Source: an uncultured Gammaproteobacteria bacterium
GTDB lineage: Bacteria > Patescibacteriota > Microgenomatia > Levybacterales > UBA12049
DNA length: 64,000 bases
Direction of reading: 5' to 3'
NCBI GenBank assembly: GCA_964571255.1
Contig: CAZNAA010000001.1
Coordinates: forward strand, 620,666 to 684,665
The notes under the pieces are model-generated. The model did no database searches, was not told where the DNA came from, and worked only from the letters and a program-made list of their open reading frames with translations. Position numbers and translations under genes: made by a program. Below are positions 1 through 64,000 of this stretch, piece after piece. Numbering within the stretch: position 1 is the stretch's first letter; the number at the start of each line of letters is the position of its first letter.

Positions 1-2523
1 ATTGGGCAACTTCAACGATAATTTTCTTAAGTGTTCCTGCTTCCAACTCATCCCCCTTCTTGCGATCAAGAATTTGGACAGAAACAACAGTTCCTCTCTC
101 TCCGTGAGGAATTCGAAGGGAAGTATCTCGTACTTCTCTCGCTTGTTCTCCGAAAATTGCCCGCAGGAGTCTTTCCTCAGCAGTTAGTTCTGTTTCTCCT
201 TTTGGTGCAATCTTTCCAACTAAAATATCTCCAGGTCCAACTTCAGATCCAACAACTACAATTCCTTCTGCATCAAGCATGGCAAGTTGTTCCTCAGCTA
301 CGTTTGGAATATCTTGAGTGATTTCTTCAGGTCCTAATTTCGTTTCAACAACTGTTGCTTCGTATTTTTCAACGTGGATACTGGATAACAAATCTTCTTG
401 AACCAACTTATCAGAAATGATAATAGCGTCCTCATACCCAAGTCCTTCAAAAGACATATACGCAATAAGAAGGTTTTGTCCAAGTGCTAATTCTCCATCT
501 TCACTGGCTGGTCCATCAACAAGGAGGTCTCCCATTTTTACAATTTGTCCTTCGTTCACTACTGCTCGTTGTGTATACGCTGTTGCAGCTGAGGTTCTCT
601 TAAAGACATTGATTCCTATTGTTGCTTTCTCTCCTTTTTGTCCCTCAAGCATTACTTTATTCGAATCAACAAAGACAACTTTTCCATCAAATGGAGATTT
701 AACAACTCGTCCCATGACTTCTGAAATAGTTGCTTCCATACCTGTTCCAACGGTTGGAGATTCTGGACGAACAAGAGGAACAGCTTGACACTGCATGTGA
801 GATCCCATCAGAGACCTGATCGCTTCATCGTGAGCAACGAAAGGAATAAGACTGGCACTACTTCCTACTACCTGACGAGGAGTAAGGTCAACATAAGTAA
901 TAAGAGCTTTATCTACTTCTAAAAAGTCTCCATTGTGACGGGCTGGAACTCTATCTTCCAAAATTTCTCCTTCTGCACTCATTGGAACTCCAGCATGAGT
1001 AATATATTGTCCTTCTTCATCATCAGCTGACATATAGACAAGTTCATCTGTTACTTTAACTACTGTTTTACTCCCTTTTTTCTCTGTTACTACTTTTTTA
1101 TAAGGAGTTTCTAAAAAGCCATAGTTATTAACCTTGGCATAAAGCGCCATATAGGTAACGAGTCCAATATTTGGTCCTTCAGGAGATCTAATAGGATCAA
1201 TTCTTCCGTATTGAGAAGAGTTAATATCACGAATAGAGAAAGCTGCACGCTCGCGACTTATTCCACCCGTTCCCATAACTGTTAAACGGTTTAGGTTATC
1301 AATTTCTGAAAGGGGATTCGTTTGGTCAAGAATAGTTGACAGTTGTGAGGTACGGAAGAATTCATTAATAGAAGCCATAATTGGACGTGCATTGATAAGA
1401 CTTGATACAACGACAGGAACATCAGCCTGAAGCAAACTCATTCTCTCTTTAACCGATCTTTCAATTCGAAGCATTCCAACTCGGAAAGCATTGGCTGAAA
1501 CGAGTTCTCCAACACTTCGAACACGGCGATTTGCCAAACTATCAATATCATCAACAAAGCCTTTGCCTTGATGAAGCATCATCAAATACCCAATCGTTGA
1601 AACCACGTCATCAATAGTAAGGATTTTTTCCTCAGTTGATTTAAAACCAGGAACTGCTTGAAGTTTTTTGTTTGTTTTATATCGTCCAACTTCTCCAAGA
1701 TCATATCGTCTGTTGTTGAAAAAGAGGTTTTGAATACTTTCTCGAACTTTATCAAGTACAATTGGTTCTCCTGGATGCATTTTCTTAAAGATTTCAATCA
1801 GTGCCTCAGTTTCACTCCCTGTCTCGTCTTTCTGAAGAGTATTCGCAACAAAGGTTTGCTCCGATCCTTCAATCTCTGCAAATTTTTCTTTAATAGAATC
1901 ATTTGATGAAAGACCAATAGCTCTGAGAAGTGTTGTTGCAAGGAATTTACGACGTCTGTCGATTTTAACGGTAATGGTATTGTATCTGGTTGTTGAGAAT
2001 TCAAGCCATGATCCATGAACTGGTCGAATTTCAGCAGTATAGAGCGTTTTTCCTGTAGCTGGATCTTGTACTGCAGTAAAGAATACTCCAGGTGAACGGA
2101 CAAGTTGATTAACCACTGCTCTTTCAATTCCATTGACAATAAAGGTTCCTCTATCTGTCATTTGAGGAATATCGCCCAAGAAAACTTCTGCATTGATTTT
2201 GGATTCTGTTTTTTTATTGGTAAGGCTTGCTTGAACATAGAGGGGGGCATCAAAGGTAAGACCTTTATTTAAGGCTTCTTCAGGAGTAAGCTCTGCCTCT
2301 CCCATACGGTATTCACCAAGCTCTAAACTCCAGTTTTTGCCAGTAAAATCCTCAATAGGAGTAACTTCTTGGAGAATTTCGCGGATTCCTTCTCTGAGGA
2401 ACCATTTATAGGAGGCTTTTTGCGTTGCTAAAAGATCGATTTGAGGAAGATCTGTATATGTCTTACCCCAGTCGTAACGAATAATATGATCTGTATTGTT
2501 AGTTGTGCCTGTCTTTTTAGCCA
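1..2523 (-). CDS. rpoB: DNA-directed RNA polymerase subunit beta, N-terminal ~840 aa (3' end runs off window start)
   Basis: Absent from ORF track because edge-truncated; manual minus-strand translation from ATG(2523): MAKKTGTTNNTDHIIRYDWGK...GTFIVNGIERAVVNQLVRSPGVFF...LTVMGTGGISRERAAFSIRDI...RIDPIRSPEGPNIGLV... open to position 1. Confidence 0.93.
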
Positions 2524-2554
2524 TGAGAAGGTAGGTTTTTGAGCAGATCCCCCT

Positions 2555-2595
2555 AAATACACAAAAAGGTAAGGGAAAGAGAAGATCTCCCTTAC
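2555..2595 (-). terminator. Hairpin + U-tract in rpoB 5' leader (attenuator-like): GTAAGGGA-N11-TCCCTTAC then CTTTTTGTGTATTT on minus strand
   Basis: 8-bp GC-containing stem (2569-2576/2588-2595) followed on minus strand by T-run (2555-2568), located between putative promoter and rpoB ATG. Confidence 0.4.
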
Positions 2596-2621
2596 TTATC
2601 TTGAAATTAAAGGTAAATATA

Positions 2622-2651
2622 TGTATACCACACCAAGTAATTCCCTGTCAA
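2622..2651 (-). promoter_or_regulatory. sigma70-like promoter upstream of rpoB: TTGACA(2646-2651)-N18-TATACA(2622-2627)
   Basis: Consensus -35 hexamer and 4/6 -10 on minus strand, ~95 nt upstream of rpoB ATG. Confidence 0.4.
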
Positions 2652-2661
2652 TAGGCAAGGG

Positions 2662-3153
2662 TTACTGGCGGTATTTAGCAGGAAGCTTAGAAGGACGAGA
2701 AATTCGCTTCGCTCGTGGCTCAAGGACTCGTTGTGCAATAAGCCTTCTGATAAATTCTGTGGTTAAATAAATATCTAACCCTATATCTGCACTTATTTGT
2801 TCGATAGGCCAATTTAAATCTCTTAGTTCAATAATTCGTCCATTCCATTTTTTGAACAGGTTTTCACTTTCTCCTCGAGTAAGGTATTTTCTTCGAGGGG
2901 TTGTTTCTGGCTTCCTATTTATACCTTTCTGACGATGAAGTCTTTCTACTTCAGTTTCCACAACCTCAAACGGTAGAGAAAGAATTTTTGCAATCTCCCC
3001 AGCAGTTTGTCCAAACGATAGATATGTTGGTATATCTCTAATGATTCCATCGCGTCTGATACGTTCATAAGGAGAAAGATTCCTACTAGTACGTGGAAGA
3101 GCATAGAGAAACTTCGAATCCCCCCCAAAATTACTTAATTCTTGCTCTGACAT
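2662..3153 (-). CDS. Hypothetical tandem helix-turn-helix protein, paralog A (163 aa), basic C-terminal tail
   Basis: ORF; two HTH-like segments (GQTAGEIAKILSLPFEVV ; RIIELRDLNWPIEQISADIGLD); ~35% identity to 3638-4156 product. Confidence 0.6.
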   Translation of the reverse strand: MSEQELSNFGGDSKFLYALPRTSRNLSPYERIRRDGIIRDIPTYLSFGQTAGEIAKILSLPFEVVETEVERLHRQKGINRKPETTPRRKYLTRGESENLFKKWNGRIIELRDLNWPIEQISADIGLDIYLTTEFIRRLIAQRVLEPRAKRISRPSKLPAKYRQ

Positions 3154-3186
3154 AAGAGCAGTATTATATCATTTATTTCGCCCCAG

Positions 3187-3405
3187 CTATCTTTGGCCAC
3201 TTACTTTTCCACTGAGCTGTCTGATTTCGCCTTCTGATATCAATATTCTAATTAACCTTTTAGTCATACTACGACTCAAACCTGTAGCTAGAGAAATCTG
3301 GTAAACAGTCTTTCTTTCATTTCTAAGCGCAATCATTCGAGCTCTATGTTTTTTAAGCAACTTTTTTATAGGAGGTTCTGCTATTTCTTTCAGATATTGC
3401 TCCAC
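3187..3405 (-). CDS. Hypothetical HTH protein, short paralog B (72 aa); possibly 3' half of a disrupted gene 3187-3600
   Basis: RMIALRNERKTVYQISLATGLSRSMTKRLIRILISEGEIRQ aligns to second HTH of paralogs A/C; GTG start; in-frame 53-aa ORF (3442-3600) separated only by one TAA (3439-3441). Confidence 0.45.
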   Translation of the reverse strand: MEQYLKEIAEPPIKKLLKKHRARMIALRNERKTVYQISLATGLSRSMTKRLIRILISEGEIRQLSGKVSGQR

Positions 3406-3637
3406 CTCTTTAATAGGAAGCGTGAGAAGCAGTGCTATTTACTTAACTGAGACACCGCTATCATCAAGGGTCGTTATGTATGTTCGTGCTACTTTTCTTC
3501 TGCTTATCTCATCCGCAGCAGTATAGATTACTTGAGTTGGTAAAATAGGGTAATCTTTAGGATTTGGATCTCTGGCTCTTTCGCACTTAAATTTGGTCAT
3601 GGGTGTAGTTTGGATTATTTACTCTAAGCTAAAATAA

Positions 3638-4156
3638 TTACTGTTTACCTCTATATTTTATGGGTCGTTTAGAACGGCCATTATAAACTTGTCTTTTTCT
3701 ACGAGCGATTTCTCCTTCTTCTAATAATTTAGCTAACAGTAAATGAATAGATGACATGTCTAATCCTGTATCCTCACAGATTGCTTGAGCAGTCCATTCT
3801 TTATCTCTTAACTCAATTAGTCTTACTCTGAAGCGATCTAACAATGCTTTAGTCATTTCTGGAGATATAGGGGCTCTATGTCTCACTTCTTTTGGTCTTA
3901 GATTGTTAATACTAATATACTGAGATACTAATGCAACTGGGAGGGAAAGTGTTCTAGCAATAGCTTCATCTGTTAAGCCATTACTGACGTGAAGAGGGAT
4001 TTTTTCTTTCATCAGCTCTCGACGAGCCCGCTCATCAGGAGTTACCTCTCTTCGAGTAGGACGTCGGGGAGTTTGTCTATAGAAAGAACCTCCAGTAAGT
4101 TCTGCACTCATTTTTTTTTGAAAATCATCACCAGACCCTTCCCCCTCTTTAATCAT
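3638..4156 (-). CDS. Hypothetical tandem helix-turn-helix protein, paralog C (~172 aa)
   Basis: ORF; GLTDEAIARTLSLPVALV and RLIELRDKEWTAQAICEDTGLD motifs; start ATG 4156 (MIKEGEG) preceded by TATAAT(4164-4169). Confidence 0.6.
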   Translation of the reverse strand: MIKEGEGSGDDFQKKMSAELTGGSFYRQTPRRPTRREVTPDERARRELMKEKIPLHVSNGLTDEAIARTLSLPVALVSQYISINNLRPKEVRHRAPISPEMTKALLDRFRVRLIELRDKEWTAQAICEDTGLDMSSIHLLLAKLLEEGEIARRKRQVYNGRSKRPIKYRGKQ

Positions 4157-4163
4157 GTGCACT

Positions 4164-4169
4164 ATTATA
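4164..4169 (-). promoter_or_regulatory. -10 element TATAAT 7 nt upstream of ATG 4156 (leaderless-type)
   Basis: minus-strand gtgTATAATagtgcacATG. Confidence 0.4.
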
Positions 4170-4196
4170 CACCTCTTTCAGCTTCGATTAACTTCC

Positions 4197-4205
4197 TGCT
4201 ATAAT
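4197..4205 (+). promoter_or_regulatory. extended -10 TGcTATAAT 6 nt upstream of alaS ATG 4212 (leaderless-type)
   Basis: ccTGcTATAATacgcctATG; divergent from the 4164-4169 element. Confidence 0.5.
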
Positions 4206-4211
4206 ACGCCT

Positions 4212-6113
4212 ATGTTAACTGCAGCTGAAATTATTCAAAGATATATTACCTTTTTTGAAAAAAGAGGACATAAGAGGATTGCAAATGCTCCACTTGTTCC
4301 CCAGAATGATCCCACTACTCTTTTTACCTCAAGTGGAATGCAACCTCTTGTCCCGTATCTTTTAGGAGAAGTGCATCCCCAAGGGACAAGACTGGTTAAT
4401 GCTCAGAACTCCTTTAGAGCAAATGACTTTGATGAGATAGGTGATAACAGACATACCACTTTTTTTAGAATGCTAGGCAACTGGAGCCTAGGAGACTATT
4501 TCAAACAAGAACAAATTCCCTGGTTTTTAGAATTTCTTACTCATAAAGCTGAAGGATTAGGCCTTGATCCTAAAAACATCTATGTAACTGTTTTTTCAGG
4601 AGACAGCGCAAATAATATTCCCAAAGACACCGAATCTGCTGAGATTTGGAAAAAGTTGTTTCAAGAATCAGGAATAGAAGCAAAAGAAGTAGAACTTATT
4701 ACTGAAGAAGAGGGAGCAAAAAAGGGAATGCAAGGTGGAAAGATCTTTTACTACAACGCGAAAAAGAACTGGTGGTCAAGAAGTGGGACACCTGAAAATA
4801 TGCCAGCAGGAGAACCAGGTGGACCAGATACGGAAATGTTTTATGATTTTGGAACTCCCCATGATCCATCTTATGGAGAAAACTGTCATCCAAACTGTGA
4901 CTGTGGCCGGTTTATTGAACTAGGTAACTCTGTTTTCATGCAATATATTAAAAATGCTGACGGAACGTTTTCTCTTCTTCCTAAACAAAATGTCGACTAC
5001 GGAGGAGGACTGGAAAGAATTCACGCTGCAGTTAACAATGTGGCAGATGTCTATCGCACAAACCTTTTCTATCCAATCATTCAAACAATAGAAACACTTT
5101 CTGGCACAACCTATGAAAAAAATCCAAAAGACATGAGAATGATTGTTGGTCATTTGAGTGCAGCCTGTTTTATTATTAATGCTGGTATCTCCCCTTCCAA
5201 TACAGATCAGGGATATATCCTTCGCCGCTCTATTAGACGAGCAATGGATAGTACTCACTCTCTTCACTTAATAGATATTGAGCCTATTATTCAAACACTT
5301 GTTGATCAGTACCAAGAGACTGACCCAGAGTTAGTTGAGAACTTTGAAGTAATTAAAAATACCATTCTTGAAGAAAGTACAACATATAATAAAGCGCTTG
5401 ACTCTGCTAAGAAAAGTATTGAGAAAGAGATTAAAGAGAAAGGCATAAAAATAGGAGACGAACTCATGGGACTTACAGAAATCCCAGCAGAACTCGCTTT
5501 CAAATCCACTGCCTCATACGGCCTTGGCCCAACTCAGTTGAAAAGTCTTGGATACATTTTTGATGAACAAGCTTTTGCAGAGGAGATGAAAAAACATCAA
5601 GAGGTATCCAGGGCTGGAGCTGAGCGCAAATTCAAAGGAGGATTAGCAGATCATGAGGAAAAAACGATTCATGGACATACGGCAACACATTTGCTTCATA
5701 AATCTCTTCGAGACGTATTGGGAACACAAGTTCACCAAACAGGATCAAATATTACAACTGAGCGAGTCCGGTTTGACTTTAGTCACACCGATAAACTAAG
5801 CGATGAACAGCTAAAAACTGTTGAAGATACAGTCAATGAAAAGATCAAAGAAAACTTACCAGTCCATTTTGAGATTATTCCAACTAAAAAAGCCTATGAA
5901 TTAGGTGCTATTGGCTTATTTATGGATACATACGGAGATAGTTCTAAAATTTATTTCATCGGAGATACGTCAGAATCCTACACAAATGCCTATTCTATTG
6001 AATTTTGTGGAGGACCACACGTCGATTTTACAGGAGAGTTAAAATCCTTTAAGATAATAAAGCAGGAGAACCTTGGAAAAAATCAAAGAAGGATCTATGC
6101 TGTTGTTGGATAG
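4212..6113 (+). CDS. alaS: Alanine--tRNA ligase, short form (~634 aa; catalytic + tRNA recognition + editing HxxxH region, no C-Ala domain)
   Basis: MLTAAEIIQRYITFFEKRGH..., TLFTSSGMQ class II motif, FRMLGNWS, editing-domain HGHTATHLLH; ORF-track start 4155 includes the promoter and is probably wrong. Confidence 0.9.
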   Translation: MLTAAEIIQRYITFFEKRGHKRIANAPLVPQNDPTTLFTSSGMQPLVPYLLGEVHPQGTRLVNAQNSFRANDFDEIGDNRHTTFFRMLGNWSLGDYFKQEQIPWFLEFLTHKAEGLGLDPKNIYVTVFSGDSANNIPKDTESAEIWKKLFQESGIEAKEVELITEEEGAKKGMQGGKIFYYNAKKNWWSRSGTPENMPAGEPGGPDTEMFYDFGTPHDPSYGENCHPNCDCGRFIELGNSVFMQYIKNADGTFSLLPKQNVDYGGGLERIHAAVNNVADVYRTNLFYPIIQTIETLSGTTYEKNPKDMRMIVGHLSAACFIINAGISPSNTDQGYILRRSIRRAMDSTHSLHLIDIEPIIQTLVDQYQETDPELVENFEVIKNTILEESTTYNKALDSAKKSIEKEIKEKGIKIGDELMGLTEIPAELAFKSTASYGLGPTQLKSLGYIFDEQAFAEEMKKHQEVSRAGAERKFKGGLADHEEKTIHGHTATHLLHKSLRDVLGTQVHQTGSNITTERVRFDFSHTDKLSDEQLKTVEDTVNEKIKENLPVHFEIIPTKKAYELGAIGLFMDTYGDSSKIYFIGDTSESYTNAYSIEFCGGPHVDFTGELKSFKIIKQENLGKNQRRIYAVVG

Positions 6114-6122
6114 AAGTGCACT

Positions 6123-8495
6123 ATGAAACTGCCTATATCGTTTCCATTTGGGAAAAAAGAGCCACAAAAGGACTATTACCTAGTTCTTCTTCTCCGTGAT
6201 GAAAAAGTCAGTGCTGTTATTTTAGAGGAACAAGAGGCTCAAATCACGGTTAAAAACCTCTCGGAAGAGTCATTACAAACCCCTCTTTCTAAATTAGAAC
6301 TTGAAACCTTTACACAACTTCTCGATAGAACTATTAGTAAAGCTGAAGAACTCCTTCCTCCTAATGTTCAAACAGAAAAAACCATTTTTGGCGTAAAAGA
6401 CAACTGGGTTGAGGAGAAAAAGATTAAAAAAGAGCACTTAGATGTCCTTAAACAAATTGGTAATACCTTAGGATTAAAACCTATTGGCTTTTTAGTCATT
6501 AGTGAAGCTATTGCCCATCAAGTTCAAGAAGAAGAAGGAGCACCTCTTTCTGGACTCGTTGTGGAATTGGGAACTTTCTCGGCAACCATCACTCTTTTTA
6601 AAGGTGGGAGGCTTATTGAAACTCACACAGGAGAGAAGTTAGAAACGCATACCCAAACAGTTGACACGCTGCTTAAGCATTTTAGTGAAGCTGACGTCTT
6701 TCCTTCCCGCCTTCTCATCTTAAATACAGGAGACTCTCCTAACTTGGAACAAGAATTCCTGTCTCACCAATGGAGTAAAAGTATTCCATTCCTTCATATG
6801 CCTCAAATCTCTATTCTTGACTCTCATTTTGACGCAATTTCTGCAGTATATGGAGCTTCCTCTCAAATGGGCTTTAAAGTATTGAGTACAGAACTTACCA
6901 AACAAGCTATTAATATCATCCCTCTCTCTCCAATTGCACTAGAGGATAAAGAAACAGAGGAAAAAAAGGATGATAAAGAAGCAGAGAAATCTGAAACAAA
7001 AGAAGAAAAAGAAGATACTGACGGAAAAGAAAATAAAAAAGATGATGATGAAAAGAAACACGACGAGAAGGAATCAGAAAAAGAACTTCTTAAAGCAAAT
7101 CCCGATAACTTTGGTTTTGTCTCAGAAGAGGACATTGCCTCAACGATTCCTCTTGCTACTCCCACTCCCACTCCCACTCCTGCTTCTTTAGTTGCAATGG
7201 AGAGTGAAAAAGAAGAAGATGAAAGAGAAGAAGAAGAGACAGAAAACACATCACCTTCTCGCCTCTCTCAAAGAAGGAATTTTTCAACTATGTTATCTTT
7301 TTTACCTAAAGGACTTTCTCTTCCTCACCTCTCACTAGGAGCACTCTCTGGAGGAAGAGTTCCCAAAATGGGAATGATTGCTGGAATTGCACTCATTGTC
7401 CTCCTTATTCTTATCCCCTTTCTTTATAAATCCTTTGCTAAAGTAACTATCACCCTTTCTGTGAAAGAAAAATCTTTCTCAGACGAAACAACTGTTACCT
7501 TTGCAGTGGATGAGGAAAATAGTTTTACTGATAATGTTATTGGCGCCAAAACGGTGAGTGTCACGATTGAAGGAGAAGACAGTGCTGAGGCTACAGGGAA
7601 AAAGGATATTGGAGAAAAAGCTAAAGGAGCAGTTACTCTGTATAACAACGGAGACTCTCCACGAACCATTGCTTCAGGAACGGTGCTTAAGGCAAGTAAC
7701 AATGTTGAATTTACTCTAGATAAAGAAGTAACCATTGCCTCAGCCTCAGGAGACATTTTTAGCGGAACAAAGCCGGGAACTTCACAAGGTGCTGTGACGG
7801 CTAAAACCTTAGGACCTGAAGGAAATCTTCCTTCAAATACGAAATTCACTATCGGAGGAAGTAGTGTCTTGGCTGCTAAAAACGATACTGCTTTTTCTGG
7901 AGGAAATAAAAAATCCTTAACAGTTGTGAGCAAAACTGATCGAGACAAATTGCAACTGCAACTTCCTAAAAAACTCGGTGATAAAGCGAAAGAAGAGATT
8001 ACTGCCAAGATATCAAATGACGAAATACTTCTTCCATTTGATTTAGAAACCTCTTTTGATAAAAAAGAATTTGACCGAGCAGTCGATGAAGAAGCAAAAA
8101 GAGTAACTCTTAAAGGAACTATCACCTTTACCGGTGTTATTTATAACAAAGAAGATATAAAACAATATACGCTTGAAAAGGTCAAAGAAAAAACATCAAA
8201 TGATATTTCACTTGCCGAGAATAAACTAACTCAGGAACTATCTGGAATGAAGAGAGATGGGGACGAAATTAGTGCTAAACTTTCTATAAAAGCAGGTCTT
8301 TTGCCTTCCCTTGATACACAAAAACTCCAACAAACTGTTAAAGGAAAAGGAGTAGAGGAAGCACTTACTTCTCTTCGTTCTCTTCCGCAAACTGAAAAAG
8401 TCGAAATCGCTTTCAAACCATCTCTTCCTTTACTCAACGGCTCACTTCCCTCTAAAGAAGGAAATATCACATTTGTGATTAATTCCTATGAATAA
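6123..8495 (+). CDS. Membrane protein: N-terminal actin-like ATPase fold (FtsA/PilM-like), acidic K/E/D-rich linker with TPTPTP, one TM helix, ~350-aa extracytoplasmic beta-rich domain
   Basis: YYLVLLLRDEKVSAVILEE... and LSGLVVELGTFSATITLFKGG resemble phosphate-1/2 motifs of FtsA/PilM; TM MGMIAGIALIVLLILIPFLY; 790-aa ORF. Confidence 0.55.
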   Translation: MKLPISFPFGKKEPQKDYYLVLLLRDEKVSAVILEEQEAQITVKNLSEESLQTPLSKLELETFTQLLDRTISKAEELLPPNVQTEKTIFGVKDNWVEEKKIKKEHLDVLKQIGNTLGLKPIGFLVISEAIAHQVQEEEGAPLSGLVVELGTFSATITLFKGGRLIETHTGEKLETHTQTVDTLLKHFSEADVFPSRLLILNTGDSPNLEQEFLSHQWSKSIPFLHMPQISILDSHFDAISAVYGASSQMGFKVLSTELTKQAINIIPLSPIALEDKETEEKKDDKEAEKSETKEEKEDTDGKENKKDDDEKKHDEKESEKELLKANPDNFGFVSEEDIASTIPLATPTPTPTPASLVAMESEKEEDEREEEETENTSPSRLSQRRNFSTMLSFLPKGLSLPHLSLGALSGGRVPKMGMIAGIALIVLLILIPFLYKSFAKVTITLSVKEKSFSDETTVTFAVDEENSFTDNVIGAKTVSVTIEGEDSAEATGKKDIGEKAKGAVTLYNNGDSPRTIASGTVLKASNNVEFTLDKEVTIASASGDIFSGTKPGTSQGAVTAKTLGPEGNLPSNTKFTIGGSSVLAAKNDTAFSGGNKKSLTVVSKTDRDKLQLQLPKKLGDKAKEEITAKISNDEILLPFDLETSFDKKEFDRAVDEEAKRVTLKGTITFTGVIYNKEDIKQYTLEKVKEKTSNDISLAENKLTQELSGMKRDGDEISAKLSIKAGLLPSLDTQKLQQTVKGKGVEEALTSLRSLPQTEKVEIAFKPSLPLLNGSLPSKEGNITFVINSYE

Positions 8496-9210
8496 AACCT
8501 ATTACAAACAATCCCCTCGGATCAATAAACGGGTTCTGTTTCGTTTTTGTGGAATCTGTTTATGCTTACTTGGCGTTGTGGTAACAGGATATCTTTTTTT
8601 TCCCGTTATTTCCTGGAAGCTATACTTAGAACCAGCTTTTGCTTCTCAACAAATCACAAGTCCTGTTCCTCAAACAAACTTAGTAACGGCCAGTACCTGG
8701 CAAAGTCTTTTACAGTCAAATCAAATTGGAATAAACTTTAACGACCCAAAAAACTGGTTTCCAACTGCGTCTTTTGGCTCAAGTACCAAATCAAGTGTTG
8801 CCGAATACACTATTTCAATCCCAAAAATTAACATTTCCCAAGCGAGTGTCTCAACAATAGATGTGGATTTAGACAGGCATCTTATTAATTACCAAGGCAC
8901 CGCAACTCCTCCAAATAAAGGAAATGCTGTCATATTTGGCCACTCTACTCTCCCTCAGCTCTATAACCCCAAAGATTACAAGACTATTTTTGCTAACGCT
9001 CATACCTTAAAAAATGGAGACACGATTACCGTTCATTTAGACAAGATTGACTATACCTATAAGATTTTCTCTATCACCGTTGTTAGTCCTGAAGATACTT
9101 CCGCTTTAACTCAGAATTTTGATGATAGTTACCTAACGATTATTACCTGTACTCCTCCAGGAACGATTTGGAAGAGACTCATTATTAAATCAAAACTGGA
9201 AAAAATCTAA
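8488..9210 (+). CDS. Sortase family transpeptidase (membrane-anchored)
   Basis: N-terminal TM; conserved His (NAVIFGHSTL), TLxTC-like catalytic Cys motif (LTIITCTPPG), downstream Arg; overlaps upstream gene by 8 nt. Confidence 0.8.
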   Translation: MNKTYYKQSPRINKRVLFRFCGICLCLLGVVVTGYLFFPVISWKLYLEPAFASQQITSPVPQTNLVTASTWQSLLQSNQIGINFNDPKNWFPTASFGSSTKSSVAEYTISIPKINISQASVSTIDVDLDRHLINYQGTATPPNKGNAVIFGHSTLPQLYNPKDYKTIFANAHTLKNGDTITVHLDKIDYTYKIFSITVVSPEDTSALTQNFDDSYLTIITCTPPGTIWKRLIIKSKLEKI

Positions 9211-9251
9211 CCCTTCCCCACTTCTATCCTATTCCAGTATACTAAGGAGGT

Positions 9252-9401
9252 ATGGAAGGATTTTCTGCTCGAGCCTTTAGCTATTTAAAACAAATTTGGC
9301 CAACCATCTATCGAGGCATCAACTCTTTTTTCTACCTTTTCTTGTCATTTATGAAAAAAAGTGTTTCTCTTATGATTAGTCAAATGAAGGGAGGAGTGTA
9401 A
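9252..9401 (+). CDS. Small ORF (49 aa, hydrophobic) translationally coupled (TAATG) to downstream phosphorylase gene
   Basis: AAGGAGG 5 nt upstream of ATG 9252; MEGFSARAFSYLKQIWPTIYRGINSFFYLFLSFMKKSVSLMISQMKGGV; its 3' end supplies GGGAGGAG for next gene. Confidence 0.25.
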   Translation: MEGFSARAFSYLKQIWPTIYRGINSFFYLFLSFMKKSVSLMISQMKGGV

Positions 9402-10675
9402 TGGATCAGGAAGAACTTGCCCTTGACGCTATTCGAAAAAAGTTAGTTGGAAAATCTCTTAACTATAAAGAGATTTATGCCATTATGGATGAGATTGCCC
9501 ATGAGAAATTGGGAAATATCTTAACCACCTATTTTGCTGCATCTGGCTACTCAAAAGGATTTAGTGATGAAGAGCTATACTTTTTAACCAAAGCCATGGT
9601 AGAAACAGGGGAAAGGTTACGATTTGATGGAATTGTTGCTGATAAACACTCTATTGGCGGAGTTCCAGGAACAAGAACCACAATGATTGTTGTCCCCATT
9701 ATTGCCAGTGCAGGATTTACTATCCCCAAAAGTTCTTCTCGAGCCATCACAACTCCTGGAGGAACGGCAGATGATATGGAAGTTTTATGTCCAGTAACCT
9801 TTGATAAAGAAGAAATCTATAAAATTGTTGAGAAAACAAATGGCTGTATTGTCTGGGGAGGCAGCTTTAATATTGCACCAGCTGATGATATTTTAATTAA
9901 AGTAGAAGCTCCTCTTCTTTTTGAAAGTTTTGACAAAATTATTGTCTCTATTTTGGCTAAAAAAATTGCCTTTGGTTCAACTCATGTCATTATTGATCTT
10001 CCCTATGGAAAAGATGTCAAAGTTCATAGAGAATCTGATGCTCAAGTTCTGGCAGATAAATTTATCATGCTCTCTAAAAAATTCAAGATAAAACTTGAGG
10101 TCTTAATTCATAAAGTAGACGAACCTGCAGGACGGGGGCTAGGACCACTTCTTGAGACACGAGAGGCTCTTAGAGTTCTTGAACAACGAGAAGAGCGACC
10201 AATAGACCTTGAAGAGAGAGCACTGAATCTAGCAGGAAAGCTGCTTGATCTTTGTTTATCAGATTCTACGAAGCATTTACGAGAAACAGTATACGATCAA
10301 TATAAAACTGGTAGAGGCTGGGCTGAATATATTCTCTCCAGTGGTCAAGCTCATAAAAAAATGCTTGAGATTATTAAAGCACAAGGTGGAAAAGATACAG
10401 TACAAAGTATTGATCTGGAACCGGGAAAGTTTACTCATAGTGTCAAATCAACTCATTCAGGAAAAGTAAAAGGGATTAACAGTAAAAATGCAACCCTCCT
10501 TGCCAAAATCCTTGGAGCTCCACAAATGAAAACAGCAGGACTCTATTTAGACAAAAAAGACGGAGACAGTGTAGAAAAAGGAGAGAGTATATATACTCTT
10601 TATTCAGACGACGAGCATAACCTAAAAGAAGCTGTTGAATCAGTCAATCATTTTCCAGTCACTATTTTTTCCTAA
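9401..10675 (+). CDS. Nucleoside/AMP phosphorylase family protein (glycosyl transferase family 3; thymidine/AMP phosphorylase-like)
   Basis: DKHSIGGVPG(TRTT) phosphate-binding motif, TPGGTADDMEVL, 424 aa. Confidence 0.8.
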   Translation: MDQEELALDAIRKKLVGKSLNYKEIYAIMDEIAHEKLGNILTTYFAASGYSKGFSDEELYFLTKAMVETGERLRFDGIVADKHSIGGVPGTRTTMIVVPIIASAGFTIPKSSSRAITTPGGTADDMEVLCPVTFDKEEIYKIVEKTNGCIVWGGSFNIAPADDILIKVEAPLLFESFDKIIVSILAKKIAFGSTHVIIDLPYGKDVKVHRESDAQVLADKFIMLSKKFKIKLEVLIHKVDEPAGRGLGPLLETREALRVLEQREERPIDLEERALNLAGKLLDLCLSDSTKHLRETVYDQYKTGRGWAEYILSSGQAHKKMLEIIKAQGGKDTVQSIDLEPGKFTHSVKSTHSGKVKGINSKNATLLAKILGAPQMKTAGLYLDKKDGDSVEKGESIYTLYSDDEHNLKEAVESVNHFPVTIFS

Positions 10676-11638
10676 ATGAAAAACCGTTTAAAACTTTTCA
10701 TTCTTATCATCCTCCTTTGTGGAGTTACCCTCAGTTTTGGAGCTTGGAATTGGGCAAATTCTCCAGCTGATTCAAAAAACACCGTTTCTTCTATGTTTGT
10801 TATTGCTAAAGGAGAAGGAATTCGCTCTATTGGAAAAAGCTTGAAAGAACAAGGATTAATTAAAAGTGAAATTGCGTTTTATCTTCTTGTAAAAGAAAAA
10901 AGCTTTGATAATAAAATTCAAGCAGGAGATTTTCGCCTATCTCCTTCTCTTTCCCTTGAACAAATTATAACAACGCTAACTCAAGGCTCTCTTGATGTGT
11001 GGGTAACCATTCCTGAAGGGAAAAGATCTGAGGAGATTGTTGCAATTTTAAAAAAACAGTTAGCAACAGTAACACCTTTATGGGAGGAGGAGTTTAAAAA
11101 ACATGAAGGCTACCTTTTCCCAGATACCTATCTTATCCCACAAGATGCTGATGCCTCCCTCGTCATTTCTCTTCTGACCTCAACATTTGAGAAAAAGTAC
11201 GAAGCTGCAGTAGTCAAACAAACCTCTCCTTACACCAAAGAAGAAATTGTTATTTTGGCGTCCCTCATTGAAAGAGAAGCAAAATTTCCAGAGGATCGAG
11301 AAAAAATATCCTCAGTTTTACATAATAGACTTGAGATTGGTATGGCGTTGCAAATTGATGCAACTGTTCAATATGCCCTAGGGTTTCAGACACAAGAGAA
11401 TAAATGGTGGAAGGGAAGTCTGACGAATACCGATTTGAAGAAAGTAAGTCCTTACAACACCTATCTTCACCCAGGCTTTCCTCCAACTCCTATTAGTAAT
11501 CCAGGCCTTGCCTCACTCTTAGCAGCAGCAAATCCTGATAATACCTCTTACCTCTATTACTTATCAGATAAAACAGGACATAATCACTACGCAGAAACAT
11601 TTGAACAGCATCAAGCAAACATTGCGAAGTATCTTTAA
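10676..11638 (+). CDS. mltG: Endolytic murein transglycosylase MltG (YceG family)
   Basis: N-terminal TM, LASLIEREA, DATVQYALG, NTYLHPGFPPTPISNPG motifs. Confidence 0.85.
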   Translation: MKNRLKLFILIILLCGVTLSFGAWNWANSPADSKNTVSSMFVIAKGEGIRSIGKSLKEQGLIKSEIAFYLLVKEKSFDNKIQAGDFRLSPSLSLEQIITTLTQGSLDVWVTIPEGKRSEEIVAILKKQLATVTPLWEEEFKKHEGYLFPDTYLIPQDADASLVISLLTSTFEKKYEAAVVKQTSPYTKEEIVILASLIEREAKFPEDREKISSVLHNRLEIGMALQIDATVQYALGFQTQENKWWKGSLTNTDLKKVSPYNTYLHPGFPPTPISNPGLASLLAAANPDNTSYLYYLSDKTGHNHYAETFEQHQANIAKYL

Positions 11639-12099
11639 GCACTCTTTTTCGTACTTCGTTTAAAAAAGCGACGAGGGGATTTAGGTGACTCTCCACTAGT
11701 CATAATCGATTCTTTTATCTCAGCTAATTTTTCTTGTGCTGTTTCAACCAATTCAAGTTTTTTTAGATCTGCAATTACATCGGTAACTTGCTCACCCATG
11801 GGCGTTTCTTCCATTTTTTCAACCACTGCTTCAATCGCTTTCTTGGCTGAAGTAGTTTTTTCTAACACCTGTTTCTCTATCTTCTTTTCAAAAGGGGATA
11901 AATGTTTTTTTGCATTCTCAACTGTTACCTTTCCTTCGTCAAGAAGCTTTTCCAACTCGGAGAGAACATCTTCTCCTTCTTTTCCAATCTTAGAAAGTAA
12001 CTCACGCCCTTTTTTGCTCGTTAAAAAAAGCGTTGCAGCTACTCCAACCACCACACCTACTACAAATCCGCTAGCTCCTTGAGACTTTTGTTCATCCAT
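11635..12099 (-). CDS. YtxH-like membrane-associated protein (coiled-coil, N-terminal G/V-rich hydrophobic segment)
   Basis: GFVVGVVVGVAATLFLTSKKGRELL N-terminus typical of YtxH family; 154 aa. Confidence 0.55.
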   Translation of the reverse strand: MDEQKSQGASGFVVGVVVGVAATLFLTSKKGRELLSKIGKEGEDVLSELEKLLDEGKVTVENAKKHLSPFEKKIEKQVLEKTTSAKKAIEAVVEKMEETPMGEQVTDVIADLKKLELVETAQEKLAEIKESIMTSGESPKSPRRFFKRSTKKSA

Positions 12100-12101
12100 A
12101 C

Positions 12102-12362
12102 TTACTTTTTGTTTGAGAGAAGAGACTTGATAAGTTTAAAAATTCCTGTAATTGAGATCTCTTTTAGTATTCCTGAGATGTTTGAAAGTGGAGTAAGTAA
12201 CCCTTGAGCTGATGCATGAAGCTTTTCTACTGCAGTTCCAGCATTTTTAATAACCATTCGTACCTCTTTAATCAAAAGGAAAACTTGCACTCCAATAATC
12301 ACAAGAACAATCGTAATTGAAGTAAGAGTAAGAAGAAGAATGATTTGAACTGCTTCTGGCAT
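12102..12362 (-). CDS. DUF948-like small membrane protein
   Basis: 86 aa, single N-terminal TM then helical region; adjacent to YtxH-like gene as in Firmicutes. Confidence 0.5.
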   Translation of the reverse strand: MPEAVQIILLLTLTSITIVLVIIGVQVFLLIKEVRMVIKNAGTAVEKLHASAQGLLTPLSNISGILKEISITGIFKLIKSLLSNKK

Positions 12363-12392
12363 ATATCAAGCTTAACAGAAACTACGGTGGTG

Positions 12393-13028
12393 TCAATTGT
12401 CTTGAATGACTACATCTCGTTTTATGATGGTTTCCTTACCAAAAGTATTGCGAGCAACGACAGTTATCGTATTACTCCCTGGAAAAAGAGTAATTACTTT
12501 ACTAAACTCTCCTTGCTCTGAAACTGTTACTTGATCTTCATTCACAAAGACCAAAACAGAGGGATCTGTCTCCCCTGTTACTCGGACATCTTGTCCAAAA
12601 CTCTCTTGATCTTTAGGAGAAGAGAGGGAGATTCGAGGAGGAAGAAAAGCTGCGCGGTATTGATAAAAAAGATAAGAAAAGATAATAAGAAGTACTCCTA
12701 AAACCAAAAAAATCATTCGCCTCAGTCTAAACCTGCCAGTTCGCACCGTATGTTCTTTCGTAAAACCTTTAGGAAGTATCCGGTACGCATTATTGGCGTC
12801 AAATTCCCGTTTAAAAAGAGGGATAATACGTCTAGACGGGATGCCTAAAAACTCAGCATAATTTTTGACAAACCCTTGAGCATAGGAAGGAGAGGGAAGT
12901 TTATTATACTCCCCTTTCTCAATTGCGCTAAGGAACGAAAGTTTAATTCGTGTTCCCTCTGCAACCTCTTGTAGTGTCAATTTTTTATAAAGACGAGTTT
13001 CTTGAAGAATCTGACCAACAGTGATCAT
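12393..13028 (-). CDS. rodZ: RodZ-like cytoskeleton protein (XRE-type HTH + TM + C-terminal domain)
   Basis: MITVGQILQETRLYKKLTLQEVAEGTRIKLSFLSAIEKGEY HTH, TM MIFLVLGVLLIIFSYLFY. Confidence 0.7.
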   Translation of the reverse strand: MITVGQILQETRLYKKLTLQEVAEGTRIKLSFLSAIEKGEYNKLPSPSYAQGFVKNYAEFLGIPSRRIIPLFKREFDANNAYRILPKGFTKEHTVRTGRFRLRRMIFLVLGVLLIIFSYLFYQYRAAFLPPRISLSSPKDQESFGQDVRVTGETDPSVLVFVNEDQVTVSEQGEFSKVITLFPGSNTITVVARNTFGKETIIKRDVVIQDN

Positions 13029-13031
13029 AAC

Positions 13032-15170
13032 TTACTCAGAAGTAGAACTATTATTCATCGATTGGAGAAATTCATCAGCGTTTCGAACCAATACGTCACG
13101 TGGCTTTGATCCCTCAGCGTGACTAATAATCCCCAATTCTTCTAATTGATCAATAATTCTAGCAGCTCGAGAATACCCTATCGAAAGCTTTCTTTGCAAG
13201 AAGGAAGCTGAGGCAGTATCAAATTGACAGACCAGTTTTATTACCTCCTCAAACAAAGGATCCCTCCCGTCACTACTCGTACCAGCCCCTGCTCCTCCTT
13301 TTCCATTCTTGCCTCCAACAGGTTGGTTCAAAATCTCCTCAGTATACTCAACCGGAATTTCTTTTGCTTTTAAGTAGTCAACGAGTTTTTTAATTTCCTT
13401 CTCACTAACCCAGGCTCCTTGAATACGCGTTGCTTTCGCTTGATCTGGGGGAACAAATAACATATCTCCTCTTCCAAGAAGTTTTTCAGCTCCTGGTGCG
13501 TCTAAGATTACTCGAGAGTCAATTTGTGAAGAAACGTTAAAGGCAATACGAGATGGAATATTAGCTTTAATTAAACCAGTTATCACGTTAACTGATGGAC
13601 GCTGCGTTGCTATTACTAAATGAATCCCTGTAGCTCGAGCCATTTGAGCAAGCCTAGCAATCGCATCTTCCACCTCAACAGGTGCAAACATCATAAGATC
13701 TGCTAGCTCGTCAATAATGATGACAATATAGGGAAGGGCTTGAAAGCCTGATAATTCGTTATAGGAATCAATATTTCGTACTGCTCTTTCAGCAAATAAT
13801 TTATATCTGCGATCCATCTCCGATACTGCCCATTTGAGAGCTGAAAGAATTTTTTCTACATCCACAATCACAGGAGTTAATAAGTGAGGAATTCCGTTAT
13901 AGGAGGTAAATTCAACTCGTTTTGGATCAACTAAGATAAGTTTAATTTCCTGAGGAGATGCTCTAAAAAGAAGAGACGTAATGATTTCATTCATGAGTCC
14001 TGATTTTCCAGATCCAGTGGTACCAGCAATTAAAACGTGTGGCATTTTGGCAATATCAGCAATAATTGGTGCTCCTGAAACGTCAAGACCAAGTGAGACT
14101 GCGAGTTTAGATTTACTTTTTTGCATAGCAGCAGAGCCAAGCATAGTTCGAAGCGGAACAACTTCCAAAGACTTATTCGGGATTTCAATACCTACTAAGT
14201 TTCGGCCAGGAATTGGAGCTTCAATACGAATTTGTCCTCCTGGGGCTTCTGTAGCAAGTGCTAGGTTTGAAGCAAGAGAGGTAATTTTGGTAACTTTTGT
14301 TCCAAGTGCAATTTCTAAAGCATACTGAGTGACAGCTGGTCCTAAATTTACCTCAGCAACTCTAGCTTCAATCCCAAAAGACTGAAGCGTTTTTTCAATA
14401 ACAGAGGCGATTTTATTCACGTCTCCACGTTCTGCCTTGGCACCTGGTGCATCAGAAAGAAGAGAAAGAGGCGGATACTCCCAAATTCCTGTTCCATTCG
14501 GAGTCATCATATTCGTAACAAGTTTTTCTGAGAGCAAATCTTCCTTTTTGGCTTGATTTACCGGTTTGTCATTTTGAATAGGAGGTGCAACCTGGTCTTT
14601 TTGTAATCCTTTAATTTGAATTGGTTTACTCCTATCTAAGGTTGATTCAGATTTTTTAAACAGAGAAAAAAGTGACCAAGGAACTAGTTTTTTTCCTACT
14701 TCTTTGATATTGATGACAATTTGTAAGAATTCATCAAAAGACGTGTCAAACATGACAATAGCTCCCACTAAGATACCAAAAATAAAGACCAATCCTGCTC
14801 CAGGAGTAGTTAAAATCTCTTGAAATATATGAAACAAACTGCCTCCTACTTCTCCACTTTTTGTAATACCAATGACTGAGAGGAAGAAAAGGAGAAATCC
14901 AATCGTGACATTAAGTCGGGAAAGAAAAAATTTCAGGTGGAGAATATAAAACCCACCAAAAAAAAGAAGAAAGGGAGCTAAGAATGATCCTCCACCAAAT
15001 TTTTGTTCTAAGAGTATGCCAACTTGTGCCATACTTCCTTCTTGATATACTAAGGAGAGAAATAGGAGTCCGGACACTAACAAACTCCCTGTTCCAAACA
15101 GGGTATAAATGGTATTTTTCTTTAGCTTTAATTTAAGCCCTCGTTTTCGATATCCTCGTTTTGATCCCAT
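13032..15170 (-). CDS. ftsK: DNA translocase FtsK/SpoIIIE
   Basis: N-terminal TMs, Walker A LIAGTTGSGKSG, Walker B IVIIIDELADL, C-terminal winged-helix gamma domain. Confidence 0.9.
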   Translation of the reverse strand: MGSKRGYRKRGLKLKLKKNTIYTLFGTGSLLVSGLLFLSLVYQEGSMAQVGILLEQKFGGGSFLAPFLLFFGGFYILHLKFFLSRLNVTIGFLLFFLSVIGITKSGEVGGSLFHIFQEILTTPGAGLVFIFGILVGAIVMFDTSFDEFLQIVINIKEVGKKLVPWSLFSLFKKSESTLDRSKPIQIKGLQKDQVAPPIQNDKPVNQAKKEDLLSEKLVTNMMTPNGTGIWEYPPLSLLSDAPGAKAERGDVNKIASVIEKTLQSFGIEARVAEVNLGPAVTQYALEIALGTKVTKITSLASNLALATEAPGGQIRIEAPIPGRNLVGIEIPNKSLEVVPLRTMLGSAAMQKSKSKLAVSLGLDVSGAPIIADIAKMPHVLIAGTTGSGKSGLMNEIITSLLFRASPQEIKLILVDPKRVEFTSYNGIPHLLTPVIVDVEKILSALKWAVSEMDRRYKLFAERAVRNIDSYNELSGFQALPYIVIIIDELADLMMFAPVEVEDAIARLAQMARATGIHLVIATQRPSVNVITGLIKANIPSRIAFNVSSQIDSRVILDAPGAEKLLGRGDMLFVPPDQAKATRIQGAWVSEKEIKKLVDYLKAKEIPVEYTEEILNQPVGGKNGKGGAGAGTSSDGRDPLFEEVIKLVCQFDTASASFLQRKLSIGYSRAARIIDQLEELGIISHAEGSKPRDVLVRNADEFLQSMNNSSTSE

Positions 15171-15243
15171 AGGCAGAAAGATGCATTACTATAATAGCAC
15201 AACTCTCTCGATAAAAAGTGTTGCGACTTTTTGGGTATAGTCA

Positions 15244-16848
15244 TTACATTAAGCACGTAAACGGATGAGTTTTATCTTGTTTATAGATCCCACCCCACTC
15301 AACTACGGTGAATCCTTCTCGTTTAAATGTATGTATTTCAGGCTTTTCTATAGCAATAGGTGTATTAATAGGCTCGAAATAGAACATCACTCGAAGCAAA
15401 GAAGTAGGGGATGGAAAGACTGAAAGAGGAGATAATTCTGCAAGAGTTTCTTCAGAAACAAGCCCAACAAGATAATACGGAGACGATGGAAGAATTGGAT
15501 TCCAGTATTCTAAAAAGTCGTTTTTTTCTTTTTCATTAAGACCTACCTCAGTTAAAATCTTAGCTAAATCCTGAGACAAGGTAGAGGCGGGAAAGACATA
15601 GCCTTTAGTTGGTCTGCTAACTTTTTGATCAGGAAGTTTAGCTTCATAATATAAATAATCATAATATTTGTCTCCTCCCCAAATTTGTCCTGAGGGATGA
15701 GCGATAACACTCCATCCTGAAGTTGGGTAAGAAGGAGAAGTATAGGTCATCGGACCGACAGGTTTTACCAAAACATGTACAGGCTGTTTTATCTCTGGAT
15801 ACAGATATACAGCCGGCTTACATTCAGGAGTCCACCATCCCCATGGTTCAACTCCTGGTGCAATAGGGGTAAATGTGCCAATTTGAAGCGTATTTTTCCC
15901 ACTAGCTCCTGTAGTTTCTTCGTTGATTTGAAAGGACTTTGGATCTGGTACTGGATAAGCAGGCGAAACATATTTGTAAATGACTCCCTCTTCTCCTGGT
16001 TCTGGAGCATCATCAAAGAGAATCAGTTGGGGCATGATGGACTCACTAACGTAATGAGCAGAGTAGGTTTTTTGCTTCCCTTTATACGTAAAGGTATATT
16101 TCCCCCGAGGAAATTTATTTGATAAGTTATATTCTCCAGTCCCCGTTGTTTTATAATCATAGGCCAGAAGAGAGTATTTTGTATTTGCTGGCGGTTTAAT
16201 CTCGCATCTGTCACCAATCGGAACTCCATTTTGTGTCACAATATAACACCCGTCCCCTGAGCCATTCTGCCAGCTAGTAATAGCAGCGCTATTTAGCGAG
16301 GTTGGAGGATTTATATTTCCTGCTTCATCACGAGTTAAAGGCCGAGGACCGAGTTGAGAATTTAAATTACAATGCTCTTGAATAAAACCAGGAATTGGGT
16401 TGTTTTCTTCATAATAGACGTCAAAAAATATATAAACTGGACTATTTTGCTCTGGAGAAACATCTTGACTGACATCGACAAATACCATTTTAAAAGCATC
16501 ATCAGTCCACCCTGAGAGATAGATTCTATCATCAACAAAATATAACTCTCGTGTCTTTCCTTCGATAGTAATATTTTGTCCGGATTTTTCTAAATGCAGT
16601 GAGAGTTCTATTTTTAGAAATGGTACAGCTTTTCTAATGAGTCTGTAATTCTTACCATTAAAACTTAAAGGAGTACCTGAATTTGGAGGAATAACACATG
16701 GCTGAAGTTCTACATTTACGGAAGTTGGCGCGTTCGTCGTTTTGTCTGGTGTATAAAAGAGTCCTGAAAGTAATACGGCAAACACTGTTGCTACTCCCAA
16801 TCCTAAAATAACACTTAATTCAGAATCACCACGCAAAAGTTTTTTCAT
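15244..16848 (-). CDS. Hypothetical secreted/membrane-anchored protein (534 aa)
   Basis: N-terminal TM/signal anchor, no recognisable family. Confidence 0.6.
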   Translation of the reverse strand: MKKLLRGDSELSVILGLGVATVFAVLLSGLFYTPDKTTNAPTSVNVELQPCVIPPNSGTPLSFNGKNYRLIRKAVPFLKIELSLHLEKSGQNITIEGKTRELYFVDDRIYLSGWTDDAFKMVFVDVSQDVSPEQNSPVYIFFDVYYEENNPIPGFIQEHCNLNSQLGPRPLTRDEAGNINPPTSLNSAAITSWQNGSGDGCYIVTQNGVPIGDRCEIKPPANTKYSLLAYDYKTTGTGEYNLSNKFPRGKYTFTYKGKQKTYSAHYVSESIMPQLILFDDAPEPGEEGVIYKYVSPAYPVPDPKSFQINEETTGASGKNTLQIGTFTPIAPGVEPWGWWTPECKPAVYLYPEIKQPVHVLVKPVGPMTYTSPSYPTSGWSVIAHPSGQIWGGDKYYDYLYYEAKLPDQKVSRPTKGYVFPASTLSQDLAKILTEVGLNEKEKNDFLEYWNPILPSSPYYLVGLVSEETLAELSPLSVFPSPTSLLRVMFYFEPINTPIAIEKPEIHTFKREGFTVVEWGGIYKQDKTHPFTCLM

Positions 16849-16862
16849 ATCAGATTACCTTT

Positions 16863-16892
16863 ATTGTAGGTAAGGGAGGAATAGCTGTCAAA
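16863..16892 (-). promoter_or_regulatory. sigma70-like promoter TTGACA(16887-16892)-N18-TACAAT(16863-16868) upstream of 16848 gene
   Basis: consensus -35, 5/6 -10, 14-nt leader. Confidence 0.4.
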
Positions 16893-18629
16893 TTAGACTT
16901 CTATGACAACAGGCAAAATCAAAGGTCGTCTTTTGAGAACTTTAAAGATATGTCGAGTCGCAATATCTCCAACGAGTTTTCTCAAATGGACCCAGTTGGT
17001 TACTTTGCCTTTTTGTTTTCCTAGTGCAAGCTGAATTTCTTTAGGAAGAGAAAGAGATAGAGTTTTTTGATCATTAGGAGAAAAACCTCTGGTAACAAGA
17101 GAGGGTGCATCGACTAATTGTCCAGTTGAAGCATTCACTTCAGCCATCACGATAAGAATTCCTTCTTTAGCAAGCTTTTCTCTATCTCTAAGTACATATT
17201 GATCTACTTCTTCACCTGACACGTGGTCAACAAAAACAGTTTTGACTTCAATTTTCTTTCCGAGTCGTGCAACTCCATCCTCAAAAATAATTTCTTGCCC
17301 GTTTTCCGGAATAATTTGATGCGTCTGATCATATCCCATGGCGGTTGCAAGGAGTTTGTACGCCATCATATGTTTGTAATTTCCACTAGTTGGCAGAACG
17401 TATTCTGGCTTGGTCAATGAGATCATGAGTTGTAAATCCTGCTGACTTCCGTGTCCTGACACGTGATAGACTGCTCCACCTGGTGTTGAATAGAGAATTC
17501 TGACTCCCTTTTTCGCAACTGTATCAATAAGAGAGGTAACAGACACTTCGTTTCCAGGAATTGGATCAGCTGACATCACAATCATATCTTTTGGAGTCAG
17601 TTTAATTTCTCTATGTTCTCCATTAGCAATTCGAGTGAGAGCTGAGTTCTCCTGTCCCTGAGATCCAGCAGCCAATAATACTAATTGGTGATCAGGAATA
17701 TGATTAATCTGATCCATCTCCACTTCCATTCCAGCTGGAATTTTCATATACCCTAAACTTGAAGCCACATCTTTGACTTTTAACAGAGATCTTCCGATAA
17801 AACACACCTTTTTATTCAATTTGATGGCAGCAGCAAGAGTTTGATTCCATCTGGCAATTTGTGAGGAATAAGTAGTTAAAATAAACTTTCCTTCACACGA
17901 CCGCATGGCATTCTCAATCGTTTGTGCCAATGGTTGCTCAGTTGGAGAATGACCTGGTTTTTCTGCACCTAAACAGTCAGAAATCAGACACATCACCCCT
18001 TTTTTCCCGGCTTCTGTATATCCTTGAAAATCAGATCCCTTCCCGTCCTCTGGCATAAATTCAAATTTAAAATCTCCCGTATGAAGTAAATTCCCTGCAG
18101 GAGTTTGGATAAAAAGACTCGCACTATCTGGAACAGAGTGAGTGACATGAATAAACGTCACCGCAAAACTACCTATTTTGACGGTTGGATTTGAAAATTC
18201 CACTGGTTTTACGACTGGTTTGAGGCGAAAATCCAACAATTTGGCGTTAGCAAGTTGAGCTGTAAAGGGTGAAGCATAGATAGGAAAAGTTGTTTTTAAT
18301 TGAGGAAGAACAAACGGAAGAGCTCCGATATGATCTTCATGCCCGTGCGTTAAAACCATTCCAACAATTTTTTTGTTGGTAGTCAAAAGATAGGAGATAT
18401 CTGGGAGAAGAAGATCTACTCCAAGCATGGTTTCATCGGCAAAACCAATTCCACACTCTGCCAGTAAGATTTCGTCTCCATATTCATAAACGTACATGTT
18501 TTTAGTTACGTCCTCAACGCCACCAAGTGGCATGAAAGAAACTATTTTTCGACTCACCTTTACTTCAGGCTTGAGTTTATAATGAGGTTTTTGTGGTTGA
18601 GATGAAACTAAGGGTTGTATTGGATCCAT
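16893..18629 (-). CDS. rnj: Ribonuclease J (metallo-beta-lactamase/beta-CASP RNase)
   Basis: HGHEDHIG motif, beta-CASP and C-terminal domain, 578 aa. Confidence 0.9.
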   Translation of the reverse strand: MDPIQPLVSSQPQKPHYKLKPEVKVSRKIVSFMPLGGVEDVTKNMYVYEYGDEILLAECGIGFADETMLGVDLLLPDISYLLTTNKKIVGMVLTHGHEDHIGALPFVLPQLKTTFPIYASPFTAQLANAKLLDFRLKPVVKPVEFSNPTVKIGSFAVTFIHVTHSVPDSASLFIQTPAGNLLHTGDFKFEFMPEDGKGSDFQGYTEAGKKGVMCLISDCLGAEKPGHSPTEQPLAQTIENAMRSCEGKFILTTYSSQIARWNQTLAAAIKLNKKVCFIGRSLLKVKDVASSLGYMKIPAGMEVEMDQINHIPDHQLVLLAAGSQGQENSALTRIANGEHREIKLTPKDMIVMSADPIPGNEVSVTSLIDTVAKKGVRILYSTPGGAVYHVSGHGSQQDLQLMISLTKPEYVLPTSGNYKHMMAYKLLATAMGYDQTHQIIPENGQEIIFEDGVARLGKKIEVKTVFVDHVSGEEVDQYVLRDREKLAKEGILIVMAEVNASTGQLVDAPSLVTRGFSPNDQKTLSLSLPKEIQLALGKQKGKVTNWVHLRKLVGDIATRHIFKVLKRRPLILPVVIEV

Positions 18630-18634
18630 ATGAG

Positions 18635-19810
18635 TTACCAGGAAGGTAAAAATTCTTTAATATTTGATTGATCTACCTTTACACTTTCTACTTTTCCCTC
18701 AACAATCATTCGTGCAACCTTTCGACACATGCCCTCAATCAGTCTTTCTAAACTTCGAATGCCTGAGTCAAATCCTAAAGGCCTAATAAGAAGCGGCCAA
18801 ACAGAATCATCCACTTGTAACTGAGGTTCTGATAATCCTGTTCCTAATCGCACTCTATTAAACAGATATTGTTTCGCAATGGTTATTTTCTCTTGATCTG
18901 TATAGGAGGGCATCTGGATGATCTCTAAACGGTCTAGAACTGCGGTTGAGATGTTTTTGGTATTATTTGCCGTTGCGATAAACAACACGTTTGAGAGATT
19001 TACTGGATAGTCAATATAATGATCGGTAAAAGCTGCATTTTGCTCAGGGTCTAATAACTCAATGAGAACTCCCATAATATCAGCCCGAGCATTATCAGCA
19101 ACTCTATCTAATTCATCAAGAAGAATCACAGGATTTTTTGTTCCTGCAACACTAAGTTTTTTAATAACGCTCCCTGGTTCTGCATCAGGATACGCTTTTG
19201 ACTGTCCTCTGAGGACTCGTGAATCTGCCATACCTCCAAATGGAATACGAGCAAACTTTCGCCCTAAGGCTTCAGCTATAGAAATTGCCAGGGTTGTTTT
19301 TCCTGTTCCAGCCAATCCAACAAGGCACAAAATAGGAGCATGAGAAATCGTGTCTTTTTTACCAGATTTGAGATTTAAAATAATCGTTGCTAAGTATTCC
19401 AAAATTCTATCTTTAATAGGGTCTAATCCATAATGATTCTTATCAAGAACTTGCTTGGCTTTAATCAAATCCAGTAAGTCCTCAGATTGCGTATTCCAAG
19501 GAAGTCCTAGTACCCAGGTAATGTATGAAGAAGTATTTTCGTACTCTAAAATATAGTTAGTACTCATATACCCACTACTGGCACGAACCAAAGCAAGGCG
19601 TGATACGCGCTCTAAAAGAGTTTGCTTTAAATCCGAAGGAAGCGTAGTTGATTCAACTCGCTCTCCTAATTTTCGAATTTGATCATTTGATTCTATCTTA
19701 TCATTTCCGTTTCCATTCGTTTGAATTTGTGGCACGTCAGTAGTACTCGTTGGAGAGGGGTCTAAAGGAGTTTGATGTGGCGCTTGAAACAGCGGATGAG
19801 TTGGATCCAT
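18635..19810 (-). CDS. Lon-like AAA+ ATPase lacking LAN N-domain and S16 protease domain
   Basis: LGLPWN, LDKNHYGLDPIKDRILEYLA, Walker A LCLVGLAGTGKTT, Walker B VILLDELD, LDPEQNAAFTDHYIDYPVNLSNVLFIATAN; ends right after AAA+ alpha-subdomain; start ATG 19810 (MDPTHPL) because ATG 19831 overlaps the -10. Confidence 0.75.
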   Translation of the reverse strand: MDPTHPLFQAPHQTPLDPSPTSTTDVPQIQTNGNGNDKIESNDQIRKLGERVESTTLPSDLKQTLLERVSRLALVRASSGYMSTNYILEYENTSSYITWVLGLPWNTQSEDLLDLIKAKQVLDKNHYGLDPIKDRILEYLATIILNLKSGKKDTISHAPILCLVGLAGTGKTTLAISIAEALGRKFARIPFGGMADSRVLRGQSKAYPDAEPGSVIKKLSVAGTKNPVILLDELDRVADNARADIMGVLIELLDPEQNAAFTDHYIDYPVNLSNVLFIATANNTKNISTAVLDRLEIIQMPSYTDQEKITIAKQYLFNRVRLGTGLSEPQLQVDDSVWPLLIRPLGFDSGIRSLERLIEGMCRKVARMIVEGKVESVKVDQSNIKEFLPSW

Positions 19811-19830
19811 ATATGTAATACTATACAGCA

Positions 19831-19858
19831 TTTATAAAACCGGAGCAAAATGAGTCAA
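19831..19858 (-). promoter_or_regulatory. Promoter TTGACT(19853-19858)-N16-TATAAA(19831-19836) for lon-like/rnj operon
   Basis: near-consensus hexamers on minus strand. Confidence 0.35.
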
Positions 19859-19867
19859 AGACTACTC

Positions 19868-22258
19868 TTAATAGTGGACTTTACGACGAGCTGAGGAGGA
19901 AGGAGATGAACTCCGTCCGTCCCGAGAAGCATTTTGTCTTTTAAGTTGTTCTGTTAACGGATGAAGTGGTGGTCTATCACTACTTGATCTCTCTGGTCTA
20001 GGTCCCCTGTATCCTCCACTAGCTGCTCTAGGTCCACGATCTCCACCACGTCTATCTCCTCCACGATCTGAATAAGGAGGGCGACTTGTGCCTCCACCTT
20101 CTCTTCGAGGTCCACGATCTCCACCACCACTACTTCGTGCTGGTCCTGTATCTTCACTATCTAAAAGCATAGTCAAATTAATTCGTCCTTGATCATCAAT
20201 TTCAACTACGCGCACCTTTACCATTTGTCCAAGTTGGACAACGTCTTCTGGACTGTTTACAAATTCTTTGGACATTTTGGAAACATGAACAAGTCCTTCT
20301 TTTCCAGGAAGTACCTCAACAAAAGCTCCAAAATTTAAGATTCGTTTTACTTCTCCTTCAAATTCTTCCCCAACCATTACTTCTCGCATCATGCCAGTAA
20401 CCCAATCAACTGCTTTTTGAACTGATGCTTCGTCCACTCCTGAGACCGTAACAGTTCCATCATCTTCAACATCAACCGTTGCACCAGTTTGAGCAATGAT
20501 ATTTTTAATCACTTTTCCTCCAGGCCCAATGAGTTCTCCAATCTTGTCAACGGGAATTTGGAGTGTTTCAATCTTTGGAGCATACATCGAAACTTCTTTT
20601 CGAGGCTCTGCAATCGTTTTTGTCATGGTCTCAAGAATTTGCATTCGAGCTGTCTTTGCTCGAGCAAAGATTTCAGCAATTTCCTCAACTGAAAGACCTG
20701 GAATTTTTACATCCAACTGAATTGCCGTAACTCCTGTGTCAGTTCCTGCTACTTTGAAATCCATATCCCCTGAGAAGTCTTCAAGACCAATAATGTCTGT
20801 AAGAAGCGCTGATGCACCATCAACTGACATTCGTCCAATCGAAATTCCTGCAACTGGCTTTAAAATGGGAACTCCAGCATCCATTAGAGCAAGAGTTGAT
20901 CCACAGGTTGATGCCATTGAGGATGATCCATTTTGGGAAAGAACTTCAGATACGAGTCTAATGGTATAAGGGAAGTCTTTTTGTGAAGGGATTACTGCTT
21001 GCAAAGCTCGTTCTGCAAGTGCTCCGTGTCCAATCTCACGCCGAGATGGAGAGCCAATTCTTCCTGCTTCTCCAACGGAGAAAGGTGCTGCGGAGTAGTG
21101 ATGGATATAGCGTTTTGACTCTTCACCTTCTGCTGACTCAATAAGAAGCTCCATACGAGGGGATCCAAGCGTTGCAATGGTTAGAGCCTGAGTAAGACCG
21201 CGTTGGAAAACAGCTGAACCGTGAGTTCGTGGAAGAACTCCAACTGTGGTAGTGATTTCTCGGATTTCATCCATTTTTCGTCCATCAGGTCGTTTAGATT
21301 TTTCAACTACATTTGATCTAATTTTTTTAAACATCAAATACTCAACAGCTTTGGATAGAAGTTTTTTATCCATAGTTGTATTTGGATCTGCCATTTTGGC
21401 ATCAGTAGAGATAGCAGTTAGCAAATCATCTGTCTCTGTTCCTGAGCCTTCTTTATTAGCCCTCGTTGCGATCAGTCCTTCAACCTCTTTGGCATAGCCT
21501 TTTTCAACAAATTTAACAGCATCCATAAGCGCTGTATTTTGTGGAACAGCTTGTTTTTTCTGTCCAACCTTTTTGACTAATTCTTCAATAAGTGAGAGAA
21601 TTTTTGCTGTTTCTGTATGAGCCATTTTTACTGCTTCAACTAACACTTCCTCAGAAACTTGAAGAGCTCCAGCTTCAATCATGTTGGTCTTATCTTTAAG
21701 TTGGGAGAAAACGATATCTAAATCCGAATGCTCTGCTTCACTTGCAGTTGGATTTGGAAGAAATTGTGACGAATTTCCTTCTTTTTCTGTTATATACCCA
21801 ATACGAACTGCTCCAATTGGTCCACTCCAAGGAATACTAGAAATAGCAAGAGCTGCAGAAACGGCATTAACAGCAACGATATCTGGCTCATGTTCTGAAT
21901 CAACAGATAAAACGGTTGCAATCACTTGTACTTCCTGTTTGAATTCTTTGGGAAAAAGAGGACGAATAGAGCGATCAATAAGACGGCCAATCAGAATAGA
22001 TTCATCTGTTGGACGACCTTCCCGTTTTACCCAACGACTTCCTTTAATGCGTCCGCCTGCATAAAGTTTTTCAACGTATTCAACACTGAGTGGGAAATAA
22101 TCAATATCATCACGTGCTTTACCCTCAACAACGGTCACAAGTACGACAGTATCCCCAAGAGTTGCGAGAACTGATGCGGTTGCTTGTGGAGCAAGAAGCC
22201 CTGTTTCTAATGTTAATGTTTTCCCTGCAAATTCTGCAGATACTGAGGTCTTAGCCAT
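19868..22258 (-). CDS. pnp: Polyribonucleotide nucleotidyltransferase (PNPase) with ~110-aa Arg/Gly/Ser-rich C-terminal tail
   Basis: two RNase PH domains, KH and S1 domains; tail RGPRREGGGTSRPPYSDRGGDRRGGDRGPRAASGGYRGPRPERSSSD. Confidence 0.95.
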   Translation of the reverse strand: MAKTSVSAEFAGKTLTLETGLLAPQATASVLATLGDTVVLVTVVEGKARDDIDYFPLSVEYVEKLYAGGRIKGSRWVKREGRPTDESILIGRLIDRSIRPLFPKEFKQEVQVIATVLSVDSEHEPDIVAVNAVSAALAISSIPWSGPIGAVRIGYITEKEGNSSQFLPNPTASEAEHSDLDIVFSQLKDKTNMIEAGALQVSEEVLVEAVKMAHTETAKILSLIEELVKKVGQKKQAVPQNTALMDAVKFVEKGYAKEVEGLIATRANKEGSGTETDDLLTAISTDAKMADPNTTMDKKLLSKAVEYLMFKKIRSNVVEKSKRPDGRKMDEIREITTTVGVLPRTHGSAVFQRGLTQALTIATLGSPRMELLIESAEGEESKRYIHHYSAAPFSVGEAGRIGSPSRREIGHGALAERALQAVIPSQKDFPYTIRLVSEVLSQNGSSSMASTCGSTLALMDAGVPILKPVAGISIGRMSVDGASALLTDIIGLEDFSGDMDFKVAGTDTGVTAIQLDVKIPGLSVEEIAEIFARAKTARMQILETMTKTIAEPRKEVSMYAPKIETLQIPVDKIGELIGPGGKVIKNIIAQTGATVDVEDDGTVTVSGVDEASVQKAVDWVTGMMREVMVGEEFEGEVKRILNFGAFVEVLPGKEGLVHVSKMSKEFVNSPEDVVQLGQMVKVRVVEIDDQGRINLTMLLDSEDTGPARSSGGGDRGPRREGGGTSRPPYSDRGGDRRGGDRGPRAASGGYRGPRPERSSSDRPPLHPLTEQLKRQNASRDGRSSSPSSSARRKVHY

Positions 22259-22310
22259 ATAATATTCTTTCTATATACGAAGCGTATTTGGGGAAAAATC
22301 TAAGTCTAGC

Positions 22311-22580
22311 TTAGTCTTTCATTCCTAATTTCTTTAGTATATCACTCATTCGAGTTTTATCAACCTTTTCTAAAAAGTTAATAAGACGACGTCTTTTTGC
22401 AATCATTGAGAGAAGCCCACGTCGACTATGGACATCATGTGCATGAAGTTTCAAATGTTCTGCAAGTTTTGTGATTCTGGTTGTAAGAAGGGCAATTTGT
22501 ACTTCTGGACTCCCGGTGTCTCCTGGAGTTGTTTGGTATTGTTTAATTACGTCTTGTTTAATTGTTGGTGCTAGTGGCAT
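22311..22580 (-). CDS. rpsO: 30S ribosomal protein S15
   Basis: MPLAPTIKQDVIKQYQTTPGDTGSPEVQIALLTTRI...HSRRGLLSMIAKRRRL; start at second ATG (22580); ORF-track start 22601 lies inside the promoter. Confidence 0.9.
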   Translation of the reverse strand: MPLAPTIKQDVIKQYQTTPGDTGSPEVQIALLTTRITKLAEHLKLHAHDVHSRRGLLSMIAKRRRLINFLEKVDKTRMSDILKKLGMKD

Positions 22581-22589
22581 ACAAAAGGT

Positions 22590-22618
22590 ATTATAGCACA
22601 TGACTTACTCAGGTGCAA
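22590..22618 (-). promoter_or_regulatory. rpsO promoter TTGCAC(22613-22618)-N17-TGcTATAAT(22590-22598), 9 nt before ATG
   Basis: extended -10 consensus; implies leaderless or near-leaderless rpsO mRNA. Confidence 0.5.
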
Positions 22619-22762
22619 AGAGAATATCATTATCAGTCCGGCTTAGTCGAAGAGTACTAGATTCTTTAACTACTAAACATACTGCAGAAGTTGTCTTTGA
22701 AACAGGGGTTAATTCAAGAGGGTTAAGAAAAATAGCAGTCGTTTCAACCATATATTTCTATA

Positions 22763-23893
22763 TTAGACATTTGAGGAGCCTTTATATACTTTAGGGGTTA
22801 GCCAATCAGCAGGAGGAGTATTTTGTCCTTTATCACTTTGTGGTCTACTTTCCTGTTGGACTACTTGTTCCTCAACTACATCAGAAACTGCAGGAACTGA
22901 AAACGCTAAATCTGCAAAAGGATCTCGTTGAGGTTTTGGTTGGGTTGGTTGTCCACCTTGAGTATTTTGATTACTTTGCGATCTTGGTTGCTGTTGCTGA
23001 CGATTTTGATTCTGTTGTTTTGGCTGTTGGTTTCGTTGCGTATTTTGTCCAATTTGATTTTGTTGCTGTAGCTTTGATTGAGCTGGCTGATTTTGTTGTT
23101 TTGGTTGCTGCATTAAACTCATAAAGTCATCTCTGGCTTCAGTATGAAGAGCACGAGCTTGTTCCCGAGTTGCTCCTTTTTTCATGAGTTCTGCTGCCAT
23201 TTCAAAAGCAAGAAAACTCGTATTATCGTTTTGGAAATTATTTGTTCCGTCAATAATTCCAGAAAGGAGGTTTTGGGCTGCGTCTTGATCAATAGAGGTT
23301 TCATATCCAAGGGTTAAAATAAGATCAGCAACTTGCTCAGAAAGAGAAGAGAATCGACCTGAAACTAAATTAATATCGCCATATCTTTCATTACTGTCAT
23401 TATTATCAATATTTACAATCGTTGCATCTGTTAATGAGTCAGCAGCAATAGATGTATACATATCATCGTTATAGGACACCCCGATGGTGAGCAATAATTG
23501 AATAACTCCTGTTCCGCGGGTAAACTTAACACTTTGTTCATCAAAACTCAAACCAATCTCTCCAGCTTTGACTACAATGTTGAGAAAGTTATCATCCATG
23601 GTATAGGAAACGTTCTCAATTTCTCCGTCTTTATACGGGAAGGAAACAATCAAATCGCCTTCATTTGAAGCAGGCTGAGTGTGTACTTGATCAATACCTA
23701 CTAACGAGCCAACAGCAACGGTTGGTTCTGATCCAGTAATAACTTGGGGGGATTTTTGCAAACTACGCAAAACAAGAGATAAAGAAAGAGCTGCAGCCAT
23801 CTGGTCAACGGTTGGATTTTTTCCTACCAAAACCACGATTTTTTCGCTTTTCTCAATGGTACTTTTAAGATTTTGCAGTAATTGTTCGTCCAT
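22763..23893 (-). CDS. DHH/DHHA1-like (NrnA-like) protein with degenerate catalytic motifs and ~120-aa Gln/Asn-rich C-terminal tail
   Basis: N-terminal IVVLVGKNPTVDQMAAALSL resembles NrnA motif I region but lacks DGD; DHH replaced by DQVH; tail QQPKQQNQPAQSKLQQQNQIGQNTQRNQQPKQQNQNRQQQQPRSQSNQ. Confidence 0.5.
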   Translation of the reverse strand: MDEQLLQNLKSTIEKSEKIVVLVGKNPTVDQMAAALSLSLVLRSLQKSPQVITGSEPTVAVGSLVGIDQVHTQPASNEGDLIVSFPYKDGEIENVSYTMDDNFLNIVVKAGEIGLSFDEQSVKFTRGTGVIQLLLTIGVSYNDDMYTSIAADSLTDATIVNIDNNDSNERYGDINLVSGRFSSLSEQVADLILTLGYETSIDQDAAQNLLSGIIDGTNNFQNDNTSFLAFEMAAELMKKGATREQARALHTEARDDFMSLMQQPKQQNQPAQSKLQQQNQIGQNTQRNQQPKQQNQNRQQQQPRSQSNQNTQGGQPTQPKPQRDPFADLAFSVPAVSDVVEEQVVQQESRPQSDKGQNTPPADWLTPKVYKGSSNV

Positions 23894-23909
23894 ATGTAGC
23901 CCTTATTTG

Positions 23910-25337
23910 CTAACTATGGGATAGTATCACATCTCCAGGCTGGATGTCAAGAGGCGTGGAAAGCAGAATTCCTGCTTCTTTTTTCTCCTCAACTTTGGTT
24001 ACTTGGTCTTTTCCTACTCGAAGAGACGAAATGTGTGTTTCGCCAACGATTTCCTCTCCTCTCATGACTCGAATTTTATCTCTTTGGGCAACGCGTCCTT
24101 CCATAACTCGAATGCCAAAGGCAAAACTTTTCTCAAACGGAAATTTGGCCTGCACTTGAGAAACTCCATAAATTTCCTCCATTCCAGCTAGCTGCTTACC
24201 TTCTAATGCATCAGATAACTCATCAATCATTTCATAAATAATCGTATAGTTTTTAGCCAAAACCTTCTCAGTTGAAGCTAGTTTTACAACTTCTGGTCGA
24301 ATTCGGACGTTGAAACTTACGACAAATCCTCCAACTGATTTGGCCATTAAAATATCTGCCTCACTTACTTCTCCTGTTTTAGCGGAAACTACTTTAATCT
24401 CCTTAGGAAGTGAGGCCATAATAGCCTCAAGTGAACCTTTAGTATCAGCAATAAGGATAATAAAAAGACCGGTATTATCAGCATTAGCTTGATACATTGT
24501 TGGGTTTTCCTCAATAACCGGTACTAGTTCATCTTTTGTAGCTTGAATAACACTTCCCACTTCCAAAACTTCACTCATGCCTAAAATCTCTACCCCGTCT
24601 CCAATAATCGCTTCCTGAAGTTGTTTTCCCGTCTCATCCATCAAAGATCTCACCTTAAATTCATGCTGATCTGCATATAACACATCACGCACGGTGAGTT
24701 TGCCATTTTTGACAATAATAGTTGCCTTTGGACCTGATTTGGGATCTCTTTTTGATTCAATTACAACGGCTTTAACAGGAGCGGTAAGGGAAATATCTTT
24801 TGGAGACTGGAATTCCCAGACAAGTAAGATAAGATCTAGTAATTCTTTAATATTATGTCCTGTAGTTGAAGCTACTTCAATAACCGGAGTGTCTCCTCCT
24901 AATCCTTCCATCAACACGCCTTCTCCACTTAACTGTTGTTTCACTCTATCTACATTTTTAGTTGGGAGATCTGATTTGGTTAATACTACGATATAAGGAA
25001 TTTCAGCTTCTTTTAGAAGTGCGATACTTTCCTTCGTTTGAGGCATAACCCCATCATTGGCTGCCACAATTAAAAGACCGATATCAGCTGCATTAGCTCC
25101 CTGACTTCGCATCTTACTAAATGCAGCATGACCTGGAGTATCGATAAAAGTCATTTTTGAAGATTTTCCTTCATGCTCAATACTAATTGAGGACGTTCCA
25201 ATTTTTTGAGTAATTCCTCCGTGTTCTCGAGCTGCAATAGAGGTTTTTCGAATAGCATCAAGAAGTGATGTTTTTCCGTGATCTACATGGCCAAGGACCG
25301 TAACGACAGGGGCAAATGAGTGTTGTTTCTGTTCCAT
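23910..25337 (-). CDS. infB: Translation initiation factor IF-2, minimal form (G domain + C-terminal domains, 475 aa)
   Basis: VVTVLGHVDHGKTSLLD, DTPGH, TKSD GTPase motifs. Confidence 0.9.
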   Translation of the reverse strand: MEQKQHSFAPVVTVLGHVDHGKTSLLDAIRKTSIAAREHGGITQKIGTSSISIEHEGKSSKMTFIDTPGHAAFSKMRSQGANAADIGLLIVAANDGVMPQTKESIALLKEAEIPYIVVLTKSDLPTKNVDRVKQQLSGEGVLMEGLGGDTPVIEVASTTGHNIKELLDLILLVWEFQSPKDISLTAPVKAVVIESKRDPKSGPKATIIVKNGKLTVRDVLYADQHEFKVRSLMDETGKQLQEAIIGDGVEILGMSEVLEVGSVIQATKDELVPVIEENPTMYQANADNTGLFIILIADTKGSLEAIMASLPKEIKVVSAKTGEVSEADILMAKSVGGFVVSFNVRIRPEVVKLASTEKVLAKNYTIIYEMIDELSDALEGKQLAGMEEIYGVSQVQAKFPFEKSFAFGIRVMEGRVAQRDKIRVMRGEEIVGETHISSLRVGKDQVTKVEEKKEAGILLSTPLDIQPGDVILSHS

Positions 25338-25431
25338 AGTTGTTGTGTGTTATTCATGAGTAAAACAGCTTAGGCTGACTTACTGGGCACCAGTAGGGCT
25401 ATTATAGCGGAAAAAGAATGATTTGGGAAAT

Positions 25432-26601
25432 TTACTCTTTAGTACCGTCTTCAGGAGTTTCAGGAGCTACTTCTTCAGTAACTGGGGATTCTTCTGCACT
25501 TTCAGAAATGTCTTCAGTAGCTTCTACTTCCTCTTTTGGAGCTTCTGAAGCTGTTTCACTTTCAGGTTCTACTTTTTCTGCTGCTGGCTTACTCTCAGCT
25601 ACTTCCTCAACTGACTCTTCTACTACTTCTTCTTTTTTCTCTTCAACTGGAGGAAGTCCTGCTCCTTCAATTTCAATTCTATATCCAGTTAGTTTTGAGG
25701 CTAATCGAACGTTTTGGCCATCTTTTCCAATAGCTAGTGACAATTGATCTTCAGGAACGGTTACTTTTGCTGTTTTTTCCTCTTCATTAATCGTTACACT
25801 AACGTCTTTTGCAGGAGCTAAGGCTTGAGTAATAAAGGACTTATTGTCATCAGTCCATTGGATAATATCAATTTTTTCTCCATTTACTTCCTGCAAAACT
25901 GCCTGAACTCGAACTCCTTTTTGTCCAACACAACTTCCCACAGGATCAATTCCTGGTTGGTCAGAAAACACTGCCATTTTAGTACGAGTCCCTGCTTCTC
26001 GAACAATGGTTCGAACCTCAACACTACCTGACGCTACTTCTGGAACTTCTCGTCTAAATAGTCCTTCAATAAGTCCAGTGTGAGCTCTGGAGACAATAAC
26101 TTCTTCGCCTCTCGTTCCTTCTCGAATTTCTACCAAGTAAAAAGAGAGACGCTGATTTAAGTAATACTTATCAGACCCAACTTGCTCTGATGGAGGCATG
26201 AGCGCTTCAGCTTTTCCAATATCAACAATGATATTTGGTCCTGCAAAGCGAAGAACCATTCCAGCAACAACTGTTCCCATTTTGATTTTGTAATCACTAA
26301 TGATTGCTTCTTTTTCTTTTTCTCTAATTTGTTGGAGGATTACTTGTTTAGCAGTTTGTGCAGCAATGCGGCCAAATCCTGGAGGTGTTACGTCTTTTCC
26401 TTGATGAAGAATTTTTGCTTCCCCTGTACTTTGATTTAATTCAGCTTCATATTCTTCAAGCTCAATTTCTGGATTATCTTTTCTATATGCTGCAAGAATA
26501 GCACTTTTAACCGTATCAAGTACGACTTTAGCATCGACTCCCCTCTCGGTAGCGACTTGGTTTAAAGCTAGTGCAAATTCTGAACGTTGTATAGCTGGCA
26601 T
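25432..26601 (-). CDS. nusA: Transcription termination/antitermination factor NusA with acidic C-terminal tail
   Basis: S1 and two KH domains (GPNIIVDIGKAEALMP, GSCVGQKGVRVQAV, LAIGKDGQNVRLASKLTG); start ATG 26601 (MPAIQRSEF). Confidence 0.9.
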   Translation of the reverse strand: MPAIQRSEFALALNQVATERGVDAKVVLDTVKSAILAAYRKDNPEIELEEYEAELNQSTGEAKILHQGKDVTPPGFGRIAAQTAKQVILQQIREKEKEAIISDYKIKMGTVVAGMVLRFAGPNIIVDIGKAEALMPPSEQVGSDKYYLNQRLSFYLVEIREGTRGEEVIVSRAHTGLIEGLFRREVPEVASGSVEVRTIVREAGTRTKMAVFSDQPGIDPVGSCVGQKGVRVQAVLQEVNGEKIDIIQWTDDNKSFITQALAPAKDVSVTINEEEKTAKVTVPEDQLSLAIGKDGQNVRLASKLTGYRIEIEGAGLPPVEEKKEEVVEESVEEVAESKPAAEKVEPESETASEAPKEEVEATEDISESAEESPVTEEVAPETPEDGTKE

Positions 26602-26608
26602 GTGAGTA

Positions 26609-26617
26609 ATTATAGCA
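26609..26617 (-). promoter_or_regulatory. extended -10 TGcTATAAT 7 nt upstream of nusA ATG 26601
   Basis: minus strand tcTGcTATAATtactcacATG. Confidence 0.5.
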
Positions 26618-26754
26618 GAAGAGACCCGAGCATTCAATCCGTACATGAAAGAATTGACAATAAAAGTCCTATAGTTTACAATTGGAACATGGCAAAGATA
26701 GCTTTCTTAAGCTATTTAGTCGTTCTTTAACAGTAATACATGGGTTTTTCATAT

Positions 26755-26805
26755 CTAGCTTAGGAGATAAGGTTATACCTTTTATAGCTTTTTTTCCTAA
26801 GCTAG
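26755..26805. repeat. 11-bp perfect inverted repeat CTAGCTTAGGA / TCCTAAGCTAG with 29-nt AT-rich spacer at the AT-rich/GC-rich boundary
   Basis: arms 26755-26765 and 26795-26805. Confidence 0.6.
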
Positions 26806-26820
26806 TAGCAAGGGAATCAA

Positions 26821-26842
26821 TACGCTACCACCTGGTAGCGTA
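26821..26842. promoter_or_regulatory. 22-bp perfect palindrome TACGCTACCA-CC-TGGTAGCGTA 25 nt upstream of ATG 26868 (operator-like or 5'-UTR stem)
   Basis: 10-bp arms, GC-rich like the downstream gene; followed by AGGAGG RBS. Confidence 0.55.
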
Positions 26843-26867
26843 TCTCATCCAGCAGGAGGTAGTCACC

Positions 26868-27467
26868 ATGGCGATCAACGGAAAGTTTGTTGCGTCGGCG
26901 ACGCTACTCGTTAGCCTCTTTCTCTTAGCATTACTAGGCGGAAAGAGCGGAGTGGGGTCAGAACACTACATCCCGCGTCATCAGAGTATTATTCTCATCG
27001 CTACACCCGCACTTGAGCGGGGAGAGTGCTTCGAACTTCGTTTGGAGATCGAGGAAACCTACTCCCCGACCGAACGGATGTATCACACACGAACCTTACT
27101 CACGAAGGAGGATTGGTGCAAGCTGATTGGCGCGGAGCCAGAGCTTGTCTACCAGGTCGGCAAAAATATCCGATCCGCCTCTTCTCAAATATCGATAGAT
27201 GGAGGAACGGTACGGATCGGAGGGCTTCTGAGGCCATTTGGTGCTCAGGAGCACTACAGCGTCACATACCAAGTGACGATAGATACCAGCTGGAAGTGGC
27301 AAGAGAGCTTCGGGTCCAAGGGGCCCGAATACACTCTTTTCCGCATGGGCGATAATCAAAACTCGCCCCCGGCAGATTACATACTCGAAATCACGGAACC
27401 TGAAGGAGTCTCCATTCTCACTGATGAGGGGAGGTATTCCAACTTCGTGATGTCCAAGTCACGCTGA
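26868..27467 (+). CDS. Hypothetical secreted protein encoded in a GC-rich islet (~199 aa, N-terminal signal/TM)
   Basis: AGGAGG 8 nt upstream; MAINGKFVASATLLVSLFLLALLGGKSG...; local GC ~55% versus ~38% flanks. Confidence 0.55.
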   Translation: MAINGKFVASATLLVSLFLLALLGGKSGVGSEHYIPRHQSIILIATPALERGECFELRLEIEETYSPTERMYHTRTLLTKEDWCKLIGAEPELVYQVGKNIRSASSQISIDGGTVRIGGLLRPFGAQEHYSVTYQVTIDTSWKWQESFGSKGPEYTLFRMGDNQNSPPADYILEITEPEGVSILTDEGRYSNFVMSKSR

Positions 27468-27487
27468 TTGATGAGGGGTGGCTGTCC

Positions 27488-27514
27488 ACAGTGGGCGGCC
27501 ACCTGATCCCTATG
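27488..27514 (+). terminator. GC-rich hairpin GGTGGC-N15-GCCACC (loop contains palindrome CCACAGTGG) after the islet ORF; no U-tract
   Basis: seen directly; weak as intrinsic terminator. Confidence 0.3.
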
Positions 27515-27657
27515 AAAAAGCCTTTTTGTACCTAGTGAAAATTTTTGAAGTCTTCATTTATCTGCAATTGCGCAGAGAAAAAGGAGATTGAGGAAAGATC
27601 ACAAAATACAAAGCGGTGAGAGGAGCAATCTGCTTCTTCCCCATGTATTACAACAAC

Positions 27658-30033
27658 TTATTTAGAAATCGTATAGATAATTTCTTCATTCTCAACTGAA
27701 AATACTACCTTACTTCCCCGTTGCAGCATATCTTGCAGTTTCATTTTCGCTAAAGCATCCTCAATCGTATCCTGAATATAGCGTCGTAAAGGCCTGGCTC
27801 CAAACTGATTATTAGCTCCATGTGTAGCAATAAAGCCCAAGATGCTTTGATCAAAGCTAACCAAAAAATCTTGTTCTTCAAGGTATTTTGTTAACGATGC
27901 AAGCATGAGCTTGGTCACTTCTATTTGTTCCTGCGCAGAAAGAGGTTCAAACATGATGACATCATCAAATCGATTCAAAAGTTCAGGAGTATACAACCCT
28001 TGTGTTTGCAAAAATTCTAACAGATCTGTTTTCAACTGTTCTGCTTGAGTTTCTGCTTGAATTTTTTCTCGAATAAATTCTGCCCCTGCATTTGAAGTTG
28101 CAATAATGATTGCATTTTTAAAGGACACAACTCTTCCTAACGCATCTGTTAGTCTTCCATCGTCAAGTACCGGAAGGAGAAGATTTAAAACATCTCTGTC
28201 TGCTTTTTCAAATTCATCAAGAAGAATAAGACTAGAGGGATGATCCCGAACAGCTTCTGTTAATTCTCCTCTTCCATTATTTCCTCCAGGCATGCCAATC
28301 AGTCTCGCAACTCCTTCTGCTCCTCTAAATTCACTCATATCAAATCGAAGCATTTTCCCTTCTCCTCCAAAATAGACTGAGGCTAAGGCTTTAGCTGTTT
28401 CTGTTTTTCCAACTCCGGTTGGACCTAGAAACAGAAACGAAATAGGTTTTTTAGGAGGTTCTATATTTGACCGAATTCGCCTCACTGCCTCGGCAATTGC
28501 CACAGTTGCGTGCTGTTGACCAATAATTCTCTCTTGTAACTTGTCTTCAAGGGACAAAAGAGTTTTCTTTTCTTCTTGGCTTGGAGGAAGAGCCGTCGCA
28601 ACCCCTTTTTGTCCAACCGTTTGAGCAACATCTGATTCTTCTAAGAATTGTACTTGTCTTGTCTGGTGGACCCGTTGCCTGACATATCGGATACTGTCCT
28701 CAAGAAGGTTTATCGCACTTCCCGGAAGAACAACGTCTTGGGCATAAGAATCAGAGAGGCGAATTGATTCACGTAAGGCTTGATAACGGATTTTTACTCC
28801 AGTTCGTTTCTCTAAGTCTTCAACTTTTTCACATAAGATATGGAGTGCCGTTTGTTTATCAGGCTCTGAAATAGTAATAACCGTAAAAGCCTCACGAGCT
28901 GGACTATTTTCTAAGTATTGCTTATAGGCAGCTTGGGTCATAGTTGCAATAACAGGAAGTTTCCCATTTTTTAAATAAGGAAGGAGCGCTTCGGCAATAT
29001 TTACCTGGAAAGTAGGATTTCCCAGAATGTTTTCTAAGGCTGGAATATACAAAAGTACGTTATAAGAATGAGACACTTCTTGAATAATGGTTTGTAGCCT
29101 CGTTTCCAAATCAGCTCTATTAGCTGCTCCTGCCAAAAGTTGTCCTACCATTAACTCCAAAATTCGTCTGAAATTTAACTTTTCGGTAAGATTTCCAGAT
29201 TCTGTATCAAAAGCAAAGGCTTTTATGATACTCTCCTTCCCTACACCAATATCTCCAACCAGTAACACGTTATTATTCTCTGGTTTCTGAAGCGTTCCAA
29301 TTAACTCTTCATATTTTGCCTCTCTACTAAATAAATGAGGCCTTTGATAAGAGGAATAATAAAATTCTTGCGTATACTTTTGCGTTTCTGGGGTCCAGCC
29401 AGAAACTACTGCGTCTCCTATTCCTCTGCCACTGACCCGTACTCGAAACGGTTGTGGGTTTTCTTCTTCTGGATGAGCCATTCGAACCCAAGAGAGAAGA
29501 ACAAGGAGATCCTCTCGTTTTAAGTGGAGATTAAAAAGGGTTTGGCTTTGTTCCTCAATAAGCAACAAATAAGAAGCTAATAAATCCATTCGTAAAATGT
29601 ATTTACCCTTCACTTCTGTTGCTAATTCATAGGCAGTACGTAATAGTTGTTGCTGATCCACAAATATCTGAGGAATCATCTGTTTCTCAACTCCAAACCG
29701 GGTGAGAAAGAACTGCCCTTCAACCGTATTTAAAATATTGATTATTCCCCTTGTTCCTTTTTGATAGGCCAAAAGAGCATCAAGCGTACAACACTGGGTT
29801 AAATCAGAAGGATTTTCTGGAATCGTTTTATCAGGCATCATATGGCCTATTTTTCCAAAAACAAACAGCTCAGACGTAATTAAAAATTGAGTTAAAAAAA
29901 GCAAATAAGGAAAAAGGACTTTAGTCTCCCAAGAAAGATAGGCCAAATAGCTTAGTATTAAGACGCCTACTCCTCGAACAATAAGAAATTGCCAGGAAGT
30001 ATAGACTTGATAAATATGGGCAAAATATTTCAT
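27658..30033 (-). CDS. Hsp100/Clp-family ATPase paralog: N-terminal 2-TM anchor + Clp_N-like repeats, degenerate AAA D1 (Walker A GDIGVGKES, Walker B lost), intact D2, no M-domain
   Basis: TMs FLIVRGVGVLILSYLAYLSW / VLFPYLLFLTQFLITSELFVFG; D2 [55 protein letters not shown]; start overlaps upstream gene stop (ATGA). Confidence 0.85.
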   Translation of the reverse strand: MKYFAHIYQVYTSWQFLIVRGVGVLILSYLAYLSWETKVLFPYLLFLTQFLITSELFVFGKIGHMMPDKTIPENPSDLTQCCTLDALLAYQKGTRGIINILNTVEGQFFLTRFGVEKQMIPQIFVDQQQLLRTAYELATEVKGKYILRMDLLASYLLLIEEQSQTLFNLHLKREDLLVLLSWVRMAHPEEENPQPFRVRVSGRGIGDAVVSGWTPETQKYTQEFYYSSYQRPHLFSREAKYEELIGTLQKPENNNVLLVGDIGVGKESIIKAFAFDTESGNLTEKLNFRRILELMVGQLLAGAANRADLETRLQTIIQEVSHSYNVLLYIPALENILGNPTFQVNIAEALLPYLKNGKLPVIATMTQAAYKQYLENSPAREAFTVITISEPDKQTALHILCEKVEDLEKRTGVKIRYQALRESIRLSDSYAQDVVLPGSAINLLEDSIRYVRQRVHQTRQVQFLEESDVAQTVGQKGVATALPPSQEEKKTLLSLEDKLQERIIGQQHATVAIAEAVRRIRSNIEPPKKPISFLFLGPTGVGKTETAKALASVYFGGEGKMLRFDMSEFRGAEGVARLIGMPGGNNGRGELTEAVRDHPSSLILLDEFEKADRDVLNLLLPVLDDGRLTDALGRVVSFKNAIIIATSNAGAEFIREKIQAETQAEQLKTDLLEFLQTQGLYTPELLNRFDDVIMFEPLSAQEQIEVTKLMLASLTKYLEEQDFLVSFDQSILGFIATHGANNQFGARPLRRYIQDTIEDALAKMKLQDMLQRGSKVVFSVENEEIIYTISK

Positions 30034-30377
30034 ATGGCAGATACGATACTCATGATAACAAGAATGGTAACGACAAAAGGAAATCCAATAATAAAACTCA
30101 AAAGGAGTAGCTCAATAAAAAGAATCGGAAGCATCAGAATAAGCCACGTTAAAATAATACATAGTTTCACAAAAATTCCCATCACAATAGAGAATCTCAC
30201 AAGTCCTTCTCGATATTCATTTTTAATTGGTTGAAAAAAGGTTTGGAGAAGCATTTTTATGGAGAACATATGCATAAATGCCTTATTAAATGAGAGAAAA
30301 AAAAGTACTGCTTCTCGAGGTACTTCAATAAACCAAAAATGCAGAAAATAAAGAGGCAAAAGGGAGATATGTGACAT
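30030..30377 (-). CDS. Small polytopic membrane protein (115 aa, ~3 TM)
   Basis: hydrophobic ORF embedded in operon. Confidence 0.5.
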   Translation of the reverse strand: MSHISLLPLYFLHFWFIEVPREAVLFFLSFNKAFMHMFSIKMLLQTFFQPIKNEYREGLVRFSIVMGIFVKLCIILTWLILMLPILFIELLLLSFIIGFPFVVTILVIMSIVSAI

Positions 30378-30415
30378 GCTTTCAGTCTAAAGGGTTTTTA
30401 ATGGGTTTGCAATTT

Positions 30416-33280
30416 CTATGCAGCTGCAGAAAGTGTCGCACCCGTTGCTGGAGGTTTCGGAGCATCAGGCTGTGACTGATTAAACTCTTGCGTCGGTGGT
30501 AAATTCCACCCAGAAGAAGAAGCAGCAGGAGGAGGAGGTACAGCTGATACAGGGGATGAACTCATAACTGGTGCACCTTCAGTTATTGGAGGCAGCGATG
30601 ATACAGGAGAAGGGGTAGAAGCGAGTAGAGACGGAGGTACCTCTACTGGAGGCATTTGAGATGTGTCAGCAAGATTCTTTTCACTCATTGGATCAATTTC
30701 ATCTAGTTTTGCATCAGGAGTTGGAGGGATTTCTTCTCCTTGAACAGGAGAGGCATCCGGTTTTGCACCACCTGCACTAGCAGAGCCTTTAGCAAAGGTG
30801 AATTCTGATTTTGTAGCGTCGTATCCAACTAAAATAACATCAGGTGAGGCAAATGTTTTCCCAATAAGCTTGACTGCGATGGGATTTTCAATAGAGGTTT
30901 GAATCAACCGTCGTAACGGACGAGCTCCATAGACTGGATCATATCCTTCCTTGGCAAGCTCCATGAGAGCAGATTGGGTAATTTGGAGATCAAGTCCTTG
31001 CTCTTGAAGCAGATGGGCTGTTTTGGCAATATTATTTTTGGCAATTGAGGCCATATCAGCTTGTGCTAGAGGCTTAAAGACAACTACTTCATCAAATCGA
31101 TTCAAAAGCTCTGGCTTGAAAAACTTATGCAACTCATCAGAAAGAAGTGAATTAAGGTCTGCAAAGTCTTTCTGATACTCCTCCTCAGTTGCATGAGGTT
31201 TGCTCATTTGCTGCTGGATCAAAGCACTTCCGATATTTGAAGTAGCAATAATAATGGTGTTTTTGAAAGAAATAGTATTTCCTTTGTTATCCGTAAGTCT
31301 CCCATCCTCAAGCAGTTGCAGTAAAATATTAAAGACATCAGGATGGGCTTTTTCAATCTCATCAAGAAGCACAATGGAGTACGGTTTTCGTCTTACTGCT
31401 TCTGTTAATTGACCACCCTCTTCATAGCCAACATAGCCTGGAGGAGCTCCGATAAGCTTGGCTACTTCATGTTTTTCCATATACTCACTCATATCAAGTC
31501 GAACAAGTGCGTCTTCTTTGCCAAAAAGAATTTCAGCTAGGGTCTTGGCCAACTCTGTTTTTCCAACTCCAGTAGGGCCGAGGAAAATAAATGAAGCAAT
31601 CGGACGAGTAGGACTTGCGAGTCCAATTCTTCCTCTTTGAACTGCCTCTGTTACTGATTGGACAGCTTCTTCTTGCCCAATAAGACGTTTGTGGATAAGC
31701 TCAGCCAAGTGAAGTAGTTTTTCTCCTTCATCTTCAGTCAATTTAGTAATAGGAATCCCTGTCCAACTACTTACAACCTTTTCAATATCTGATTTGACTA
31801 CTGCTGTATCTGTTTTTTTACCTGTTGAGTGTTGCAGCTTAACATCTGCTGCAGCCTCATCCATCAAATCCACTGCTTTATCTGGCAAAAATCTCTCTCC
31901 AATATATTTTTTTGACAAATGGACTGCGTCTTTTAAGGTTTCATCTGAAAAAGTCACACTATGAAACTTCTCATATTTTGGCTTAATGATTTGAAGCATC
32001 TCAACTGCAACTTCCTCAGTTGGTTCGTCAACTATAATTGGCTGAAAGCGTCTTTCAAAGGCTTTATCCTTTTCAAAATGCTTCCGATACTCACTGGTTG
32101 TTGTCGTTCCAATAAGCTGCAACTGTCCCCGAGCTAGATAGGGTTTAACAATATTTGAAGCATCCAGTGCTCCTCCCTCATCTCCTGCTCCAATAAGAGT
32201 ATGAATTTCATCAATGAAAAGAATGATCTCTCCACTCGCCTCAATGGTTTCTTTAATAACATCTCGAAGTCTCTCCTCAAACTCTCCCCGATGAGATGCT
32301 CCGGCCACAAGAGAGGCAAGATCCATTTGAATAATTCTTTTACCTGAGAGATCTTTTGGAGCAGTTCCTCCCACAATTGATTGAGCAAGGCCTTCAACAA
32401 TAGCCGTCTTTCCAACTCCTGCCTCTCCAATGATAATAGGATTATTTTTCGATCTTCTGAGTAAAATATGCACCATTCGCTCAATTTCTTTATCTCGTCC
32501 TGCAATCGGATCTAATTTTCCGTCTTTGGCTTGTTGAGTGAGATCAATTCCATATTTCTCCAAAACTGATTTTTTTCCCGTGTGATAGGTGGGATTTTTA
32601 GCAAGAGACTGAACAAGCTTATCTTTTTGAATTCCCTTCTCACTGAGTGCTTTATTCATCGATTCCAAAGAGGCAAGAGCTACGAGGAGATCTTCAGGTG
32701 AGATAAAGGCAACTCCTCGTCCTTTCACGTCCTTATATGCAGCATCAAAAACTGATTTGGTTTGATCACTCAGTTTTGGCTGCCCTGAAAAATTCCCTGG
32801 AATTTGTTTCGCTTGGATTTCTTTAGAAAGGGCTCCAACATCTACTGATTCTTTTTGCAAAAGAGCAAAAATTTCTTGATCAAAAAGAATTCCATATAAA
32901 AGCAAATCTGGCTCAATCTTTTCTTTTTTCAATCTTGTTGCTTCTTCTTGAGCATGGGTCAAGGCTTGGGAAGATCTCGCATCTAGATGAGAAAGAACTG
33001 ACATGTCTTGCTTGGTTGCAGGATCTAAGGAAGAAGACGTTGAGGCAACAGGTGTTTGTCCTATAGGAGCTTCTGGATCAAGAGGAGTTGGATCATTAGG
33101 AACAGGAGATACAGGCGTACTCGTTGCACCTGAAGAAGCTAATGGAGCTTGAGGTACAGGAGTAGCTACTGGCTGAGCAGATGGTGTTTGTCCGTCTTCT
33201 GGTTTATGAAATAAATTACCAAACATAGTTCCATTATGGACATAAGTTTTGTCAAAAAGCAACTTATAACCTGTCTTCAC
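30416..33280 (-). CDS. ClpA/ClpC-type Hsp100 ATPase (two Clp_N repeats, canonical D1 and D2, no long M-domain) with Pro/Ser/Thr-rich N- and C-terminal extensions
   Basis: D1 [32 protein letters not shown]; D2 [56 protein letters not shown]; 954 aa; overlaps upstream gene by 17 nt. Confidence 0.9.
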
Positions 33281-36200
33281 TTACAGGAGCTTTTTCCTCT
33301 GTTTTACTTGGTGGAATCTCTTCTTTTATCTCCATGTGTTGCACCTTCATCTCAGGCTTTTTCTCGTCACGTCTGGCAGGAAGTTTTGATTCTTCCTCTT
33401 GCTCTTTTTTATCGACATCCTCAAGTACATCTTTGGCTGCTTCTTGTTTGGCCTTCAAATAGCCAACAATTTCTGTTTGTGAGAAGCCTCCAATAAGAAG
33501 GAACGGCAGAATACCTGATACTTTTTTCATTCCTTCCTGTCTTTTTTCATTGACTGGAGAGGAAAGAAGGTTAATGGCCTCAGTAATCTCTTCAATATCT
33601 TGACTGATAAATTGAGCCTTTGGTACTTTTTGTCCTTGTCTAATTGGTTCATCGAGATTTTCATAGTTTTCCTTCCAGATTTTTTTGACTGCTTCATAAT
33701 CCTCAAGTGAGACGTTTTGAACTCTATTCACAACGGGGAAGGAGACATCTTTTTTAATCAGTGAGGTATTGGGTTTTTGCTGGCGTTGTTTGACCAACAA
33801 ACTATAAATAAATCCAGCTAACTGATCACCCTTGTCTTTGGCCTTTACTAGTTCCTCTTTGACTTTCTCAACGGTAACTACAGGCTGTACAGGTGTAACC
33901 GTTTGGATAAGTTGAGTAGCAAAAGGTGTTTGTTGTTGAGCCTCAAGACGGATTTGTTGGGTGAGATTAAAGACTGTTTCTTTACTCGCTTCTCCTCTTC
34001 CCTCAATCATATCCAAAAGTTGCGTGGCAAGTTTGTTGCCTTTTACTTGCTCTTCTTTAATAAAGGTAAGAAGTACTGTGTAGGACTCTTTCTCTTTTTG
34101 ATCAGTAATAAGCTCTGGTTTAAGAAGTTTCTCAACAATCTCTGTAACTTTTTGTGACTGAACTGGAGCAGGAGTAGATTGGACAGGAGTAGTTTGTTTT
34201 TGAACAAGTGTAGAAAGAACCGATTGGAGAGTTGTACTTCCTCGTACTTCTTTTATCGTTTGAGTTACTTGCTTAATCAGATCTTGCGTAATATTTTGAG
34301 GTGATTGGAGAATAGGGAGAAGTTGAGTAGCTAACTGATCACCTTTTTGGGCATCTTTGACAATCGTTTCTCGAATAGTCATAGCTGTTTCTTTTTCTTT
34401 TTGAGGAAGCAAATCAGGTTGAGCTAGGTGTTGGATAAAGGTAGCAACATGATTTTCTGTAATTTCCGTTGTCCCTTGTTGCAAATACGTATTGGTAATG
34501 TAGTTTACAACTGATTGATCTGTTTTATTAACTTGGCTCATTTGCTGAGTGAGAGAATTCATAACAGATGGAGAAAGAGATTGCGTTTGGGTAATAAGTG
34601 AGAGCAGTTGACGAGCTAGTGGAGTACCCAACACTGCTTCTTTCGTAATCGTTTCTTTCAAAACTTCTATATTTTGCTTGTCAGAAATGTTGGTAATCAC
34701 CTCAGGATGTGCGAGTTGGTTAATAATAGTAGTTAAGGCTTGCTCTGTTGAAACAGCTTGGGTACTACTCGACTGATCAGTTTTGGAGGAGATATATTGA
34801 TTAAGAGTTGTGGCAAAAGAGTTTCCCGCAACAGATTGCTGGCTTACGGTCTCTTTGACTTTCTCATAGACTGTTTTTTCGGTTATTTGAGTAACTCGCT
34901 CAGGTGTTGCAATGTTATTTAAGATATTAATTAACACTGGTCTGTCGTCTGAAACAGTAACAGGAGTTGAAACAATAGCACTGGATGCTTGCAATACGAC
35001 ATTGGCAAATTGATTCCCTCTTTGACTTTCATTTCTTAACGTCTCTCGAATCCTTTCAAATTGTTGTCTTTCAACAGGAGTTCTAGCCAGTTGAGGATTT
35101 GAGATTTGTTGGAGATTTTGAACAGACACAGGAGTACTCGTTTGCGTTGTTGTTGTCGTTTTTATTTGATTAGTATCGAACATGGCAATATCTCGCATAG
35201 TAGGAATTGCTACTTGGATTTGTTTGAGAACTTCATTTAACCTACTCACCTCTGTACTTCGAATAACAGGAGTTGATTGCTGCTGTTGCACTGAAACCGT
35301 TTGTCTTAATGGCCTTGCTTGAGGCAGTGACTTGGCCTGAGAGGCTGGAGTAACCGATTGAACGATAGGTTCTGAGAAAGGAAGTTGCAGCTTTCGTCCA
35401 AACGGCAAACTGAGAGCCTTTCCAGTTGGGAAGGAAGGAGGAGTAGGTGGAGGTGGTGGAGATAGTGGTTGACGATTAAGCATAGTATTTGAGAGAGCAA
35501 GAAACTGCTTCATTCCTGGAGCATCATTTAAAGCAAGACTAAATAGATAATCAAGAAAAATACGAAGCAAGATAAAGGGCAAAATCATAACAGCCCACAG
35601 CATCATGAGACAAATAGTGTAGAGAGCAAACGTTTCAGGAAGATTCACGCTACTGGCAAGACCAATAGCTTGTCTTGGTCCTCCTAGTAAAATATTCACT
35701 GCTGTTTGATAGACAGGAGTTGCCGTTTTCGTAACAATAGTTCCTGTTGGTTGATAAGAAAAAAGCGGAATGGTTGATTGCCACAAAGAGACAAGTCCTG
35801 CAAGGAGTACGGCAAAAAGAGGGCCATATAATACCCACCGGAAAAACTCCCCTATCCAAATTTTAGCGGTATTTCGAATCGGCCAGTAGAAAAGAAGCAG
35901 AGGGAAAATGGGAGAGATAATAATAAAAAACCACAATACTATTTTTCGAATAATAAGCATGGCAGCCATGGCATAATAGGTAACTGCAGTAAGTCTGGTT
36001 AAAAGAAGCGTCATGAACGCTGACTCATCAGTAAAGGAGTCTACTCGCTTGTACCCGATAAAGTCTTCATATTTAAATGCAATATTTAGCAAATTTTCTT
36101 GACTAATTGTTTGACGCACTGCAGCAGTGGCGGGATCTGGATTTCGCAGGAAAAACCCTTGGGTAATATCAGTTAGTTGATAAATGATCTGGACCATTCC

Positions 36201-36584
36201 AAATGAAAAGGTGACTAGAAGTAAAATTCCCACAAAGCGGGGAATAAATTTTTGCAAGCTAATATTACTTCCCCTAGTTATGAGCATCAAAAACGCTGTT
36301 GAGAGAATAAAGAGAGCAAAGAATGCATAGACAAGATTTCTGATAATAATCCAGAAAGGAATGAGAGGGTTTCCTTCGTTGCCTAACTGCACCCATTTGT
36401 AGTTTTCCAACGTCCAATCCAAAAACGCTCCAGCTCGTGCAGCTGTTTTTCCAACAAAGGTTACTTCATTATCAACAACCCACGTTCCAACTAAGTCAGC
36501 TGCAAAAATATGAGAGGGAACAAAGAACAAAAGAATACTAAAAATGGTAAGAAAAAGAAGAAAGTTGGGCAGCAAGCGTTTCAT
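33264..36584 (-). CDS. Large membrane protein (1106 aa): signal peptide + ~7-8 TM N-terminal module, poly-Pro linker, ~600-aa Gln/Thr/Ser-rich region of ~6 degenerate tandem repeats, acidic/Lys tail
   Basis: repeat signatures ETIVKDAQKGDQLATQLLPIL / ETITKEAVLGTPLARQLLSLI / EEQVKGNKLATQLLDMI / KAKDKGDQLAGFIYSLL / RNESQRGNQFANVVLQ / QQSVAGNSFATTLNQYI, each preceded by (H/Q)PE(V/L)IT-like segment. Confidence 0.8.
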   Translation of the reverse strand: MKRLLPNFLLFLTIFSILLFFVPSHIFAADLVGTWVVDNEVTFVGKTAARAGAFLDWTLENYKWVQLGNEGNPLIPFWIIIRNLVYAFFALFILSTAFLMLITRGSNISLQKFIPRFVGILLLVTFSFGMVQIIYQLTDITQGFFLRNPDPATAAVRQTISQENLLNIAFKYEDFIGYKRVDSFTDESAFMTLLLTRLTAVTYYAMAAMLIIRKIVLWFFIIISPIFPLLLFYWPIRNTAKIWIGEFFRWVLYGPLFAVLLAGLVSLWQSTIPLFSYQPTGTIVTKTATPVYQTAVNILLGGPRQAIGLASSVNLPETFALYTICLMMLWAVMILPFILLRIFLDYLFSLALNDAPGMKQFLALSNTMLNRQPLSPPPPPTPPSFPTGKALSLPFGRKLQLPFSEPIVQSVTPASQAKSLPQARPLRQTVSVQQQQSTPVIRSTEVSRLNEVLKQIQVAIPTMRDIAMFDTNQIKTTTTTQTSTPVSVQNLQQISNPQLARTPVERQQFERIRETLRNESQRGNQFANVVLQASSAIVSTPVTVSDDRPVLINILNNIATPERVTQITEKTVYEKVKETVSQQSVAGNSFATTLNQYISSKTDQSSSTQAVSTEQALTTIINQLAHPEVITNISDKQNIEVLKETITKEAVLGTPLARQLLSLITQTQSLSPSVMNSLTQQMSQVNKTDQSVVNYITNTYLQQGTTEITENHVATFIQHLAQPDLLPQKEKETAMTIRETIVKDAQKGDQLATQLLPILQSPQNITQDLIKQVTQTIKEVRGSTTLQSVLSTLVQKQTTPVQSTPAPVQSQKVTEIVEKLLKPELITDQKEKESYTVLLTFIKEEQVKGNKLATQLLDMIEGRGEASKETVFNLTQQIRLEAQQQTPFATQLIQTVTPVQPVVTVEKVKEELVKAKDKGDQLAGFIYSLLVKQRQQKPNTSLIKKDVSFPVVNRVQNVSLEDYEAVKKIWKENYENLDEPIRQGQKVPKAQFISQDIEEITEAINLLSSPVNEKRQEGMKKVSGILPFLLIGGFSQTEIVGYLKAKQEAAKDVLEDVDKKEQEEESKLPARRDEKKPEMKVQHMEIKEEIPPSKTEEKAPVSEDRL

Positions 36585-36702
36585 ACTATAAATTCATAAA
36601 AAGAGTAGACAGAATTACCTATCTCTCCTCTTGTATAGTAGCATATTTACTGACTCATATTGGAATAGATATTTAACAAATTGTGGATGAAAAAGAGATT
36701 CA

Positions 36703-36733
36703 GGTATCCCGCTGCAGTTAGCAGCGGAATACC
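36703..36733 (-). terminator. 13-bp stem hairpin GGTATcCCGCTGC-AGTTA-GCAGCGGaATACC followed on minus strand by UCUCUUUUUC
   Basis: seen directly; sits between GC-islet ORF and the Clp operon start. Confidence 0.5.
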
Positions 36734-36904
36734 ATACTCTTGCGATGATAGTGTGAAGGAGTAGTCTACGGTAGCCTGCATCTCCCACCCAATGGAATCA
36801 TGCCCCCAGCGTTTACCCACCCTGAGGCGCGTAGTCGCTTTGCAACCGCCTGCTCGTCTTCTTCTTTGGTACGGGCTTGACATGATCTCCATCCTTTCTT
36901 GTTG

Positions 36905-37276
36905 TTAACCATTTATCTGCTCGTCGATCATCGAGAGCAGCAGTTCGCGGACATTGTCCTCCGCTAACAACCGTCGGAGAGCAAGCCTCGTGATAGCACC
37001 CTTGAAGGCCGAGAGAAAGATCTCGATGATAGCGTGTTCGTGTTGGGAAGCAAAATTGTGTTTTTTTTGCTTCGCCAAATCCTGCCACCTCGGATAGTGG
37101 GGGCGTTCGTGGGGGAAGAACTTAACAGTCTTTTCCCCCCAGAAACGCCACCTGGGCCTGCGATGATCTACCCTATTGAACTTATCCCACGTTTCTATTG
37201 GAAGTAAGTCCACAAGTGCTACAACAAACGCTGTAGTATTGTTTTTGAGGTCGATTTGAGAATCTAGGATTTCCAT
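36905..37276 (-). CDS. Hypothetical protein in second GC-rich islet (~123 aa)
   Basis: GGAGG upstream of ATG 37276 (MEILDSQIDLK...); GC ~50%; overlapping alternative-frame ORFs judged spurious. Confidence 0.45.
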   Translation of the reverse strand: MEILDSQIDLKNNTTAFVVALVDLLPIETWDKFNRVDHRRPRWRFWGEKTVKFFPHERPHYPRWQDLAKQKKHNFASQHEHAIIEIFLSAFKGAITRLALRRLLAEDNVRELLLSMIDEQING

Positions 37277-37524
37277 TTTTCCCTCCTGCCCTCCTACCAC
37301 TGGTACATCCAGTAGTATTGAAGCAAGTAAAAAGAAAAGAAATTAATTCCTTCCCTCTTTCCTTGCTTCAAAAGATAACAGAGATTACGTTTCACAACTA
37401 TTAATGTGCAAGAGAATTAAAATATTCTAGGTTCTACTAGATTTCTGCATTCAGAAATAAGTTGAATCTAAAAACTGAGAAGATTATAAGATAAAAATAG
37501 AGAGATTGCAAACTATGGGGTTGA

Positions 37525-38406
37525 TTAGAACCAATTTTTCTTTTTGGAATCGGTACTATCAAATTCTTCCAGTAATTCTTTTTGTCTTTTCGTTACACTT
37601 TTTGGAATAGCCACTTTAATCTTGACGTAGTGATCTCCATTCCCGCCTCCTCTGATTCTTGGCATTCCTTTCCCAGAAAGTCTAATAAGCATTCCAGGTT
37701 GTGTTCCTGAGGGAATTTTTATCGTTACTTTTCCTTGAACTGTTTCAACAGGTAATTGAGTTCCGAGTACAGCTTGAGGAAAAGAAATCTCTTCTTCTGT
37801 AATAATGTCTGCTCCTTCTCTTTGATATCTGTTGTGAGGCTGTACATCAATAAGAACGTCATAGTTTTCAAATCGAATACGAGATCCTCGGTCTACCCCT
37901 GCTGGGATTTTTATCTTTTGTTTTTTCCCATCAATCGTTACTTCTTTTTCTACTCCTTTTATAGCATCATCAAAAGTAATGGTTAAGGAGTAAACAGGAC
38001 GACGTTGGGCTCTGGAGAAAGGTCCGCCGGCTCCTCCAAAAAATTGTTCGAAAATTTCAAAGGGATCTGAAAATCCGCCAGAATCAAATCCTTGGTTTTG
38101 AGAAGAAGAATAAGTATACGTAAATGGCCCTCCTCCTTGGAAAGGTCCACCAGGTCCTGGTCCCCCTGCTCCTGGACCTCCTTGATCAAAAGCAGCTGAA
38201 CCATATTGATCGTATAATTGTTTTTTCTGAGGATCTGAGAGAACTTCGTATGCCTTAGTTATTTCTTTAAATTTAGTTTCTGCTTCCTTAGTTTTATTTC
38301 TATCTGGGTGATACTGCAGTGCAAGCTTTCGATATGACTTTTTTATTTCATCAGGTGGAGATGATTTGGTAATTCCTAGTAATTGATAATAATCAGTTTG
38401 TGCCAT
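37525..38406 (-). CDS. dnaJ: DnaJ-family co-chaperone (J domain + G/F region + C-terminal domains; no Zn-finger CxxCxGxG repeats)
   Basis: YYQLLGITKSSPPDEIKKSYRKLALQYHPDRN. Confidence 0.9.
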   Translation of the reverse strand: MAQTDYYQLLGITKSSPPDEIKKSYRKLALQYHPDRNKTKEAETKFKEITKAYEVLSDPQKKQLYDQYGSAAFDQGGPGAGGPGPGGPFQGGGPFTYTYSSSQNQGFDSGGFSDPFEIFEQFFGGAGGPFSRAQRRPVYSLTITFDDAIKGVEKEVTIDGKKQKIKIPAGVDRGSRIRFENYDVLIDVQPHNRYQREGADIITEEEISFPQAVLGTQLPVETVQGKVTIKIPSGTQPGMLIRLSGKGMPRIRGGGNGDHYVKIKVAIPKSVTKRQKELLEEFDSTDSKKKNWF

Positions 38407-38425
38407 AGGTCTTTAGATACGAAAG

Positions 38426-38443
38426 AAGCGCGTTTCCGCGCTT
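38426..38443. other. Intergenic hairpin AAGCGCG-TTTC-CGCGCTT between dnaK and dnaJ
   Basis: 7-bp GC stem; minus-strand RNA loop GAAA; T-run on plus side, weak U-run on minus side. Confidence 0.4.
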
Positions 38444-38467
38444 TTGTATAGCTTTTTGAGCTAATAG

Positions 38468-40381
38468 TTATTCTACCACTTCTCCTTCTTTTGCTTTTCC
38501 TTTATCTTCTCCCGGCTCTTTTTTCTCATCACCATCAGTTTTCCCATCTTCCTCAACTGCTTCAATTTCTGGTTCCTCAGTTGGATTAGGAGTAGATTGC
38601 ATATGTTGTCCAATTTTTTGCATAGATTCAGCTAACTCTTTGGATTTACTCTCAATCTCTTCTTTGCTTCCTGAATCAAGTACGCTTCTGAGACTACTGA
38701 TTTTTTCCTCAACTTCAGTTTTTATTTCATCAGTTATTTTCCCTTCAGCATCTTTAAGGGATTTTTCTGCAGTAAAGATGAGTGAGTCAGCCATGTTTTT
38801 AGCCTCAACTTGAGATTTTTTCTCTTCGTCTTCTTTTGCATGCAACTCTGCTTCTTTAGTCATTTTTTCAACCTCTTCTTTGGATAACCCAGTTGAGCCT
38901 TGAATCTTGATACTTTGCTCTTTGCCACTAGCTTTGTCTTTAGCCGTAACGTGCAAGATTCCATTGGCATCAATATCAAAAGTCACCTCAACTTGTGGCA
39001 TACCTCGTGGAGCTGGTGGAATTCCGTCTAGGATAAATCTTCCCAAGGATTTATTATCAGCTGCCATAGATCTCTCCCCCTGTAATACATTAATTTCAAC
39101 TTGTGTTTGGTTATCAGCAGCAGTTGAGAAAACTTGGGATTTACTCGTTGGAATAGTCGTATTTCGATTAATAAGAGGAGTTGAAACAGCACCAAGCGTC
39201 TCAATACCCAGAGTTAATGGAGTAACGTCTAAAAGAAGTACATCTTTAACATCTCCTGCCAATACTCCTCCTTGAATGGCTGCACCCATGGCAACGACTT
39301 CATCTGGATTTACTGACTTATTGGATTCTTTCCCAAAGTATTTAGAAACTGTTTCGATAATCTTTGGCATTCGAGTCATTCCTCCAACCAAAACGACTTC
39401 ATCAACCTCCGATGCTTTCATCCCAGCGTCTTTAAGAGCTAATTCTACTGGTTTAAGCGTTTTTTGAACTAAATCATCAACAAGTTGCTCAAGCTTGGAA
39501 CGAGTCAAAGTCAAAGTCAAATGTAGTGGGCCATTCTCTCCTTGGGTGATGAATGGTTGATTAATGGATGCCTCTTGTGAAGAAGATAGTTCAATTTTGG
39601 CTTTTTCAGCAGATTCTTTGAGACGTTGGAGTGCTTGAGGATCTTTTCTCAAATCAACGTTGTTTTCCTTTTTAAATTCATCGGCAATGTGATCAATAAT
39701 GACTTGATCAAAATCATCTCCTCCCAAATGAGTATCACCATTCGTCGACTTTACCTCAGTTACGCCTTCTCCTAACTCAAGAATAGAAATATCAAACGTC
39801 CCTCCGCCCAAGTCATATACGGCAATCGTATGAGAGTTTTTCTTATCTAAGCCATAGGCTAAAGCTGCTGCAGTTGGTTCGTTAATAATTCGTTTTACAT
39901 CAAGTCCAGCAATCTCTCCAGCTTGTTTGGTTGCTTGGCGTTGACTGTCATCAAAATAGGCGGGAACGGTGATAACTGCTTCTGTTACTTTCTCACCCAG
40001 ATAGGACTCTGCATCGGCTTTGATTTTTTGCAAAATCATGGCTGAGATTTCTTGTGGAGTAAAGGTTTTCCCATCAACCTCAACTACTGCCATTCCATCT
40101 CGTCCTTCTTTAACAGTGTATGGAAGCCATTTCAAATCGCGTTGTACGGATTCGTCTTTAAACTTTTTTCCCATGAGACGTTTGACTGAGAAAATGGTTT
40201 GTTTTGGCTTTAACACCATTTGGCGCTTAGCAACGTCTCCAACAACGTGGGAGATTGGGTCAACCACTGAAGGGATAACGTTTCTGCCTTCAGCTGAGTG
40301 GATAACATTTGCCATTCCACCTTGCATTACAGCAACGCATGAGTTTGTTGTTCCTAAATCAATTCCAATTATTTTACCCAT
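38468..40381 (-). CDS. dnaK: Chaperone DnaK (Hsp70)
   Basis: [31 protein letters not shown], acidic C-terminal tail. Confidence 0.97.
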
Positions 40382-40443
40382 ATATTTTTTGTGAGTCTTT
40401 TTAAGATCTCAGAGAAAAAAATTTATTTTTCTTCTCTCAAATC

Positions 40444-40956
40444 TTACTTTCCTCCAACTGCTACTTCAGCAGGACGTAGTAATTTTCCGTAGAGCAAGTA
40501 TCCAGGACGTCTTTCTTCAATCACTATATTAGCATCTCCGTCAATAATTTCAACTGCCTCCATGAGGGATGGATCAAAAACTTTTCCAACTGTTTCTATC
40601 TTCTCAACCCCTTCACCTTTTAGTGCGTCTTTGTAGACAGTAATGACTAATTCAAGAGTCTTATCAGTATTATGCTTTGAAGTCATCTCCAGCATATCTA
40701 GAGTGGGAAGTAATCGTTGCAGAAGAGACAGATTGGCACTTTTAATCCACTCTGACTTTTCTTCTCGTACTCGCTTTTCAAGGTTCTGATAATCAGCAAG
40801 AATTCTCTTGTACTGATTTGTCATTTCTTCTAGTTGTATTTCGCAACTGTCATGTATGTCTTCTTCAAGAACAGGCATTTCCTCCACGTCTTGTTGTTCC
40901 TCTTTCACTTGATCTTGCTTCTTCATAATTTTACCACTGTTTTGCCACGTCTTCAA
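40444..40956 (-). CDS. grpE: Nucleotide exchange factor GrpE
   Basis: coiled-coil N-half and C-terminal beta domain; operon position. Confidence 0.85.
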   Translation of the reverse strand: MKTWQNSGKIMKKQDQVKEEQQDVEEMPVLEEDIHDSCEIQLEEMTNQYKRILADYQNLEKRVREEKSEWIKSANLSLLQRLLPTLDMLEMTSKHNTDKTLELVITVYKDALKGEGVEKIETVGKVFDPSLMEAVEIIDGDANIVIEERRPGYLLYGKLLRPAEVAVGGK

Positions 40957-41665
40957 TCAAATCTCCAAAATATCTTACTGCAGGAACAATAGTTGTATAG
41001 TTAAGGCGTTGTGGTCCAATAACTCCAATTTCTCCATGTTCCTGTCCTGGTACGTTGTACTCAGTAAAAACTAACCCATATGGTCCTTTTAACGCTCCTC
41101 CTAATTCATCTCCCATAACAATGTGAATTTCTTCATCAACGTCACTGTTTGCAAATAGTACTTTGAAATATTCATACTCATCCAAGGCTTGTAAAAGTGT
41201 TTTAGTGATATCGATATCAAAAAACTCTGGCATATCTAAAATATGTGCATAGCCTGAGCAATAGATTTGTCCACTTCCTGTTGTAGCAATGGCAACGGCT
41301 CCCGTTTTTTGAGCTAATGACTTAGTAACTTCCCTCAGAAACCTATCGACTTGAGACCGATAATCCCATACATTTTCTTTTAAGGCTACTTCCTCAACCG
41401 TTGATAACTGCTTTACTTTCATTAACTCTTTGACATACAGTCTCATGCCTTCAGCGGTTGGGATTCTTCCGGCTGAGGTGTGAGGTTTTTCTAAATAGCC
41501 AAGAGTTGTTAGATGAACCATTTCGTTTCGAATGGTTGCAGGAGAAGCACTTAAATTATATTTCTTCTCAATGGTTTCTGATCCAACTGGTAAAGCAGTG
41601 TCAATGTATTCCTCAATAATACTTTTCAGAATATCGATTTGACGCTGAGTAAGGTTATGAATCAT
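40931..41665 (-). CDS. hrcA: Heat-inducible transcription repressor HrcA (short, 244 aa)
   Basis: N-terminal winged HTH (TQRQIDILKSIIEEYIDTALPVGSETI), operon hrcA-grpE-dnaK-dnaJ. Confidence 0.85.
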   Translation of the reverse strand: MIHNLTQRQIDILKSIIEEYIDTALPVGSETIEKKYNLSASPATIRNEMVHLTTLGYLEKPHTSAGRIPTAEGMRLYVKELMKVKQLSTVEEVALKENVWDYRSQVDRFLREVTKSLAQKTGAVAIATTGSGQIYCSGYAHILDMPEFFDIDITKTLLQALDEYEYFKVLFANSDVDEEIHIVMGDELGGALKGPYGLVFTEYNVPGQEHGEIGVIGPQRLNYTTIVPAVRYFGDLIEDVAKQW

Positions 41666-41676
41666 AAGTTAGCAAT

Positions 41677-41705
41677 ATATTAACAAGACTGCCAGATTTT
41701 GTCAA
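41677..41705 (-). promoter_or_regulatory. Consensus sigma70 promoter TTGACA(41700-41705)-N17-TAATAT(41677-41682), 11 nt before hrcA ATG
   Basis: seen directly on minus strand; no CIRCE inverted repeat detectable nearby. Confidence 0.5.
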
Positions 41706-41745
41706 GTATATACATGAGAGTCTTTTTTTCGATACTATAAAAACA

Positions 41746-42081
41746 ATGATGAAAAGAAACAAGCGCAAAATCATGCATGCACTTCTAAGTGGTGTGTTTT
41801 TTATTCTTTTTTGTTTGTTTATTCGCTATGTCTCACCTGAGACAGTCGTAAGCTTAGGCTTTTTCTCTCTTTCCAGCTTGCCTTTTTTCTTTATCCTCCT
41901 TTTTCTTTTTACCTACTTTTTAACTATTACCTTTCTTCCCAGTGGTTTTCATGGACTTCTCATCTCAGGCTTTATCACCACCTACTTTTTGTTTCGGCTC
42001 AACGGACTGGAGAACCCGTTGTTTTTTGTCTTGCTTCTCTCTCTTCTTCTTCTCATTGAGCTTGTCATGTATAAGCGCTAG
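41746..42081 (+). CDS. Small membrane protein (111 aa)
   Basis: 3-4 hydrophobic helices; TACTAT 7 nt upstream of ATG. Confidence 0.45.
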   Translation: MMKRNKRKIMHALLSGVFFILFCLFIRYVSPETVVSLGFFSLSSLPFFFILLFLFTYFLTITFLPSGFHGLLISGFITTYFLFRLNGLENPLFFVLLLSLLLLIELVMYKR

Positions 42082-42101
42082 TTTCTATTTTTAGCCTCGT
42101 T

Positions 42102-42110
42102 TGGTACAAT
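42102..42110 (+). promoter_or_regulatory. extended -10 TGgTACAAT 6 nt upstream of metG ATG 42117
   Basis: ttTGgTACAATccagttATG. Confidence 0.5.
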
Positions 42111-42116
42111 CCAGTT

Positions 42117-43565
42117 ATGAACAAGTATTACATCACTAATGCCATTCCCTATGTCAATGCAGCTCCTCATATTGGACACGCATTAGAATTTATTCAATCA
42201 GATACCATTGCTCGGTTTCACCGCTTACTTGGTGAAGAAGTAACATACCTTTGTGGCTCTGATGAGAATGCTCTTAAAAATGTTCAAGCAGCAGAAAAGA
42301 CTGGAGAAACAGTTCAAGTGTTTGTTGATAAATATGCATCAGTTTTTGAGGAAGCAGTGAAGAAATTAGGAGTTGCGTTTGATATCTTTCAAAAAACGAG
42401 TGATCAAGACAAACACTATCCAGCTAGTCAGAAGTTATGGGAACTTTGTAATGCAAACGGCGACATCTATAAAAAGTCCTACAAAGGGCTCTATTGTGTA
42501 GGATGTGAGACGTTTTATGCTAAAGAGGAACTTAACGAAAATGGCGAGTGCTTTGAACACCCTGGGAAAAAATTAGAAGAAGTAGAGGAGGAAAACTACT
42601 TCTTCCGCCTTTCTAAGTATCAAAAGGAGCTTATTGAACTTATTGAATCAGATACCTACCAAATTGTCCCTTCATTTAGGAAAAACGAAATTCTTTCTTT
42701 TCTGAAAAGTGGACTTGAGGACTTTAGTATTTCTCGAAGTAATGAGAGAGCCAAAAACTGGGGAATACCAGTTCCTGGAGATCCAACTCAGCGAATTTAT
42801 GTCTGGTTTGACGCGTTAAACGTATATCAAAGTGGGATTGGATTTTGCTGGGATGAGGAGCAATATTCAAAACTTTGGCCAGCTGATTTACATGTGATTG
42901 GCAAAGGAATTATTCGATTCCATGCTATCTATTGGCCAGCTATGCTTCTTTCAGCTAAACTCCAGCTTCCCAAAAAACTCTTTGTTCATGAGTACTTTAC
43001 TGTTGACGGGCAAAAAATGTCAAAGACTCTTGGAAATGTGATTGATCCAGTCGAAATGGTTGAAAAGTATGGAGCAGATCCCTTACGGTATTATTGCCTC
43101 TCTAAATTCTCTCCATTTTCTGATGGGGACTTTTCAGAAGAAAGACTCAAAGAAACGTATAACTCTGATTTAGCCAATGGACTAGGAAATCTTGTTGCCA
43201 GAGTTTCACGACTTTGTGAGACAGTACAGCTTGAAAACAAAGGACGAGTTAAGTCTCTTTCTGAATTAACTGAAATTGAAGAGTATCTTTCCTTTTTTGA
43301 AGAATTTAAGTTTAATGAAGTACTTTCTTTTGTCTGGAGAAAAATTACAGAGGTTGATCAATATATAAATCAAGAAAAACCATGGACTTTAGTTGAATCA
43401 GATACGGAGAAGGCAAAAGAGATCCTCACAAGGTGTGTTGAGGAAATTCTCGATATCTCAGTTCTTCTTACTCCTTTTATGCCAGAAACAGCAGGGAAAA
43501 TTCAAAATATATTTGGGAAAGAGGCAATTACTGCAGGAGAATCATTATTCCCTCGTCTTTCGTAA
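42117..43565 (+). CDS. metG: Methionine--tRNA ligase, minimal form (482 aa, no C-terminal tRNA-binding domain)
   Basis: HIGH motif PYVNAAPHIGHA, KMSKS motif KMSKTLGN. Confidence 0.92.
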   Translation: MNKYYITNAIPYVNAAPHIGHALEFIQSDTIARFHRLLGEEVTYLCGSDENALKNVQAAEKTGETVQVFVDKYASVFEEAVKKLGVAFDIFQKTSDQDKHYPASQKLWELCNANGDIYKKSYKGLYCVGCETFYAKEELNENGECFEHPGKKLEEVEEENYFFRLSKYQKELIELIESDTYQIVPSFRKNEILSFLKSGLEDFSISRSNERAKNWGIPVPGDPTQRIYVWFDALNVYQSGIGFCWDEEQYSKLWPADLHVIGKGIIRFHAIYWPAMLLSAKLQLPKKLFVHEYFTVDGQKMSKTLGNVIDPVEMVEKYGADPLRYYCLSKFSPFSDGDFSEERLKETYNSDLANGLGNLVARVSRLCETVQLENKGRVKSLSELTEIEEYLSFFEEFKFNEVLSFVWRKITEVDQYINQEKPWTLVESDTEKAKEILTRCVEEILDISVLLTPFMPETAGKIQNIFGKEAITAGESLFPRLS

Positions 43566-43569
43566 TTAC

Positions 43570-43905
43570 TTATTTAAAAAGCATATTCAAAGCCCAGGAG
43601 ATAAGAGATAAAACAATACTAAATAGGAGTGCCCATAAAAACCCATCAACAGTAAAGCCAGGAACAACATACGTTGCTCCCAAAATAAGTAAGGCGTTAA
43701 TAACCAGAGTAAACAAACCAAAGGTGAGAATAGTAATAGGAAGGGTAAGTAAAACTAAGATTGGCTTAATAACTACATTGGCAATTCCTAAGACTACAGC
43801 GAGAACTAATGCGGTGACAAAAGTGTCAACATGAATTCCAGGAAGAATATAGGCAGCAGTAAGAATAGCTAGCGCATTCAGTAACCAATTAATAAGTATT
43901 CCCAT
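43570..43905 (-). CDS. YvlD/DUF360 (phage holin 4_2 family) 4-TM membrane protein
   Basis: NALAILTAAYILPGIHVDTF...KPILVLLTLPITILTFGLFTLVINALLIL...VPGFTVDGF; likely start MGILINW (43905); longer ORF to 43968 also possible. Confidence 0.65.
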   Translation of the reverse strand: MGILINWLLNALAILTAAYILPGIHVDTFVTALVLAVVLGIANVVIKPILVLLTLPITILTFGLFTLVINALLILGATYVVPGFTVDGFLWALLFSIVLSLISWALNMLFK

Positions 43906-43951
43906 ATCTATATGGTATTCCAAACTAATTTCCCAGGTCAAGAGTGATTCT

Positions 43952-43960
43952 TGGTATAAT
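43952..43960 (+). promoter_or_regulatory. extended -10 TGgTATAAT 7 nt upstream of tatD ATG 43968
   Basis: ttTGgTATAATgcagacaATG. Confidence 0.5.
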
Positions 43961-43967
43961 GCAGACA

Positions 43968-44783
43968 ATGATTGATATTCATTGTCATTTAAATTTTCAC
44001 TCCTATGAAAATGATACTCCAGAAGTAATTAAGAATGCTTTTGCTGCAGGAGTGAGAGCAATTGTTAATGTTGGGACAAAACTGGACTCGAGTAAACAAG
44101 CAGTTGAACTAGCTCACCAATATGACAATTTGTGGGCAATCGTGGGAGTTCATCCTCATCATGCAGACAAAGTCGAGTTAGGTGAAGACTGGATCAAAGA
44201 GCTTGAGATTCTAGCAACAGATGAGAAAGTTATTGGAATTGGAGAGATTGGAATGGATTATTACTCCTATCAATCAAACGGCATTGTGGAATCCTCACTT
44301 CAAAAAGAAGTCTTTGAGGCCCAAATTGAGCTAGCTCATAGACAAAAACTTCCTCTCCAAATTCATCATAGACAAGTAGGACAAGAACTCATTGATATTC
44401 TCCTCCATCACAAAAATCTACTTCTTCCTATTCCTGGGATGTTTCATTGTTTTGCTGGATCAAAAGAGTTTCTCAAACAAGCACTAGACTTAGGATTTTT
44501 TATTGGCTTTGATGGAAACGTGACGTATAAAGGGATTCCCAAAGGAGAAACTGTCTCCCTTCGAGAACTTGCTGAGTACACACCCCTTGATCGAATCGTT
44601 ACCGAAACTGATAGCCCTTATCTTACTCCTGAGCCTTTCCGTGGACAGAGAAATGAGTCAAAACATGTTATACTTGTTGGAGAGTTCCTTGCAGATCTTA
44701 AAGGAGTAACGAATGCGGAAATGAGTGAGATTACAGTGAAGAATGTCTTGACTGCTTTCCCAAAATTGAAACTTACTCTTTAG
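43968..44783 (+). CDS. tatD: TatD-family metal-dependent hydrolase/DNase
   Basis: MIDIHCHLNF..., GEIGMDYY, HHR, FDGNVTYK motifs. Confidence 0.85.
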   Translation: MIDIHCHLNFHSYENDTPEVIKNAFAAGVRAIVNVGTKLDSSKQAVELAHQYDNLWAIVGVHPHHADKVELGEDWIKELEILATDEKVIGIGEIGMDYYSYQSNGIVESSLQKEVFEAQIELAHRQKLPLQIHHRQVGQELIDILLHHKNLLLPIPGMFHCFAGSKEFLKQALDLGFFIGFDGNVTYKGIPKGETVSLRELAEYTPLDRIVTETDSPYLTPEPFRGQRNESKHVILVGEFLADLKGVTNAEMSEITVKNVLTAFPKLKLTL

Positions 44784-44793
44784 GCACTAACGT

Positions 44794-46287
44794 ATGACAA
44801 ATACATTTGATCGTCTTTTTACCCGCTACCCTATTAAAACAAGACGTTTTTTCGAAATTCTCCCAGGATTTATGGCCTGGACTCTCATTTTATTTCCCAT
44901 CTGGGGAGCACTTCTTATCCCAACCTTTCTTGCCTACTTTATTCTTTTCTTTGATATCTATTGGTTGTATAAATCTGCCTCTCTTGTCGTAACCGCCCAC
45001 ATTGCGTCAAAAAAGATTCGGGTAACAGAAAAAATAAATTGGTATGAAAGAGCTCAAAAGTTTGAAGAGAGATCAAAGGTCCATCATATTCTTATTATCC
45101 CAAACTACACCGAGACTGCCGAGAAACTTAAAGTAACTCTTCAAGCTTTAGCAAATCAAAATATGCCTCTTAAATACTTACACATCGTTTTGGCTATGGA
45201 GGAGAGGGAGAAAAATGGAAGAGAAAAAGGAGATATTCTTATTAAGGAATTTAAAGATGTCTTTGGAACTATTATGGCCACCTATCACCCAGACGTTTTG
45301 GGTGAAGTGAAAGGCAAGTCTTCAAATGAGGCATACGGAGGACGGGAAGCATATAAGTATCTTATTGAAAATGGTCCATTAGATTTGGATTACACCACAG
45401 TAACAGCCATTGATGCTGACTCTATTTTTGATAAAGAATATTTTGGCAATCTTACCTATCTTTTCCTTGAAGATAAATTACGGTATCAAAAATTCTGGCA
45501 ATCAGCTATTGTTCACTACACTAATATCTGGCAAGTTCCCGCCCCTAATAGAATTATTTCTTTCTTTGGAGGATTGTGGAGAACCTCCCTTCTTGTCAGA
45601 CAAGACAAACTACTAACGCACGCAACCTACTCTCTTTCTTTCAGACTCCTTCATGAAATAGGCTACTGGGATGTTGATGTTATTCCTGAAGATTATCGAA
45701 TCTTTTTCAAAGCATTTTATGCCAAACAGGGGCAAATTTGGGTTGAGCCAATTTTTCTCAAAACCTCCGTTGATGTTGCCCAGTCCCCAACGTACTGGGG
45801 AAGTCTACAGAATAAATATAATCAGGAGAGGCGCTGGTCATGGGGAGTATCTGATCAACCTCTTTTTATTAAATGGTGGTTCACCGTTCCTGGAGTTCCT
45901 TTTTACAGAAAGACAACCCTTCTTTTACAAGTATTAATGGATCACGTGTTATGGCCTGCTAATTGGTTTATTATCACCATTGCAGCAAACGTTATTCCCT
46001 TTGTTAATCCAGTCTACTCTCGAACGGCACTTGGCTACCGGCTTCCACAACTTGCCGGATCTATTTTAACTATTGGGCTTATTTCAATTGTTGCACTCAT
46101 TTATATAGATTTTAAAAATAAACCAGAGCATATCAAACTTCCTTGGTACCGAAAACTCTTTTTCCCGTTTGAGTTTATTTTAATGCCTCTTATTGGATTT
46201 TTCCTTTCTGCACTCCCTGCTCTTATCTCACACACTCAGCTCATGTTTGGCAAGAGAATGGAGTATAAAGTAACTGAGAAAGTATAA
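44794..46287 (+). CDS. Membrane-embedded processive family-2 glycosyltransferase (cellulose/chitin/hyaluronan-synthase-like)
   Basis: N-terminal TMs, DxD (TAIDADSIF), Q(x2)RW motif (QERRWSWG), C-terminal TM bundle. Confidence 0.8.
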   Translation: MTNTFDRLFTRYPIKTRRFFEILPGFMAWTLILFPIWGALLIPTFLAYFILFFDIYWLYKSASLVVTAHIASKKIRVTEKINWYERAQKFEERSKVHHILIIPNYTETAEKLKVTLQALANQNMPLKYLHIVLAMEEREKNGREKGDILIKEFKDVFGTIMATYHPDVLGEVKGKSSNEAYGGREAYKYLIENGPLDLDYTTVTAIDADSIFDKEYFGNLTYLFLEDKLRYQKFWQSAIVHYTNIWQVPAPNRIISFFGGLWRTSLLVRQDKLLTHATYSLSFRLLHEIGYWDVDVIPEDYRIFFKAFYAKQGQIWVEPIFLKTSVDVAQSPTYWGSLQNKYNQERRWSWGVSDQPLFIKWWFTVPGVPFYRKTTLLLQVLMDHVLWPANWFIITIAANVIPFVNPVYSRTALGYRLPQLAGSILTIGLISIVALIYIDFKNKPEHIKLPWYRKLFFPFEFILMPLIGFFLSALPALISHTQLMFGKRMEYKVTEKV

Positions 46288-46289
46288 GT

Positions 46290-46643
46290 ATGAAAGAGCT
46301 GTTGCAAGATATTAAAGCTGATGGATTAGTTTGGAGAGGAACCATTGCTGCAACAATCCTTCTTTTCATTTGTATTATCTATACTGGAATTGCCTACTAT
46401 ATTTTCCCACCCGTCATTCCTCTTTTTCACCAACTTCCTTGGGGAGAACAACGACTGGCTGAGAAAATAGGAATTGTACTTCCTGTTGGCTTTACTTTTT
46501 GTACGGTCTATATCAATGTGATTCTCGCTACGATGATTCATAAGACACTTCCTTTAGTTGGAAGAATTCTGATTATCACTAGTCTTTTATTAACGATTCT
46601 TTTAAGTATCTTTTTAATTAAAACGACTCTTTTAGTTATATGA
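46290..46643 (+). CDS. Small membrane protein (117 aa)
   Basis: hydrophobic ORF; 4-nt overlap with next gene. Confidence 0.45.
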   Translation: MKELLQDIKADGLVWRGTIAATILLFICIIYTGIAYYIFPPVIPLFHQLPWGEQRLAEKIGIVLPVGFTFCTVYINVILATMIHKTLPLVGRILIITSLLLTILLSIFLIKTTLLVI

Positions 46644-47689
46644 TCGAAATACTTTATTTGCCATTTCTTTTTTCAGCTCTTTTAACAGCATTTCTTACTT
46701 ACCTCCTTATTCCTCTTATTAAAAAAGCAGGACTCGTGGATGATCCAAAAATTCATATTCACCCAAAAGTGATTCATACAGGGAGTGTTCCCCGAGGGGG
46801 AGGAATACCACTTTTCTTGGGAGTTTTCATCTCAGGGTTACTTTTTCTTCCTATTAATCAACAAACGATTATTCTATTTGTGGCCTCATTTCTTTGCTTA
46901 ATCGTTGGAACGATTGATGATAAATATAATGGTCTTGGGAAAGATCTCTCTCCTGTTATTAGACTTGGAGTGAATATTTTAGCTGCAAGTATCGTTGTTT
47001 TTGGAGGAATCTCCATTTCATTTCTCACTAACCCTTTTGGAGGGATTATTCATTTGGATATTCCCCTTCTTTCTTTTCTCCCTATTACTGCAGGACAAAT
47101 TATCTCCATTGTCTGGATTATTTGGGTTATGAATATGATGAACTGGAGTAAGGGGGTTGATCAAATGCCAGGACTTGTTGCTATTGCTGCATTTGTCATA
47201 GGGCTTTTAGCAATAAAACTAAGTGGAGATATGCAGTTTTTAGATACCCCTCTCTCTTTTATCATTGCAGGAGCAGCACTGGGCTTTCTTCCTTTTAATC
47301 TCAATCCTGCCCGGATTTTTCCTGGATACGGAGCGACCGCACTTTATTTGCTTCTAGCTGCAGTTTCCATTCTTTCCAGTGCAAAATTAGCAACAGCTAT
47401 TTTAGTTATGGGAGTTCCAACTATTGATGCAGCCTTTACGATTATTAGACGAATTGCAAACAAAAAATCCCCCATGTATGGAGATCGGAAACATTTGTAT
47501 CATTTGCTTTTGGATTTTGGTTATTCGAAGAGACAAATTGCGTTGTTCTATTGGGCTTTATCTGCTATATTGGGCGTTGTGGCCCTCACTCTTGAAAGTA
47601 AGAGTAAGTTATTTGCTATAGTAATGGTAACAGTTATTACGGTTGGGGGATTAATATTTTTACACAGCTTTAATGAAAAAGATTCTTAG
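46640..47689 (+). CDS. Polyprenyl-phosphate sugar-1-phosphate transferase of the MraY/WecA family
   Basis: GTIDDKYNGLG and MNMMNWSKGVDQMPG motifs, ~10 TM. Confidence 0.8.
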   Translation: MIEILYLPFLFSALLTAFLTYLLIPLIKKAGLVDDPKIHIHPKVIHTGSVPRGGGIPLFLGVFISGLLFLPINQQTIILFVASFLCLIVGTIDDKYNGLGKDLSPVIRLGVNILAASIVVFGGISISFLTNPFGGIIHLDIPLLSFLPITAGQIISIVWIIWVMNMMNWSKGVDQMPGLVAIAAFVIGLLAIKLSGDMQFLDTPLSFIIAGAALGFLPFNLNPARIFPGYGATALYLLLAAVSILSSAKLATAILVMGVPTIDAAFTIIRRIANKKSPMYGDRKHLYHLLLDFGYSKRQIALFYWALSAILGVVALTLESKSKLFAIVMVTVITVGGLIFLHSFNEKDS

Positions 47690-48644
47690 TTATTTCAAAC
47701 TCTGCAGACCTCGGCAATGGATTAAAAACGTTGCCATTTTCGCATCCATCACCTTTAACGGAGGCTTATTTGAACCAGTATCACTTCTTCATGTATTTTT
47801 TGGCTTTTTAGTATTTTGTGGTCTATCCAGTGCCACGTATATTATTAATGATCTTTTTGATATTCAAAAAGACAAATTGCACCCATTCAAAAGAAATCGT
47901 CCTCTTGCCAAAGGAACTGTATCTGTTCCCGAGGCCATAGTTCTTGCCATTCTTCTTGGAGGAGGATCACTGATTGGAAGCATTGTCGTGCAACCTGGAG
48001 ATAGCTTTAGTGGCCTCCCATCATTCTTCATTGTAGCGGTAACATACTTGGTACTACAGTTCTCTTATTCCATGCTTCTCAAACACGTAACGGTTTTGGA
48101 TATTTTAAGTATTGCTGCTGGATATATCTTGCGAGTCTATGCAGGAGAAGTCCTTTTCCCAGGGTCACACATTCCTGTCTGGTTATTTTTGACAACGATT
48201 TCTTTGTCTCTTTTCTTAGCAGTTGGAAAGAGACGATCTGAGCTGACTCTTGTCTCAACCCAATCGGCTGCAGCGATTGCTTCCATTAGAGAAACGCTTT
48301 CTCATTACTCAGAGAGGCTCCTTGACGTGTATGCTTCAATTTTTGCTACCTCCACCTTTATTTCTTATGCCCTTTTTACCTTTGTGGAGAATAGCAAGTC
48401 TCTAACCATTACTAATGAATTACTTCTCCCAGATTACCTTCCCATGTCACTGCAAAAAAAGTGGCTCATGATTACAATCATCCCAGTAGTGTATGGTTTG
48501 ATGAGATATCTTCAAGACATTTATGAAAAACATGAAGGAGAGAGTCCTGAAAGAGTACTATTGTCTGACAAGCAGTTACTTGCAACAGTTATTACGTGGG
48601 TATTGATGGTAATTGGGATTATTTATGTTATTCAGGGAGGGTGA
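47673..48644 (+). CDS. UbiA-family prenyltransferase, decaprenyl-phosphate phosphoribosyltransferase (DPPRS)-like
   Basis: YIINDLFDIQKDKLHPFKRNRPLAKG (NDxxDxxxD + KR.RP.A.G signature), polytopic; overlaps upstream gene by 17 nt. Confidence 0.75.
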   Translation: MKKILSYFKLCRPRQWIKNVAIFASITFNGGLFEPVSLLHVFFGFLVFCGLSSATYIINDLFDIQKDKLHPFKRNRPLAKGTVSVPEAIVLAILLGGGSLIGSIVVQPGDSFSGLPSFFIVAVTYLVLQFSYSMLLKHVTVLDILSIAAGYILRVYAGEVLFPGSHIPVWLFLTTISLSLFLAVGKRRSELTLVSTQSAAAIASIRETLSHYSERLLDVYASIFATSTFISYALFTFVENSKSLTITNELLLPDYLPMSLQKKWLMITIIPVVYGLMRYLQDIYEKHEGESPERVLLSDKQLLATVITWVLMVIGIIYVIQGG

Positions 48645-48853
48645 GAAGATGATTCGCATTCCTTTTGGGTCACCATCGGGAACCACCTGCTTCTCAGATT
48701 CAAGAATAGGTTGATATATTGAGCTAATCGTATCGTTCTTAACCAATATTTATTTCAAACATAGTTAGCCTCAAATGTACTGACACCCTAACAGGATTCG
48801 AACTCTTCTTCTTGAATAACATACTACTTTATGGAATACTTCAGTTACATATG

Positions 48854-49945
48854 GAAGATACTCAACAACCAATACCCATACAGCCAGTAATACAAACTCC
48901 CCCGGATTCACGGAAACCAAATACGCTAGTGATGGGTTTAGGAGCAATTGTTCTTATTGGTTTAGGATTGCTCGGGGGATATTTTCTTTTTGCAAACAAA
49001 AATCTGACTAACTCTCAAATTCCTTTACAAAGGATAGCCGCTTCACCAACTATAACTCAACAACCAAGTCAGACAGAGAATCAAACAGCAAATTGGCAGA
49101 CATATAGAAATAATAAATACTTCTATAGCATAAAGTATCCAAATCAGTTAAAAACTGAGGATAGAATGGCTGGTCAAACTAGTTATGATCCAAATACACT
49201 TCAAATATTTAGTAGTGACACAAACATAGTATTTACAGTACAAGTACTGACTTCTGCCAATACTTCAGACTTGAAAACATATGTAGAAACTATTAAAAAT
49301 CAAAATAGTACTAATGCAAACGTAAAGATTGGAACAATTACGCAAACGACTATTGATAACCAAAATGCGTTTGAAATTCAAGTTACGGGAAACGGCAGAG
49401 ATGGCGGCTGGCAAGGAACAGATTCACAGCCTCATACTTATATGTATGTCCAAAATAAAAACCTAAAATACCAATTAGATTATGCAAATAATGACACTTT
49501 CGCTCCAATTATATTAGCAAGTTTCAAATTTCTGAATAATACTTCTCCAACAACCTCGTCTCAAATAAATGGAGCAAGCTTAGTAAACATTAAATATACT
49601 TTGCCAGCTGGATGGAAAGCTACCTTAAATGCGGATTCTCTTTTACTCGCGCCGAGTACAGGATATTTATCTATAAAAGTAGATGACTATAATGGAACGA
49701 CTGGCAGACGAGAATATTACTGCCAAGTAAGTAAGATATGTGTTGAAGGAACTACAAAGTTTACTGAAATGACTATTGGAAATATTTCAGGGTATATGGC
49801 ATCAGGATTAGATAACAGCGGTGGTGGTTCAGAATACTTTGGAGCAAAAGGAAATAAATTCTATGTTATCAGTAGTTATAATCCACCTTTACCAAATAAT
49901 TTTGAGAATTCTTATAAGCAAGTATTAAACTCTTTAGTATTCTAA
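48854..49945 (+). CDS. Hypothetical membrane-anchored secreted protein (Asn/Thr-rich)
   Basis: ORF; TM GLGAIVLIGLGLLGGYFLF; ORF-track start 48812 uses TTG; ATG 48854 preferred. Confidence 0.5.
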   Translation, partial: EDTQQPIPIQPVIQTPPDSRKPNTLVMGLGAIVLIGLGLLGGYFLFANKNLTNSQIPLQRIAASPTITQQPSQTENQTANWQTYRNNKYFYSIKYPNQLKTEDRMAGQTSYDPNTLQIFSSDTNIVFTVQVLTSANTSDLKTYVETIKNQNSTNANVKIGTITQTTIDNQNAFEIQVTGNGRDGGWQGTDSQPHTYMYVQNKNLKYQLDYANNDTFAPIILASFKFLNNTSPTTSSQINGASLVNIKYTLPAGWKATLNADSLLLAPSTGYLSIKVDDYNGTTGRREYYCQVSKICVEGTTKFTEMTIGNISGYMASGLDNSGGGSEYFGAKGNKFYVISSYNPPLPNNFENSYKQVLNSLVF

Positions 49946-50046
49946 AATTTACTCTTCATTTTGTTCATCATATACTAGTATCAATTGTTCCCAAAAAGTC
50001 AGAGATCGTTCGAACAGACTCCCCGTCGGGTCACTAATCTACGATT

Positions 50047-50790
50047 TTACTCCTCAAGTAACCGTTTTAAATACGAGGAGGGATTATTGAGAAAAGTCTT
50101 TGTTAGTTGGTATACTTCTGTTTCTTCATACGCAACTTCTTCAATTACTTCTCCGTTAAATGCAAGTATTTGAGCCTCAGGATATGCAAGAAGAATAGGT
50201 GAGTGAGTTGCAATAATAAACTGACTATTCGGATTATCTTTAATCATATTATGAATTAATACCATTAAAGAAAGTTGCCGCTGAGGAGATAATGCAGCTT
50301 CTGGTTCATCCATTAAATAAAATCCTCCTCTTGAAAATCTTTCTGTAAATAGGATTAAGAAAGACTGACCATGTGATTTCTTATGTAATGATTCTCCTCC
50401 ATAGGCGTTATACATTCTTTTATCCTCTTTTCCTATTTCATCAACGTATGTGGCTAAATTAAAAAATGTTTCTGCACGAAAAAAGTATCCACCTAAAAGT
50501 TTATTTGACCAACTTAACCTTAGATACTCTGATAATGAGTTCGTATCTTCGTCAGATGTATTTGTTGCAATACTTCTACTCCCTCCTTCTTTTCCAAATC
50601 CATAGTTTCCAGCAATCGCTTCAAGAAAAGTTGATTTGCCAGATCCATTTTCACCGATAAAGAAAGTAACTTTTTGAGTTATATCTAGAGCAGTAAAGTT
50701 TTTTACAATATCAATATTAAAGGGATATTTATTCCAATCAGGAACTTGATCTTTTAAGAAAGTAATTTGACGAAGATATGGTTCATTCAT
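50047..50790 (-). CDS. Stand-alone ABC/RecF-like ATPase (AAA_21-type, 247 aa)
   Basis: Walker A FFIGENGSGKST, ABC signature-like region, Walker B FYLMDEPEAALS, H-loop IIATHSP. Confidence 0.75.
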   Translation of the reverse strand: MNEPYLRQITFLKDQVPDWNKYPFNIDIVKNFTALDITQKVTFFIGENGSGKSTFLEAIAGNYGFGKEGGSRSIATNTSDEDTNSLSEYLRLSWSNKLLGGYFFRAETFFNLATYVDEIGKEDKRMYNAYGGESLHKKSHGQSFLILFTERFSRGGFYLMDEPEAALSPQRQLSLMVLIHNMIKDNPNSQFIIATHSPILLAYPEAQILAFNGEVIEEVAYEETEVYQLTKTFLNNPSSYLKRLLEE

Positions 50791-50793
50791 TCT

Positions 50794-51642
50794 TTATCCT
50801 TCTTTCACAAACTCTGCACTAACCCATCCTTCTTTTCCATCTTTCAACTTTATCCTGTACCATCCATCAATAGTTTGAAGAGGAACATACGTTTCTCCAG
50901 GAAGCACTCTTCCTACCTCATTTGCAGTTGATGAGTTAGAATCTCGAACTCTTAGAAATCCAGTTGGAGTTTGAAGAATAGTAATTTGAGAGGCTGGAGT
51001 TGCTGTAGGAGTTGGAGTCAATGAAACTTGTGGAGCAGGAGTGGGAGTAGGAAGAGGATCTTGTCCAATGCCAAGTGTTCCAATCACTGTTACTTTGTAC
51101 CCTGCATAAGTTCTAATGGGAACTGTTTTTTCTCTATAACCTGACTTTTTTAACTTTACTTTATGATCTGATGCACTGAGGTTTTTCATAAGAAGGGGAG
51201 TAACCCCAATAAGATTGGAGTCCATATATACTTCGGCTTTATCTGGAAAAGAAACGACTAATACTTGTACTTCGTTTTTCTCAGGAACTGCAGAGACAGA
51301 AATGACACTCCCACTTCCTTTTCCTTCGGGTCCAAAGACTCTATCAACTGCCGTAAGAGTATTATTGGTTAAAGTAATTTTTTCTTTGTATTCAGGAAAA
51401 GCAGTATCCAGTGGAACTAACTTAATCGTGTAATCACCTGAGGGGAAAACATTTTGTCCATCTGTTCGAGGATAGGGAGTTTGTCCTAGATACTTATCAT
51501 TTAAATAGATTTTACTTTCTGGATTTGATGTTACTTGAATGGCTCCCTTCCCATTTATGCGTCTAACAATAAAAAGAGAGATAAAAATAAGAAAGAGGAA
51601 AAAGAGAGTAAAGACAACTAATAGAAATATGATTTTTTTCAT
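50794..51642 (-). CDS. Membrane-anchored protein with two PEGA-like domains, TPTP linker and C-terminal SH3b-like domain
   Basis: IYLNDKYLGQTPY / VYMDSNLIGVTPL PEGA signatures; GWYRIKLKDGKEGWVSAEFV. Confidence 0.55.
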   Translation of the reverse strand: MKKIIFLLVVFTLFFLFLIFISLFIVRRINGKGAIQVTSNPESKIYLNDKYLGQTPYPRTDGQNVFPSGDYTIKLVPLDTAFPEYKEKITLTNNTLTAVDRVFGPEGKGSGSVISVSAVPEKNEVQVLVVSFPDKAEVYMDSNLIGVTPLLMKNLSASDHKVKLKKSGYREKTVPIRTYAGYKVTVIGTLGIGQDPLPTPTPAPQVSLTPTPTATPASQITILQTPTGFLRVRDSNSSTANEVGRVLPGETYVPLQTIDGWYRIKLKDGKEGWVSAEFVKEG

Positions 51643-51668
51643 GTGGTAAAGCTCTTAGGGAGAGAATA

Positions 51669-53813
51669 CTAAACTACAGAGATTACTTCAACTGTTCCAC
51701 CACAAACGCGTGTAATAAGCTCTGTTACTTCAGTAAGAACGGATTGCACTCTCTCTTCTGTAATTCCTTCTCCTCCATCGACATTAATATACAGATTTTT
51801 CGTTTCCTCAGTTACTGCAGTTCGGACACTATCTCTATAGTTTAGATCTAAATTAAATGGTCCTACTTGATCGGTGTATATCATCTCTCCTTTTTTAATA
51901 GAAGTTTCCTCCGCTTCTCCAAGCAAATGAATTTTCTCTTCTCCTTTTGCAAGAGTTAGTTTCGTTGGGAATTCTAATTTTTCCATATCAAATACACCAA
52001 TTGATACTTTGTGTTTCAAAACCACAACGTTTGCTGCATCTACTGCTGTGTTGACGTTGTATACCTCTTTTCCACTGGCAAGACGTCTCAGGAGTGCTTC
52101 AGGACTAGGACGGCGTGAGTGATAGTCTACTCCCATGGTTTTATACATTGCTCTATAAGACTGAACTTCTGGAATTTCATTAATTTGTTCATTCGTTAAT
52201 CCAGCAAGGGATGTGACTACTTCTCCTTTTTCTTTTTCTAACTCTTCTGAAAGTTTTGTAACAGAGACTCCTTTAATAACCGCTACTCCCACCTTTATTG
52301 CTGGGAATTTTTGTAATACTGTTGAATCAATAGTGAGTTGCTCATTTGACACACTTTGTATAGAGGGAGCACTGTCTGATTTTAAGGTTGGGAACATCAC
52401 TACTTCTTTAATTCCCCATTTATTGGTGAAAAACATTGTGAGTCTATCAATTCCTACCCCAATTCCTCCAGTTGGTGGCATGCCATGCTCCATGGCAAGA
52501 AGGAAGTCTTCATCAAGTTGTTGTGCTTCTTCTTTGTCTTTTCGAGCAGCAACAACGTCTTTGGTAAATCTTTCTCTTTGAATAACAGGATCTGTCAACT
52601 CAGACCATCCATCAAAAATTTCTTTGCCTCCAACGTATCCTTCAAATCTCTCTACCCATCCCGGTTTACTCCTGTGAGGTTTTGAGAGAGGACTCACGTC
52701 TTCTGGATAATCAATAATCCAAGTTGGTTCACTCAGTTGTTTTGGAATTAAATGATCAAAGATCATAAAGATAAGTTGTCCTCTCGTTTCTCCTCCTAAA
52801 AGTTCCATATGAGGACAATGAAGTTTGGCAAATTCAAGAAGAGATGCTTCTGTCTCATCATCAACATCTAGTCCCAATTTTTCTTTAAGAATCTCAGTCA
52901 TAGAGATTCTTTTCCACTCTCCTCCAATATCAATAGTTTTATCTTCAATTTGGAGTGTGGTGTTTCCATTGAGTTTTTGGGCGATATGTTTGCAAAGTCC
53001 TTCTGCTACATCCATCACCCTGTTATAGTCTGCATACGCCTCATACCACTCAATCATGGTAAATTCTGGAAAGTGAGTTTGATCAATGCCTTCATTTCGA
53101 AAATCTTTACAGATCTCATATACTCTCTCATATCCACCAACCATCAAACGTTTCAGATATAACTCATCAGCAATTCGCAAATAGACGTCTTTATTTAACG
53201 CATTTAAATGAGTTTTAAAAGGTTTTGCATTAGCTCCACCATAAAGTGGTTGCAAAGTAGGGGTTTCGACTTCCCAGAATCCTAAATTGTCTAAATATTC
53301 ACGTACTGCGCGAACAAGTTTGGTTCGAGTATTAAATCTCTCCCGAACTTCTGGGTTAAGAAGTAAATCTAAATATCTTTGGCGATATCTCGTCTCAACG
53401 TCTTTTACCCCGTACCACTCACTAGGAAGCGGACGAAGGACTTTGGTTAAGAGAGTATAACTGGTTGGAGCAATAGAAACTTCCCCTGCAGTTGTCATAA
53501 CAATTTCTCCCTCAACGCCAACAAAATCTCCCAGATCCAAAAGTTTTAAATGATCATAGAGCTCTCCAAGGAGTTCTTTTTTAAGAAAAAGTTGGATTTT
53601 CCCTGTTTCATCTTTCAAATCAGCAAAAGAGATATTTCCATGAGAGCGAAAAGACGTGAGTCTTCCTGCAGTTTTCACTGTTTTTCCTTCCATCTCACGA
53701 GCTTGCCCAATCGTTTGTTCTTTAGGATAGGACGCAGGGTATGGATTCCAGCCTAAAGCTCTAATTCGCTCTAGTTTTTCAATCATTTGTTGACGCAGGT
53801 TTGAGTCTTCCAT
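51669..53813 (-). CDS. lysS: Lysine--tRNA ligase (class II) fused to ~215-aa C-terminal B3/B4-like tRNA-binding/editing-type domain
   Basis: OB anticodon domain; class II motifs (FRNEGIDQTHFPEFTMIEWY; GGIGVGIDRLTMFF); C-terminal NTAVDAANVVVLKHKVSIGVFDMEKL matches B3/4 N.VD..N...L..G.P.H.FD signature. Confidence 0.85.
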   Translation of the reverse strand: MEDSNLRQQMIEKLERIRALGWNPYPASYPKEQTIGQAREMEGKTVKTAGRLTSFRSHGNISFADLKDETGKIQLFLKKELLGELYDHLKLLDLGDFVGVEGEIVMTTAGEVSIAPTSYTLLTKVLRPLPSEWYGVKDVETRYRQRYLDLLLNPEVRERFNTRTKLVRAVREYLDNLGFWEVETPTLQPLYGGANAKPFKTHLNALNKDVYLRIADELYLKRLMVGGYERVYEICKDFRNEGIDQTHFPEFTMIEWYEAYADYNRVMDVAEGLCKHIAQKLNGNTTLQIEDKTIDIGGEWKRISMTEILKEKLGLDVDDETEASLLEFAKLHCPHMELLGGETRGQLIFMIFDHLIPKQLSEPTWIIDYPEDVSPLSKPHRSKPGWVERFEGYVGGKEIFDGWSELTDPVIQRERFTKDVVAARKDKEEAQQLDEDFLLAMEHGMPPTGGIGVGIDRLTMFFTNKWGIKEVVMFPTLKSDSAPSIQSVSNEQLTIDSTVLQKFPAIKVGVAVIKGVSVTKLSEELEKEKGEVVTSLAGLTNEQINEIPEVQSYRAMYKTMGVDYHSRRPSPEALLRRLASGKEVYNVNTAVDAANVVVLKHKVSIGVFDMEKLEFPTKLTLAKGEEKIHLLGEAEETSIKKGEMIYTDQVGPFNLDLNYRDSVRTAVTEETKNLYINVDGGEGITEERVQSVLTEVTELITRVCGGTVEVISVV

Positions 53814-53819
53814 ATTGGT

Positions 53820-53828
53820 ATTATAGCA
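53820..53828 (-). promoter_or_regulatory. extended -10 TGcTATAAT 6 nt upstream of lysS ATG 53813
   Basis: minus strand ttTGcTATAATaccaatATG. Confidence 0.5.
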
Positions 53829-53833
53829 AAGCT

Positions 53834-54919
53834 TTACTCTGTCATTTTGATCAGTTTTGCTACTAATTCTTTCAGGGTTTCCATATCTTCAATTGAGACA
53901 TACTCATCAGTCGTATGAGTAAGAAAAGTCCCGTCCCCCAGATTAATCACTTGAATTCCGTGCTCAACAAAGATATTGGCATCAGCACATCCCCAATCAG
54001 GCTTCAAAACTGGTGTAATCCCCATTTCTTCCATTACCGATTGAATATAGGAGATTTCTGGATCAGTTTTTTCATAAAAATATCCTCCGTTCTCCCTCAC
54101 TATCTCTATTTCAACAGTTGCAGAGTGAGATTTGGTTACTTCCTCTACTACAGATCTAATCTCCTCACTTAATCGATCTATTTCTTCCTCATAAAAACTC
54201 CTTACCTCTCCTTGAAACAGTAGTTCTCCTGGAATCGTATTGCGAACACTTCCTCCTTTAATTACCCCTATATTTACCGCTGCACTTTCTGAGACTTTTC
54301 CCACTTTTATTTTTCCAAGGATTTCATGAAACATAGTGAGTGCATTAATTCCAATTTCTGGTTTTGATGCATGAGCTGATTTCCCAATCAGTTTTATATT
54401 AAACCGGTCATAAAAAGGAGCTGCCGTAATGATAGTTCCAAGAGGATTTGGATTATCAAAGGTATACCCTTTTTTAGCAGTAACGAGTGAACAATCGAGA
54501 TTCACTGCACCATAATTTCCCACCTCTTCTGAAAGAGTAAAGACAATATCAAGACTGGGTCTATTTTCTTCAACAAGTGTTGAAAGTTCTGAAAGAAGAG
54601 TGAGAAGAATTGCCACTCCCACTTTATTATCTGCACCAAGAATAGTATCTCCACTACTTCGAATAAATCCATCAGTAATAACAGGTTTCACTCCTCTTCC
54701 TGGCTCAACCGTATCAACGTGTGCAGATAAAAGAATTCTTTCTCCTTTTCCGCTAACTGAAATAATGACATTCCCAAAAGAATCAAGAGTCGGAGTAAAA
54801 GGAAGGTGTCCTATATAGTTAAGAATAAAAGAAACAATTCTGTCTTCCTCTCCACTAGGACTATCTATTTTTACTAAATCTAAAAATGTATTGATAAGTA
54901 AGCTATTCATAATATCCAA
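53834..54919 (-). CDS. M20-family metallopeptidase (peptidase T-like)
   Basis: HVDTV, GADNKVG, SEEVG metal-ligand motifs. Confidence 0.75.
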   Translation of the reverse strand: MDIMNSLLINTFLDLVKIDSPSGEEDRIVSFILNYIGHLPFTPTLDSFGNVIISVSGKGERILLSAHVDTVEPGRGVKPVITDGFIRSSGDTILGADNKVGVAILLTLLSELSTLVEENRPSLDIVFTLSEEVGNYGAVNLDCSLVTAKKGYTFDNPNPLGTIITAAPFYDRFNIKLIGKSAHASKPEIGINALTMFHEILGKIKVGKVSESAAVNIGVIKGGSVRNTIPGELLFQGEVRSFYEEEIDRLSEEIRSVVEEVTKSHSATVEIEIVRENGGYFYEKTDPEISYIQSVMEEMGITPVLKPDWGCADANIFVEHGIQVINLGDGTFLTHTTDEYVSIEDMETLKELVAKLIKMTE

Positions 54920-55703
54920 CCTCCATTAATCTTCTCACCATATTCTCTCGTGATCCAAAGAATTCTCGATACCCATCACTAAATCGTTGCGCTGTATCTG
55001 TACTGGAAATAAACATGGTACAGGGAATATGTGTATCATACATTTGCATTTCTTGCCTATGTGGAATTTTACTTCTCACAATAATATCAGGAACCTGTGC
55101 CCTATCAACTCTTTGTACACATGCTTCTCCATATTGAAATCCGGTTCCAAAAGGAGACTCCGTTGGTTTACACACACACGTTAATGGAGCAATGAATGGA
55201 TAATCCAAATGATGGGTTGGTTTGAAAGAAACTCCTCTCATCCCAGCAATATGTCCAAGCGCTCTTAGTTCTCTAATCTCTTTTGTTGTCCCAATAACAA
55301 GTTGTGAGCCATTACTAAGAGCAGTACTTGACGCTTCAAGCGTTGCTTGTTGAACAAGTGTCCCTAGTCCTTGATTTCTATTTGATGCATGAACAAAAAC
55401 AGATCCCATTTCACAAATACCTCGTAATTCTTCAGGAAGACCAAGTTCTTCTGCAAGTTCTGTTGAGATAAGAGGAATGAGACGAGAGATAGCTACAGGA
55501 ACATCTTGCCCTTCTTCTCCTGCCATAATAACAGCAGCAAGCCCTTGAAGTAATGATACTTCAAGTTTTCTTGGATCAACTTGAAGTAATGCTCCATCTC
55601 GATTCATCTCGTGTGCCAAACAATCCAGAGGAGGAAGACCTCTTTCAGGAAGTGTATGAGCTGTTATAACTGATATTCGTGATTTTTCCATAGTTTTTTC
55701 CAC
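54903..55703 (-). CDS. Hypothetical protein, possibly GNAT-fold
   Basis: NRNQGLGTLV resembles acetyl-CoA binding Q/RxxGxG/A; weak. Confidence 0.35.
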   Translation of the reverse strand: MEKTMEKSRISVITAHTLPERGLPPLDCLAHEMNRDGALLQVDPRKLEVSLLQGLAAVIMAGEEGQDVPVAISRLIPLISTELAEELGLPEELRGICEMGSVFVHASNRNQGLGTLVQQATLEASSTALSNGSQLVIGTTKEIRELRALGHIAGMRGVSFKPTHHLDYPFIAPLTCVCKPTESPFGTGFQYGEACVQRVDRAQVPDIIVRSKIPHRQEMQMYDTHIPCTMFISSTDTAQRFSDGYREFFGSRENMVRRLMEVGYYE

Positions 55704-55819
55704 TAAAAAACCCCTCAGTGAGGGGCTACTATTTTTTGGTGTGTACCACCAGAAAACCCCTCGTTAGGAGAGGTTCTTCTTACTTGCAACTGTTACGTTT
55801 TGAAATGTCATAAAAATAA

Positions 55820-56926
55820 TCATACCATGATTTCTTCTTTTGTCAAGGATACTCCCAACAGATACCAGAAGGCCGTTAGTGTCACAACACTTACTGGATT
55901 AAAGCACATACACGTTATTATTCCTAAAAGCATGAGAAAATATGCAGTCTGTTTTTTTTCTATAAACTGTTTTATGGCTTGATACAACAGAGCAAGAATA
56001 GATATGACACCAATTACTCCTCCTTGCACAAACCAATCAAGCAAAAAGTGATGACTACTATCAAGATTAATATATTTCATCTCGATAACACTTCTGGCAT
56101 TTGTCTCAATCACTTGTTGAATATTTCCAATCCCTTGTCCAATCAGTGGAGAGTCTATTCCAGAAGTGAGTGCTACTTTCCAAATTTCTGCTCTATTTTC
56201 ATAGATGCTTTTTGTTTCAAAAAAAGGAAATGTGTGACTTACTACTAATAGACAAAGGGTAATAATAATTGCTTTTGAAATACTTAATTTACTCATGCAA
56301 AGAAGAAATATTCCTTGAAGTACAAAAGCTAATAACCCAGATCTGGATCCAGTAAGAAGAATGATTATCAATGAGAGGAGTACTACTCCGACTTTTTTCC
56401 AAAGATTTTTTTCTTTGATAGAGATAATCCAAGGCCATAAAAAAATAACAAAAGCAGAAAGAGCATTTGGTTCACCGAGTGTTCCAATACTCCTTTCATC
56501 TATTCTTCCAGAAATAAAAAGACTAGCAATGAATTGAACTAGTAAAAGAATCAGTAATACATTTGATGAAAAACTGGGGAGTTTATTTTTCTGAGCTAGA
56601 AAAAACAAGCCAAGAAATAAAACTAATAAAAATACTCCTTGCAGTCGAAATGCAGTTCCTAACAGAACACTTGGACTTGGAAAGAAAAGAAAACTACAAA
56701 GAATAATAAAGAGTATTCCCCCAAGAGCAAGTCTTGTAAGTTTTGTTTGAGAGGAAAATAAATCCCTTACTTTTTCTTTTGGTAATGAAAGACTAAAAAG
56801 AGCAATACTTACTAAAAGAAGTATTTCACTAACTAATACTTTTGGTATTTCAAATGGAGTAATGCCAAGTGGAAAAATAACATAGGGAGTGAGAAAAAGA
56901 AGAGTGAAAAGAAGTAGTGAAATCAC
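55820..56926 (-). CDS. O-antigen ligase/polymerase-like (Wzy_C) polytopic membrane protein
   Basis: ~10 TM, periplasmic-loop motif LLTGSRSGLLAF. Confidence 0.65.
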   Translation of the reverse strand: MISLLLFTLLFLTPYVIFPLGITPFEIPKVLVSEILLLVSIALFSLSLPKEKVRDLFSSQTKLTRLALGGILFIILCSFLFFPSPSVLLGTAFRLQGVFLLVLFLGLFFLAQKNKLPSFSSNVLLILLLVQFIASLFISGRIDERSIGTLGEPNALSAFVIFLWPWIISIKEKNLWKKVGVVLLSLIIILLTGSRSGLLAFVLQGIFLLCMSKLSISKAIIITLCLLVVSHTFPFFETKSIYENRAEIWKVALTSGIDSPLIGQGIGNIQQVIETNARSVIEMKYINLDSSHHFLLDWFVQGGVIGVISILALLYQAIKQFIEKKQTAYFLMLLGIITCMCFNPVSVVTLTAFWYLLGVSLTKEEIMV

Positions 56927-56934
56927 AAGATGGA

Positions 56935-57333
56935 TTATAGATTAAATAATAATCCTTGGAAATTTACAGTTCTTTCTTGTCCAGCAACAACTCGTACTAC
57001 TTGAAGTGGAGGATTAAAAAATGAACTACTACTACTCGTTGCTTCAACAAAGTAAAGACCAGGAACTACATTTGCCATATACTCTCCATTACTATCAGTC
57101 ATAACTGTTGTCTTTTGATTTTGGTTTAAAACATTTTTTAGAGTAATCGTTACGTTTGCTCCTGGAAGAATTGATGAGAGGGGACGTAAGACATTACGAA
57201 GAGTTACTTTTCCCTTCACTGAGAAAAATGTAACAGGAGCGGTAACAACTTCTGCTGCAGAGACTGGGATGGTTGAGAAAACAAGGAAGAGGGAAAAAAG
57301 AAAAAGAGTTCCTACTAAAATTCTTTTTATCAT
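56935..57333 (-). CDS. Secreted carboxypeptidase-regulatory-like (transthyretin-fold) domain protein
   Basis: signal peptide, TDSNGEY motif. Confidence 0.55.
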   Translation of the reverse strand: MIKRILVGTLFLFSLFLVFSTIPVSAAEVVTAPVTFFSVKGKVTLRNVLRPLSSILPGANVTITLKNVLNQNQKTTVMTDSNGEYMANVVPGLYFVEATSSSSSFFNPPLQVVRVVAGQERTVNFQGLLFNL

Positions 57334-57339
57334 TTATTT

Positions 57340-57369
57340 AGTGTAAAAATTTTTGCACTTTTCTGTCAA
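57340..57369 (-). promoter_or_regulatory. Promoter TTGACA(57364-57369)-N18-TACACT(57340-57345), 6 nt before ATG 57333
   Basis: seen on minus strand. Confidence 0.35.
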
Positions 57370-57383
57370 TAGATCAGATGGGG

Positions 57384-58343
57384 TCATTTTATGACCTCTA
57401 CTTCTGGATCAAGAGTAAATCCAAATGTTTCTTGGCATTTATCCTGAATCGCTTTTATAACAGCTAATACGTCTTGAGATTTGGCTCCTCCAAGATTATT
57501 GATAAAATTTCCATGTCGTTCAGACACTTGAGCTCTTCCTACTTTATATCCTCTAAATCCCATATGAGTAATTAAATATCCTGCCGAAACTTTTCCATGC
57601 CATTTTGTTTTGATTGTCTCCTCAAGTTCTGGAAGTACTTTAATCACTTTTGCAATTTCTTCAGGGGACTCAATATTTTTAAAGACAGATCCTGTATTAG
57701 GATATTCATGAGGATGATTTGTTTCCCTGTATTCAATATGTTCTTTATAAACCTCTTTTGCTTTTTCAACTTCTTCCTCCGTTGCAGGAAAAAGTTGAAA
57801 AGTTGCCGAAATAAGAATGAGTTCCTTGTTATGTTTAACAACACTTCCTCGATATTCAAATTCCATTTCACTCTTTTGCAGTGTTTTGGTTTTGGTTGGA
57901 TCTGAAAGTGAAAAAACTTCACACGACACAAAAGTATTTTTCAATTCTCCTCCAAAGGCTCCAACATTTCCTCGAACAGCAGCACCTATTGTTCCTGGGA
58001 GTCCTCCTGCCCATTCAAGTCCAATAAATCCGGCAGCAAAACCTTCTTGAATAAGCGTATCCAGTAATTCTCCGGCAAAAACAGTAACTCTTCCATCTTT
58101 AGTAAATTTCAATGGTTCTTTTGATTCATTAAAACGCAGCACTGCTCCATCAAAATACTTATCAGTAAAAAGAATATTGGCCCCAGTTCCAACCACCACA
58201 ACATTTTTTAATTTTTGCTCGGAAATATATTGCAGCGCAGTTTTAACGTCTTCAATTGAGGAAATATCAAAAAGGTGTTTTACTGTCCCACCAATTTGAT
58301 ACCAAAGGATCTCACTAATTGGAAAATCTTCATATACAACCAT
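57384..58343 (-). CDS. murB: UDP-N-acetylenolpyruvoylglucosamine reductase
   Basis: FAD-binding GTGANILF, C-terminal SAGYLI...GFRGYKVGRAQVSERHGNFINNLGGAKSQDV. Confidence 0.85.
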   Translation of the reverse strand: MVVYEDFPISEILWYQIGGTVKHLFDISSIEDVKTALQYISEQKLKNVVVVGTGANILFTDKYFDGAVLRFNESKEPLKFTKDGRVTVFAGELLDTLIQEGFAAGFIGLEWAGGLPGTIGAAVRGNVGAFGGELKNTFVSCEVFSLSDPTKTKTLQKSEMEFEYRGSVVKHNKELILISATFQLFPATEEEVEKAKEVYKEHIEYRETNHPHEYPNTGSVFKNIESPEEIAKVIKVLPELEETIKTKWHGKVSAGYLITHMGFRGYKVGRAQVSERHGNFINNLGGAKSQDVLAVIKAIQDKCQETFGFTLDPEVEVIK

Positions 58344-58347
58344 ACAG

Positions 58348-60138
58348 TTAACTTTCAGTTTCCATTGATACAGAGGAAACAAGATGATCAGGAAGGCGCA
58401 AAAGGCCCTCGTCTAATCTTTTTTGATCTAGAAAGTGGGCAATAAATCCAACACTTCGTGACAGGACAAATAAACTATTGAAAAATTCTTGAGTTACCAA
58501 TTCTTGCAGCTCTTCAGGACTTATGCCTTCTTTTTCTGAAAGAACATCAAGTAAAACTGCCGCAATAGCTCCGTCAATGTTTAAGATTAAATTTCCTTTC
58601 TTGCTACTCGTTACCTTCTCAACCTCAAGAGCAAAACTGGTATAAACTTTTTTCTCACAACTTTCAATAAAGGTAAGAAGCTTTTTTACTCTTGGATCAG
58701 GAAGATCTACTCGGTATTTTTTATGCCCTATTCCTAAGATATATTCATTTCGTGAAGCAAACGACTCAACAAACTCAGAAGCTTGAGTTTTTTCACTTAC
58801 TCCTTTTAGCCAATTACCAGCTGCTTCATTGACTGCTCCTCCAAAACGAGAACCAATGGTAAGTAAACCTGATGCTAAGGCTGAAACTAAATCCCTCCCA
58901 GCTCGGGCTGTAACAATGGTATTCACTGCTCCTGAGACGTGTGGTCCGTGATCAATAAGAAGTTTTAAGATAAACTCCACTACCTTTTCTGTTTCTTTGG
59001 ATTTGATTTGTTTTCCCAAAAAAGCTGATGCGACAAGGTAAGCAAACGAGTTGTTCTCAACGAGTGAGAGGAGTGAGGAATTGAGAAAATAGGCCTCTCC
59101 ATCTTTCTCCTGTGAAAGAGAGGTGGTGATTAAGGATTGGGAGCGATTTTTAATCTCATCCATATGCGTAGTATACGACTTCTCAGTGTGCTTGGATAGA
59201 GATGGAATTTGACCAACTAGAGAAACAAACTCTTCAAAAGAAGTAGCAACACTCATTCCCACTTCTTTTAGTCGCGCTCTTTTGGCCTTCGCACTCTCAT
59301 CCACAGTTCCTGCCATAGCCTTAGCATGACCAAATTGGGGAGGAGTTGGGAACAGATCGGAAACAATTCCAGCAATGTAGCAAACTGTTGGTTTAGTAAG
59401 TTTCTTCTGCTCATAAAGAGTAGCAATTTCATACTCATCTACTCCCCCTAACTCTCCGTAATATACAATGTGAGTTGTTTGGGAATCATTTTCTGCAAGT
59501 AAAAAAGCGTCTTTTGGACTAGTAAGGGGAAATCTATCTCCTCCCATATGCAACCCAAAAGAAATTCTTTTTCCACTCGTTGTCACTATTCGCATCAACT
59601 CATTAGTCATCCCGCCTGATGCTGAGATAACCGCAACACTTCCTCCATCTAGTAAATCTCCATCTAAAAATTGCACTGCATCAGTTCCTCCAATAGCACC
59701 ACTTTTCAAAAACCCAGGAAGAAGAAGACCAATACTTGCTGGTCCTAGAATTAATTTGTCTTTTGTCATTGTTAACAGTTCAAGTGCTTGTCTTTCCGGA
59801 ACGTCTTCAGCAAAGATGGTTAATACTTTTAACTTAGGGAGGGAAAGGGCATCTTTGGAGGAGTGTAATACTCTTCTTCCAGAACGAACGTTAATAGCAA
59901 CGGTTATTTTTTCTTGAAATGACTGAGGAAGTGAAGCAATGGATTCAAAAACAGGAAGTAATATTTCTTTTTTTCCAAAATAAAACTTTTCATACTTTCT
60001 TCCTGTTGAGAGAATGGCACAAAGACTAGGTTTTTCTTTTCCCAATAAAAAATCATAGTCCAAAATGGATTGAATAATCCCTTTGTGACTTCCAATCATA
60101 AGAATATTTTGATTACCTGATCTGAGTGCTTGTATCAT
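58348..60138 (-). CDS. aclA: ATP-citrate lyase large subunit AclA-like (CoA-binding/succinyl-CoA-synthetase-alpha-like + citrate-synthase-like domain)
   Basis: ILGIGHKKYRVDLPDPRV matches ACLY GIGHRVKSINNPDMRV; His-loop region; 596 aa. Confidence 0.8.
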   Translation of the reverse strand: MIQALRSGNQNILMIGSHKGIIQSILDYDFLLGKEKPSLCAILSTGRKYEKFYFGKKEILLPVFESIASLPQSFQEKITVAINVRSGRRVLHSSKDALSLPKLKVLTIFAEDVPERQALELLTMTKDKLILGPASIGLLLPGFLKSGAIGGTDAVQFLDGDLLDGGSVAVISASGGMTNELMRIVTTSGKRISFGLHMGGDRFPLTSPKDAFLLAENDSQTTHIVYYGELGGVDEYEIATLYEQKKLTKPTVCYIAGIVSDLFPTPPQFGHAKAMAGTVDESAKAKRARLKEVGMSVATSFEEFVSLVGQIPSLSKHTEKSYTTHMDEIKNRSQSLITTSLSQEKDGEAYFLNSSLLSLVENNSFAYLVASAFLGKQIKSKETEKVVEFILKLLIDHGPHVSGAVNTIVTARAGRDLVSALASGLLTIGSRFGGAVNEAAGNWLKGVSEKTQASEFVESFASRNEYILGIGHKKYRVDLPDPRVKKLLTFIESCEKKVYTSFALEVEKVTSSKKGNLILNIDGAIAAVLLDVLSEKEGISPEELQELVTQEFFNSLFVLSRSVGFIAHFLDQKRLDEGLLRLPDHLVSSVSMETES

Positions 60139-61277
60139 ACGTTTATTGCTTGTTTGACTATTTCAGAAATGGTCATATCAGGACCAGATACTGCTCCGTA
60201 GAGATTTTTATCTTTTAAGAATTGCTCCATTAGTGCTAAGCCTTTTTTCTGATTCGGCCCACCACGCCTCACATAGACTTTTACTTTTTCTTTGACTAAT
60301 TTTTCACTTTCTTCGTCTAAGGCTTGGATTACTCCAGTAAAGGTTTTGGCAATATCCGTAAAGTTGGCTACTCCTCCTCCAATAATAATACGTTTGTTCT
60401 GTGCCGTACTCTTAAAAAGAAGACTGAGTAACTCTTTGGTATACAAATAGGTTTCCTCAGTCGTTGGGTTCCCACTATACTCTCCATAATTTGCAATCTC
60501 TTCTCCTTTACCACTTTGTGCAATTTCATCAGCAATAACTAAACTTGCTCCTCCTCCAGACATGAGTAAAAAGATACTTCCATTTTTATTAAGTACCGTT
60601 AAGGAAAAAGAGGCTTGGGACTTTTCAGAAAGATCCTTAATGTGTTTTTCTTCCTCAGTTATTTTTTGAAAAGGAAGCGCAAAATCCTCTTCATTCCAAA
60701 AAGAGGTTGCAAAGAAGCTAGCTGCTGTATCTACTTCACACGCAATATCAAGTGGAAGAAACTGAGATTGCTTATACACAAACGGATTTATTTCCAAGAA
60801 AGAAAGATACGCATCATTAAAAAGTGTCACAAGGGTAGGAAGAAGTTGTGGATCTATTCCTTCAAGTGAAGGGATCTCTTTTGTAATAAGATGTTTTATA
60901 ACTTCACTTTCCTCTTCTATATGCACTCCCCCTTTTTTTGAGTACAAAAGGTGAATACCATCTCGCTCTCGTGTAAGAGAGAGGTATTGCTCCTCATCTG
61001 ATTCATGAGGAATATATGGCTCAAGTAAAAACGTGCTATAACCTTTCTCCATCCAATCAGAAAGAAGTGATTCAATATCTCCTTTGGCAATATTTACCTT
61101 GACGAGTCCTGACAGAAAACGTTTTTTTACTCCCTGATCTACTTTCAAAACATATTGTCCCTCAGGAATACTGTGCACTTGACTCATATCAGTAAGAGAA
61201 ACTCCAGAATAAGAGAGAGAAAGAGCGTGGAAAACAAGTGTCTTACTGGAAAATTCCGATAACCGTTGTCGTGCCAT
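60135..61277 (-). CDS. aclB: ATP-citrate lyase small subunit AclB-like (ATP-grasp, succinyl-CoA-synthetase-beta-like)
   Basis: FLLMSGGGASLVIADEI...ANYGEYSGNPTTEETY...IIGGGVANFTDIAKTF...VYVRRGGPN aligns closely to the ACLY N-terminal region; 4-nt overlap with aclA. Confidence 0.85.
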   Translation of the reverse strand: MARQRLSEFSSKTLVFHALSLSYSGVSLTDMSQVHSIPEGQYVLKVDQGVKKRFLSGLVKVNIAKGDIESLLSDWMEKGYSTFLLEPYIPHESDEEQYLSLTRERDGIHLLYSKKGGVHIEEESEVIKHLITKEIPSLEGIDPQLLPTLVTLFNDAYLSFLEINPFVYKQSQFLPLDIACEVDTAASFFATSFWNEEDFALPFQKITEEEKHIKDLSEKSQASFSLTVLNKNGSIFLLMSGGGASLVIADEIAQSGKGEEIANYGEYSGNPTTEETYLYTKELLSLLFKSTAQNKRIIIGGGVANFTDIAKTFTGVIQALDEESEKLVKEKVKVYVRRGGPNQKKGLALMEQFLKDKNLYGAVSGPDMTISEIVKQAINV

Positions 61278-61315
61278 ACAAGATAAGCGTAACGAAAGCA
61301 GAGGAAGTTGACAAG

Positions 61316-61780
61316 CTACTCAATAGCTTTAATCGTATATTCTATTTTCCCAGATGGTGCAGCTACGACTGCTTTTTCTCCAATCTTTTTTCCAAGAAGT
61401 GCTTTTCCAAGAGGAGATTGATCAGAGATTTTTTTCTTTCTAGGATCTGCTTCCCATTCACCAACAATCCGATATTTTTCTTCTTTTCCATTCGTTACGG
61501 TAACTGTTGAACCAACCGAGACAACCCCTGTTGTTTTTTTGGAATCATCAATCACACTTACTTGCTTAAGCAGTTCTTCAAGCTCACTAATTCGATCATC
61601 CATAAAAGACAATTCGTCACGTGCTGCTTGATATTGAGCGTTTTCAGAGAGGTCTCCCATCTCACGAGCCGTCGTTAATTGAGAGACAACTTCAGGTCGT
61701 TTTTTATGGACCAAATCATCGTATTCTTTCTTTAGCTCAGCTAGTCCTTGAGCTGTTAAATATTGTTTTTTTGCTTTCAT
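61316..61780 (-). CDS. greA: Transcription elongation factor GreA
   Basis: MKAKKQYLTAQGLAELKKEYDDL coiled-coil + FKBP-like C-domain; ORF-track start 61807 lies in an upstream terminator hairpin. Confidence 0.85.
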   Translation of the reverse strand: MKAKKQYLTAQGLAELKKEYDDLVHKKRPEVVSQLTTAREMGDLSENAQYQAARDELSFMDDRISELEELLKQVSVIDDSKKTTGVVSVGSTVTVTNGKEEKYRIVGEWEADPRKKKISDQSPLGKALLGKKIGEKAVVAAPSGKIEYTIKAIE

Positions 61781-61818
61781 AATAAACCTAAAAATAAACC
61801 CTCCCAAGTACTGGAGGG
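61781..61818 (-). terminator. Intrinsic terminator CCCTCC-N8-GGAGGG + UUUAUUUUUAGGUUUAUU ending at greA ATG
   Basis: stem 61799-61804/61813-61818; U-tract 61781-61798 on minus strand. Confidence 0.5.
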
Positions 61819-61861
61819 AAATGTCAAATCGAGTGCAGTATAGATAATATATTGAGCCTTG

Positions 61862-62710
61862 TCAATGTGGTATAGTACTCGTTTTAGCCTCAAATTCTCT
61901 TAAAATACGCATGCGGTAATCTACTGGGTGAAAGGCAGCTAGATGGAGTGAAACTGTCTCAATTGTTTGCGTTTTTCGAATAGAAAAAAGCTGAAGATGG
62001 TAGCATAAAAAATTAAAAAACCGAGTTACTCCTAACACTTTTGAAGAGGGTGCAATAGAGGGAGAAATTGCGTTTTTTGCATTAGGAAAAAAGGGAAATG
62101 TCCAGGAGTTTTTCCATATAAATCTCTCATAAATACTTTCTTTGTTTATTACAGGAAATAATTGGTGAATTTCCCGAGCAGTATAGATATCTCGTTGTTT
62201 TTGGGGAAAACTCAACTTCTCTTCGTCAAGTAACATATTCACACAGACAAGCTCTGTTGTATTCACAGATTTTTTCGTTCGCAAAACTCCTTTGTATACC
62301 AAAAATAAAAGGACGATACACCGAGTAAGCCAGAGAGTATGGGACTTAGTAATTAAAAAAAGATCAATATCTCCTTTTTTTTGATATTGCCCAGCTCCTA
62401 AGCTTCCACTTATTCCAATAAAAAGAATCCAAGAAATAAAAGACAAAGGAGAAAGAAGTTTTTTCATCTCTTCTCTTTTCTCAGTCACTTTTTTTTCATT
62501 TATCACTCTTGTCTCAATCCATTCGTTTCTTCCTTTCAATGTAACAAAGTTGTCTTTTAACAGAAGTTCAGGCAAGTCAGAGAGCGTTTTGAGAAAAGAG
62601 ACATAGGAGAGTTTTTTGGGAAGAAAATACCAGAGTTCTCTTTGCGTTAAAGGAAAGTGAAAAATACTACTATACAAAAGTGGAATAAGAAAGGCTTTCT
62701 TACTGTCCAT
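61862..62710 (-). CDS. Hypothetical protein with minimal nucleotidyltransferase-like motif
   Basis: GISGSLGAGQYQKKGDIDLFLI (GS-x(n)-DxD); start uncertain (62737 or 62710). Confidence 0.35.
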   Translation of the reverse strand: MDSKKAFLIPLLYSSIFHFPLTQRELWYFLPKKLSYVSFLKTLSDLPELLLKDNFVTLKGRNEWIETRVINEKKVTEKREEMKKLLSPLSFISWILFIGISGSLGAGQYQKKGDIDLFLITKSHTLWLTRCIVLLFLVYKGVLRTKKSVNTTELVCVNMLLDEEKLSFPQKQRDIYTAREIHQLFPVINKESIYERFIWKNSWTFPFFPNAKNAISPSIAPSSKVLGVTRFFNFLCYHLQLFSIRKTQTIETVSLHLAAFHPVDYRMRILREFEAKTSTIPH

Positions 62711-64000
62711 ACTGCCCCAGGACTTGTGAAACCCCATTAGATAACGTATCTACAGCACTTTCTGGAGAAGTTGCTTGCAATACTGAGCGAACAGCATTCC
62801 CCATATACCCATTTAATTGGTCATTTAATCCATTGTCATACGTATCTGCAACAAAAGGAGTTGATACAGCAAAAGGAGACTGTAGAAGGAATGGATAGAC
62901 CAGCTTATTGTCTTTTAGCGTTTCAGAAAGATCTGATCGAGGATATAATTCTCCAAAGAGGCGTACCTTTGCTGCTTCTGCATAGAACTTTTGTAGGGTT
63001 TCTTTTCGTTGTAAAAAGTTCATAAGTAAAAAGGCTGCTTCTTGATTCGTACTTTTACTCGATACCCCTTCAAGCCAATAACTTGCAACGGTCAGACTTT
63101 TTCCAGGCAAATTTGGAACAGGATGAGTTGAGAACTTTAACTCTTTATTTACGGCTTCGATTTGGAAAATATCCCATGAATAGCCAAGATACATGGCTAA
63201 TTTTCCTTGGATAAACAGAGTAAGGGAGGGTTCTAGTGAACTATCCCACACGTTATTTGTATCTCTAGCAAAAGCTGTGTAGAAAGTAAGTGCTTCACTT
63301 GCTTTATCTTTTGTTTGGGCAAGAGTAGCAAAGTCTGTTCCATTTTGAAGCATAATGAGTGAGACAATATCTGGAGCATGGGTGATATTGTCATACGTCC
63401 CTAGTCCTGCTCCGGCTGTTTGAATTTTTCCTTCTTGATCTTTGACTGTTACGGCTTTTGCAACTTTAATAAACTCATCCCAGGTGGTTGGAACCGGTTG
63501 ACCACTGGCTTCTAAAATTTCAGTATTCACAAAAAGTGCGAGAGTATCTATCCCTAGTGGAATGCCATAGACAGCTCCTCCCTTAACACTATCTTGTTGA
63601 ACTACAGGAAAGTAGTTGATTTGAAAACTTTGAGGATCAATCGTATTTTTGGGAAAAGGAGATAACTCTTTGGAAAGCATTGGATACCATGTATTGTGGT
63701 AGCGAAAAACGTCAGGTCCATTCCCTAAAGGAATTCGAGCAGAAAGACGTTGGCGATAATCTTTGATGTCTTGTCTGGAATATTTGACTGTAATATGGGG
63801 ATACTCTTTGCTAAAGTCATCAAAAAGTGACTGCATCACTCGTGGCTCTTCCCATAATCCCCAATACGTTAGTGTAACGGCTTGAGGCTTTGAGTTAAAC
63901 ATTGGAAGAATCACTCTGGTAACAAGGAGAAAGAGTAATCCTATTCCTAAAATAAAAAGGAGGACAGCAATAATTGGTCCCCATGGAATAGAACGATGAG
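62700..64000 (-). CDS. ABC transporter solute-binding protein (family 1, sugar-type), N-terminus extends beyond window
   Basis: ORF open to window end; upstream in-frame ...PWGPIIAVLLFILGIGLLFLLVTRV TM anchor; 404-aa periplasmic-domain-like body. Confidence 0.7.
   Translation of the reverse strand, partial: HRSIPWGPIIAVLLFILGIGLLFLLVTRVILPMFNSKPQAVTLTYWGLWEEPRVMQSLFDDFSKEYPHITVKYSRQDIKDYRQRLSARIPLGNGPDVFRYHNTWYPMLSKELSPFPKNTIDPQSFQINYFPVVQQDSVKGGAVYGIPLGIDTLALFVNTEILEASGQPVPTTWDEFIKVAKAVTVKDQEGKIQTAGAGLGTYDNITHAPDIVSLIMLQNGTDFATLAQTKDKASEALTFYTAFARDTNNVWDSSLEPSLTLFIQGKLAMYLGYSWDIFQIEAVNKELKFSTHPVPNLPGKSLTVASYWLEGVSSKSTNQEAAFLLMNFLQRKETLQKFYAEAAKVRLFGELYPRSDLSETLKDNKLVYPFLLQSPFAVSTPFVADTYDNGLNDQLNGYMGNAVRSVLQATSPESAVDTLSNGVSQVLGQYGQ

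What the first reader, a model, noticed from the sequence alone, without database searches (positions are those of the whole stretch)
2662..4156. Three paralogous small tandem-HTH proteins in place of rplJ/rplL upstream of rpoB; the middle copy is split by a single in-frame TAA
Products of 2662-3153 and 3638-4156 align over two HTH-like segments plus a basic K/R tail (about 35% identity). The short middle gene 3187-3405 matches their second half. Upstream of it, and in the same frame, an additional 53-aa ORF (3442-3600) is separated only by TAA at 3439-3441. This fits a disrupted third paralog, stop-codon readthrough or recoding. The family is not one I can name. Its fixed position directly upstream of rpoB hints at an RNAP-associated or nucleoid role.
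Basis: seen in the sequence. Interest (0 to 1): 0.55.

Follow-up and report, generated by a model that had tools for sequence, protein, structure and literature searches.

The report
Orphan tandem-HTH gene array beside rpoB
Three related small DNA-binding-type genes, found only in one narrow branch of the Levybacteria (tiny uncultured bacteria), lie between alaS and rpoB; the middle one carries a recent ordinary nonsense mutation, and nothing ties them to RNA polymerase beyond being its neighbour.

Summary
On the minus strand, 4156-3638 (172 aa), 3600-3187 (137 codons with one in-frame TAA at 3441-3439) and 3153-2662 (163 aa) are paralogs (BLASTP 2e-15 and 9e-12). Each has two three-helix HTH modules, and the two outer copies also have basic tails.

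The TAA is a plain nonsense mutation. The one intact ortholog, in a sister metagenome, has CAA (Gln) at that codon and is the same length. TAA is the commonest terminator in this window and ends the two other paralogs. The stop is identical in the two other run assemblies that reach it. dN/dS is 0.29 on both sides of it, so the lesion is young or tolerated.

No Pfam or NCBIfam model reaches its cut-off and no fold match is specific. An exhaustive search of 1.84 billion proteins found full-length relatives only in about six close genomes, always between alaS and rpoB, in 1-3 copies, with chimeras recombined at the inter-domain linker.

The RNAP inference is weak. In 80 other Levybacteria the divergent alaS/rpoB pair is ancestral. 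The gap there is empty (150-300 bp) or holds unrelated genes, rplJ/rplL are never present, and rpoB keeps its own promoter and leader hairpin.

Best reading: an orphan family of bipartite-HTH DNA-binding proteins, probably local regulators. Interest is low.

The parts
3638..4156 (-). Copy 3, distal from rpoB: 172 aa plus a TAA stop. It has a disordered basic N-terminal arm, HTH module 1, a basic linker, HTH module 2 and a basic tail (...SKRPIKYRGKQ).
   Evidence: ORF listed. An exact match (P0001) is held by NCBI and Logan. AlphaFold2 model. Scores 205 bits against the family HMM.
3442..3600 (-). Middle copy, N-terminal fragment (53 codons). It ends inside HTH module 1.
   Evidence: It aligns to family-HMM positions 1-54 (E=2e-14). 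It is orthologous to the start of L003:389-802.
3439..3441 (-). In-frame TAA. It replaces the CAA (Gln) codon of the intact ortholog, a single C-to-T change.
   Evidence: DNA alignment with L003. The codon is identical in the two Logan run assemblies that reach it, L004 and L005; L006 matches the locus but its contig ends just short of the codon.
3187..3438 (-). Middle copy, C-terminal in-frame continuation (83 codons plus TAG). The listed 72-aa ORF starts at GTG 3405. It holds the end of module 1 and all of HTH module 2, and it lacks the KLP basic tail.
   Evidence: Family-HMM positions 57-155, E=1.5e-24. dN/dS is 0.31 against the ortholog.
2662..3153 (-). Copy 1, proximal to rpoB: 163 aa plus a TAA stop. 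The tail reads ...SKLPAKYRQ.
   Evidence: Its C-terminal half is 83-96% identical to the C-terminal half of the single or proximal copy in sister genomes beyond alignment column 120.
4164..4171 (-). TGTATAAT, a -10-like element 7 nt before the ATG of copy 3, with no Shine-Dalgarno sequence. This is an inferred promoter giving a leaderless mRNA.
   Evidence: The same element sits 7-9 nt before the start codon of family genes in L001, L003, L008, L009 and L011. A TA-like signal about 10 bp upstream of the start codon is the published signature of leaderless genes (PMC3160421).
3163..3171 (-). TGATATAAT, an extended -10-like element 9 nt before the ATG of copy 1. This is an inferred second promoter inside the array.
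   Evidence: It is conserved as TGGTATAAT in L003.
4197..4214 (+). The alaS promoter-like element TGCTATAAT (4197-4205) and the likely true alaS start ATG at 4212. It lies back-to-back with the copy 3 promoter in a 55-bp divergent region.
   Evidence: tblastn alignments of alaS begin at MLTAAEII.
2622..2651 (-). rpoB's own promoter: TTGACA (2651-2646), an 18-nt spacer, then TATACA (2627-2622). It begins 10 nt after the stop codon of copy 1.
   Evidence: It is conserved in Levybacteria that lack the family (L013, L018, L019, L021).
2569..2595 (-). rpoB leader hairpin (GTAAGGGAGA...TCCCTTAC) followed by CTTTTTGTGT. It is terminator- or attenuator-like and belongs to rpoB rather than to the family.

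Best explanation
This is a tandem array of three paralogous genes for small (about 140-175 aa) DNA-binding proteins of an unnamed, lineage-restricted family.

Anatomy. Each protein has two tri-helical HTH modules of the HTH_23 / sigma-region-4 / LuxR type. The outer copies also carry a disordered basic N-terminal arm, a basic linker between the modules and a basic C-terminal tail (K-L/R-P-x3-R-R/Q).

Origin. The family arose in, or was acquired by, one sub-clade of Candidatus Levybacteria. It sits in the divergent alaS/rpoB intergenic gap, which is a hot spot for insertions in this phylum. It has since been duplicated, deleted and recombined at the inter-domain linker. Copy number is 1-3, and the single or proximal copies in sister genomes are chimeras.

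Inferred mechanism. The two HTH modules bind adjacent major-groove sites, and the basic linker and arms contact the backbone or minor groove, as in paired/Tc1-type bipartite domains. The proteins would then act as sequence-specific regulators or architectural proteins, probably autoregulating their own back-to-back promoters.

Expression, inferred. Copies 3 and 1 are each transcribed from their own extended -10 promoter as leaderless mRNAs.

The middle copy. In this genome it has a young CAA-to-TAA nonsense mutation. It is a fresh pseudogene or, at best, yields a single-HTH C-terminal fragment.

Shown versus inferred. Shown: paralogy, HTH architecture, restricted distribution, synteny, mosaicism, the nature of the stop, and purifying selection. 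Inferred: DNA binding, the targets, and the promoters with leaderless expression.
For: - Paralogy.
- Distant relatives: the weaker hits of the exhaustive search, as far as checked (8 of them), are poly-HTH repeat proteins that score strongly on generic HTH Pfam families.
- Distribution: full-length relatives are only P0002, P0003, P0007, P0008, P0009, P0011 and P0075. Every one lies between alaS and rpoB wherever the contig reaches those genes. None occurs upstream of rpoB in 80 GTDB Levybacteria.
- Selection: dN/dS is 0.15-0.39 against 0.04 for rpoB.
- Mosaic: the L001 single copy and the L003 proximal copy are 79-90% identical to copy 3 over most of the N-terminal half (66-76% over the first 30 columns) and 83-96% identical to copy 1 over most of the C-terminal half (60-73% just after the linker), at dS 0.2-0.37.
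- The stop: the ortholog has CAA and the same 414-nt length. dN/dS is 0.27 before the stop and 0.31 after it. TAA is the main terminator in the window.
- Promoters: TGnTATAAT lies 7-9 nt before the start codon in most family genes across loci, and at alaS plus five other window genes.
Against: - No DNA-binding data exist and no operator was found. The only nearby inverted repeat (4176-4192 / 4214-4230) is not conserved in L008, L009 or L011.
- The structure model is of moderate confidence (pLDDT 70, pTM 0.35, only 5 sequences in the alignment), so the relative arrangement of the two modules is unknown.
- HTH modules can also mediate protein-protein contacts, as sigma region 4 and GcrA do, so an RNAP-directed role is not excluded.
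- The family is retained in all six sampled genomes of the clade, always at this one site. That is compatible with a local function tied to the alaS or rpoB promoters, although it is also what short divergence times predict.
Confidence: 0.65

Rival explanations
1. The proteins are RNA-polymerase-associated factors, comparable to a GcrA-like or sigma-region-4-like accessory subunit, or dedicated regulators of rpoBC. On this view their position next to rpoB is functional.
For: - The genes are always adjacent to rpoB in the clade that has them.
- Five of 11 members give weak Sigma70_r4_2 hits.
- The stop codon of copy 1 lies only 10 nt from the -35 element of rpoB.
Against: - Synteny holds only over a narrow clade. 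Of 80 other Levybacteria, including the closest one (L013, empty 249-bp gap), none has the family.
- The same gap holds unrelated cargo elsewhere.
- The rpoB promoter and leader are conserved independently of the family.
- Sigma70_r4_2 scores about 15 bits against a cut-off of 25.7, and no GcrA Pfam hit appears even at E<=10.
- The family evolves about 7 times faster than rpoB by dN/dS, which is unlike a core RNAP partner.
Confidence: 0.12
2. The middle gene is still in use despite the TAA. Either it works as two pieces, with the C-terminal single-HTH fragment re-initiated at GTG 3405 or another near-cognate start, or low-level readthrough yields the full-length protein.
For: - There is only one lesion: no frameshift and no second stop over 414 nt.
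- dN/dS is 0.31 downstream of the stop, the same as upstream of it.
- GTG 3405 is preceded by AAAGAG, and the 72-aa product would contain a complete HTH module 2.
- The stop is present in the other run assemblies of this genome that reach the codon (L004, L005).
Against: - A pairwise dN/dS of 0.29 is also what a very recent pseudogene gives, because most of the divergence predates the mutation.
- HTH module 1 is cut in half by the stop.
- The intact ortholog has a sense codon (CAA), so the stop is not conserved.
- TAA-A is an ordinary terminator context, and TAA is the major stop codon here.
- The AAAGAG-GTG motif is also present in the intact ortholog, as AAAGTGGTG, so it is coding sequence rather than a new ribosome-binding site.
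Confidence: 0.15
3. The TAA is a sequencing or assembly error and the gene is intact in the organism.
For: A single-base difference (C versus T) separates it from the intact ortholog.
Against: - The same base appears in the NCBI genome record and in the two separately assembled Logan runs that reach the codon (SRR8893623, SRR8893624). A third run (SRR8893621) matches the locus up to the end of its contig, which stops short of the codon. There are no mismatches over the 761-1701 nt compared.
- The site is not in a homopolymer run.
- Caveat: the runs may come from one sample series, so they show that the base is real in that population, not that it is fixed in the species.
Confidence: 0.03
4. 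The family is a domesticated or remnant DNA-binding domain of a transposase or phage protein (a bipartite paired/Tc1/IS21-type HTH) that landed in an insertion hot spot. It would have no host function beyond its own persistence.
For: - There are weak profile hits to the IS21 IstA N-terminal HTH (E=0.01) and the Sleeping Beauty PAI subdomain (E=0.04).
- PHROG 3855, 'HTH DNA binding protein', matches 8 of 11 members (best E=2e-6).
- The alaS-rpoB gap accumulates varied cargo across Levybacteria.
Against: - No catalytic domain, terminal repeats or integrase lie nearby.
- There are no other copies in the 64-kb window, and every member found sits at this one site.
- No relatives were found in IMG/VR.
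- Purifying selection (dN/dS 0.15-0.39) has held across genomes whose rpoB is 78-98% identical.
- All of the structural matches are statistically generic.
Confidence: 0.1

Closest known systems
Generic tri-helical HTH domains of the Pfam HTH clan (HTH_23 PF13384, Sigma70_r4_2 PF08281, GerE/LuxR PF00196, HTH_24 PF13412, HTH_IclR PF09339)
   Same: Each module is a helix followed by a helix-turn-helix of about 45 residues, with the pattern hydrophobic-x2-L-x3-G/W-x-[ST]-x2-(E/Q)-I-[AS]-x2-(L/G)-x-(L/I/V). These families give the best sub-threshold hits. The more distant HMMER relatives are poly-HTH proteins that score strongly on exactly these models.
   Different: No window protein reaches any family's gathering cut-off; the best is 19.6-20.4 bits against 22 for HTH_IclR. 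The full-length architecture (basic arm, HTH, basic linker, HTH, KLP-basic tail) matches no Pfam or NCBIfam model. There is no receiver, ligand-binding or sigma region-2 domain.
Bipartite paired-type DNA-binding domains (Pax paired domain; PAI+RED subdomains of Tc1/mariner and Sleeping Beauty transposases; CENP-B N-terminal domain)
   Different: The matches are not significant (Foldseek E=0.1, TM 0.2; profile E=0.04). There is no transposase catalytic domain, and the family is bacterial, free-standing and single-locus. The relative geometry of the two modules is not reliably modelled (pTM 0.35).
GcrA (Caulobacter cell-cycle regulator: an N-terminal HTH-like DNA-binding domain plus a sigma-70-interacting domain)
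   Different: No GcrA Pfam hit appears even at E<=10. The second half of the family is another HTH rather than the GcrA sigma-interacting helical domain. GcrA is alphaproteobacterial or phage-borne. Binding to sigma was not tested.
rplJ-rplL (L10 and L7/L12) upstream of rpoBC in most bacteria
   Same: Only the position: small genes lying immediately 5' of rpoB on the same strand.
   Different: There is no sequence relation. In Levybacteria the ancestral upstream neighbour of rpoB is divergently transcribed alaS, and rplJ/rplL are absent from the 6 kb upstream in 80 of 80 genomes. The family therefore did not replace them.
8VD6, 'CAP repeat'
   Same: It is the best PDB sequence-profile hit (E=3e-14), with repeats of the form ...EEGKTAEEIAEILGLSVDEIKELIG....
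   Different: It is a de novo designed repeat protein from the ProteinGenerator study (PMC12339374), not a natural relative. The hit shows only that the family's modules are close to an idealised HTH consensus.

Membership tests
Sigma-70 region 4 (PF04545 / PF08281) | Score at or above the Pfam gathering cut-off (24.1 / 25.7 bits) | tested here: not met
   The best score for a window protein is 15.4 bits (E=0.015) on module 1 of the middle copy. Five of 11 family members match, with a best E-value of only 0.029.
Sigma-70 family | Presence of region 2 (core binding and -10 recognition) | tested here: not met
   No Sigma70_r2 hit appears at E<=10. The proteins are only 137-172 aa and consist of two HTH modules.
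HTH_23 / homeodomain-like (PF13384) | Score at or above the gathering cut-off of 24.6 bits | tested here: inconclusive
   The window copies score 17.3-17.5 bits, below the cut-off. Five of 11 family members match and the best E-value is 3.9e-05. The distant poly-HTH relatives pass strongly.
LuxR/GerE-type HTH (PF00196) | Pfam gathering score, or a significant match to solved GerE/NarL domains | tested here: not met
   It is not among the Pfam hits for the window proteins. The family profile against PDB gives NarL at E=0.05, GerE at 0.09 and VraR at 0.036.
Paired / Tc1-mariner bipartite HTH domain | Two HTH subdomains joined by a linker, with a significant structural or profile match to PAI+RED | tested here: inconclusive
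   The two-module architecture is present. Foldseek to 6PAX gives E=0.11 and TM 0.20, and the profile hit to the Sleeping Beauty PAI subdomain is E=0.04-0.065.
GcrA (PF07750) | A sequence match to the GcrA model, including the C-terminal sigma-70-interacting domain | tested here: not met
Stop-codon reassignment (TAA read as sense) | TAA is rare or absent as a terminator and occurs in-frame at conserved sense positions in many genes | tested here: not met
   TAA ends 25 of 39 ORFs of at least 200 aa in the window. It also ends copies 1 and 3 themselves.
Programmed stop-codon readthrough or recoding site | The in-frame stop is conserved in orthologs | tested here: not met
   The only ortholog (P0075 / L003:389-802) has CAA at that codon.
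Programmed stop-codon readthrough or recoding site | A full-length product is made | not testable with these tools
   This needs proteomics or ribosome profiling of the source community.
Ribosomal proteins L10 / L7/L12 (rplJ / rplL) | Sequence similarity to L10 or L7/L12 | tested here: not met
   tblastn with E. coli L10 and L7/L12 and B. subtilis L7/L12 (query sequences written from memory) found nothing in the window at E<=1. It also found nothing in the 6 kb upstream of rpoB in 80 Levybacteria at E<=1e-4.
Insertion sequence or transposase remnant | A transposase catalytic domain, terminal inverted repeats, or multiple genomic copies | tested here: not met
   There is no such ORF between alaS and rpoB and no flanking inverted repeats of note. 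There are no other family hits in the window, and every member found is at the same site.

The most novel reading that the evidence does not exclude
The family is a clade-specific, modular promoter-proximal factor. Its two HTH modules recognise separate half-sites at the back-to-back alaS/family promoters and at the rpoB promoter. Recombination between paralogs at the linker, as seen in the A+B chimeras, would re-pair recognition modules and so retune expression of RNA polymerase and alanyl-tRNA synthetase in these reduced genomes. A variant of this reading is that one module contacts sigma or RNAP, as GcrA does.
Probability: 0.08. Interest if true: 0.5.

Novelty: new member of a known kind. 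Interest (0 to 1): 0.2.

Why it matters
There are three modest points.

- The array is a clean natural example of a young orphan DNA-binding family. It grows and shrinks by tandem duplication, and unequal recombination swaps whole HTH modules at the linker.
- It shows that an in-frame stop in a CPR genome should first be checked against orthologs before recoding is invoked.
- It shows that gene order next to rpoB in Levybacteria is not informative. The alaS-rpoB gap is an insertion hot spot, and rpoB has its own promoter and a phylum-wide leader hairpin.

If the proteins did turn out to regulate rpoBC or alaS, that would be of some interest, because few transcription factors are known in genome-reduced Patescibacteria.

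Tried and rejected
- **Pfam, NCBIfam, PHROGs and PADLOC scans**. Only sub-threshold or generic HTH matches appeared. The PADLOC hits are weak (E>=8.8e-5) and go mostly to Csa3, CasR and CARF-type models, which I read as matches to their HTH parts.
- **PDB profile search**. The only strong hit, 8VD6, is a de novo designed repeat protein, so it was discarded as a biological lead.
- **The search for related loci with family alignments.** A6 found no relatives in GTDB genomes or in IMG/VR.
- **Metagenome scan with the rpoB-leader DNA pattern**. All 15 hits were chance matches with no rpoB, alaS or family gene.
- **Remote homologs among the other cargo ORFs in the alaS-rpoB gap.** None of those in the other Levybacteria loci scored better than E=0.03 with --max, and none is full-length. 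By my reading of the sequences, which were not scanned against a family library, they are unrelated proteins.
- **Operator search**. One inverted repeat flanks the alaS -10 element (4176-4192 / 4214-4230). One arm is alaS coding sequence, and the pair is not conserved in L008, L009 or L011, so it was rejected as probable chance.
- **GTG 4162 as the start of copy 3.** It has a Shine-Dalgarno-like GAGGTG 7 nt upstream, but the GTG is not conserved (GCG in L001) whereas ATG 4156 is.
- **Rfam on the whole window.** No match.
Full report
**1. What is in the sequence**

The genes run on the minus strand in this order:
- Copy 3: 4156-3638, 172 aa from the ATG.
- A 37-nt spacer.
- A 53-codon ORF, 3600-3442, ending at TAA 3441-3439.
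- Its in-frame continuation, 3438-3187. ORF finders report this as a 72-aa ORF from GTG 3405.
- A 33-nt spacer.
- Copy 1: 3153-2662, 163 aa.
- 137 nt of non-coding DNA.
- rpoB, from ATG 2524, running off the window.

alaS lies on the plus strand. Its alignments to relatives begin at MLTAAEII (ATG 4212), only 55 nt from the start of copy 3.

Paralogy is significant. Copy 1 versus copy 3 gives E=2e-15 at 30% identity. The fused middle copy versus copy 3 gives E=9e-12 at 35% identity, with the alignment crossing the stop.

**2. The TAA**

A related metagenome contig (L003, ENA ERZ28620071; rpoB 97.6% identical) carries an intact middle copy of exactly the same length, 414 nt. At the codon in question it reads CAA, where the window reads TAA. 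That is a single C-to-T change.

A second database search with the fused protein found only that one ortholog, P0075.

The locus matches three independently assembled Logan runs without a mismatch, and the two whose contigs reach the codon (L004, L005) carry the same TAA, as does the NCBI record this window comes from. It is therefore not an assembler artefact.

TAA terminates 25 of 39 ORFs of at least 200 aa in the window, and it terminates copies 1 and 3 themselves. Codon reassignment is excluded.

Against the ortholog, dS is 0.44, and rpoB gives 0.47. dN/dS is 0.27 before the stop and 0.31 after it. Purifying selection therefore acted over most of the divergence. The mutation is either recent or tolerated. 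It cuts HTH module 1 in half, so the only plausible residual product is a single-HTH C-terminal fragment.

**3. What the proteins are**

No Pfam or NCBIfam model reaches its cut-off. Only generic HTH families appear, at 12-20 bits.

AlphaFold2, run on a 5-sequence alignment, gave pLDDT 70 and pTM 0.35. The model has two helix + helix-turn-helix modules (residues 40-83 and 99-146). Residues 1-33 and the C-terminal roughly 20 residues are disordered.

Fold searches found nothing specific:
- Foldseek against PDB gave nothing below E=0.1. The top hits were Pax paired domains.
- BFVD gave E>=2e-3 with TM about 0.2.

A family profile against PDB sequences hit only 8VD6 strongly. That entry is a de novo designed repeat protein. 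The other hits were IS21 IstA, NarL/GerE and the Sleeping Beauty PAI subdomain at E=0.01-0.1.

Features conserved across the family are as follows:
- an N-terminal P-R ... E-x-x-R-R arm;
- (I/V)-P ... G-L-(S/T)-x-E-x-I-A-x-x-L-x-(L/I)-P in module 1;
- a basic linker;
- R-I-I-E-L-R-x-x-x-W-T ... I-(S/G)-x-D-x-G-L in module 2;
- a K-L-P-x3-R-(R/Q/K) tail.

The middle-copy type lacks the linker and the tail.

**4. Distribution**

An exhaustive HMMER profile search of 1.84 billion cluster representatives found 70 proteins at E<=1e-3. Only P0007, P0008, P0009 and P0011 (158-177 aa) match end to end. Eight of the other hits were scanned against Pfam and all are long poly-HTH repeat proteins that score on generic HTH families; the remaining weaker hits, mostly longer multi-stretch proteins, were not examined.

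Wherever the contig reaches them, the flanking genes of every full-length member are alaS (divergent) and rpoB:
- L008: three copies of 177, 165 and 147 aa; rpoB 93% identical.
- L011 and L012: one copy; rpoB 86% identical.
- L009 and L010: one copy; rpoB 78% identical.
- L001: one copy.
- L003: at least three copies.

rpoB-anchored retrieval from GTDB species genomes returned 80 loci, many of them labelled Candidatus Levybacteria / Levyibacteriota (the rest carry generic or other labels), at 65-76% identity over the 250-aa N-terminal rpoB query. None encodes a family member within 6 kb upstream of rpoB. The result was the same with the HMMER filters off.

In these genomes the divergent alaS/rpoB pair is common. 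The gap is 150-300 bp in 16 of the 39 loci where both gene starts could be placed, including the closest, L013 (249 bp). Elsewhere it is 0.4-5 kb and holds unrelated ORFs.

No L10 or L7/L12 gene lies upstream of rpoB in any of them. 'In place of rplJ/rplL' therefore describes the phylum, not this array. 'Fixed position' reflects one insertion inherited by a shallow clade.

**5. Relation to rpoB**

Ten nucleotides after the stop of copy 1 comes TTGACA (2651-2646), then an 18-nt spacer, then TATACA (2627-2622). Next comes a leader with a GC hairpin (2595-2569) and a T-run, about 45 nt before the rpoB ATG.

The same promoter-hairpin-T-run layout is found in almost all of the 84 Levybacteria rpoB loci inspected. 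The stem sequences differ. rpoB is therefore an independent, phylum-conserved transcription unit, and the array sits upstream of its promoter.

**6. Expression signals (inferred)**

Copies 3 and 1, and most family genes in the other loci, have TG(n)TATAAT 7-9 nt before the ATG and no Shine-Dalgarno sequence. So do alaS and five other long ORFs in the window.

A TA-like box about 10 bp upstream of the start codon is the published signature of leaderless genes (PMC3160421). I infer two promoters in the array, at 4171-4164 and 3171-3163, giving leaderless mRNAs. The middle copy would be co-transcribed with copy 3.

**7. Array dynamics**

The single copy in L001 and the rpoB-proximal copy in L003 are mosaics:
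- Their N-terminal halves are 79-90% identical to window copy 3 over alignment columns 30-90 (66-76% over the first 30 columns), at dS 0.35-0.37.
- Their C-terminal halves are 83-96% identical to window copy 1 beyond column 120 (60-73% in columns 90-120), at dS 0.21-0.34.
- The switch falls at the linker.
- The reciprocal halves are diverged to saturation.

Because the paralogs are far older than the split between these genomes, and L008 also has three copies, the L001 gene is best read as a deletion chimera. Unequal recombination between copy 3 and copy 1 would have produced it.

The history of L003 needs an additional conversion or allelic replacement, which I did not resolve. Its distal copy is saturated against window copy 3 (dS about 2).

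Family dN/dS is 0.15-0.39, against 0.04 for rpoB.

**8. Verdict**

This is a real but ordinary feature. It is an orphan, lineage-restricted family of small bipartite-HTH proteins in a dynamic tandem array at an insertion hot spot. They most likely bind DNA as regulators or architectural proteins. One copy has been freshly inactivated by a CAA-to-TAA mutation.

Nothing found supports recoding. Nothing beyond adjacency supports a link to RNA polymerase.

No operator could be identified. No functional data exist. The mechanism is therefore inferred from the fold class alone.

Noticed in passing
window 2524-2651 (minus strand); also L013-L092 just upstream of rpoB: The rpoB 5' leader carries a GC-rich hairpin (2595-2569) followed by a T-run, downstream of a TTGACA/TATACA promoter. 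The same promoter-hairpin-T5-8 layout, with different stem sequences, occurs in almost all of the 84 Levybacteria rpoB loci inspected. Rfam has no match. It looks like a phylum-wide leader terminator or attenuator for rpoBC.
   Followed up: partly
window 4212(+), 4156(-), 3153(-), 22580(-), 26601(-), 42117(+), 43968(+), 53813(-): TGnTA[TC]AAT lies 6-10 nt before the ATG of eight ORFs of 89 aa or more, with no Shine-Dalgarno sequence. This suggests that leaderless mRNAs from extended -10 promoters are common for first genes in this genome.
   Followed up: partly
L013-L092, between alaS and rpoB: The divergent alaS/rpoB intergenic gap is an insertion hot spot across Levybacteria. It is empty (150-300 bp) in many genomes and 0.4-5 kb in others, with unrelated ORFs of widely varying size.
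   Followed up: partly
L001 8034-9945: In the sister contig, alaS is split into 469-aa and 140-aa ORFs, and tblastn matches it in two pieces. The contig has only 1.4x coverage, so this is probably an assembly or sequencing error rather than biology.
   Followed up: no
L003 1-378 versus window 3638-4156: The distal family copy in L003 is saturated in synonymous changes against window copy 3 (dS about 2), although the flanking genes differ by dS of about 0.45. This implies allelic replacement or a different paralog at that position in a very close relative.
   Followed up: partly
window 4176-4192 and 4214-4230: A 17-nt inverted repeat (82% complementary, 21 nt apart) brackets the alaS -10 element and start codon. 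One arm is alaS coding sequence, and the pair is not conserved in L008, L009 or L011, so it is probably chance.
   Followed up: yes
P0010, P0012, P0013, P0015, P0016: These are long proteins (437-887 aa) made of 5-10 consecutive HTH modules, with no other recognisable domain. They are the nearest relatives of the family's module outside its own clade. Their biology is unknown to me.
   Followed up: no

Follow-up and report, generated by a model that had tools for sequence, protein, structure and literature searches.

Extended −10 promoter elements beside start codons point to leaderless mRNAs in a Microgenomates bacterium

Genes and −10 elements of the window

The DNA analysed here, a 64-kb stretch that we call the window, comes from a Patescibacteria/candidate-phyla-radiation (CPR) bacterium of the Microgenomates group, a host with a small genome, and has a GC content of ~39% (36-41%). 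Among its 53 genes are alaS, rpsO, nusA, hrcA, metG, tatD and lysS, names that an earlier note had assigned from the letters and that NCBIfam confirmed. The same note had listed nine pairs of a −10 element and an ATG, and inspection of the sequence found every pair at its given place, with spacers of 6-11 nt (here always the nucleotides between the final T of the −10 hexamer and the first base of the ATG). Its label "HTH" for the divergent partner of alaS fared less well, as it comes solely from a sub-threshold HTH_IclR match (19.6 bits against a cutoff of 22). Further modules of the same type, absent from that list, were located at 3153, 12362, 30377, 41746, 43905, 56926 and 61277, and all are collected in Table 1. 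A tRNA scan found none, and an Rfam scan of the whole window was negative for cis-regulatory RNAs, the T-box and the S15 leader included, which fits absent leaders and is not proof of them. A CIRCE-like operator was looked for near hrcA, and none was found.

Table 1. Candidate promoter-start modules of the window (coordinates in the window)
Gene	Span (strand)	−35 hexamer	−35 to −10 (nt)	−10 element	Spacer (nt)	Start codon	CDS	Remarks
3153 gene	3151..3171 (−)			TGATATAAT 3163-3171	9	ATG 3153	2662-3153	
HTH-like gene	4154..4169 (−)			TATAAT 4164-4169	7	ATG 4156	3638-4156	divergent partner of alaS; 172 aa, weak HTH; without TG extension
alaS	4197..4214 (+)			TGCTATAAT 4197-4205	6	ATG 4212	4212-6113	extended −10; product a short 633-aa AlaRS form (NCBIfam PRK01584, protein residue 3 to profile position 2)
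12362 gene	12360..12396 (−)	TTGACA 12391-12396	16	TGtTAAGCT 12369-12377	6	ATG 12362	12102-12362	
Lon-like AAA gene	19808..19825 (−)			TATAGT 19820-19825	9	ATG 19810		uncertain
rpsO	22578..22618 (−)	TTGCAC 22613-22618	17	TGCTATAAT 22590-22598	9	ATG 22580	22311-22580	
nusA	26599..26637 (−)	TTGAAT 26632-26637	17	TGCTATAAT 26609-26617	7	ATG 26601	25432-26601	
Divergent partner of nusA	26670..26684 (+)			TATAGT 26670-26675	6	TTG 26682	26682-27467	without family match
30377 gene	30375..30412 (−)	TTGCAA 30407-30412	17	TAGACT 30384-30389	6	ATG 30377	30030-30377	
hrcA	41663..41705 (−)	TTGACA 41700-41705	17	TAATAT 41677-41682	11	ATG 41665		
Divergent partner of hrcA	41733..41748 (+)			TACTAT 41733-41738	7	ATG 41746	41746-42081	
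metG	42102..42119 (+)			TGgTACAAT 42102-42110	6	ATG 42117		
Holin_4_2-like gene	43903..43941 (−)	TTGACC 43936-43941	18	TACCAT 43912-43917	6	ATG 43905	43570-43905	
tatD	43952..43970 (+)			TGgTATAAT 43952-43960	7	ATG 43968		back to back with the promoter of the holin-like gene
lysS	53811..53828 (−)			TGCTATAAT 53820-53828	6	ATG 53813		inside the 20-nt gap after the stop codon of the upstream gene
Wzy_C-type gene	56924..56939 (−)			TATAAT 56934-56939	7	GTG 56926	55820-56926	
56935 gene	57331..57369 (−)	TTGACA 57364-57369	18	TACACT 57340-57345	6	ATG 57333	56935-57333	
61277 gene	61275..61314 (−)	TTGTCA 61309-61314	17	TACGCT 61286-61291	8	ATG 61277	60135-61277	

The extra candidates with GTG (56926) or TTG (26682) starts are less secure and remain uncertain, the latter because of its TTG; GTG 56926 is the sole start codon available to the Wzy_C-type gene. 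For the Lon-like AAA gene, it is possible, and uncertain, that ATG 19810 rather than ATG 19831 is the true start. The 12362 gene combines a weak −10 hexamer with a canonical −35.

The description of these elements as widespread holds for roughly 17 of the 53 genes, so that about one transcription unit in two has such an element at its first gene, and does not extend to all genes. Back-to-back divergent promoters had also been proposed, and a −10 does lie beside both starts in all four divergent intergenic regions of the window, where 55-80 nt separate the start codons and the two separate −10 hexamers are 30-55 bp apart; two promoters would stand back to back within 55-80 bp, with no untranslated regions. 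Symmetry-driven bidirectional promoters (Warman et al. 2021, according to the summary in PMC10268837) are defined by divergent starts 7-25 bp apart (optimum 18 bp) and one shared −10 region. The divergent regions resemble these in that transcription would diverge from a very short region, and the TATAAT of the HTH-like gene reads TATTAT on the other strand (4163-4168). However, the predicted starts are 55-80 bp apart and have −10 hexamers of their own, which indicates two promoters placed back to back instead of one that works in both directions, and we rejected a shared promoter of that type on both grounds. The plus-strand TATTAT at 4163-4168, the mirror of the −10 of the HTH-like gene, could be the source of a second, leadered alaS transcript.

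Shine-Dalgarno (SD) motifs were infrequent, with any 4-nt SD core preceding 6 of the 53 gene starts (GGAGG in 3 of those 6; for example GGGAGGAG before 9401), and no SD core was found upstream of any −10-adjacent start in the window, in line with the earlier note. Operon-internal junctions overlapped or had gaps of at most 5 nt in 14 of 19 cases (counted from the gene-gap table), and about a dozen genes, among them pnp, infB, dnaK and ftsK, followed gaps of 26-206 nt with neither an adjacent −10 nor an SD core. The 16S rRNA 3′ end, which would give the anti-SD sequence, was looked for in all retrieved loci and was present in none.

Excess at a fixed distance from the start codon

A strict scan, independent of the earlier list, searched for TAnnnT hexamers with at least 5 of 6 matches to TATAAT that end 6-9 nt before a candidate start ATG, with other spacers as background. 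Such hexamers preceded 10 of 81 candidate start ATGs compared to 1.19 expected (P = 5e-7); the start codon was ATG in 10/10 matches, and TG occupied −15/−14 in 7 of the 10, although the dinucleotide has a frequency of just 0.061 (P = 3e-7). The motif TGNTATAAT by itself was mildly enriched (7 sites vs 2.4 expected, with 3 of 100 shuffles reaching 7), and 6 of these 7 sites lay 6-9 nt before an ATG opening at least 80 codons (binomial P ~ 1e-11). A generic scan of the window for TTGACA-N16-18-TATAAT showed no enrichment (31 sites vs 43.9 in shuffles), so a −35-based consensus has no discriminating power here, and what carries the information is an extended −10 whose distance to the ATG is fixed.

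The same excess recurs in related genomes. In 80 loci (598 kb) carrying alaS orthologs from metagenomes, hereafter the related loci, 129 −10 hexamers were found at spacers 6-10 compared to 26.7 expected, those with TG numbered 56 compared to 2.6 expected, and the spacer distribution was sharply bounded at 6-10 nt. An exact TGnTATAAT lay 6-10 nt before the conserved start in 30 of 69 non-redundant alaS orthologs (45-62% identity; 0.02 expected), while an SD core was found in 3 of the 69; the upstream DNA was otherwise unconserved, and a position matrix built from the 30 promoters revealed no −35 conservation. One locus from Kerfeldbacteria and one from Saccharimonadales, the latter with 50% GC, also had the −10 peak, and Firmicutes and Bacteroidota control loci of similar GC had no −10 peak at 6-9 nt. 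In L001-L006, the loci of the closest nusA relatives, the N-termini of nusA, rpsO, hrcA, dnaK and dnaJ are kept and the adjacent −10 is not, and the overall −10 signal is weak (7 vs 3.1 expected, P = 0.04); the −10/ATG trait is a genome-level one, not fixed gene by gene.

AT-rich intergenic DNA beside start codons might produce such elements by chance, a reading to which the 36-41% GC of the window, the modest enrichment of TGNTATAAT alone and the low count of the generic scan would be congenial. Against it stand the position-specific tests over the window and the related loci, with P values from 5e-7 down to 1e-53, together with the absence of a peak in Firmicutes and Bacteroidota loci of equal GC and its presence in the 50% GC Saccharimonadales locus. 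The spacer-specific statistics effectively refute chance, to which we give next to no credence.

The sigma subunit of the polymerase contacts the TG that precedes the −10 hexamer, and extended −10 promoters need little or no −35. Canonical −35 hexamers at 16-18 nt accompany nusA, rpsO, hrcA, 12362, 30377, 43905, 57333 and 61277. These features bear on the idea that the UAUAAU-like element acts at the RNA level and, on leadered transcripts, takes the place of the SD by binding the ribosome or enhancing initiation, comparable to the Bacteroidota non-SD motif, an idea with which the rarity of SD motifs in the window would agree. We regard it as very improbable, since the sigma-contact TG is enriched about tenfold, several −35 hexamers at 16-18 nt are TTGACA-like, and 9 of the 10 strict matches precede non-operon-internal genes (genes that are divergent or that follow their upstream neighbour at more than 20 nt; the lysS gap is 20 nt). 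Under loose motif criteria, first-in-unit genes did not differ significantly from internal ones, either in the window (Fisher P = 0.14) or in the related loci (P = 0.07). Moreover, the related loci that show the −10 peak also show a genuine peak of SD 4-mers at spacers 6-9, and the Bacteroidota control loci lack the −10 peak. In group B of GeneMarkS-2 (Bacteroidota), the non-SD motif precedes all genes, operon-internal ones included, and is not a promoter (PMC6028130). The elements described here share with it the scarcity of SD and an A/T-rich motif close to the start codon, but they carry TG and −35 features and occur alongside a real SD peak, whereas our Bacteroidota loci had no peak at 6-9 nt. 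We rejected an RNA-level ribosome-binding motif on the polymerase-specific TG and −35 features, the non-internal placement and the missing Bacteroidota peak; the evidence supports elements that behave as RNA-polymerase promoters and not as ribosome sites.

Even with real promoters, the mRNAs may not be strictly leaderless: transcription might begin at a fixed seventh nucleotide and leave leaders of 1-5 nt, or upstream promoters might be combined with SD-less, A/U-rich, S1-dependent initiation. Spacers do vary (6-11 nt, both in the window and among the orthologs), some alaS orthologs have TGnTATAAT 22-41 nt upstream and an A/U-rich leader without SD, and the dozen or so window genes with neither signal also suit this possibility. 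We nonetheless consider it unlikely. Among the related loci, a pyrimidine directly precedes the ATG in 109 of 139 cases (78%) compared to 53% in other start classes (P = 5e-10), and the excess at −1 is equally strong for each spacer from 6 to 10, which argues that the start tracks the ATG and not a fixed distance from the −10; the sharp 6-10 nt bounds of the spacers likewise speak against this possibility.

Start codons and annotation

Family profiles begin at residues 1-8 counted from the −10-adjacent ATG for alaS, tatD, metG, lysS, hrcA and S15. For tatD, TIGR00010 aligns residue 1 to position 1, and the public call is 271 aa from ATG 43968; alignments to the MetG profiles begin at residues 1-2, and residue 6 matches position 3 of the LysRS profile for lysS and position 1 of the HrcA profile for hrcA. 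For S15, the profile begins close to ATG 22580, and the N-terminus MPL of rpsO is kept in the relatives' loci L002-L004, as is M[AP]xQARTEFA of nusA in L001-L006; the alaS N-terminus is common to 74 orthologs. From ATG 43905, which is also the start called in Logan contigs, residues 1-104 of the holin-like protein align to positions 1-104 of 105 in Pfam PF04020.

The earlier note had held that the longer starts of the open-reading-frame track for alaS, rpsO, nusA, tatD and the first HTH gene run through the genes' own promoters. The shorter ATG is backed by family profiles (alaS, tatD, S15) and by conserved N-termini (alaS, nusA, rpsO), and for the HTH gene the public gene call also uses ATG 4156. 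The start codon beside the predicted promoter is therefore supported as the true N-terminus for the tested genes. The public record of the same genome calls rpsO from ATG 22601 (96 aa) and nusA from ATG 26646 (404 aa), and both calls appear to be over-extended, running through the putative promoters of these genes.

Proposed initiation mode and relation to known systems

We judge it likely that these are sigma-70-type promoters, mostly of the extended −10 form (TGnTATAAT), set against the start codons of first genes, and that the resulting mRNAs are leaderless. Around one third of the genes would have a promoter 6-9 nt before the start, and their mRNAs probably begin at the AUG, lacking a ribosome-binding leader. 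The promoter reading is drawn from the TG enrichment, the −35 hexamers at 16-18 nt, the −10-to-ATG distance, the pyrimidine at −1 and the lack of SD cores, and from this architecture we infer both where transcription starts and that translation is leaderless. In a survey of 49 bacteria, the distance from the −10 to the transcription start was centred on ~7 bp (PMC12641261). RNA polymerase would open the −10 and start 7-10 nt downstream on the A of the ATG, the pyrimidine before that A providing the preferred Y(−1)R(+1) start, so that the mRNA would begin with AUG or a few extra nucleotides and have no SD. The 5′-terminal AUG would then be bound directly by the ribosome and initiator tRNA, as in the leaderless mRNAs of Actinobacteria and Deinococcus-Thermus. 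Downstream cistrons would mostly be translated by coupling, given that stop and start codons overlap or adjoin within 5 nt, and a minority of genes would use a genuine SD. For rpsO, 3153 and hrcA, the spacers of 9-11 nt reach or exceed the limit of normal start-site selection and may give leaders of 2-5 nt; for the 11-nt spacer of hrcA, a leader of ~4-5 nt is predicted.

The closest counterpart is group C of GeneMarkS-2, whose signature is a Pribnow box that lies 6-8 nt ahead of first-in-operon genes, these genes lacking an SD while other genes have one, and in which an estimated 25-50% of operons are leaderless (PMC6028130). Roughly half of the transcription units of the window have the same anatomy, with a −10 near first-gene starts, no SD there, SD elsewhere, and the AUG (or GUG) start that leaderless translation calls for. 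Unlike the classic examples, which belong to high-GC phyla (Actinobacteria, for instance Mycobacterium tuberculosis, and Deinococcus-Thermus, for instance Deinococcus deserti), the host is a CPR bacterium of low GC (~39%); its element is mainly the extended TGnTATAAT with no conserved −35, its spacers cover a slightly broader range (6-10 nt), and its architecture is read from sequence, whereas transcription starts were mapped in the classic examples. Extended −10 promoters of E. coli and Gram-positive bacteria likewise have TG one base upstream of TATAAT. Independence from a consensus −35, another trait of that class, may hold here as well: the 30 alaS ortholog promoters show no −35 conservation, and several window promoters have a good −35. 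The difference is that the promoter here appears to be fused to the coding sequence, with discriminator, transcription start and start codon predicted to coincide.

The architecture is a leaderless one of known type, in a lineage for which we found no published description: full-text literature joining leaderless genes with CPR lineages yielded passing mentions or citations only, and in what could be searched we came across no account of translation initiation in CPR bacteria. Anti-SD findings in the candidate phyla radiation have been published (PMC9297842). Besides Actinobacteria and Deinococcus-Thermus, a third radiation, very large and largely uncultured, would then use the leaderless mode, with many of its housekeeping genes (aminoacyl-tRNA synthetases, S15, NusA and HrcA) built as leaderless units. 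Such an architecture agrees with the small genomes and the reduced ribosomes that CPR bacteria have. The start annotation of CPR genome bins would gain from a leaderless-aware model, and TGnTATAAT followed by 6-9 nt and ATG would offer a simple promoter design for Patescibacteria genetic tools.

More tentatively, and as a conjecture that we hold with less than even confidence, the phylum Patescibacteria/CPR as a whole may initiate in the leaderless way from extended −10 promoters, a trait that is possibly ancestral and possibly tied to its pared-down translation apparatus. If so, a major bacterial radiation would translate first cistrons through 5′-AUG recognition and the rest through coupling, and a sizeable fraction of public CPR start-codon annotations would be over-extended. 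The pared-down apparatus of CPR bacteria comprises a short bS1, a truncated IF2, missing ribosomal proteins and, in some Parcubacteria, loss of the anti-SD; the IF2 encoded in the window is N-terminally truncated, at 475 aa.

Promoter elements adjacent to start codons

On re-reading the sequence, all nine pairs of a -10 hexamer and an ATG listed in the earlier note were found at the positions given there (Table); their gene names were confirmed by NCBIfam, apart from the 'HTH' label, which rests on a sub-threshold HTH_IclR match. The -35 hexamers of nusA (TTGAAT) and rpsO (TTGCAC) both lie 17 nt from the -10. In the window, TGNTATAAT occurs 7 times compared to 2.4 expected, a count that alone is weak evidence because 3 of 100 shuffled windows reach 7 sites; six of the seven, moreover, lie 6-9 nt 5' of an ATG opening at least 80 codons (P ~ 1e-11). 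We then took as candidate starts, chosen blind to the motif, every ATG at most 40 codons from the upstream in-frame stop and opening at least 80 codons (n = 81), and scanned for TAnnnT hexamers matching TATAAT at five or more of six positions, with the expectation drawn from spacers 14-40. The hexamer ended 6-9 nt before 10 of the 81 ATGs in the window, relative to 1.19 predicted (P = 5e-7), and TG stood at -15/-14 in 7 of these 10 hits, against a dinucleotide frequency of 0.061 (P = 3e-7); such spacer-specific statistics exclude chance. Inspection of all ORF starts in the window added modules absent from the earlier list (Table), for a total of about 17 of 53 genes, or roughly half of transcription-unit first genes.

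The sole TGNTATAAT with no gene start after it is TGTTATAAT (10964-10972, -), inside mltG (10676-11638, +). A terminator-like hairpin, AGGAGATAGGCGAAAATCTCCT (10945-10924), with a partial T-tract follows 18 nt past it, and the region (10914-10972, -) could yield an antisense RNA of ~45 nt inside mltG, or else be a coincidence.

Back-to-back divergent promoters had also been proposed, and all eight starts of the window's four divergent regions indeed carry a -10-like hexamer 6-11 nt upstream. At 4156/4212 the two hexamers lie 30 nt apart as an inverted repeat, TATTATA (4163-4169) / TATAATA (4200-4206); because the -35 region of each promoter falls within the other's spacer, the two polymerases probably compete there. 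A shared bidirectional promoter, defined by divergent starts 7-25 bp apart (PMC10268837), was rejected for these pairs, whose predicted starts are 55-80 nt apart.

The -35 of hrcA is flanked by an inverted repeat, AACAAGACT / AGTCTTTTT, whose arms are separated by 28 nt (41682-41727). No canonical CIRCE operator (TTAGCACTC-N9-GAGTGCTAA) was seen in the window. In the nusA relative L001, TTAGCACTC adjoins TTGACA upstream of hrcA. AAGACTC is found again upstream of dnaK; the hrcA upstream repeat may be a divergent HrcA operator.

Table. Promoter/start modules, divergent regions and genes with neither signal in the window (spacer, last T of the hexamer to the A of the ATG)
Class	Gene or start	Promoter elements	Spacer (nt)	Between start codons (nt)
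Listed pair	alaS		6	
Listed pair	metG		6	
Listed pair	lysS		6	
Listed pair	56935 gene		6	
Listed pair	HTH-like gene		7	
Listed pair	nusA		7	
Listed pair	tatD		7	
Listed pair	rpsO		9	
Listed pair	hrcA		11	
Extra module	3153	TGATATAAT	9	
Extra module	12362	TTGACA-16-TGtTAAGCT	6	
Extra module	30377	TTGCAA-17-TAGACT	6	
Extra module	41746	TACTAT	7	
Extra module	43905	TTGACC-18-TACCAT	6	
Extra module	56926 (GTG)	TATAAT	7	
Extra module	61277	TTGTCA-17-TACGCT	8	
Divergent region	4156/4212			55
Divergent region	26601/26682			80
Divergent region	41665/41746			80
Divergent region	43905/43968			62
Neither signal	22258 pnp			
Neither signal	25337 infB			
Neither signal	40381 dnaK			
Neither signal	15170 ftsK			
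Neither signal	36584			
Neither signal	51642			
Neither signal	48851			

Start codons and predicted transcription starts

The earlier proposal that the shorter, promoter-adjacent starts are the true ones is backed by profile alignments (protein residue to profile position: alaS 3 to 2, tatD 1 to 1, metG 1 to 1, lysS 6 to 3, hrcA 6 to 1 and S15 8 to 5) and by conserved N-termini, with the equivalent methionine serving as the start in 74 alaS orthologs, M[AP]xQARTEFA of NusA kept in six relatives and MPL of S15 in three. Read from ATG 43905, the holin_4_2-like protein matches positions 1-104 of a 105-position profile. For alaS, tatD and the HTH-like gene, public calls (NCBI, Logan) coincide with the ATG beside the promoter; those of rpsO (96 aa) and nusA (404 aa) begin at extended starts and, on the evidence just given, appear over-extended.

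The extended -10 is frequently preceded by a run of C-A, to read caTGcTATAAT (alaS promoters of the metagenomic loci L079-L123; window 22596-22601), and in the alaS promoter matrix position -17 is C/T and position -16 is A, which may reflect a lineage-specific '-16 region' preference. The same string creates spurious upstream ATGs, such as that of the over-extended rpsO call.

In 49 bacteria, the distribution of transcription starts is centred 7 bp past the -10 (PMC12641261), and at a spacer of 6 nt this seventh base is the ATG's own A. If transcription began there as a Y(-1)R(+1) start, an excess of pyrimidines before the ATG would be predicted, as was seen in the pooled data: 109 of 139 promoter-adjacent starts had one (T, 60%), the figure for Shine-Dalgarno-type or unclassified starts being 53%, and the enrichment was present at each spacer from 6 to 10 (P = 5e-10). 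This suggests that the start site would follow the ATG and not a fixed distance from the -10. The mRNAs of module genes are probably leaderless or near-leaderless. The one realistic competing reading is that some genes (spacers 9-11, hrcA) carry 1-5-nt leaders or that additional upstream promoters exist, for which the plus-strand TATTAT at 4163-4168 is a candidate.

Occurrence in relatives and control genomes

The best NusA relatives belonged to Microgenomates-group and Blackburnbacteria genome bins (50-58% identity), which assigns the window to Patescibacteria/CPR. A metagenome scan with AlaRS gave 80 loci (45-62% identity; 598 kb) with 69 non-redundant upstream regions. An exact TGnTATAAT lay 6-10 nt before the conserved ATG in 30 of the 69 (0.02 expected), a 5/6 hexamer in 8 more and a Shine-Dalgarno core in only 3; the remaining upstream DNA, including the -35 region, showed no conservation across the 69 regions. 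Throughout the 598 kb, -10 hexamers preceded candidate starts at spacers 6-10 in 129 cases compared to 26.7 expected (P ~ 6e-46), 56 of TG-bearing type relative to 2.6 expected. That the motif acts in RNA, as a ribosome-binding signal, is unlikely: its TG and -35 features are specific to polymerase, 9 of the 10 strict hits in the window stand before genes outside operon-internal positions, and a genuine Shine-Dalgarno 4-mer peak (spacers 6-9) is present alongside the -10 peak in the same loci.

The -10 peak was also observed in a Kerfeldbacteria chromosome segment (8 vs 1.2) and a 50%-GC Saccharimonadales contig (5 vs 0.6), was weak among the six nearest nusA relatives (7 vs 3.1), and was absent from similar-GC loci of Firmicutes (8 vs 19) and Bacteroidota (8 vs 9.8). 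No adjacent -10 was found at nusA and rpsO of those six relatives (L001-L006). Placement of the promoter at the start codon is a property of genome and lineage, unfixed for single genes. Five alaS orthologs (L087, L094, L101, L102 and L112) have TGnTATAAT 22-41 nt upstream and a short leader with A/U-rich repeats, e.g. atttctaatttctaatttcta, and no Shine-Dalgarno, a second, leadered but Shine-Dalgarno-less initiation mode in the clade.

Other initiation signals and comparison with known systems

Shine-Dalgarno cores were found at 6 of the window's 53 genes, three of them GGAGG. Translational coupling is suggested at operon-internal junctions, since 14 of 19 by our count overlap or have a gap of at most 5 nt. 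An Rfam scan of the window returned no leader RNA of any kind, and in about a dozen cases a gene following a gap of 26-206 nt lacked both an adjacent -10 and a Shine-Dalgarno core (examples in the Table); ftsK carries TGCTATTAT 20 nt upstream. Intrinsic-terminator hairpins lie directly 5' of two start codons (38426-38443 and 55705-55725, -), AAGCGCG-N4-CGCGCTT with a T-tract preceding dnaJ (ATG 38406) and cccctcactgagggg with tttttt preceding ATG 55691, leaving less than 25 nt for promoter and leader.

GeneMarkS-2 group C genomes, described for Actinobacteria and Deinococcus-Thermus, have a Pribnow box 6-8 nt from first-gene starts and Shine-Dalgarno sequences elsewhere, with 25-50% of operons leaderless (PMC6028130). 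The window's architecture agrees with group C in every sequence-level criterion tested. A full-text search with CPR-lineage names found only passing mentions and no paper describing leaderless genes in CPR; the mechanism is well understood and appears to be undocumented for this lineage. The anti-Shine-Dalgarno is reported to have been lost in a Parcubacteria subgroup, and bS1 to be short across CPR generally (PMC9297842).

IF2 (23910-25337, -) has only 475 aa and starts at TIGR00487 position 81, so its N-terminal region is missing, and AlaRS (4212-6113, +), at 633 aa, has the short PRK01584 form; both are in keeping with a reduced translation apparatus in CPR. LysRS (51669-53813, -) has 714 aa, with a catalytic core ending near residue 479 and a C-terminal extension of ~235 aa, of which residues 554-677 weakly match the PheRS beta subunit, and this extension may be an appended tRNA-binding domain.

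Follow-up and report, generated by a model that had tools for sequence, protein, structure and literature searches.

In PilM-PilN and in GspL/EpsL, a cytoplasmic actin-fold module is joined, by binding or by fusion, to an N-in bitopic protein with an extracytoplasmic domain. GspL is the fused counterpart of the PilM+PilN architecture: actin fold, transmembrane (TM) helix and ectodomain stand in one protein, and its ATP site is degenerate. FtsA contacts late divisome proteins and the tail of FtsZ through its subdomains 1C and 2B. Bacteria of the candidate phyla radiation (CPR, Patescibacteria) may represent a large share of bacterial diversity and, to our knowledge, almost nothing is known about how they divide, build their wall or organise their surface. 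Here we describe a conserved envelope-spanning module of Levybacteria, a CPR lineage, in which an actin-fold domain is fused through a TM helix to an ectodomain of another kind. A literature search combining sortase, baseplate J, FtsA and LPXTG with CPR, Patescibacteria and Microgenomates found no description of this family.

The gene, here called X, occupies 6123..8495 on the forward strand of the 64,000-nt stretch of DNA that was analysed (the window). It encodes a bitopic protein of 790 aa, composed of an actin-fold domain, a linker, a single TM helix and a Baseplate-J-like ectodomain. X begins 9 nt after the stop of alaS (alanyl-tRNA synthetase; 4155..6113, +; PF01411 at 1e-92), its conserved upstream neighbour. 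It is followed by a gene for a 240-aa sortase (8488..9210, +), whose ATG begins the last 8 nt of the X ORF (junction sequence TCCTATGAATAA); the ORF list and this junction confirm the coordinates and the 8-nt overlap given in a preliminary description of the locus. Farther downstream, Pfam identified an AMP/thymidine-phosphorylase-like gene (9401-10675, +), mltG/yceG (10676-11638, +) and, on the reverse strand, genes for a YtxH-like protein, an 86-aa membrane protein, a RodZ-like protein (HTH_25 plus a TM helix) and FtsK (11635..15170, -). X thus sits in an alaS-(ruvX)-mltG cluster beside ftsK and rodZ. Scans of 3900-9500 for promoters and terminators gave results no better than shuffled sequence; operon structure is read from gene spacing only. 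More than 490 full-length homologues of X were found, and a profile of its N-terminal domain matched 1,373 cluster representatives in a library of 1.84 billion proteins; X is therefore no chance ORF.

Residues 17-255 of X (6171..6887, +) constitute a minimal ASKHA/actin-fold domain. In the AF2 model (pLDDT 88.8), residues 1-262 form two RNase-H-like beta-beta-beta-alpha-beta-alpha-beta-alpha halves, the two lobes by which an ASKHA fold is recognised, and FtsA was the best structural match. Direct searches returned no actin-related match for this domain, either in Pfam (with full X and with 29 members at E <= 10), in NCBIfam, or in the PDB by phmmer and by profile. Likewise, hhalign gave no significant alignment of the N-domain profile with the nucleotide-binding domain of the window's own DnaK or with the single sequence of E. 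coli FtsA (0.4%), although the latter alignment still paired VVELGTFSATITLF with VVDIGGGTMDIAVY. The connection was made through standalone FtsA-like proteins of other CPR bacteria. Against these, the N-domain profile aligned over 228 columns with a probability of 98.4% and an E value of 4.8e-15, and the standalone proteins in turn matched FtsA at 3e-21 and PilM at 4e-15 in the PDB. Taken transitively, these profile matches point strongly to homology between the X N-domain and the FtsA/PilM clade. The preliminary description had proposed an FtsA/PilM-type actin fold at the N-terminus and had named profile searches as the means of overturning it; the searches, like the modelled fold, came out in favour of the proposal.

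The phosphate-binding-like motifs that had also been reported are present only as degenerate remnants and are better described as lost, since X contains no DxG, DxGGG or GGG motif. In the hhalign alignment, DIGT of the standalone proteins falls on LLRD of X, with the Asp opposite Leu24, while DIGGxTT falls on ELGTFSA and GGG(S) on NTG. Asp26, near the lost phosphate-1 site, is replaced by Pro in distant members, and the former nucleotide-binding loops show low conservation among X orthologues. Subdomain 1C (the SHS2 insert) is also missing: nothing is inserted between helix 60-75 and strand 86-91 of the model, and the 1C insertion appears only on the standalone-protein side of the alignment. 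Subdomain 2B is absent as well. We conclude that subdomain 1C and all three nucleotide-binding motifs, phosphate-1, phosphate-2 and adenosine, are gone from the fused actin domain; judging from these residues, the domain has probably lost ATP binding. In front of the fold stands a conserved peptide, MKLP(I/V)P... (aa 1-16; 6123..6170, +), which is flexible in the model, with low pLDDT at aa 1-10. M1, K2, L3 and P4 vary little or not at all among 73 X orthologues, and we regard the peptide as a candidate partner-binding motif.

The standalone proteins belong to an unfused, two-gene version of X in Parcubacteria. There, proteins of the P0332 type (Portnoybacteria/Paceibacterota) have a TM helix and ectodomain like those of X and no actin domain. 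At 60 loci with enough upstream DNA, an FtsA-like ORF was found directly upstream of the P0332-type gene in 43 and nearby in 3 more. These FtsA-like proteins retain DIGT, DIGGxTT and GGGS, and alaS lies upstream in the fused and unfused versions alike. In the Levybacteria/Microgenomates lineage of the window, the two genes of the module have been fused. By their scores, the unfused relatives are of the FtsA type and not of the PilM type. Their matches to TIGR01174 (ftsA) range from 8e-20 to 3e-33, with scores under the curated cut-off of 175.9, and those to pilM are far weaker (about 1e-6); E. coli FtsA, used as a query, finds 24 of them directly.

This strong leaning towards ftsA, together with FtsA as the best structural match, argues for X as a divisome protein. 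It would then be a TM replacement or partner of FtsA (functionally, of FtsQ/DivIB-type bitopic proteins) that tethers or organises the FtsZ ring by its own TM helix, while the ectodomain organises septal wall synthesis and the sortase is a mere neighbour using the same site. The adjoining ftsK, rodZ-like gene and mltG are consistent with such a role, and a true TM helix could substitute for the amphipathic membrane anchor of FtsA. However, the subdomains missing from X, 1C and 2B, are the ones with which FtsA contacts the late divisome proteins and FtsZ, a search of the window and of about 170 loci found no ftsZ homologue, and the ftsA scores of even the unfused homologues remain below the cut-off. 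We consider a divisome role of this kind unlikely, though far from negligible.

The actin-fold domain leads into an acidic, K/E/D-rich cytoplasmic linker (6888..7097, +) with a mean column identity of 0.24; the charged segment of aa 263-330 contains 26 D+E and 15 K+R in 68 residues. Inside this otherwise variable linker is a conserved short motif, (D/E)NFGFVxxxDI (7098..7142, +), in which F330, G331 and F332 are invariant among the 73 orthologues and which distant members keep as FGF(L/I/M). A TPTPTPTP low-complexity linker, read directly in the sequence, follows (7155..7184, +; ATPTPTPTPAS at about aa 345-355), and relatives do not conserve it. The single TM helix (7365..7433, +; about aa 415-437) shows a hydropathy peak of 2.82 at aa 416-434 and is preceded by four K+R and no D+E; because the basic residues lie on its N-terminal side, the predicted topology is N-in/C-out. 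Residue composition, inspection of the sequence and hydropathy are thus in line with the acidic segment, the TPTPTPTP linker and the one TM helix that had been described.

The extracytoplasmic domain (aa 438-790; 7434..8492, +) comprises about 353 aa and is mostly beta in the predicted structure, which matches the beta-rich ectodomain of ~350 aa first proposed, and it is colinear with whole baseplate wedge (gpJ/gp47/TRI-2) proteins. Within it lies a Baseplate_J/GlxA-type beta-barrel core (aa 497-594; 7611..7904, +). PF04865 (Baseplate_J) matched full X with 22.4 bits (E 8.7e-5) and the ectodomain alone with 23.9 bits, the gathering cut-off being 21.1, and it matched 23 of 23 aligned members (best E 6.7e-9); PF21110 (GlxA) matched 15 of the 23. 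By sequence the barrel also matched diffocin TRI-2, at 1.9e-5, and many phage, pyocin and PVC wedge proteins were among the structural matches of the ectodomain. No PilN, PilO, GspL or GspM structure was among the ectodomain matches listed. The X ectodomain is Baseplate-J/GlxA-like, not PilN/O-like.

Taken at face value, the Pfam and structural matches would make X a remnant of a prophage or contractile injection system, and NCBI indeed names relatives 'baseplate J/gp47 family protein'; the other current database label is 'hypothetical'. However, the neighbourhood contains no gene for a tail, sheath, tube, spike or further baseplate component; in all loci the genes around X are alaS, sortase, a phosphorylase gene or ruvX, mltG, rodZ and ftsK, and more than 80 species-level genomes have X at a fixed chromosomal position between alaS and the sortase gene. 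X does not differ in GC content from the surrounding DNA, carries a TM helix as well as an actin domain on the cytoplasmic side, and shares its beta-barrel with a cellular enzyme, GlxA. With its chromosomal context fixed and tail genes missing, we reject this prophage or injection-system reading as extremely improbable, and the misleading phage-like annotation is corrected accordingly.

The ectodomain bears equally on the earlier comparison of X with PilM-PilN joined in a single polypeptide. The comparison is apt for the architecture, and the unfused two-gene version exists in Parcubacteria, but it fails for the ectodomain. X might nevertheless be an alignment protein of a type IV pilus or type II secretion-like system (PilM-PilN(-PilO) or GspL-like), linking a cytoplasmic ATPase to extracytoplasmic pilus components. 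Actin fold, TM helix and ectodomain follow one another as in GspL or a PilM-PilN fusion, GspL likewise has a degenerate ATP site, and type IV pili occur in nearly all CPR bacteria (PMC6744442). On the other hand, neither the window nor any of about 170 loci contained a pil or gsp gene, whereas PilM/N/O genes of CPR bacteria are reported to co-localise with the other pilus genes (PMC6744442), and the Baseplate-J-like fold is foreign to PilN, PilO and GspL/M. We therefore hold a pilus or secretion role to be distinctly improbable. The CPR 'Pam' pilus (bioRxiv 10.64898/2026.03.03.709456), which belongs to the chaperone-usher pili, bears no relation to X.

The identification of the downstream ORF as a sortase held up. 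It matched PF04203 at an E value of 1.2e-20. A membrane anchor lies at its N-terminus (aa ~23-41), and the catalytic domain (aa 109-237) contains invariant His152, Cys221 and Arg230; FGHST, TCTPPG and WKR are invariant too. The best PDB match was 4d70 at 3.9e-12. Every NCBIfam sortase class, including D, E and F, scored under its cut-off, and the best of them was class C with 66.3 bits against a cut-off of 160. The sortase gene lies directly 3' of X in 76 of 76 informative Levybacteria loci, and the 8-nt overlap is found in 44 of 79 loci, with a 4- or 1-nt overlap in 8 more. The pair is still adjacent at 25-28% identity, where the flanking gene order differs. X is translationally coupled to the membrane-anchored sortase, and the conserved overlap supports the co-expression suggested at the outset. 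Both proteins have N-in anchors, and their main domains lie outside, on the same side of the membrane.

No C-terminal LPXTG-type sorting signal was found in window ORFs of at least 80 aa, as the preliminary description had noted, and a sorting-signal scan of about 170 related loci revealed no encoded sortase substrate. X itself ends in ...NITFVINSYE, with neither an LPXTG signal nor a C-terminal hydrophobic segment, and its sole TM helix is N-in; lacking the signal and having the wrong topology, it cannot be a canonical sortase substrate. Two cryptic motifs in X were considered and rejected: LPQTE (aa 754-758), in which the Thr is not conserved and the consensus is LPQV, and NLPSNT (aa 568-573), a structural motif common to diffocin TRI-2.

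Because the pair is flanked by further conserved genes (alaS, mltG, ftsK and rodZ), the adjacency of the sortase could reflect inherited synteny and not functional coupling. In that case X and the sortase would be functionally unrelated, their overlap frozen in a syntenic housekeeping cluster, and X a lone envelope scaffold. alaS was upstream of X in every related locus, and conservation extends beyond the pair to the entire alaS-X-srt-...-mltG block with rodZ and ftsK. Moreover, no sortase was found near the Parcubacterial module (0 of 82 loci), so the sortase is not intrinsic to the module, and a sortase is near-ubiquitous in Microgenomates in any case (PMC6744442). Against this, most lineages keep the 8-nt overlap, and the adjacency survives two rearrangements seen in more distant lineages, where ruvX takes the place of the phosphorylase gene and the YtxH-like/RodZ-like/FtsK block is co-directional and upstream of alaS-X-sortase, inverted relative to the window. 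The placement of both main domains on one side of the membrane also speaks against unrelated functions, which we regard as unlikely.

The explanation we prefer, tentatively and with slightly less than even confidence, is that in X an ancient two-gene module of the CPR has become a single fused gene, and that X acts as a nucleotide-independent envelope scaffold with the sortase. The two components of the module would be an actin-fold protein of the FtsA family and a membrane protein with one TM pass and a baseplate-wedge (gpJ/gp47)-like outside domain, and X would span the envelope in a manner comparable to GspL or a PilM-PilN unit. The pseudo-actin domain, with the MKLP... and ...NFGFV... motifs, may dock a cytoplasmic partner or self-associate; the TM helix may transmit signal or position; and the ectodomain would build an oligomeric platform in the wall zone, oligomerisation being suggested by analogy with phage wedges. 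The co-made sortase beside X would attach surface proteins to nascent peptidoglycan at the position of X, probably where the wall is growing or the cell is dividing. A division role is proposed only because of the FtsA-like ancestry and the neighbouring genes.

In a broader and quite unlikely extension of this scaffold model, X and its unfused ancestor would be a hitherto undescribed, CPR-wide core envelope machine, in which an FtsA-derived cytoskeletal element is coupled through the membrane to an outside ring or lattice of wedge-like domains and, in Microgenomates, positions a dedicated sortase. If so, cells would assemble septal or host-contact surface structures at a place set by the cytoskeleton, and the baseplate-J fold would have a cellular, non-phage use. 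X is a lineage-wide, single-locus, fast-evolving envelope protein. Its degenerate FtsA-type domain, the split Parcubacterial version and the coupling to a near-universal Microgenomates sortase offer testable handles on CPR envelope organisation.

Set beside the sortases of classes C and D in Gram-positive bacteria (PDB 4d70, 6ixz), the downstream gene product shares the sortase fold signature, the His-Cys-Arg triad and the N-terminal anchor. It differs in scoring below every NCBIfam class cut-off, in having no C-terminal TM helix and no adjacent pilin or LPXTG substrate gene, and in being paired with an actin-fold TM protein, a combination for which we found no described precedent. With baseplate J/gp47/gp6/TRI-2 wedges (PF04865; PDB 9ki1, 8v3w, 7kh1), X shares the beta-barrel by sequence and a nearly full-length colinearity of its ectodomain with wedge proteins of 350-400 aa. 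Unlike them, X is predicted to be membrane-anchored, exposed outside the cell and fused to a cytoplasmic actin domain, and it is chromosomal, single-locus and lineage-wide, with no partner wedge, hub or tail genes. GlxA (PF21110; the Streptomyces lividans radical copper oxidase, PDB 4unm) has only the barrel of about 100-130 residues in common with X, which lacks the copper-oxidase propeller domain.

FtsA (PDB 3wqt, 7q6d, 1e4f) is related to X through the standalone CPR proteins; both are membrane-attached, and genes for the cell envelope and division lie close to X. In contrast to FtsA, X lacks subdomains 1C and 2B and the ATP-binding motifs; where FtsA ends in an amphipathic helix, X has a genuine TM helix and an ectodomain of 350 aa. 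Its gene does not stand beside ftsZ, X has no direct Pfam or NCBIfam FtsA match, and we do not class it as a functional FtsA. The architecture is analogous to that of PilM-PilN and GspL, and here, too, split and fused versions both exist. The ectodomains of PilN, PilO and GspL are ferredoxin-like, which sets these connectors apart from X; no pilus or secretion genes lie near X, and its unfused relatives are FtsA-like and not PilM-like. After PilM-PilN and GspL, X is a third case in which an actin-fold adaptor is coupled to a bitopic membrane protein, here with an ectodomain unrelated to theirs.

The 790-aa protein X is encoded at 6123-8495 (+), starting only 9 nt after the alaS stop codon, and is followed by a 240-aa ORF (8488-9210, +) whose match to PF04203 (E 1.2e-20) identifies it as a sortase. 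The junction sequence, TCCTATGAATAA, places the sortase ATG 8 nt ahead of the end of X. Within X, residues 263-330 are K/E/D-rich (26 acidic and 15 basic in 68 residues), residues ~345-355 read ATPTPTPTPAS, and a single hydrophobic helix, peaking at residues 416-434 with basic residues N-terminal of it, leads into a C-terminal part of ~353 aa. The acidic segment, TPTP linker, TM helix and ~350-aa ectodomain listed in the preliminary description are each present, and the domain architecture and N-in/C-out topology of X are established.

Base composition was uniform across the X region, and the remainder of the window consists of housekeeping genes. Elsewhere in the window, the gene for a 1,106-aa protein (33264-36584, -) overlaps the start of one of two ClpB-like AAA+ genes that follow one another (30416-33280, -, and 27658-30033, -). 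The 1,106-aa protein weakly matched TrbL/VirB6 (E 1.3e-4, short of the Pfam cut-off) and might be a membrane protein of a secretion or conjugation-like system. Immediately upstream of alaS, the opposite strand carries two small paralogues (2662-3153, -, and 3638-4162, -; 30% identity, E 2e-15), one with a weak IclR-type HTH match and both with a basic C-terminal tail (...KYRQ / ...KYRGKQ); other Levybacteria loci have rpoB/rpoC or other genes at this position. No Pfam match was found at E <= 1e-3 for the ORFs at 15244-16848 (-, 534 aa) and 22763-23893 (-, 376 aa), or at E <= 1e-4 for that at 44794-46287 (+, 497 aa). Because of its hydrophobic N-terminal segment, the 534-aa product may be secreted or surface-exposed.

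In the model of X residues 425-790 (pLDDT 87.7, pTM 0.58), the domains are confident and their relative arrangement less so. All 23 aligned family members matched Pfam Baseplate_J (PF04865; best E 6.7e-9), and 15 of the 23 matched the GlxA beta-barrel model (PF21110). Searched against the PDB, the X family profile hit TRI-2, a wedge protein of diffocin (E 1.9e-5), and Foldseek aligned 349-373 columns to whole wedge proteins of 346-404 aa, a near-full-length alignment indicating that the entire ectodomain is colinear with a baseplate J protein. By both Pfam and Foldseek, the ectodomain is Baseplate_J/GlxA-like and not PilN/PilO/GspL-like. As used by NCBI, the name 'baseplate J/gp47 family protein' is correct for the ectodomain only and is silent on the other half of X.

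That other half, the N-domain, was not directly recognized in Pfam, NCBIfam or PDB searches. With 29 homologues as input, AlphaFold2 gave a confident model of residues 1-262 (pLDDT 88.8, pTM 0.84), which consists of two successive beta-beta-beta-alpha-beta-alpha-beta-alpha units without inserted subdomains. The weakest match on an outward search from X, the 572-aa P0332, belongs to a Portnoybacteria/Paceibacterota (Parcubacteria) family and shares the TM helix and ectodomain of X, preceded by an unrelated ~80-aa domain and a charged linker. The P0332 gene is immediately preceded on its contig by one for a distinct protein of 395 aa with Pfam PilM_2 and FtsA matches, and alaS lies farther upstream. 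A metagenome scan for P0332-type ectodomain genes yielded 80 additional loci. Where at least 1.3 kb of upstream DNA was available (60 loci), an FtsA/PilM-like ORF was directly upstream in 43 and nearby in 3 more; alaS was directly upstream in the remaining 14. Downstream, infA was present in 70 Parcubacterial loci. The standalone FtsA-like proteins retain canonical DIGT, DIGGxTT and GGGS; they scored 8e-20 to 3e-33 against TIGR01174 ftsA, below the curated cut-off, and ~1e-6 against pilM. In the PDB they matched FtsA (3e-21) and PilM (4e-15), and E. coli FtsA as query directly found 24 of them.

The conserved Parcubacterial order (L091, 2948-4135 and 4203-5921; also L093-L172) runs alaS, (small ORF), divergent ftsA-like gene, bitopic GlxA/Baseplate-J ectodomain protein, infA, ribosomal protein genes. 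No ftsZ adjoins the ftsA-like member of this order. The ~80-aa conserved start domain of the ectodomain protein (consensus ...IINLKILKEE...) had no Pfam or PDB match.

Comparison by hhalign of the X N-domain profile with the standalone proteins gave 98.4% probability and an E-value of 4.8e-15 over 228 columns, covering the entire domain; with the two-unit fold of the model, this upholds the actin-fold relationship proposed earlier. The standalone neighbours and the profile-profile match indicate that X is the fused form of an FtsA-like and ectodomain gene pair, which adjoins alaS in both major CPR groups. We conclude that X originated by fusion.

The 'phosphate-binding-like motifs' once ascribed to X did not survive this alignment, in which the phosphate-1 Asp of the standalone proteins corresponds to Leu24, DIGGxxT to ELGTFSA and GGG to NTG. 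Nearby Asp26 is substituted in more distant fused members (KPFS or KPYS there). Judged by the aligned residues, the ATPase motifs have been lost in the fused domain. Strongly conserved are the N-terminal MKLP peptide, LDKTISKAEExLPP, TVFGVKxxW, PIGF and WSKSLPFLHxPQ; the linker, though variable elsewhere, contains an FGF that is invariant. From these patterns we infer that the N-domain may be a nucleotide-independent adaptor with candidate peptide-type binding sites. A more specific role, in which X replaces FtsA in the divisome, is unlikely: subdomains 1C and 2B are absent, the 1C-equivalent insertion occurring in the alignment only in the standalone proteins, and no ftsZ lies nearby in the window or about 170 loci.

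More than 490 full-length homologues of X were found at ~40% identity, and a search of 1.84 billion proteins with the N-domain profile gave 1,373 representatives, 1,177 of them at E <= 1e-10. Among the 150 matches listed, most were 700-820 aa; some of the shorter ones, which go down to 254 aa, are truncated sequences. A one-genome-per-species scan gave 80 loci, every meaningfully named one from a Levybacteria/Patescibacteria MAG and several under apparent placeholder labels, e.g., 'uncultured Gammaproteobacteria'. Many MAGs bearing the Levybacteria-specific locus (L005-L084) carry that title or 'Candidatus Limnocylindrales', 'Lysobacterales', 'Methylomirabilota', 'Eisenbacteria' or 'Acidiferrales', which look placeholder or taxonomically wrong because the synteny is fully Levybacteria-type.

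The sortase gene lies directly 3' of X in 76 of 76 loci with enough downstream DNA. The 8-nt overlap in the preliminary description was borne out in the window, and the first in-frame sortase ATG overlaps the X stop likewise in 44 of 79 related loci; a further 8 have an overlap of 4 or 1 nt. Several public assemblies call the sortase start too far downstream, masking the overlap; the L001 sortase (8348-9082) is called from 8438, yet similarity starts at 8348. The whole block is conserved (alaS-X-sortase-phosphorylase-mltG, with ytxH, a rodZ-like gene and ftsK on the opposite strand), so that adjacency within Levybacteria alone could be plain synteny. In the most distant fused members (L087-L089), at only 25-28% identity, X and sortase are still adjacent, in the one-strand order ftsK-rodZ-two small genes-alaS-X-sortase-ruvX-small gene-mltG. 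The alaS-ruvX-mltG cluster is a classic conserved one of Firmicutes, into which the X-sortase pair seems to have been inserted, staying together while the surroundings rearranged. We conclude that, in the Microgenomates branch, X and a membrane-anchored sortase are tightly coupled in translation; the position of X among genes for the envelope and division is fixed. A few genes beyond mltG, L087 (13068-13856) and L088 (12478-13170) encode a small protein that matches Pacifastin_I / VWC2L_2nd in Pfam and in which the scan found no sorting signal.

His152, Cys221 and Arg230 of the sortase are invariant. Of the solved structures, class C/D-like sortases match it best (top 4d70, E 3.9e-12), and it falls below the NCBIfam cut-off for every sortase class. 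As first reported, no LPxTG substrate is visible in the window: no C-terminal LPXTG-type sorting signal was found among its ORFs of at least 80 aa, and scanning the window and about 170 related loci found no substrate encoded nearby. Sortase was also absent from the Parcubacterial ectodomain loci (0/82). The sortase-free module, the lack of a nearby substrate and the fact that X is not a canonical substrate itself weaken a strong X-sortase link. That the two have no functional link at all we consider improbable.

Our general picture, tentative and somewhat short of an even chance, is that X would be a scaffold that spans the envelope in the manner of GspL or PilM-PilN. Inside the cell, its pseudo-actin domain and conserved motifs would either bind a partner or self-associate. 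In the wall zone, the baseplate-J-like ectodomain would assemble into an oligomeric platform, and the co-made sortase would act at that site. Phage wedge proteins dimerize and form rings (T4 gp6, Mu gp47).

Literature searches found no published description of X, which is relevant mainly to CPR cell biology and work on actin-fold adaptors. The likeness to PilM-PilN/O-type connectors drawn in the preliminary description holds for architecture, in which X resembles GspL and PilM-PilN, but not for ectodomain fold or gene context, and membership tests placed X outside these systems. CPR PilM/N/O genes co-localize with pilus genes (Méheust et al., PMC6744442); that X is part of a pilus machine seems quite doubtful. 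By the Pfam threshold, the ectodomain is a member of the Baseplate_J family, but X lies in no injection system, and we give hardly any credence to a phage or injection-system remnant. The defining functional features of FtsA are missing from X, but by descent it is a member of the FtsA/PilM clade.
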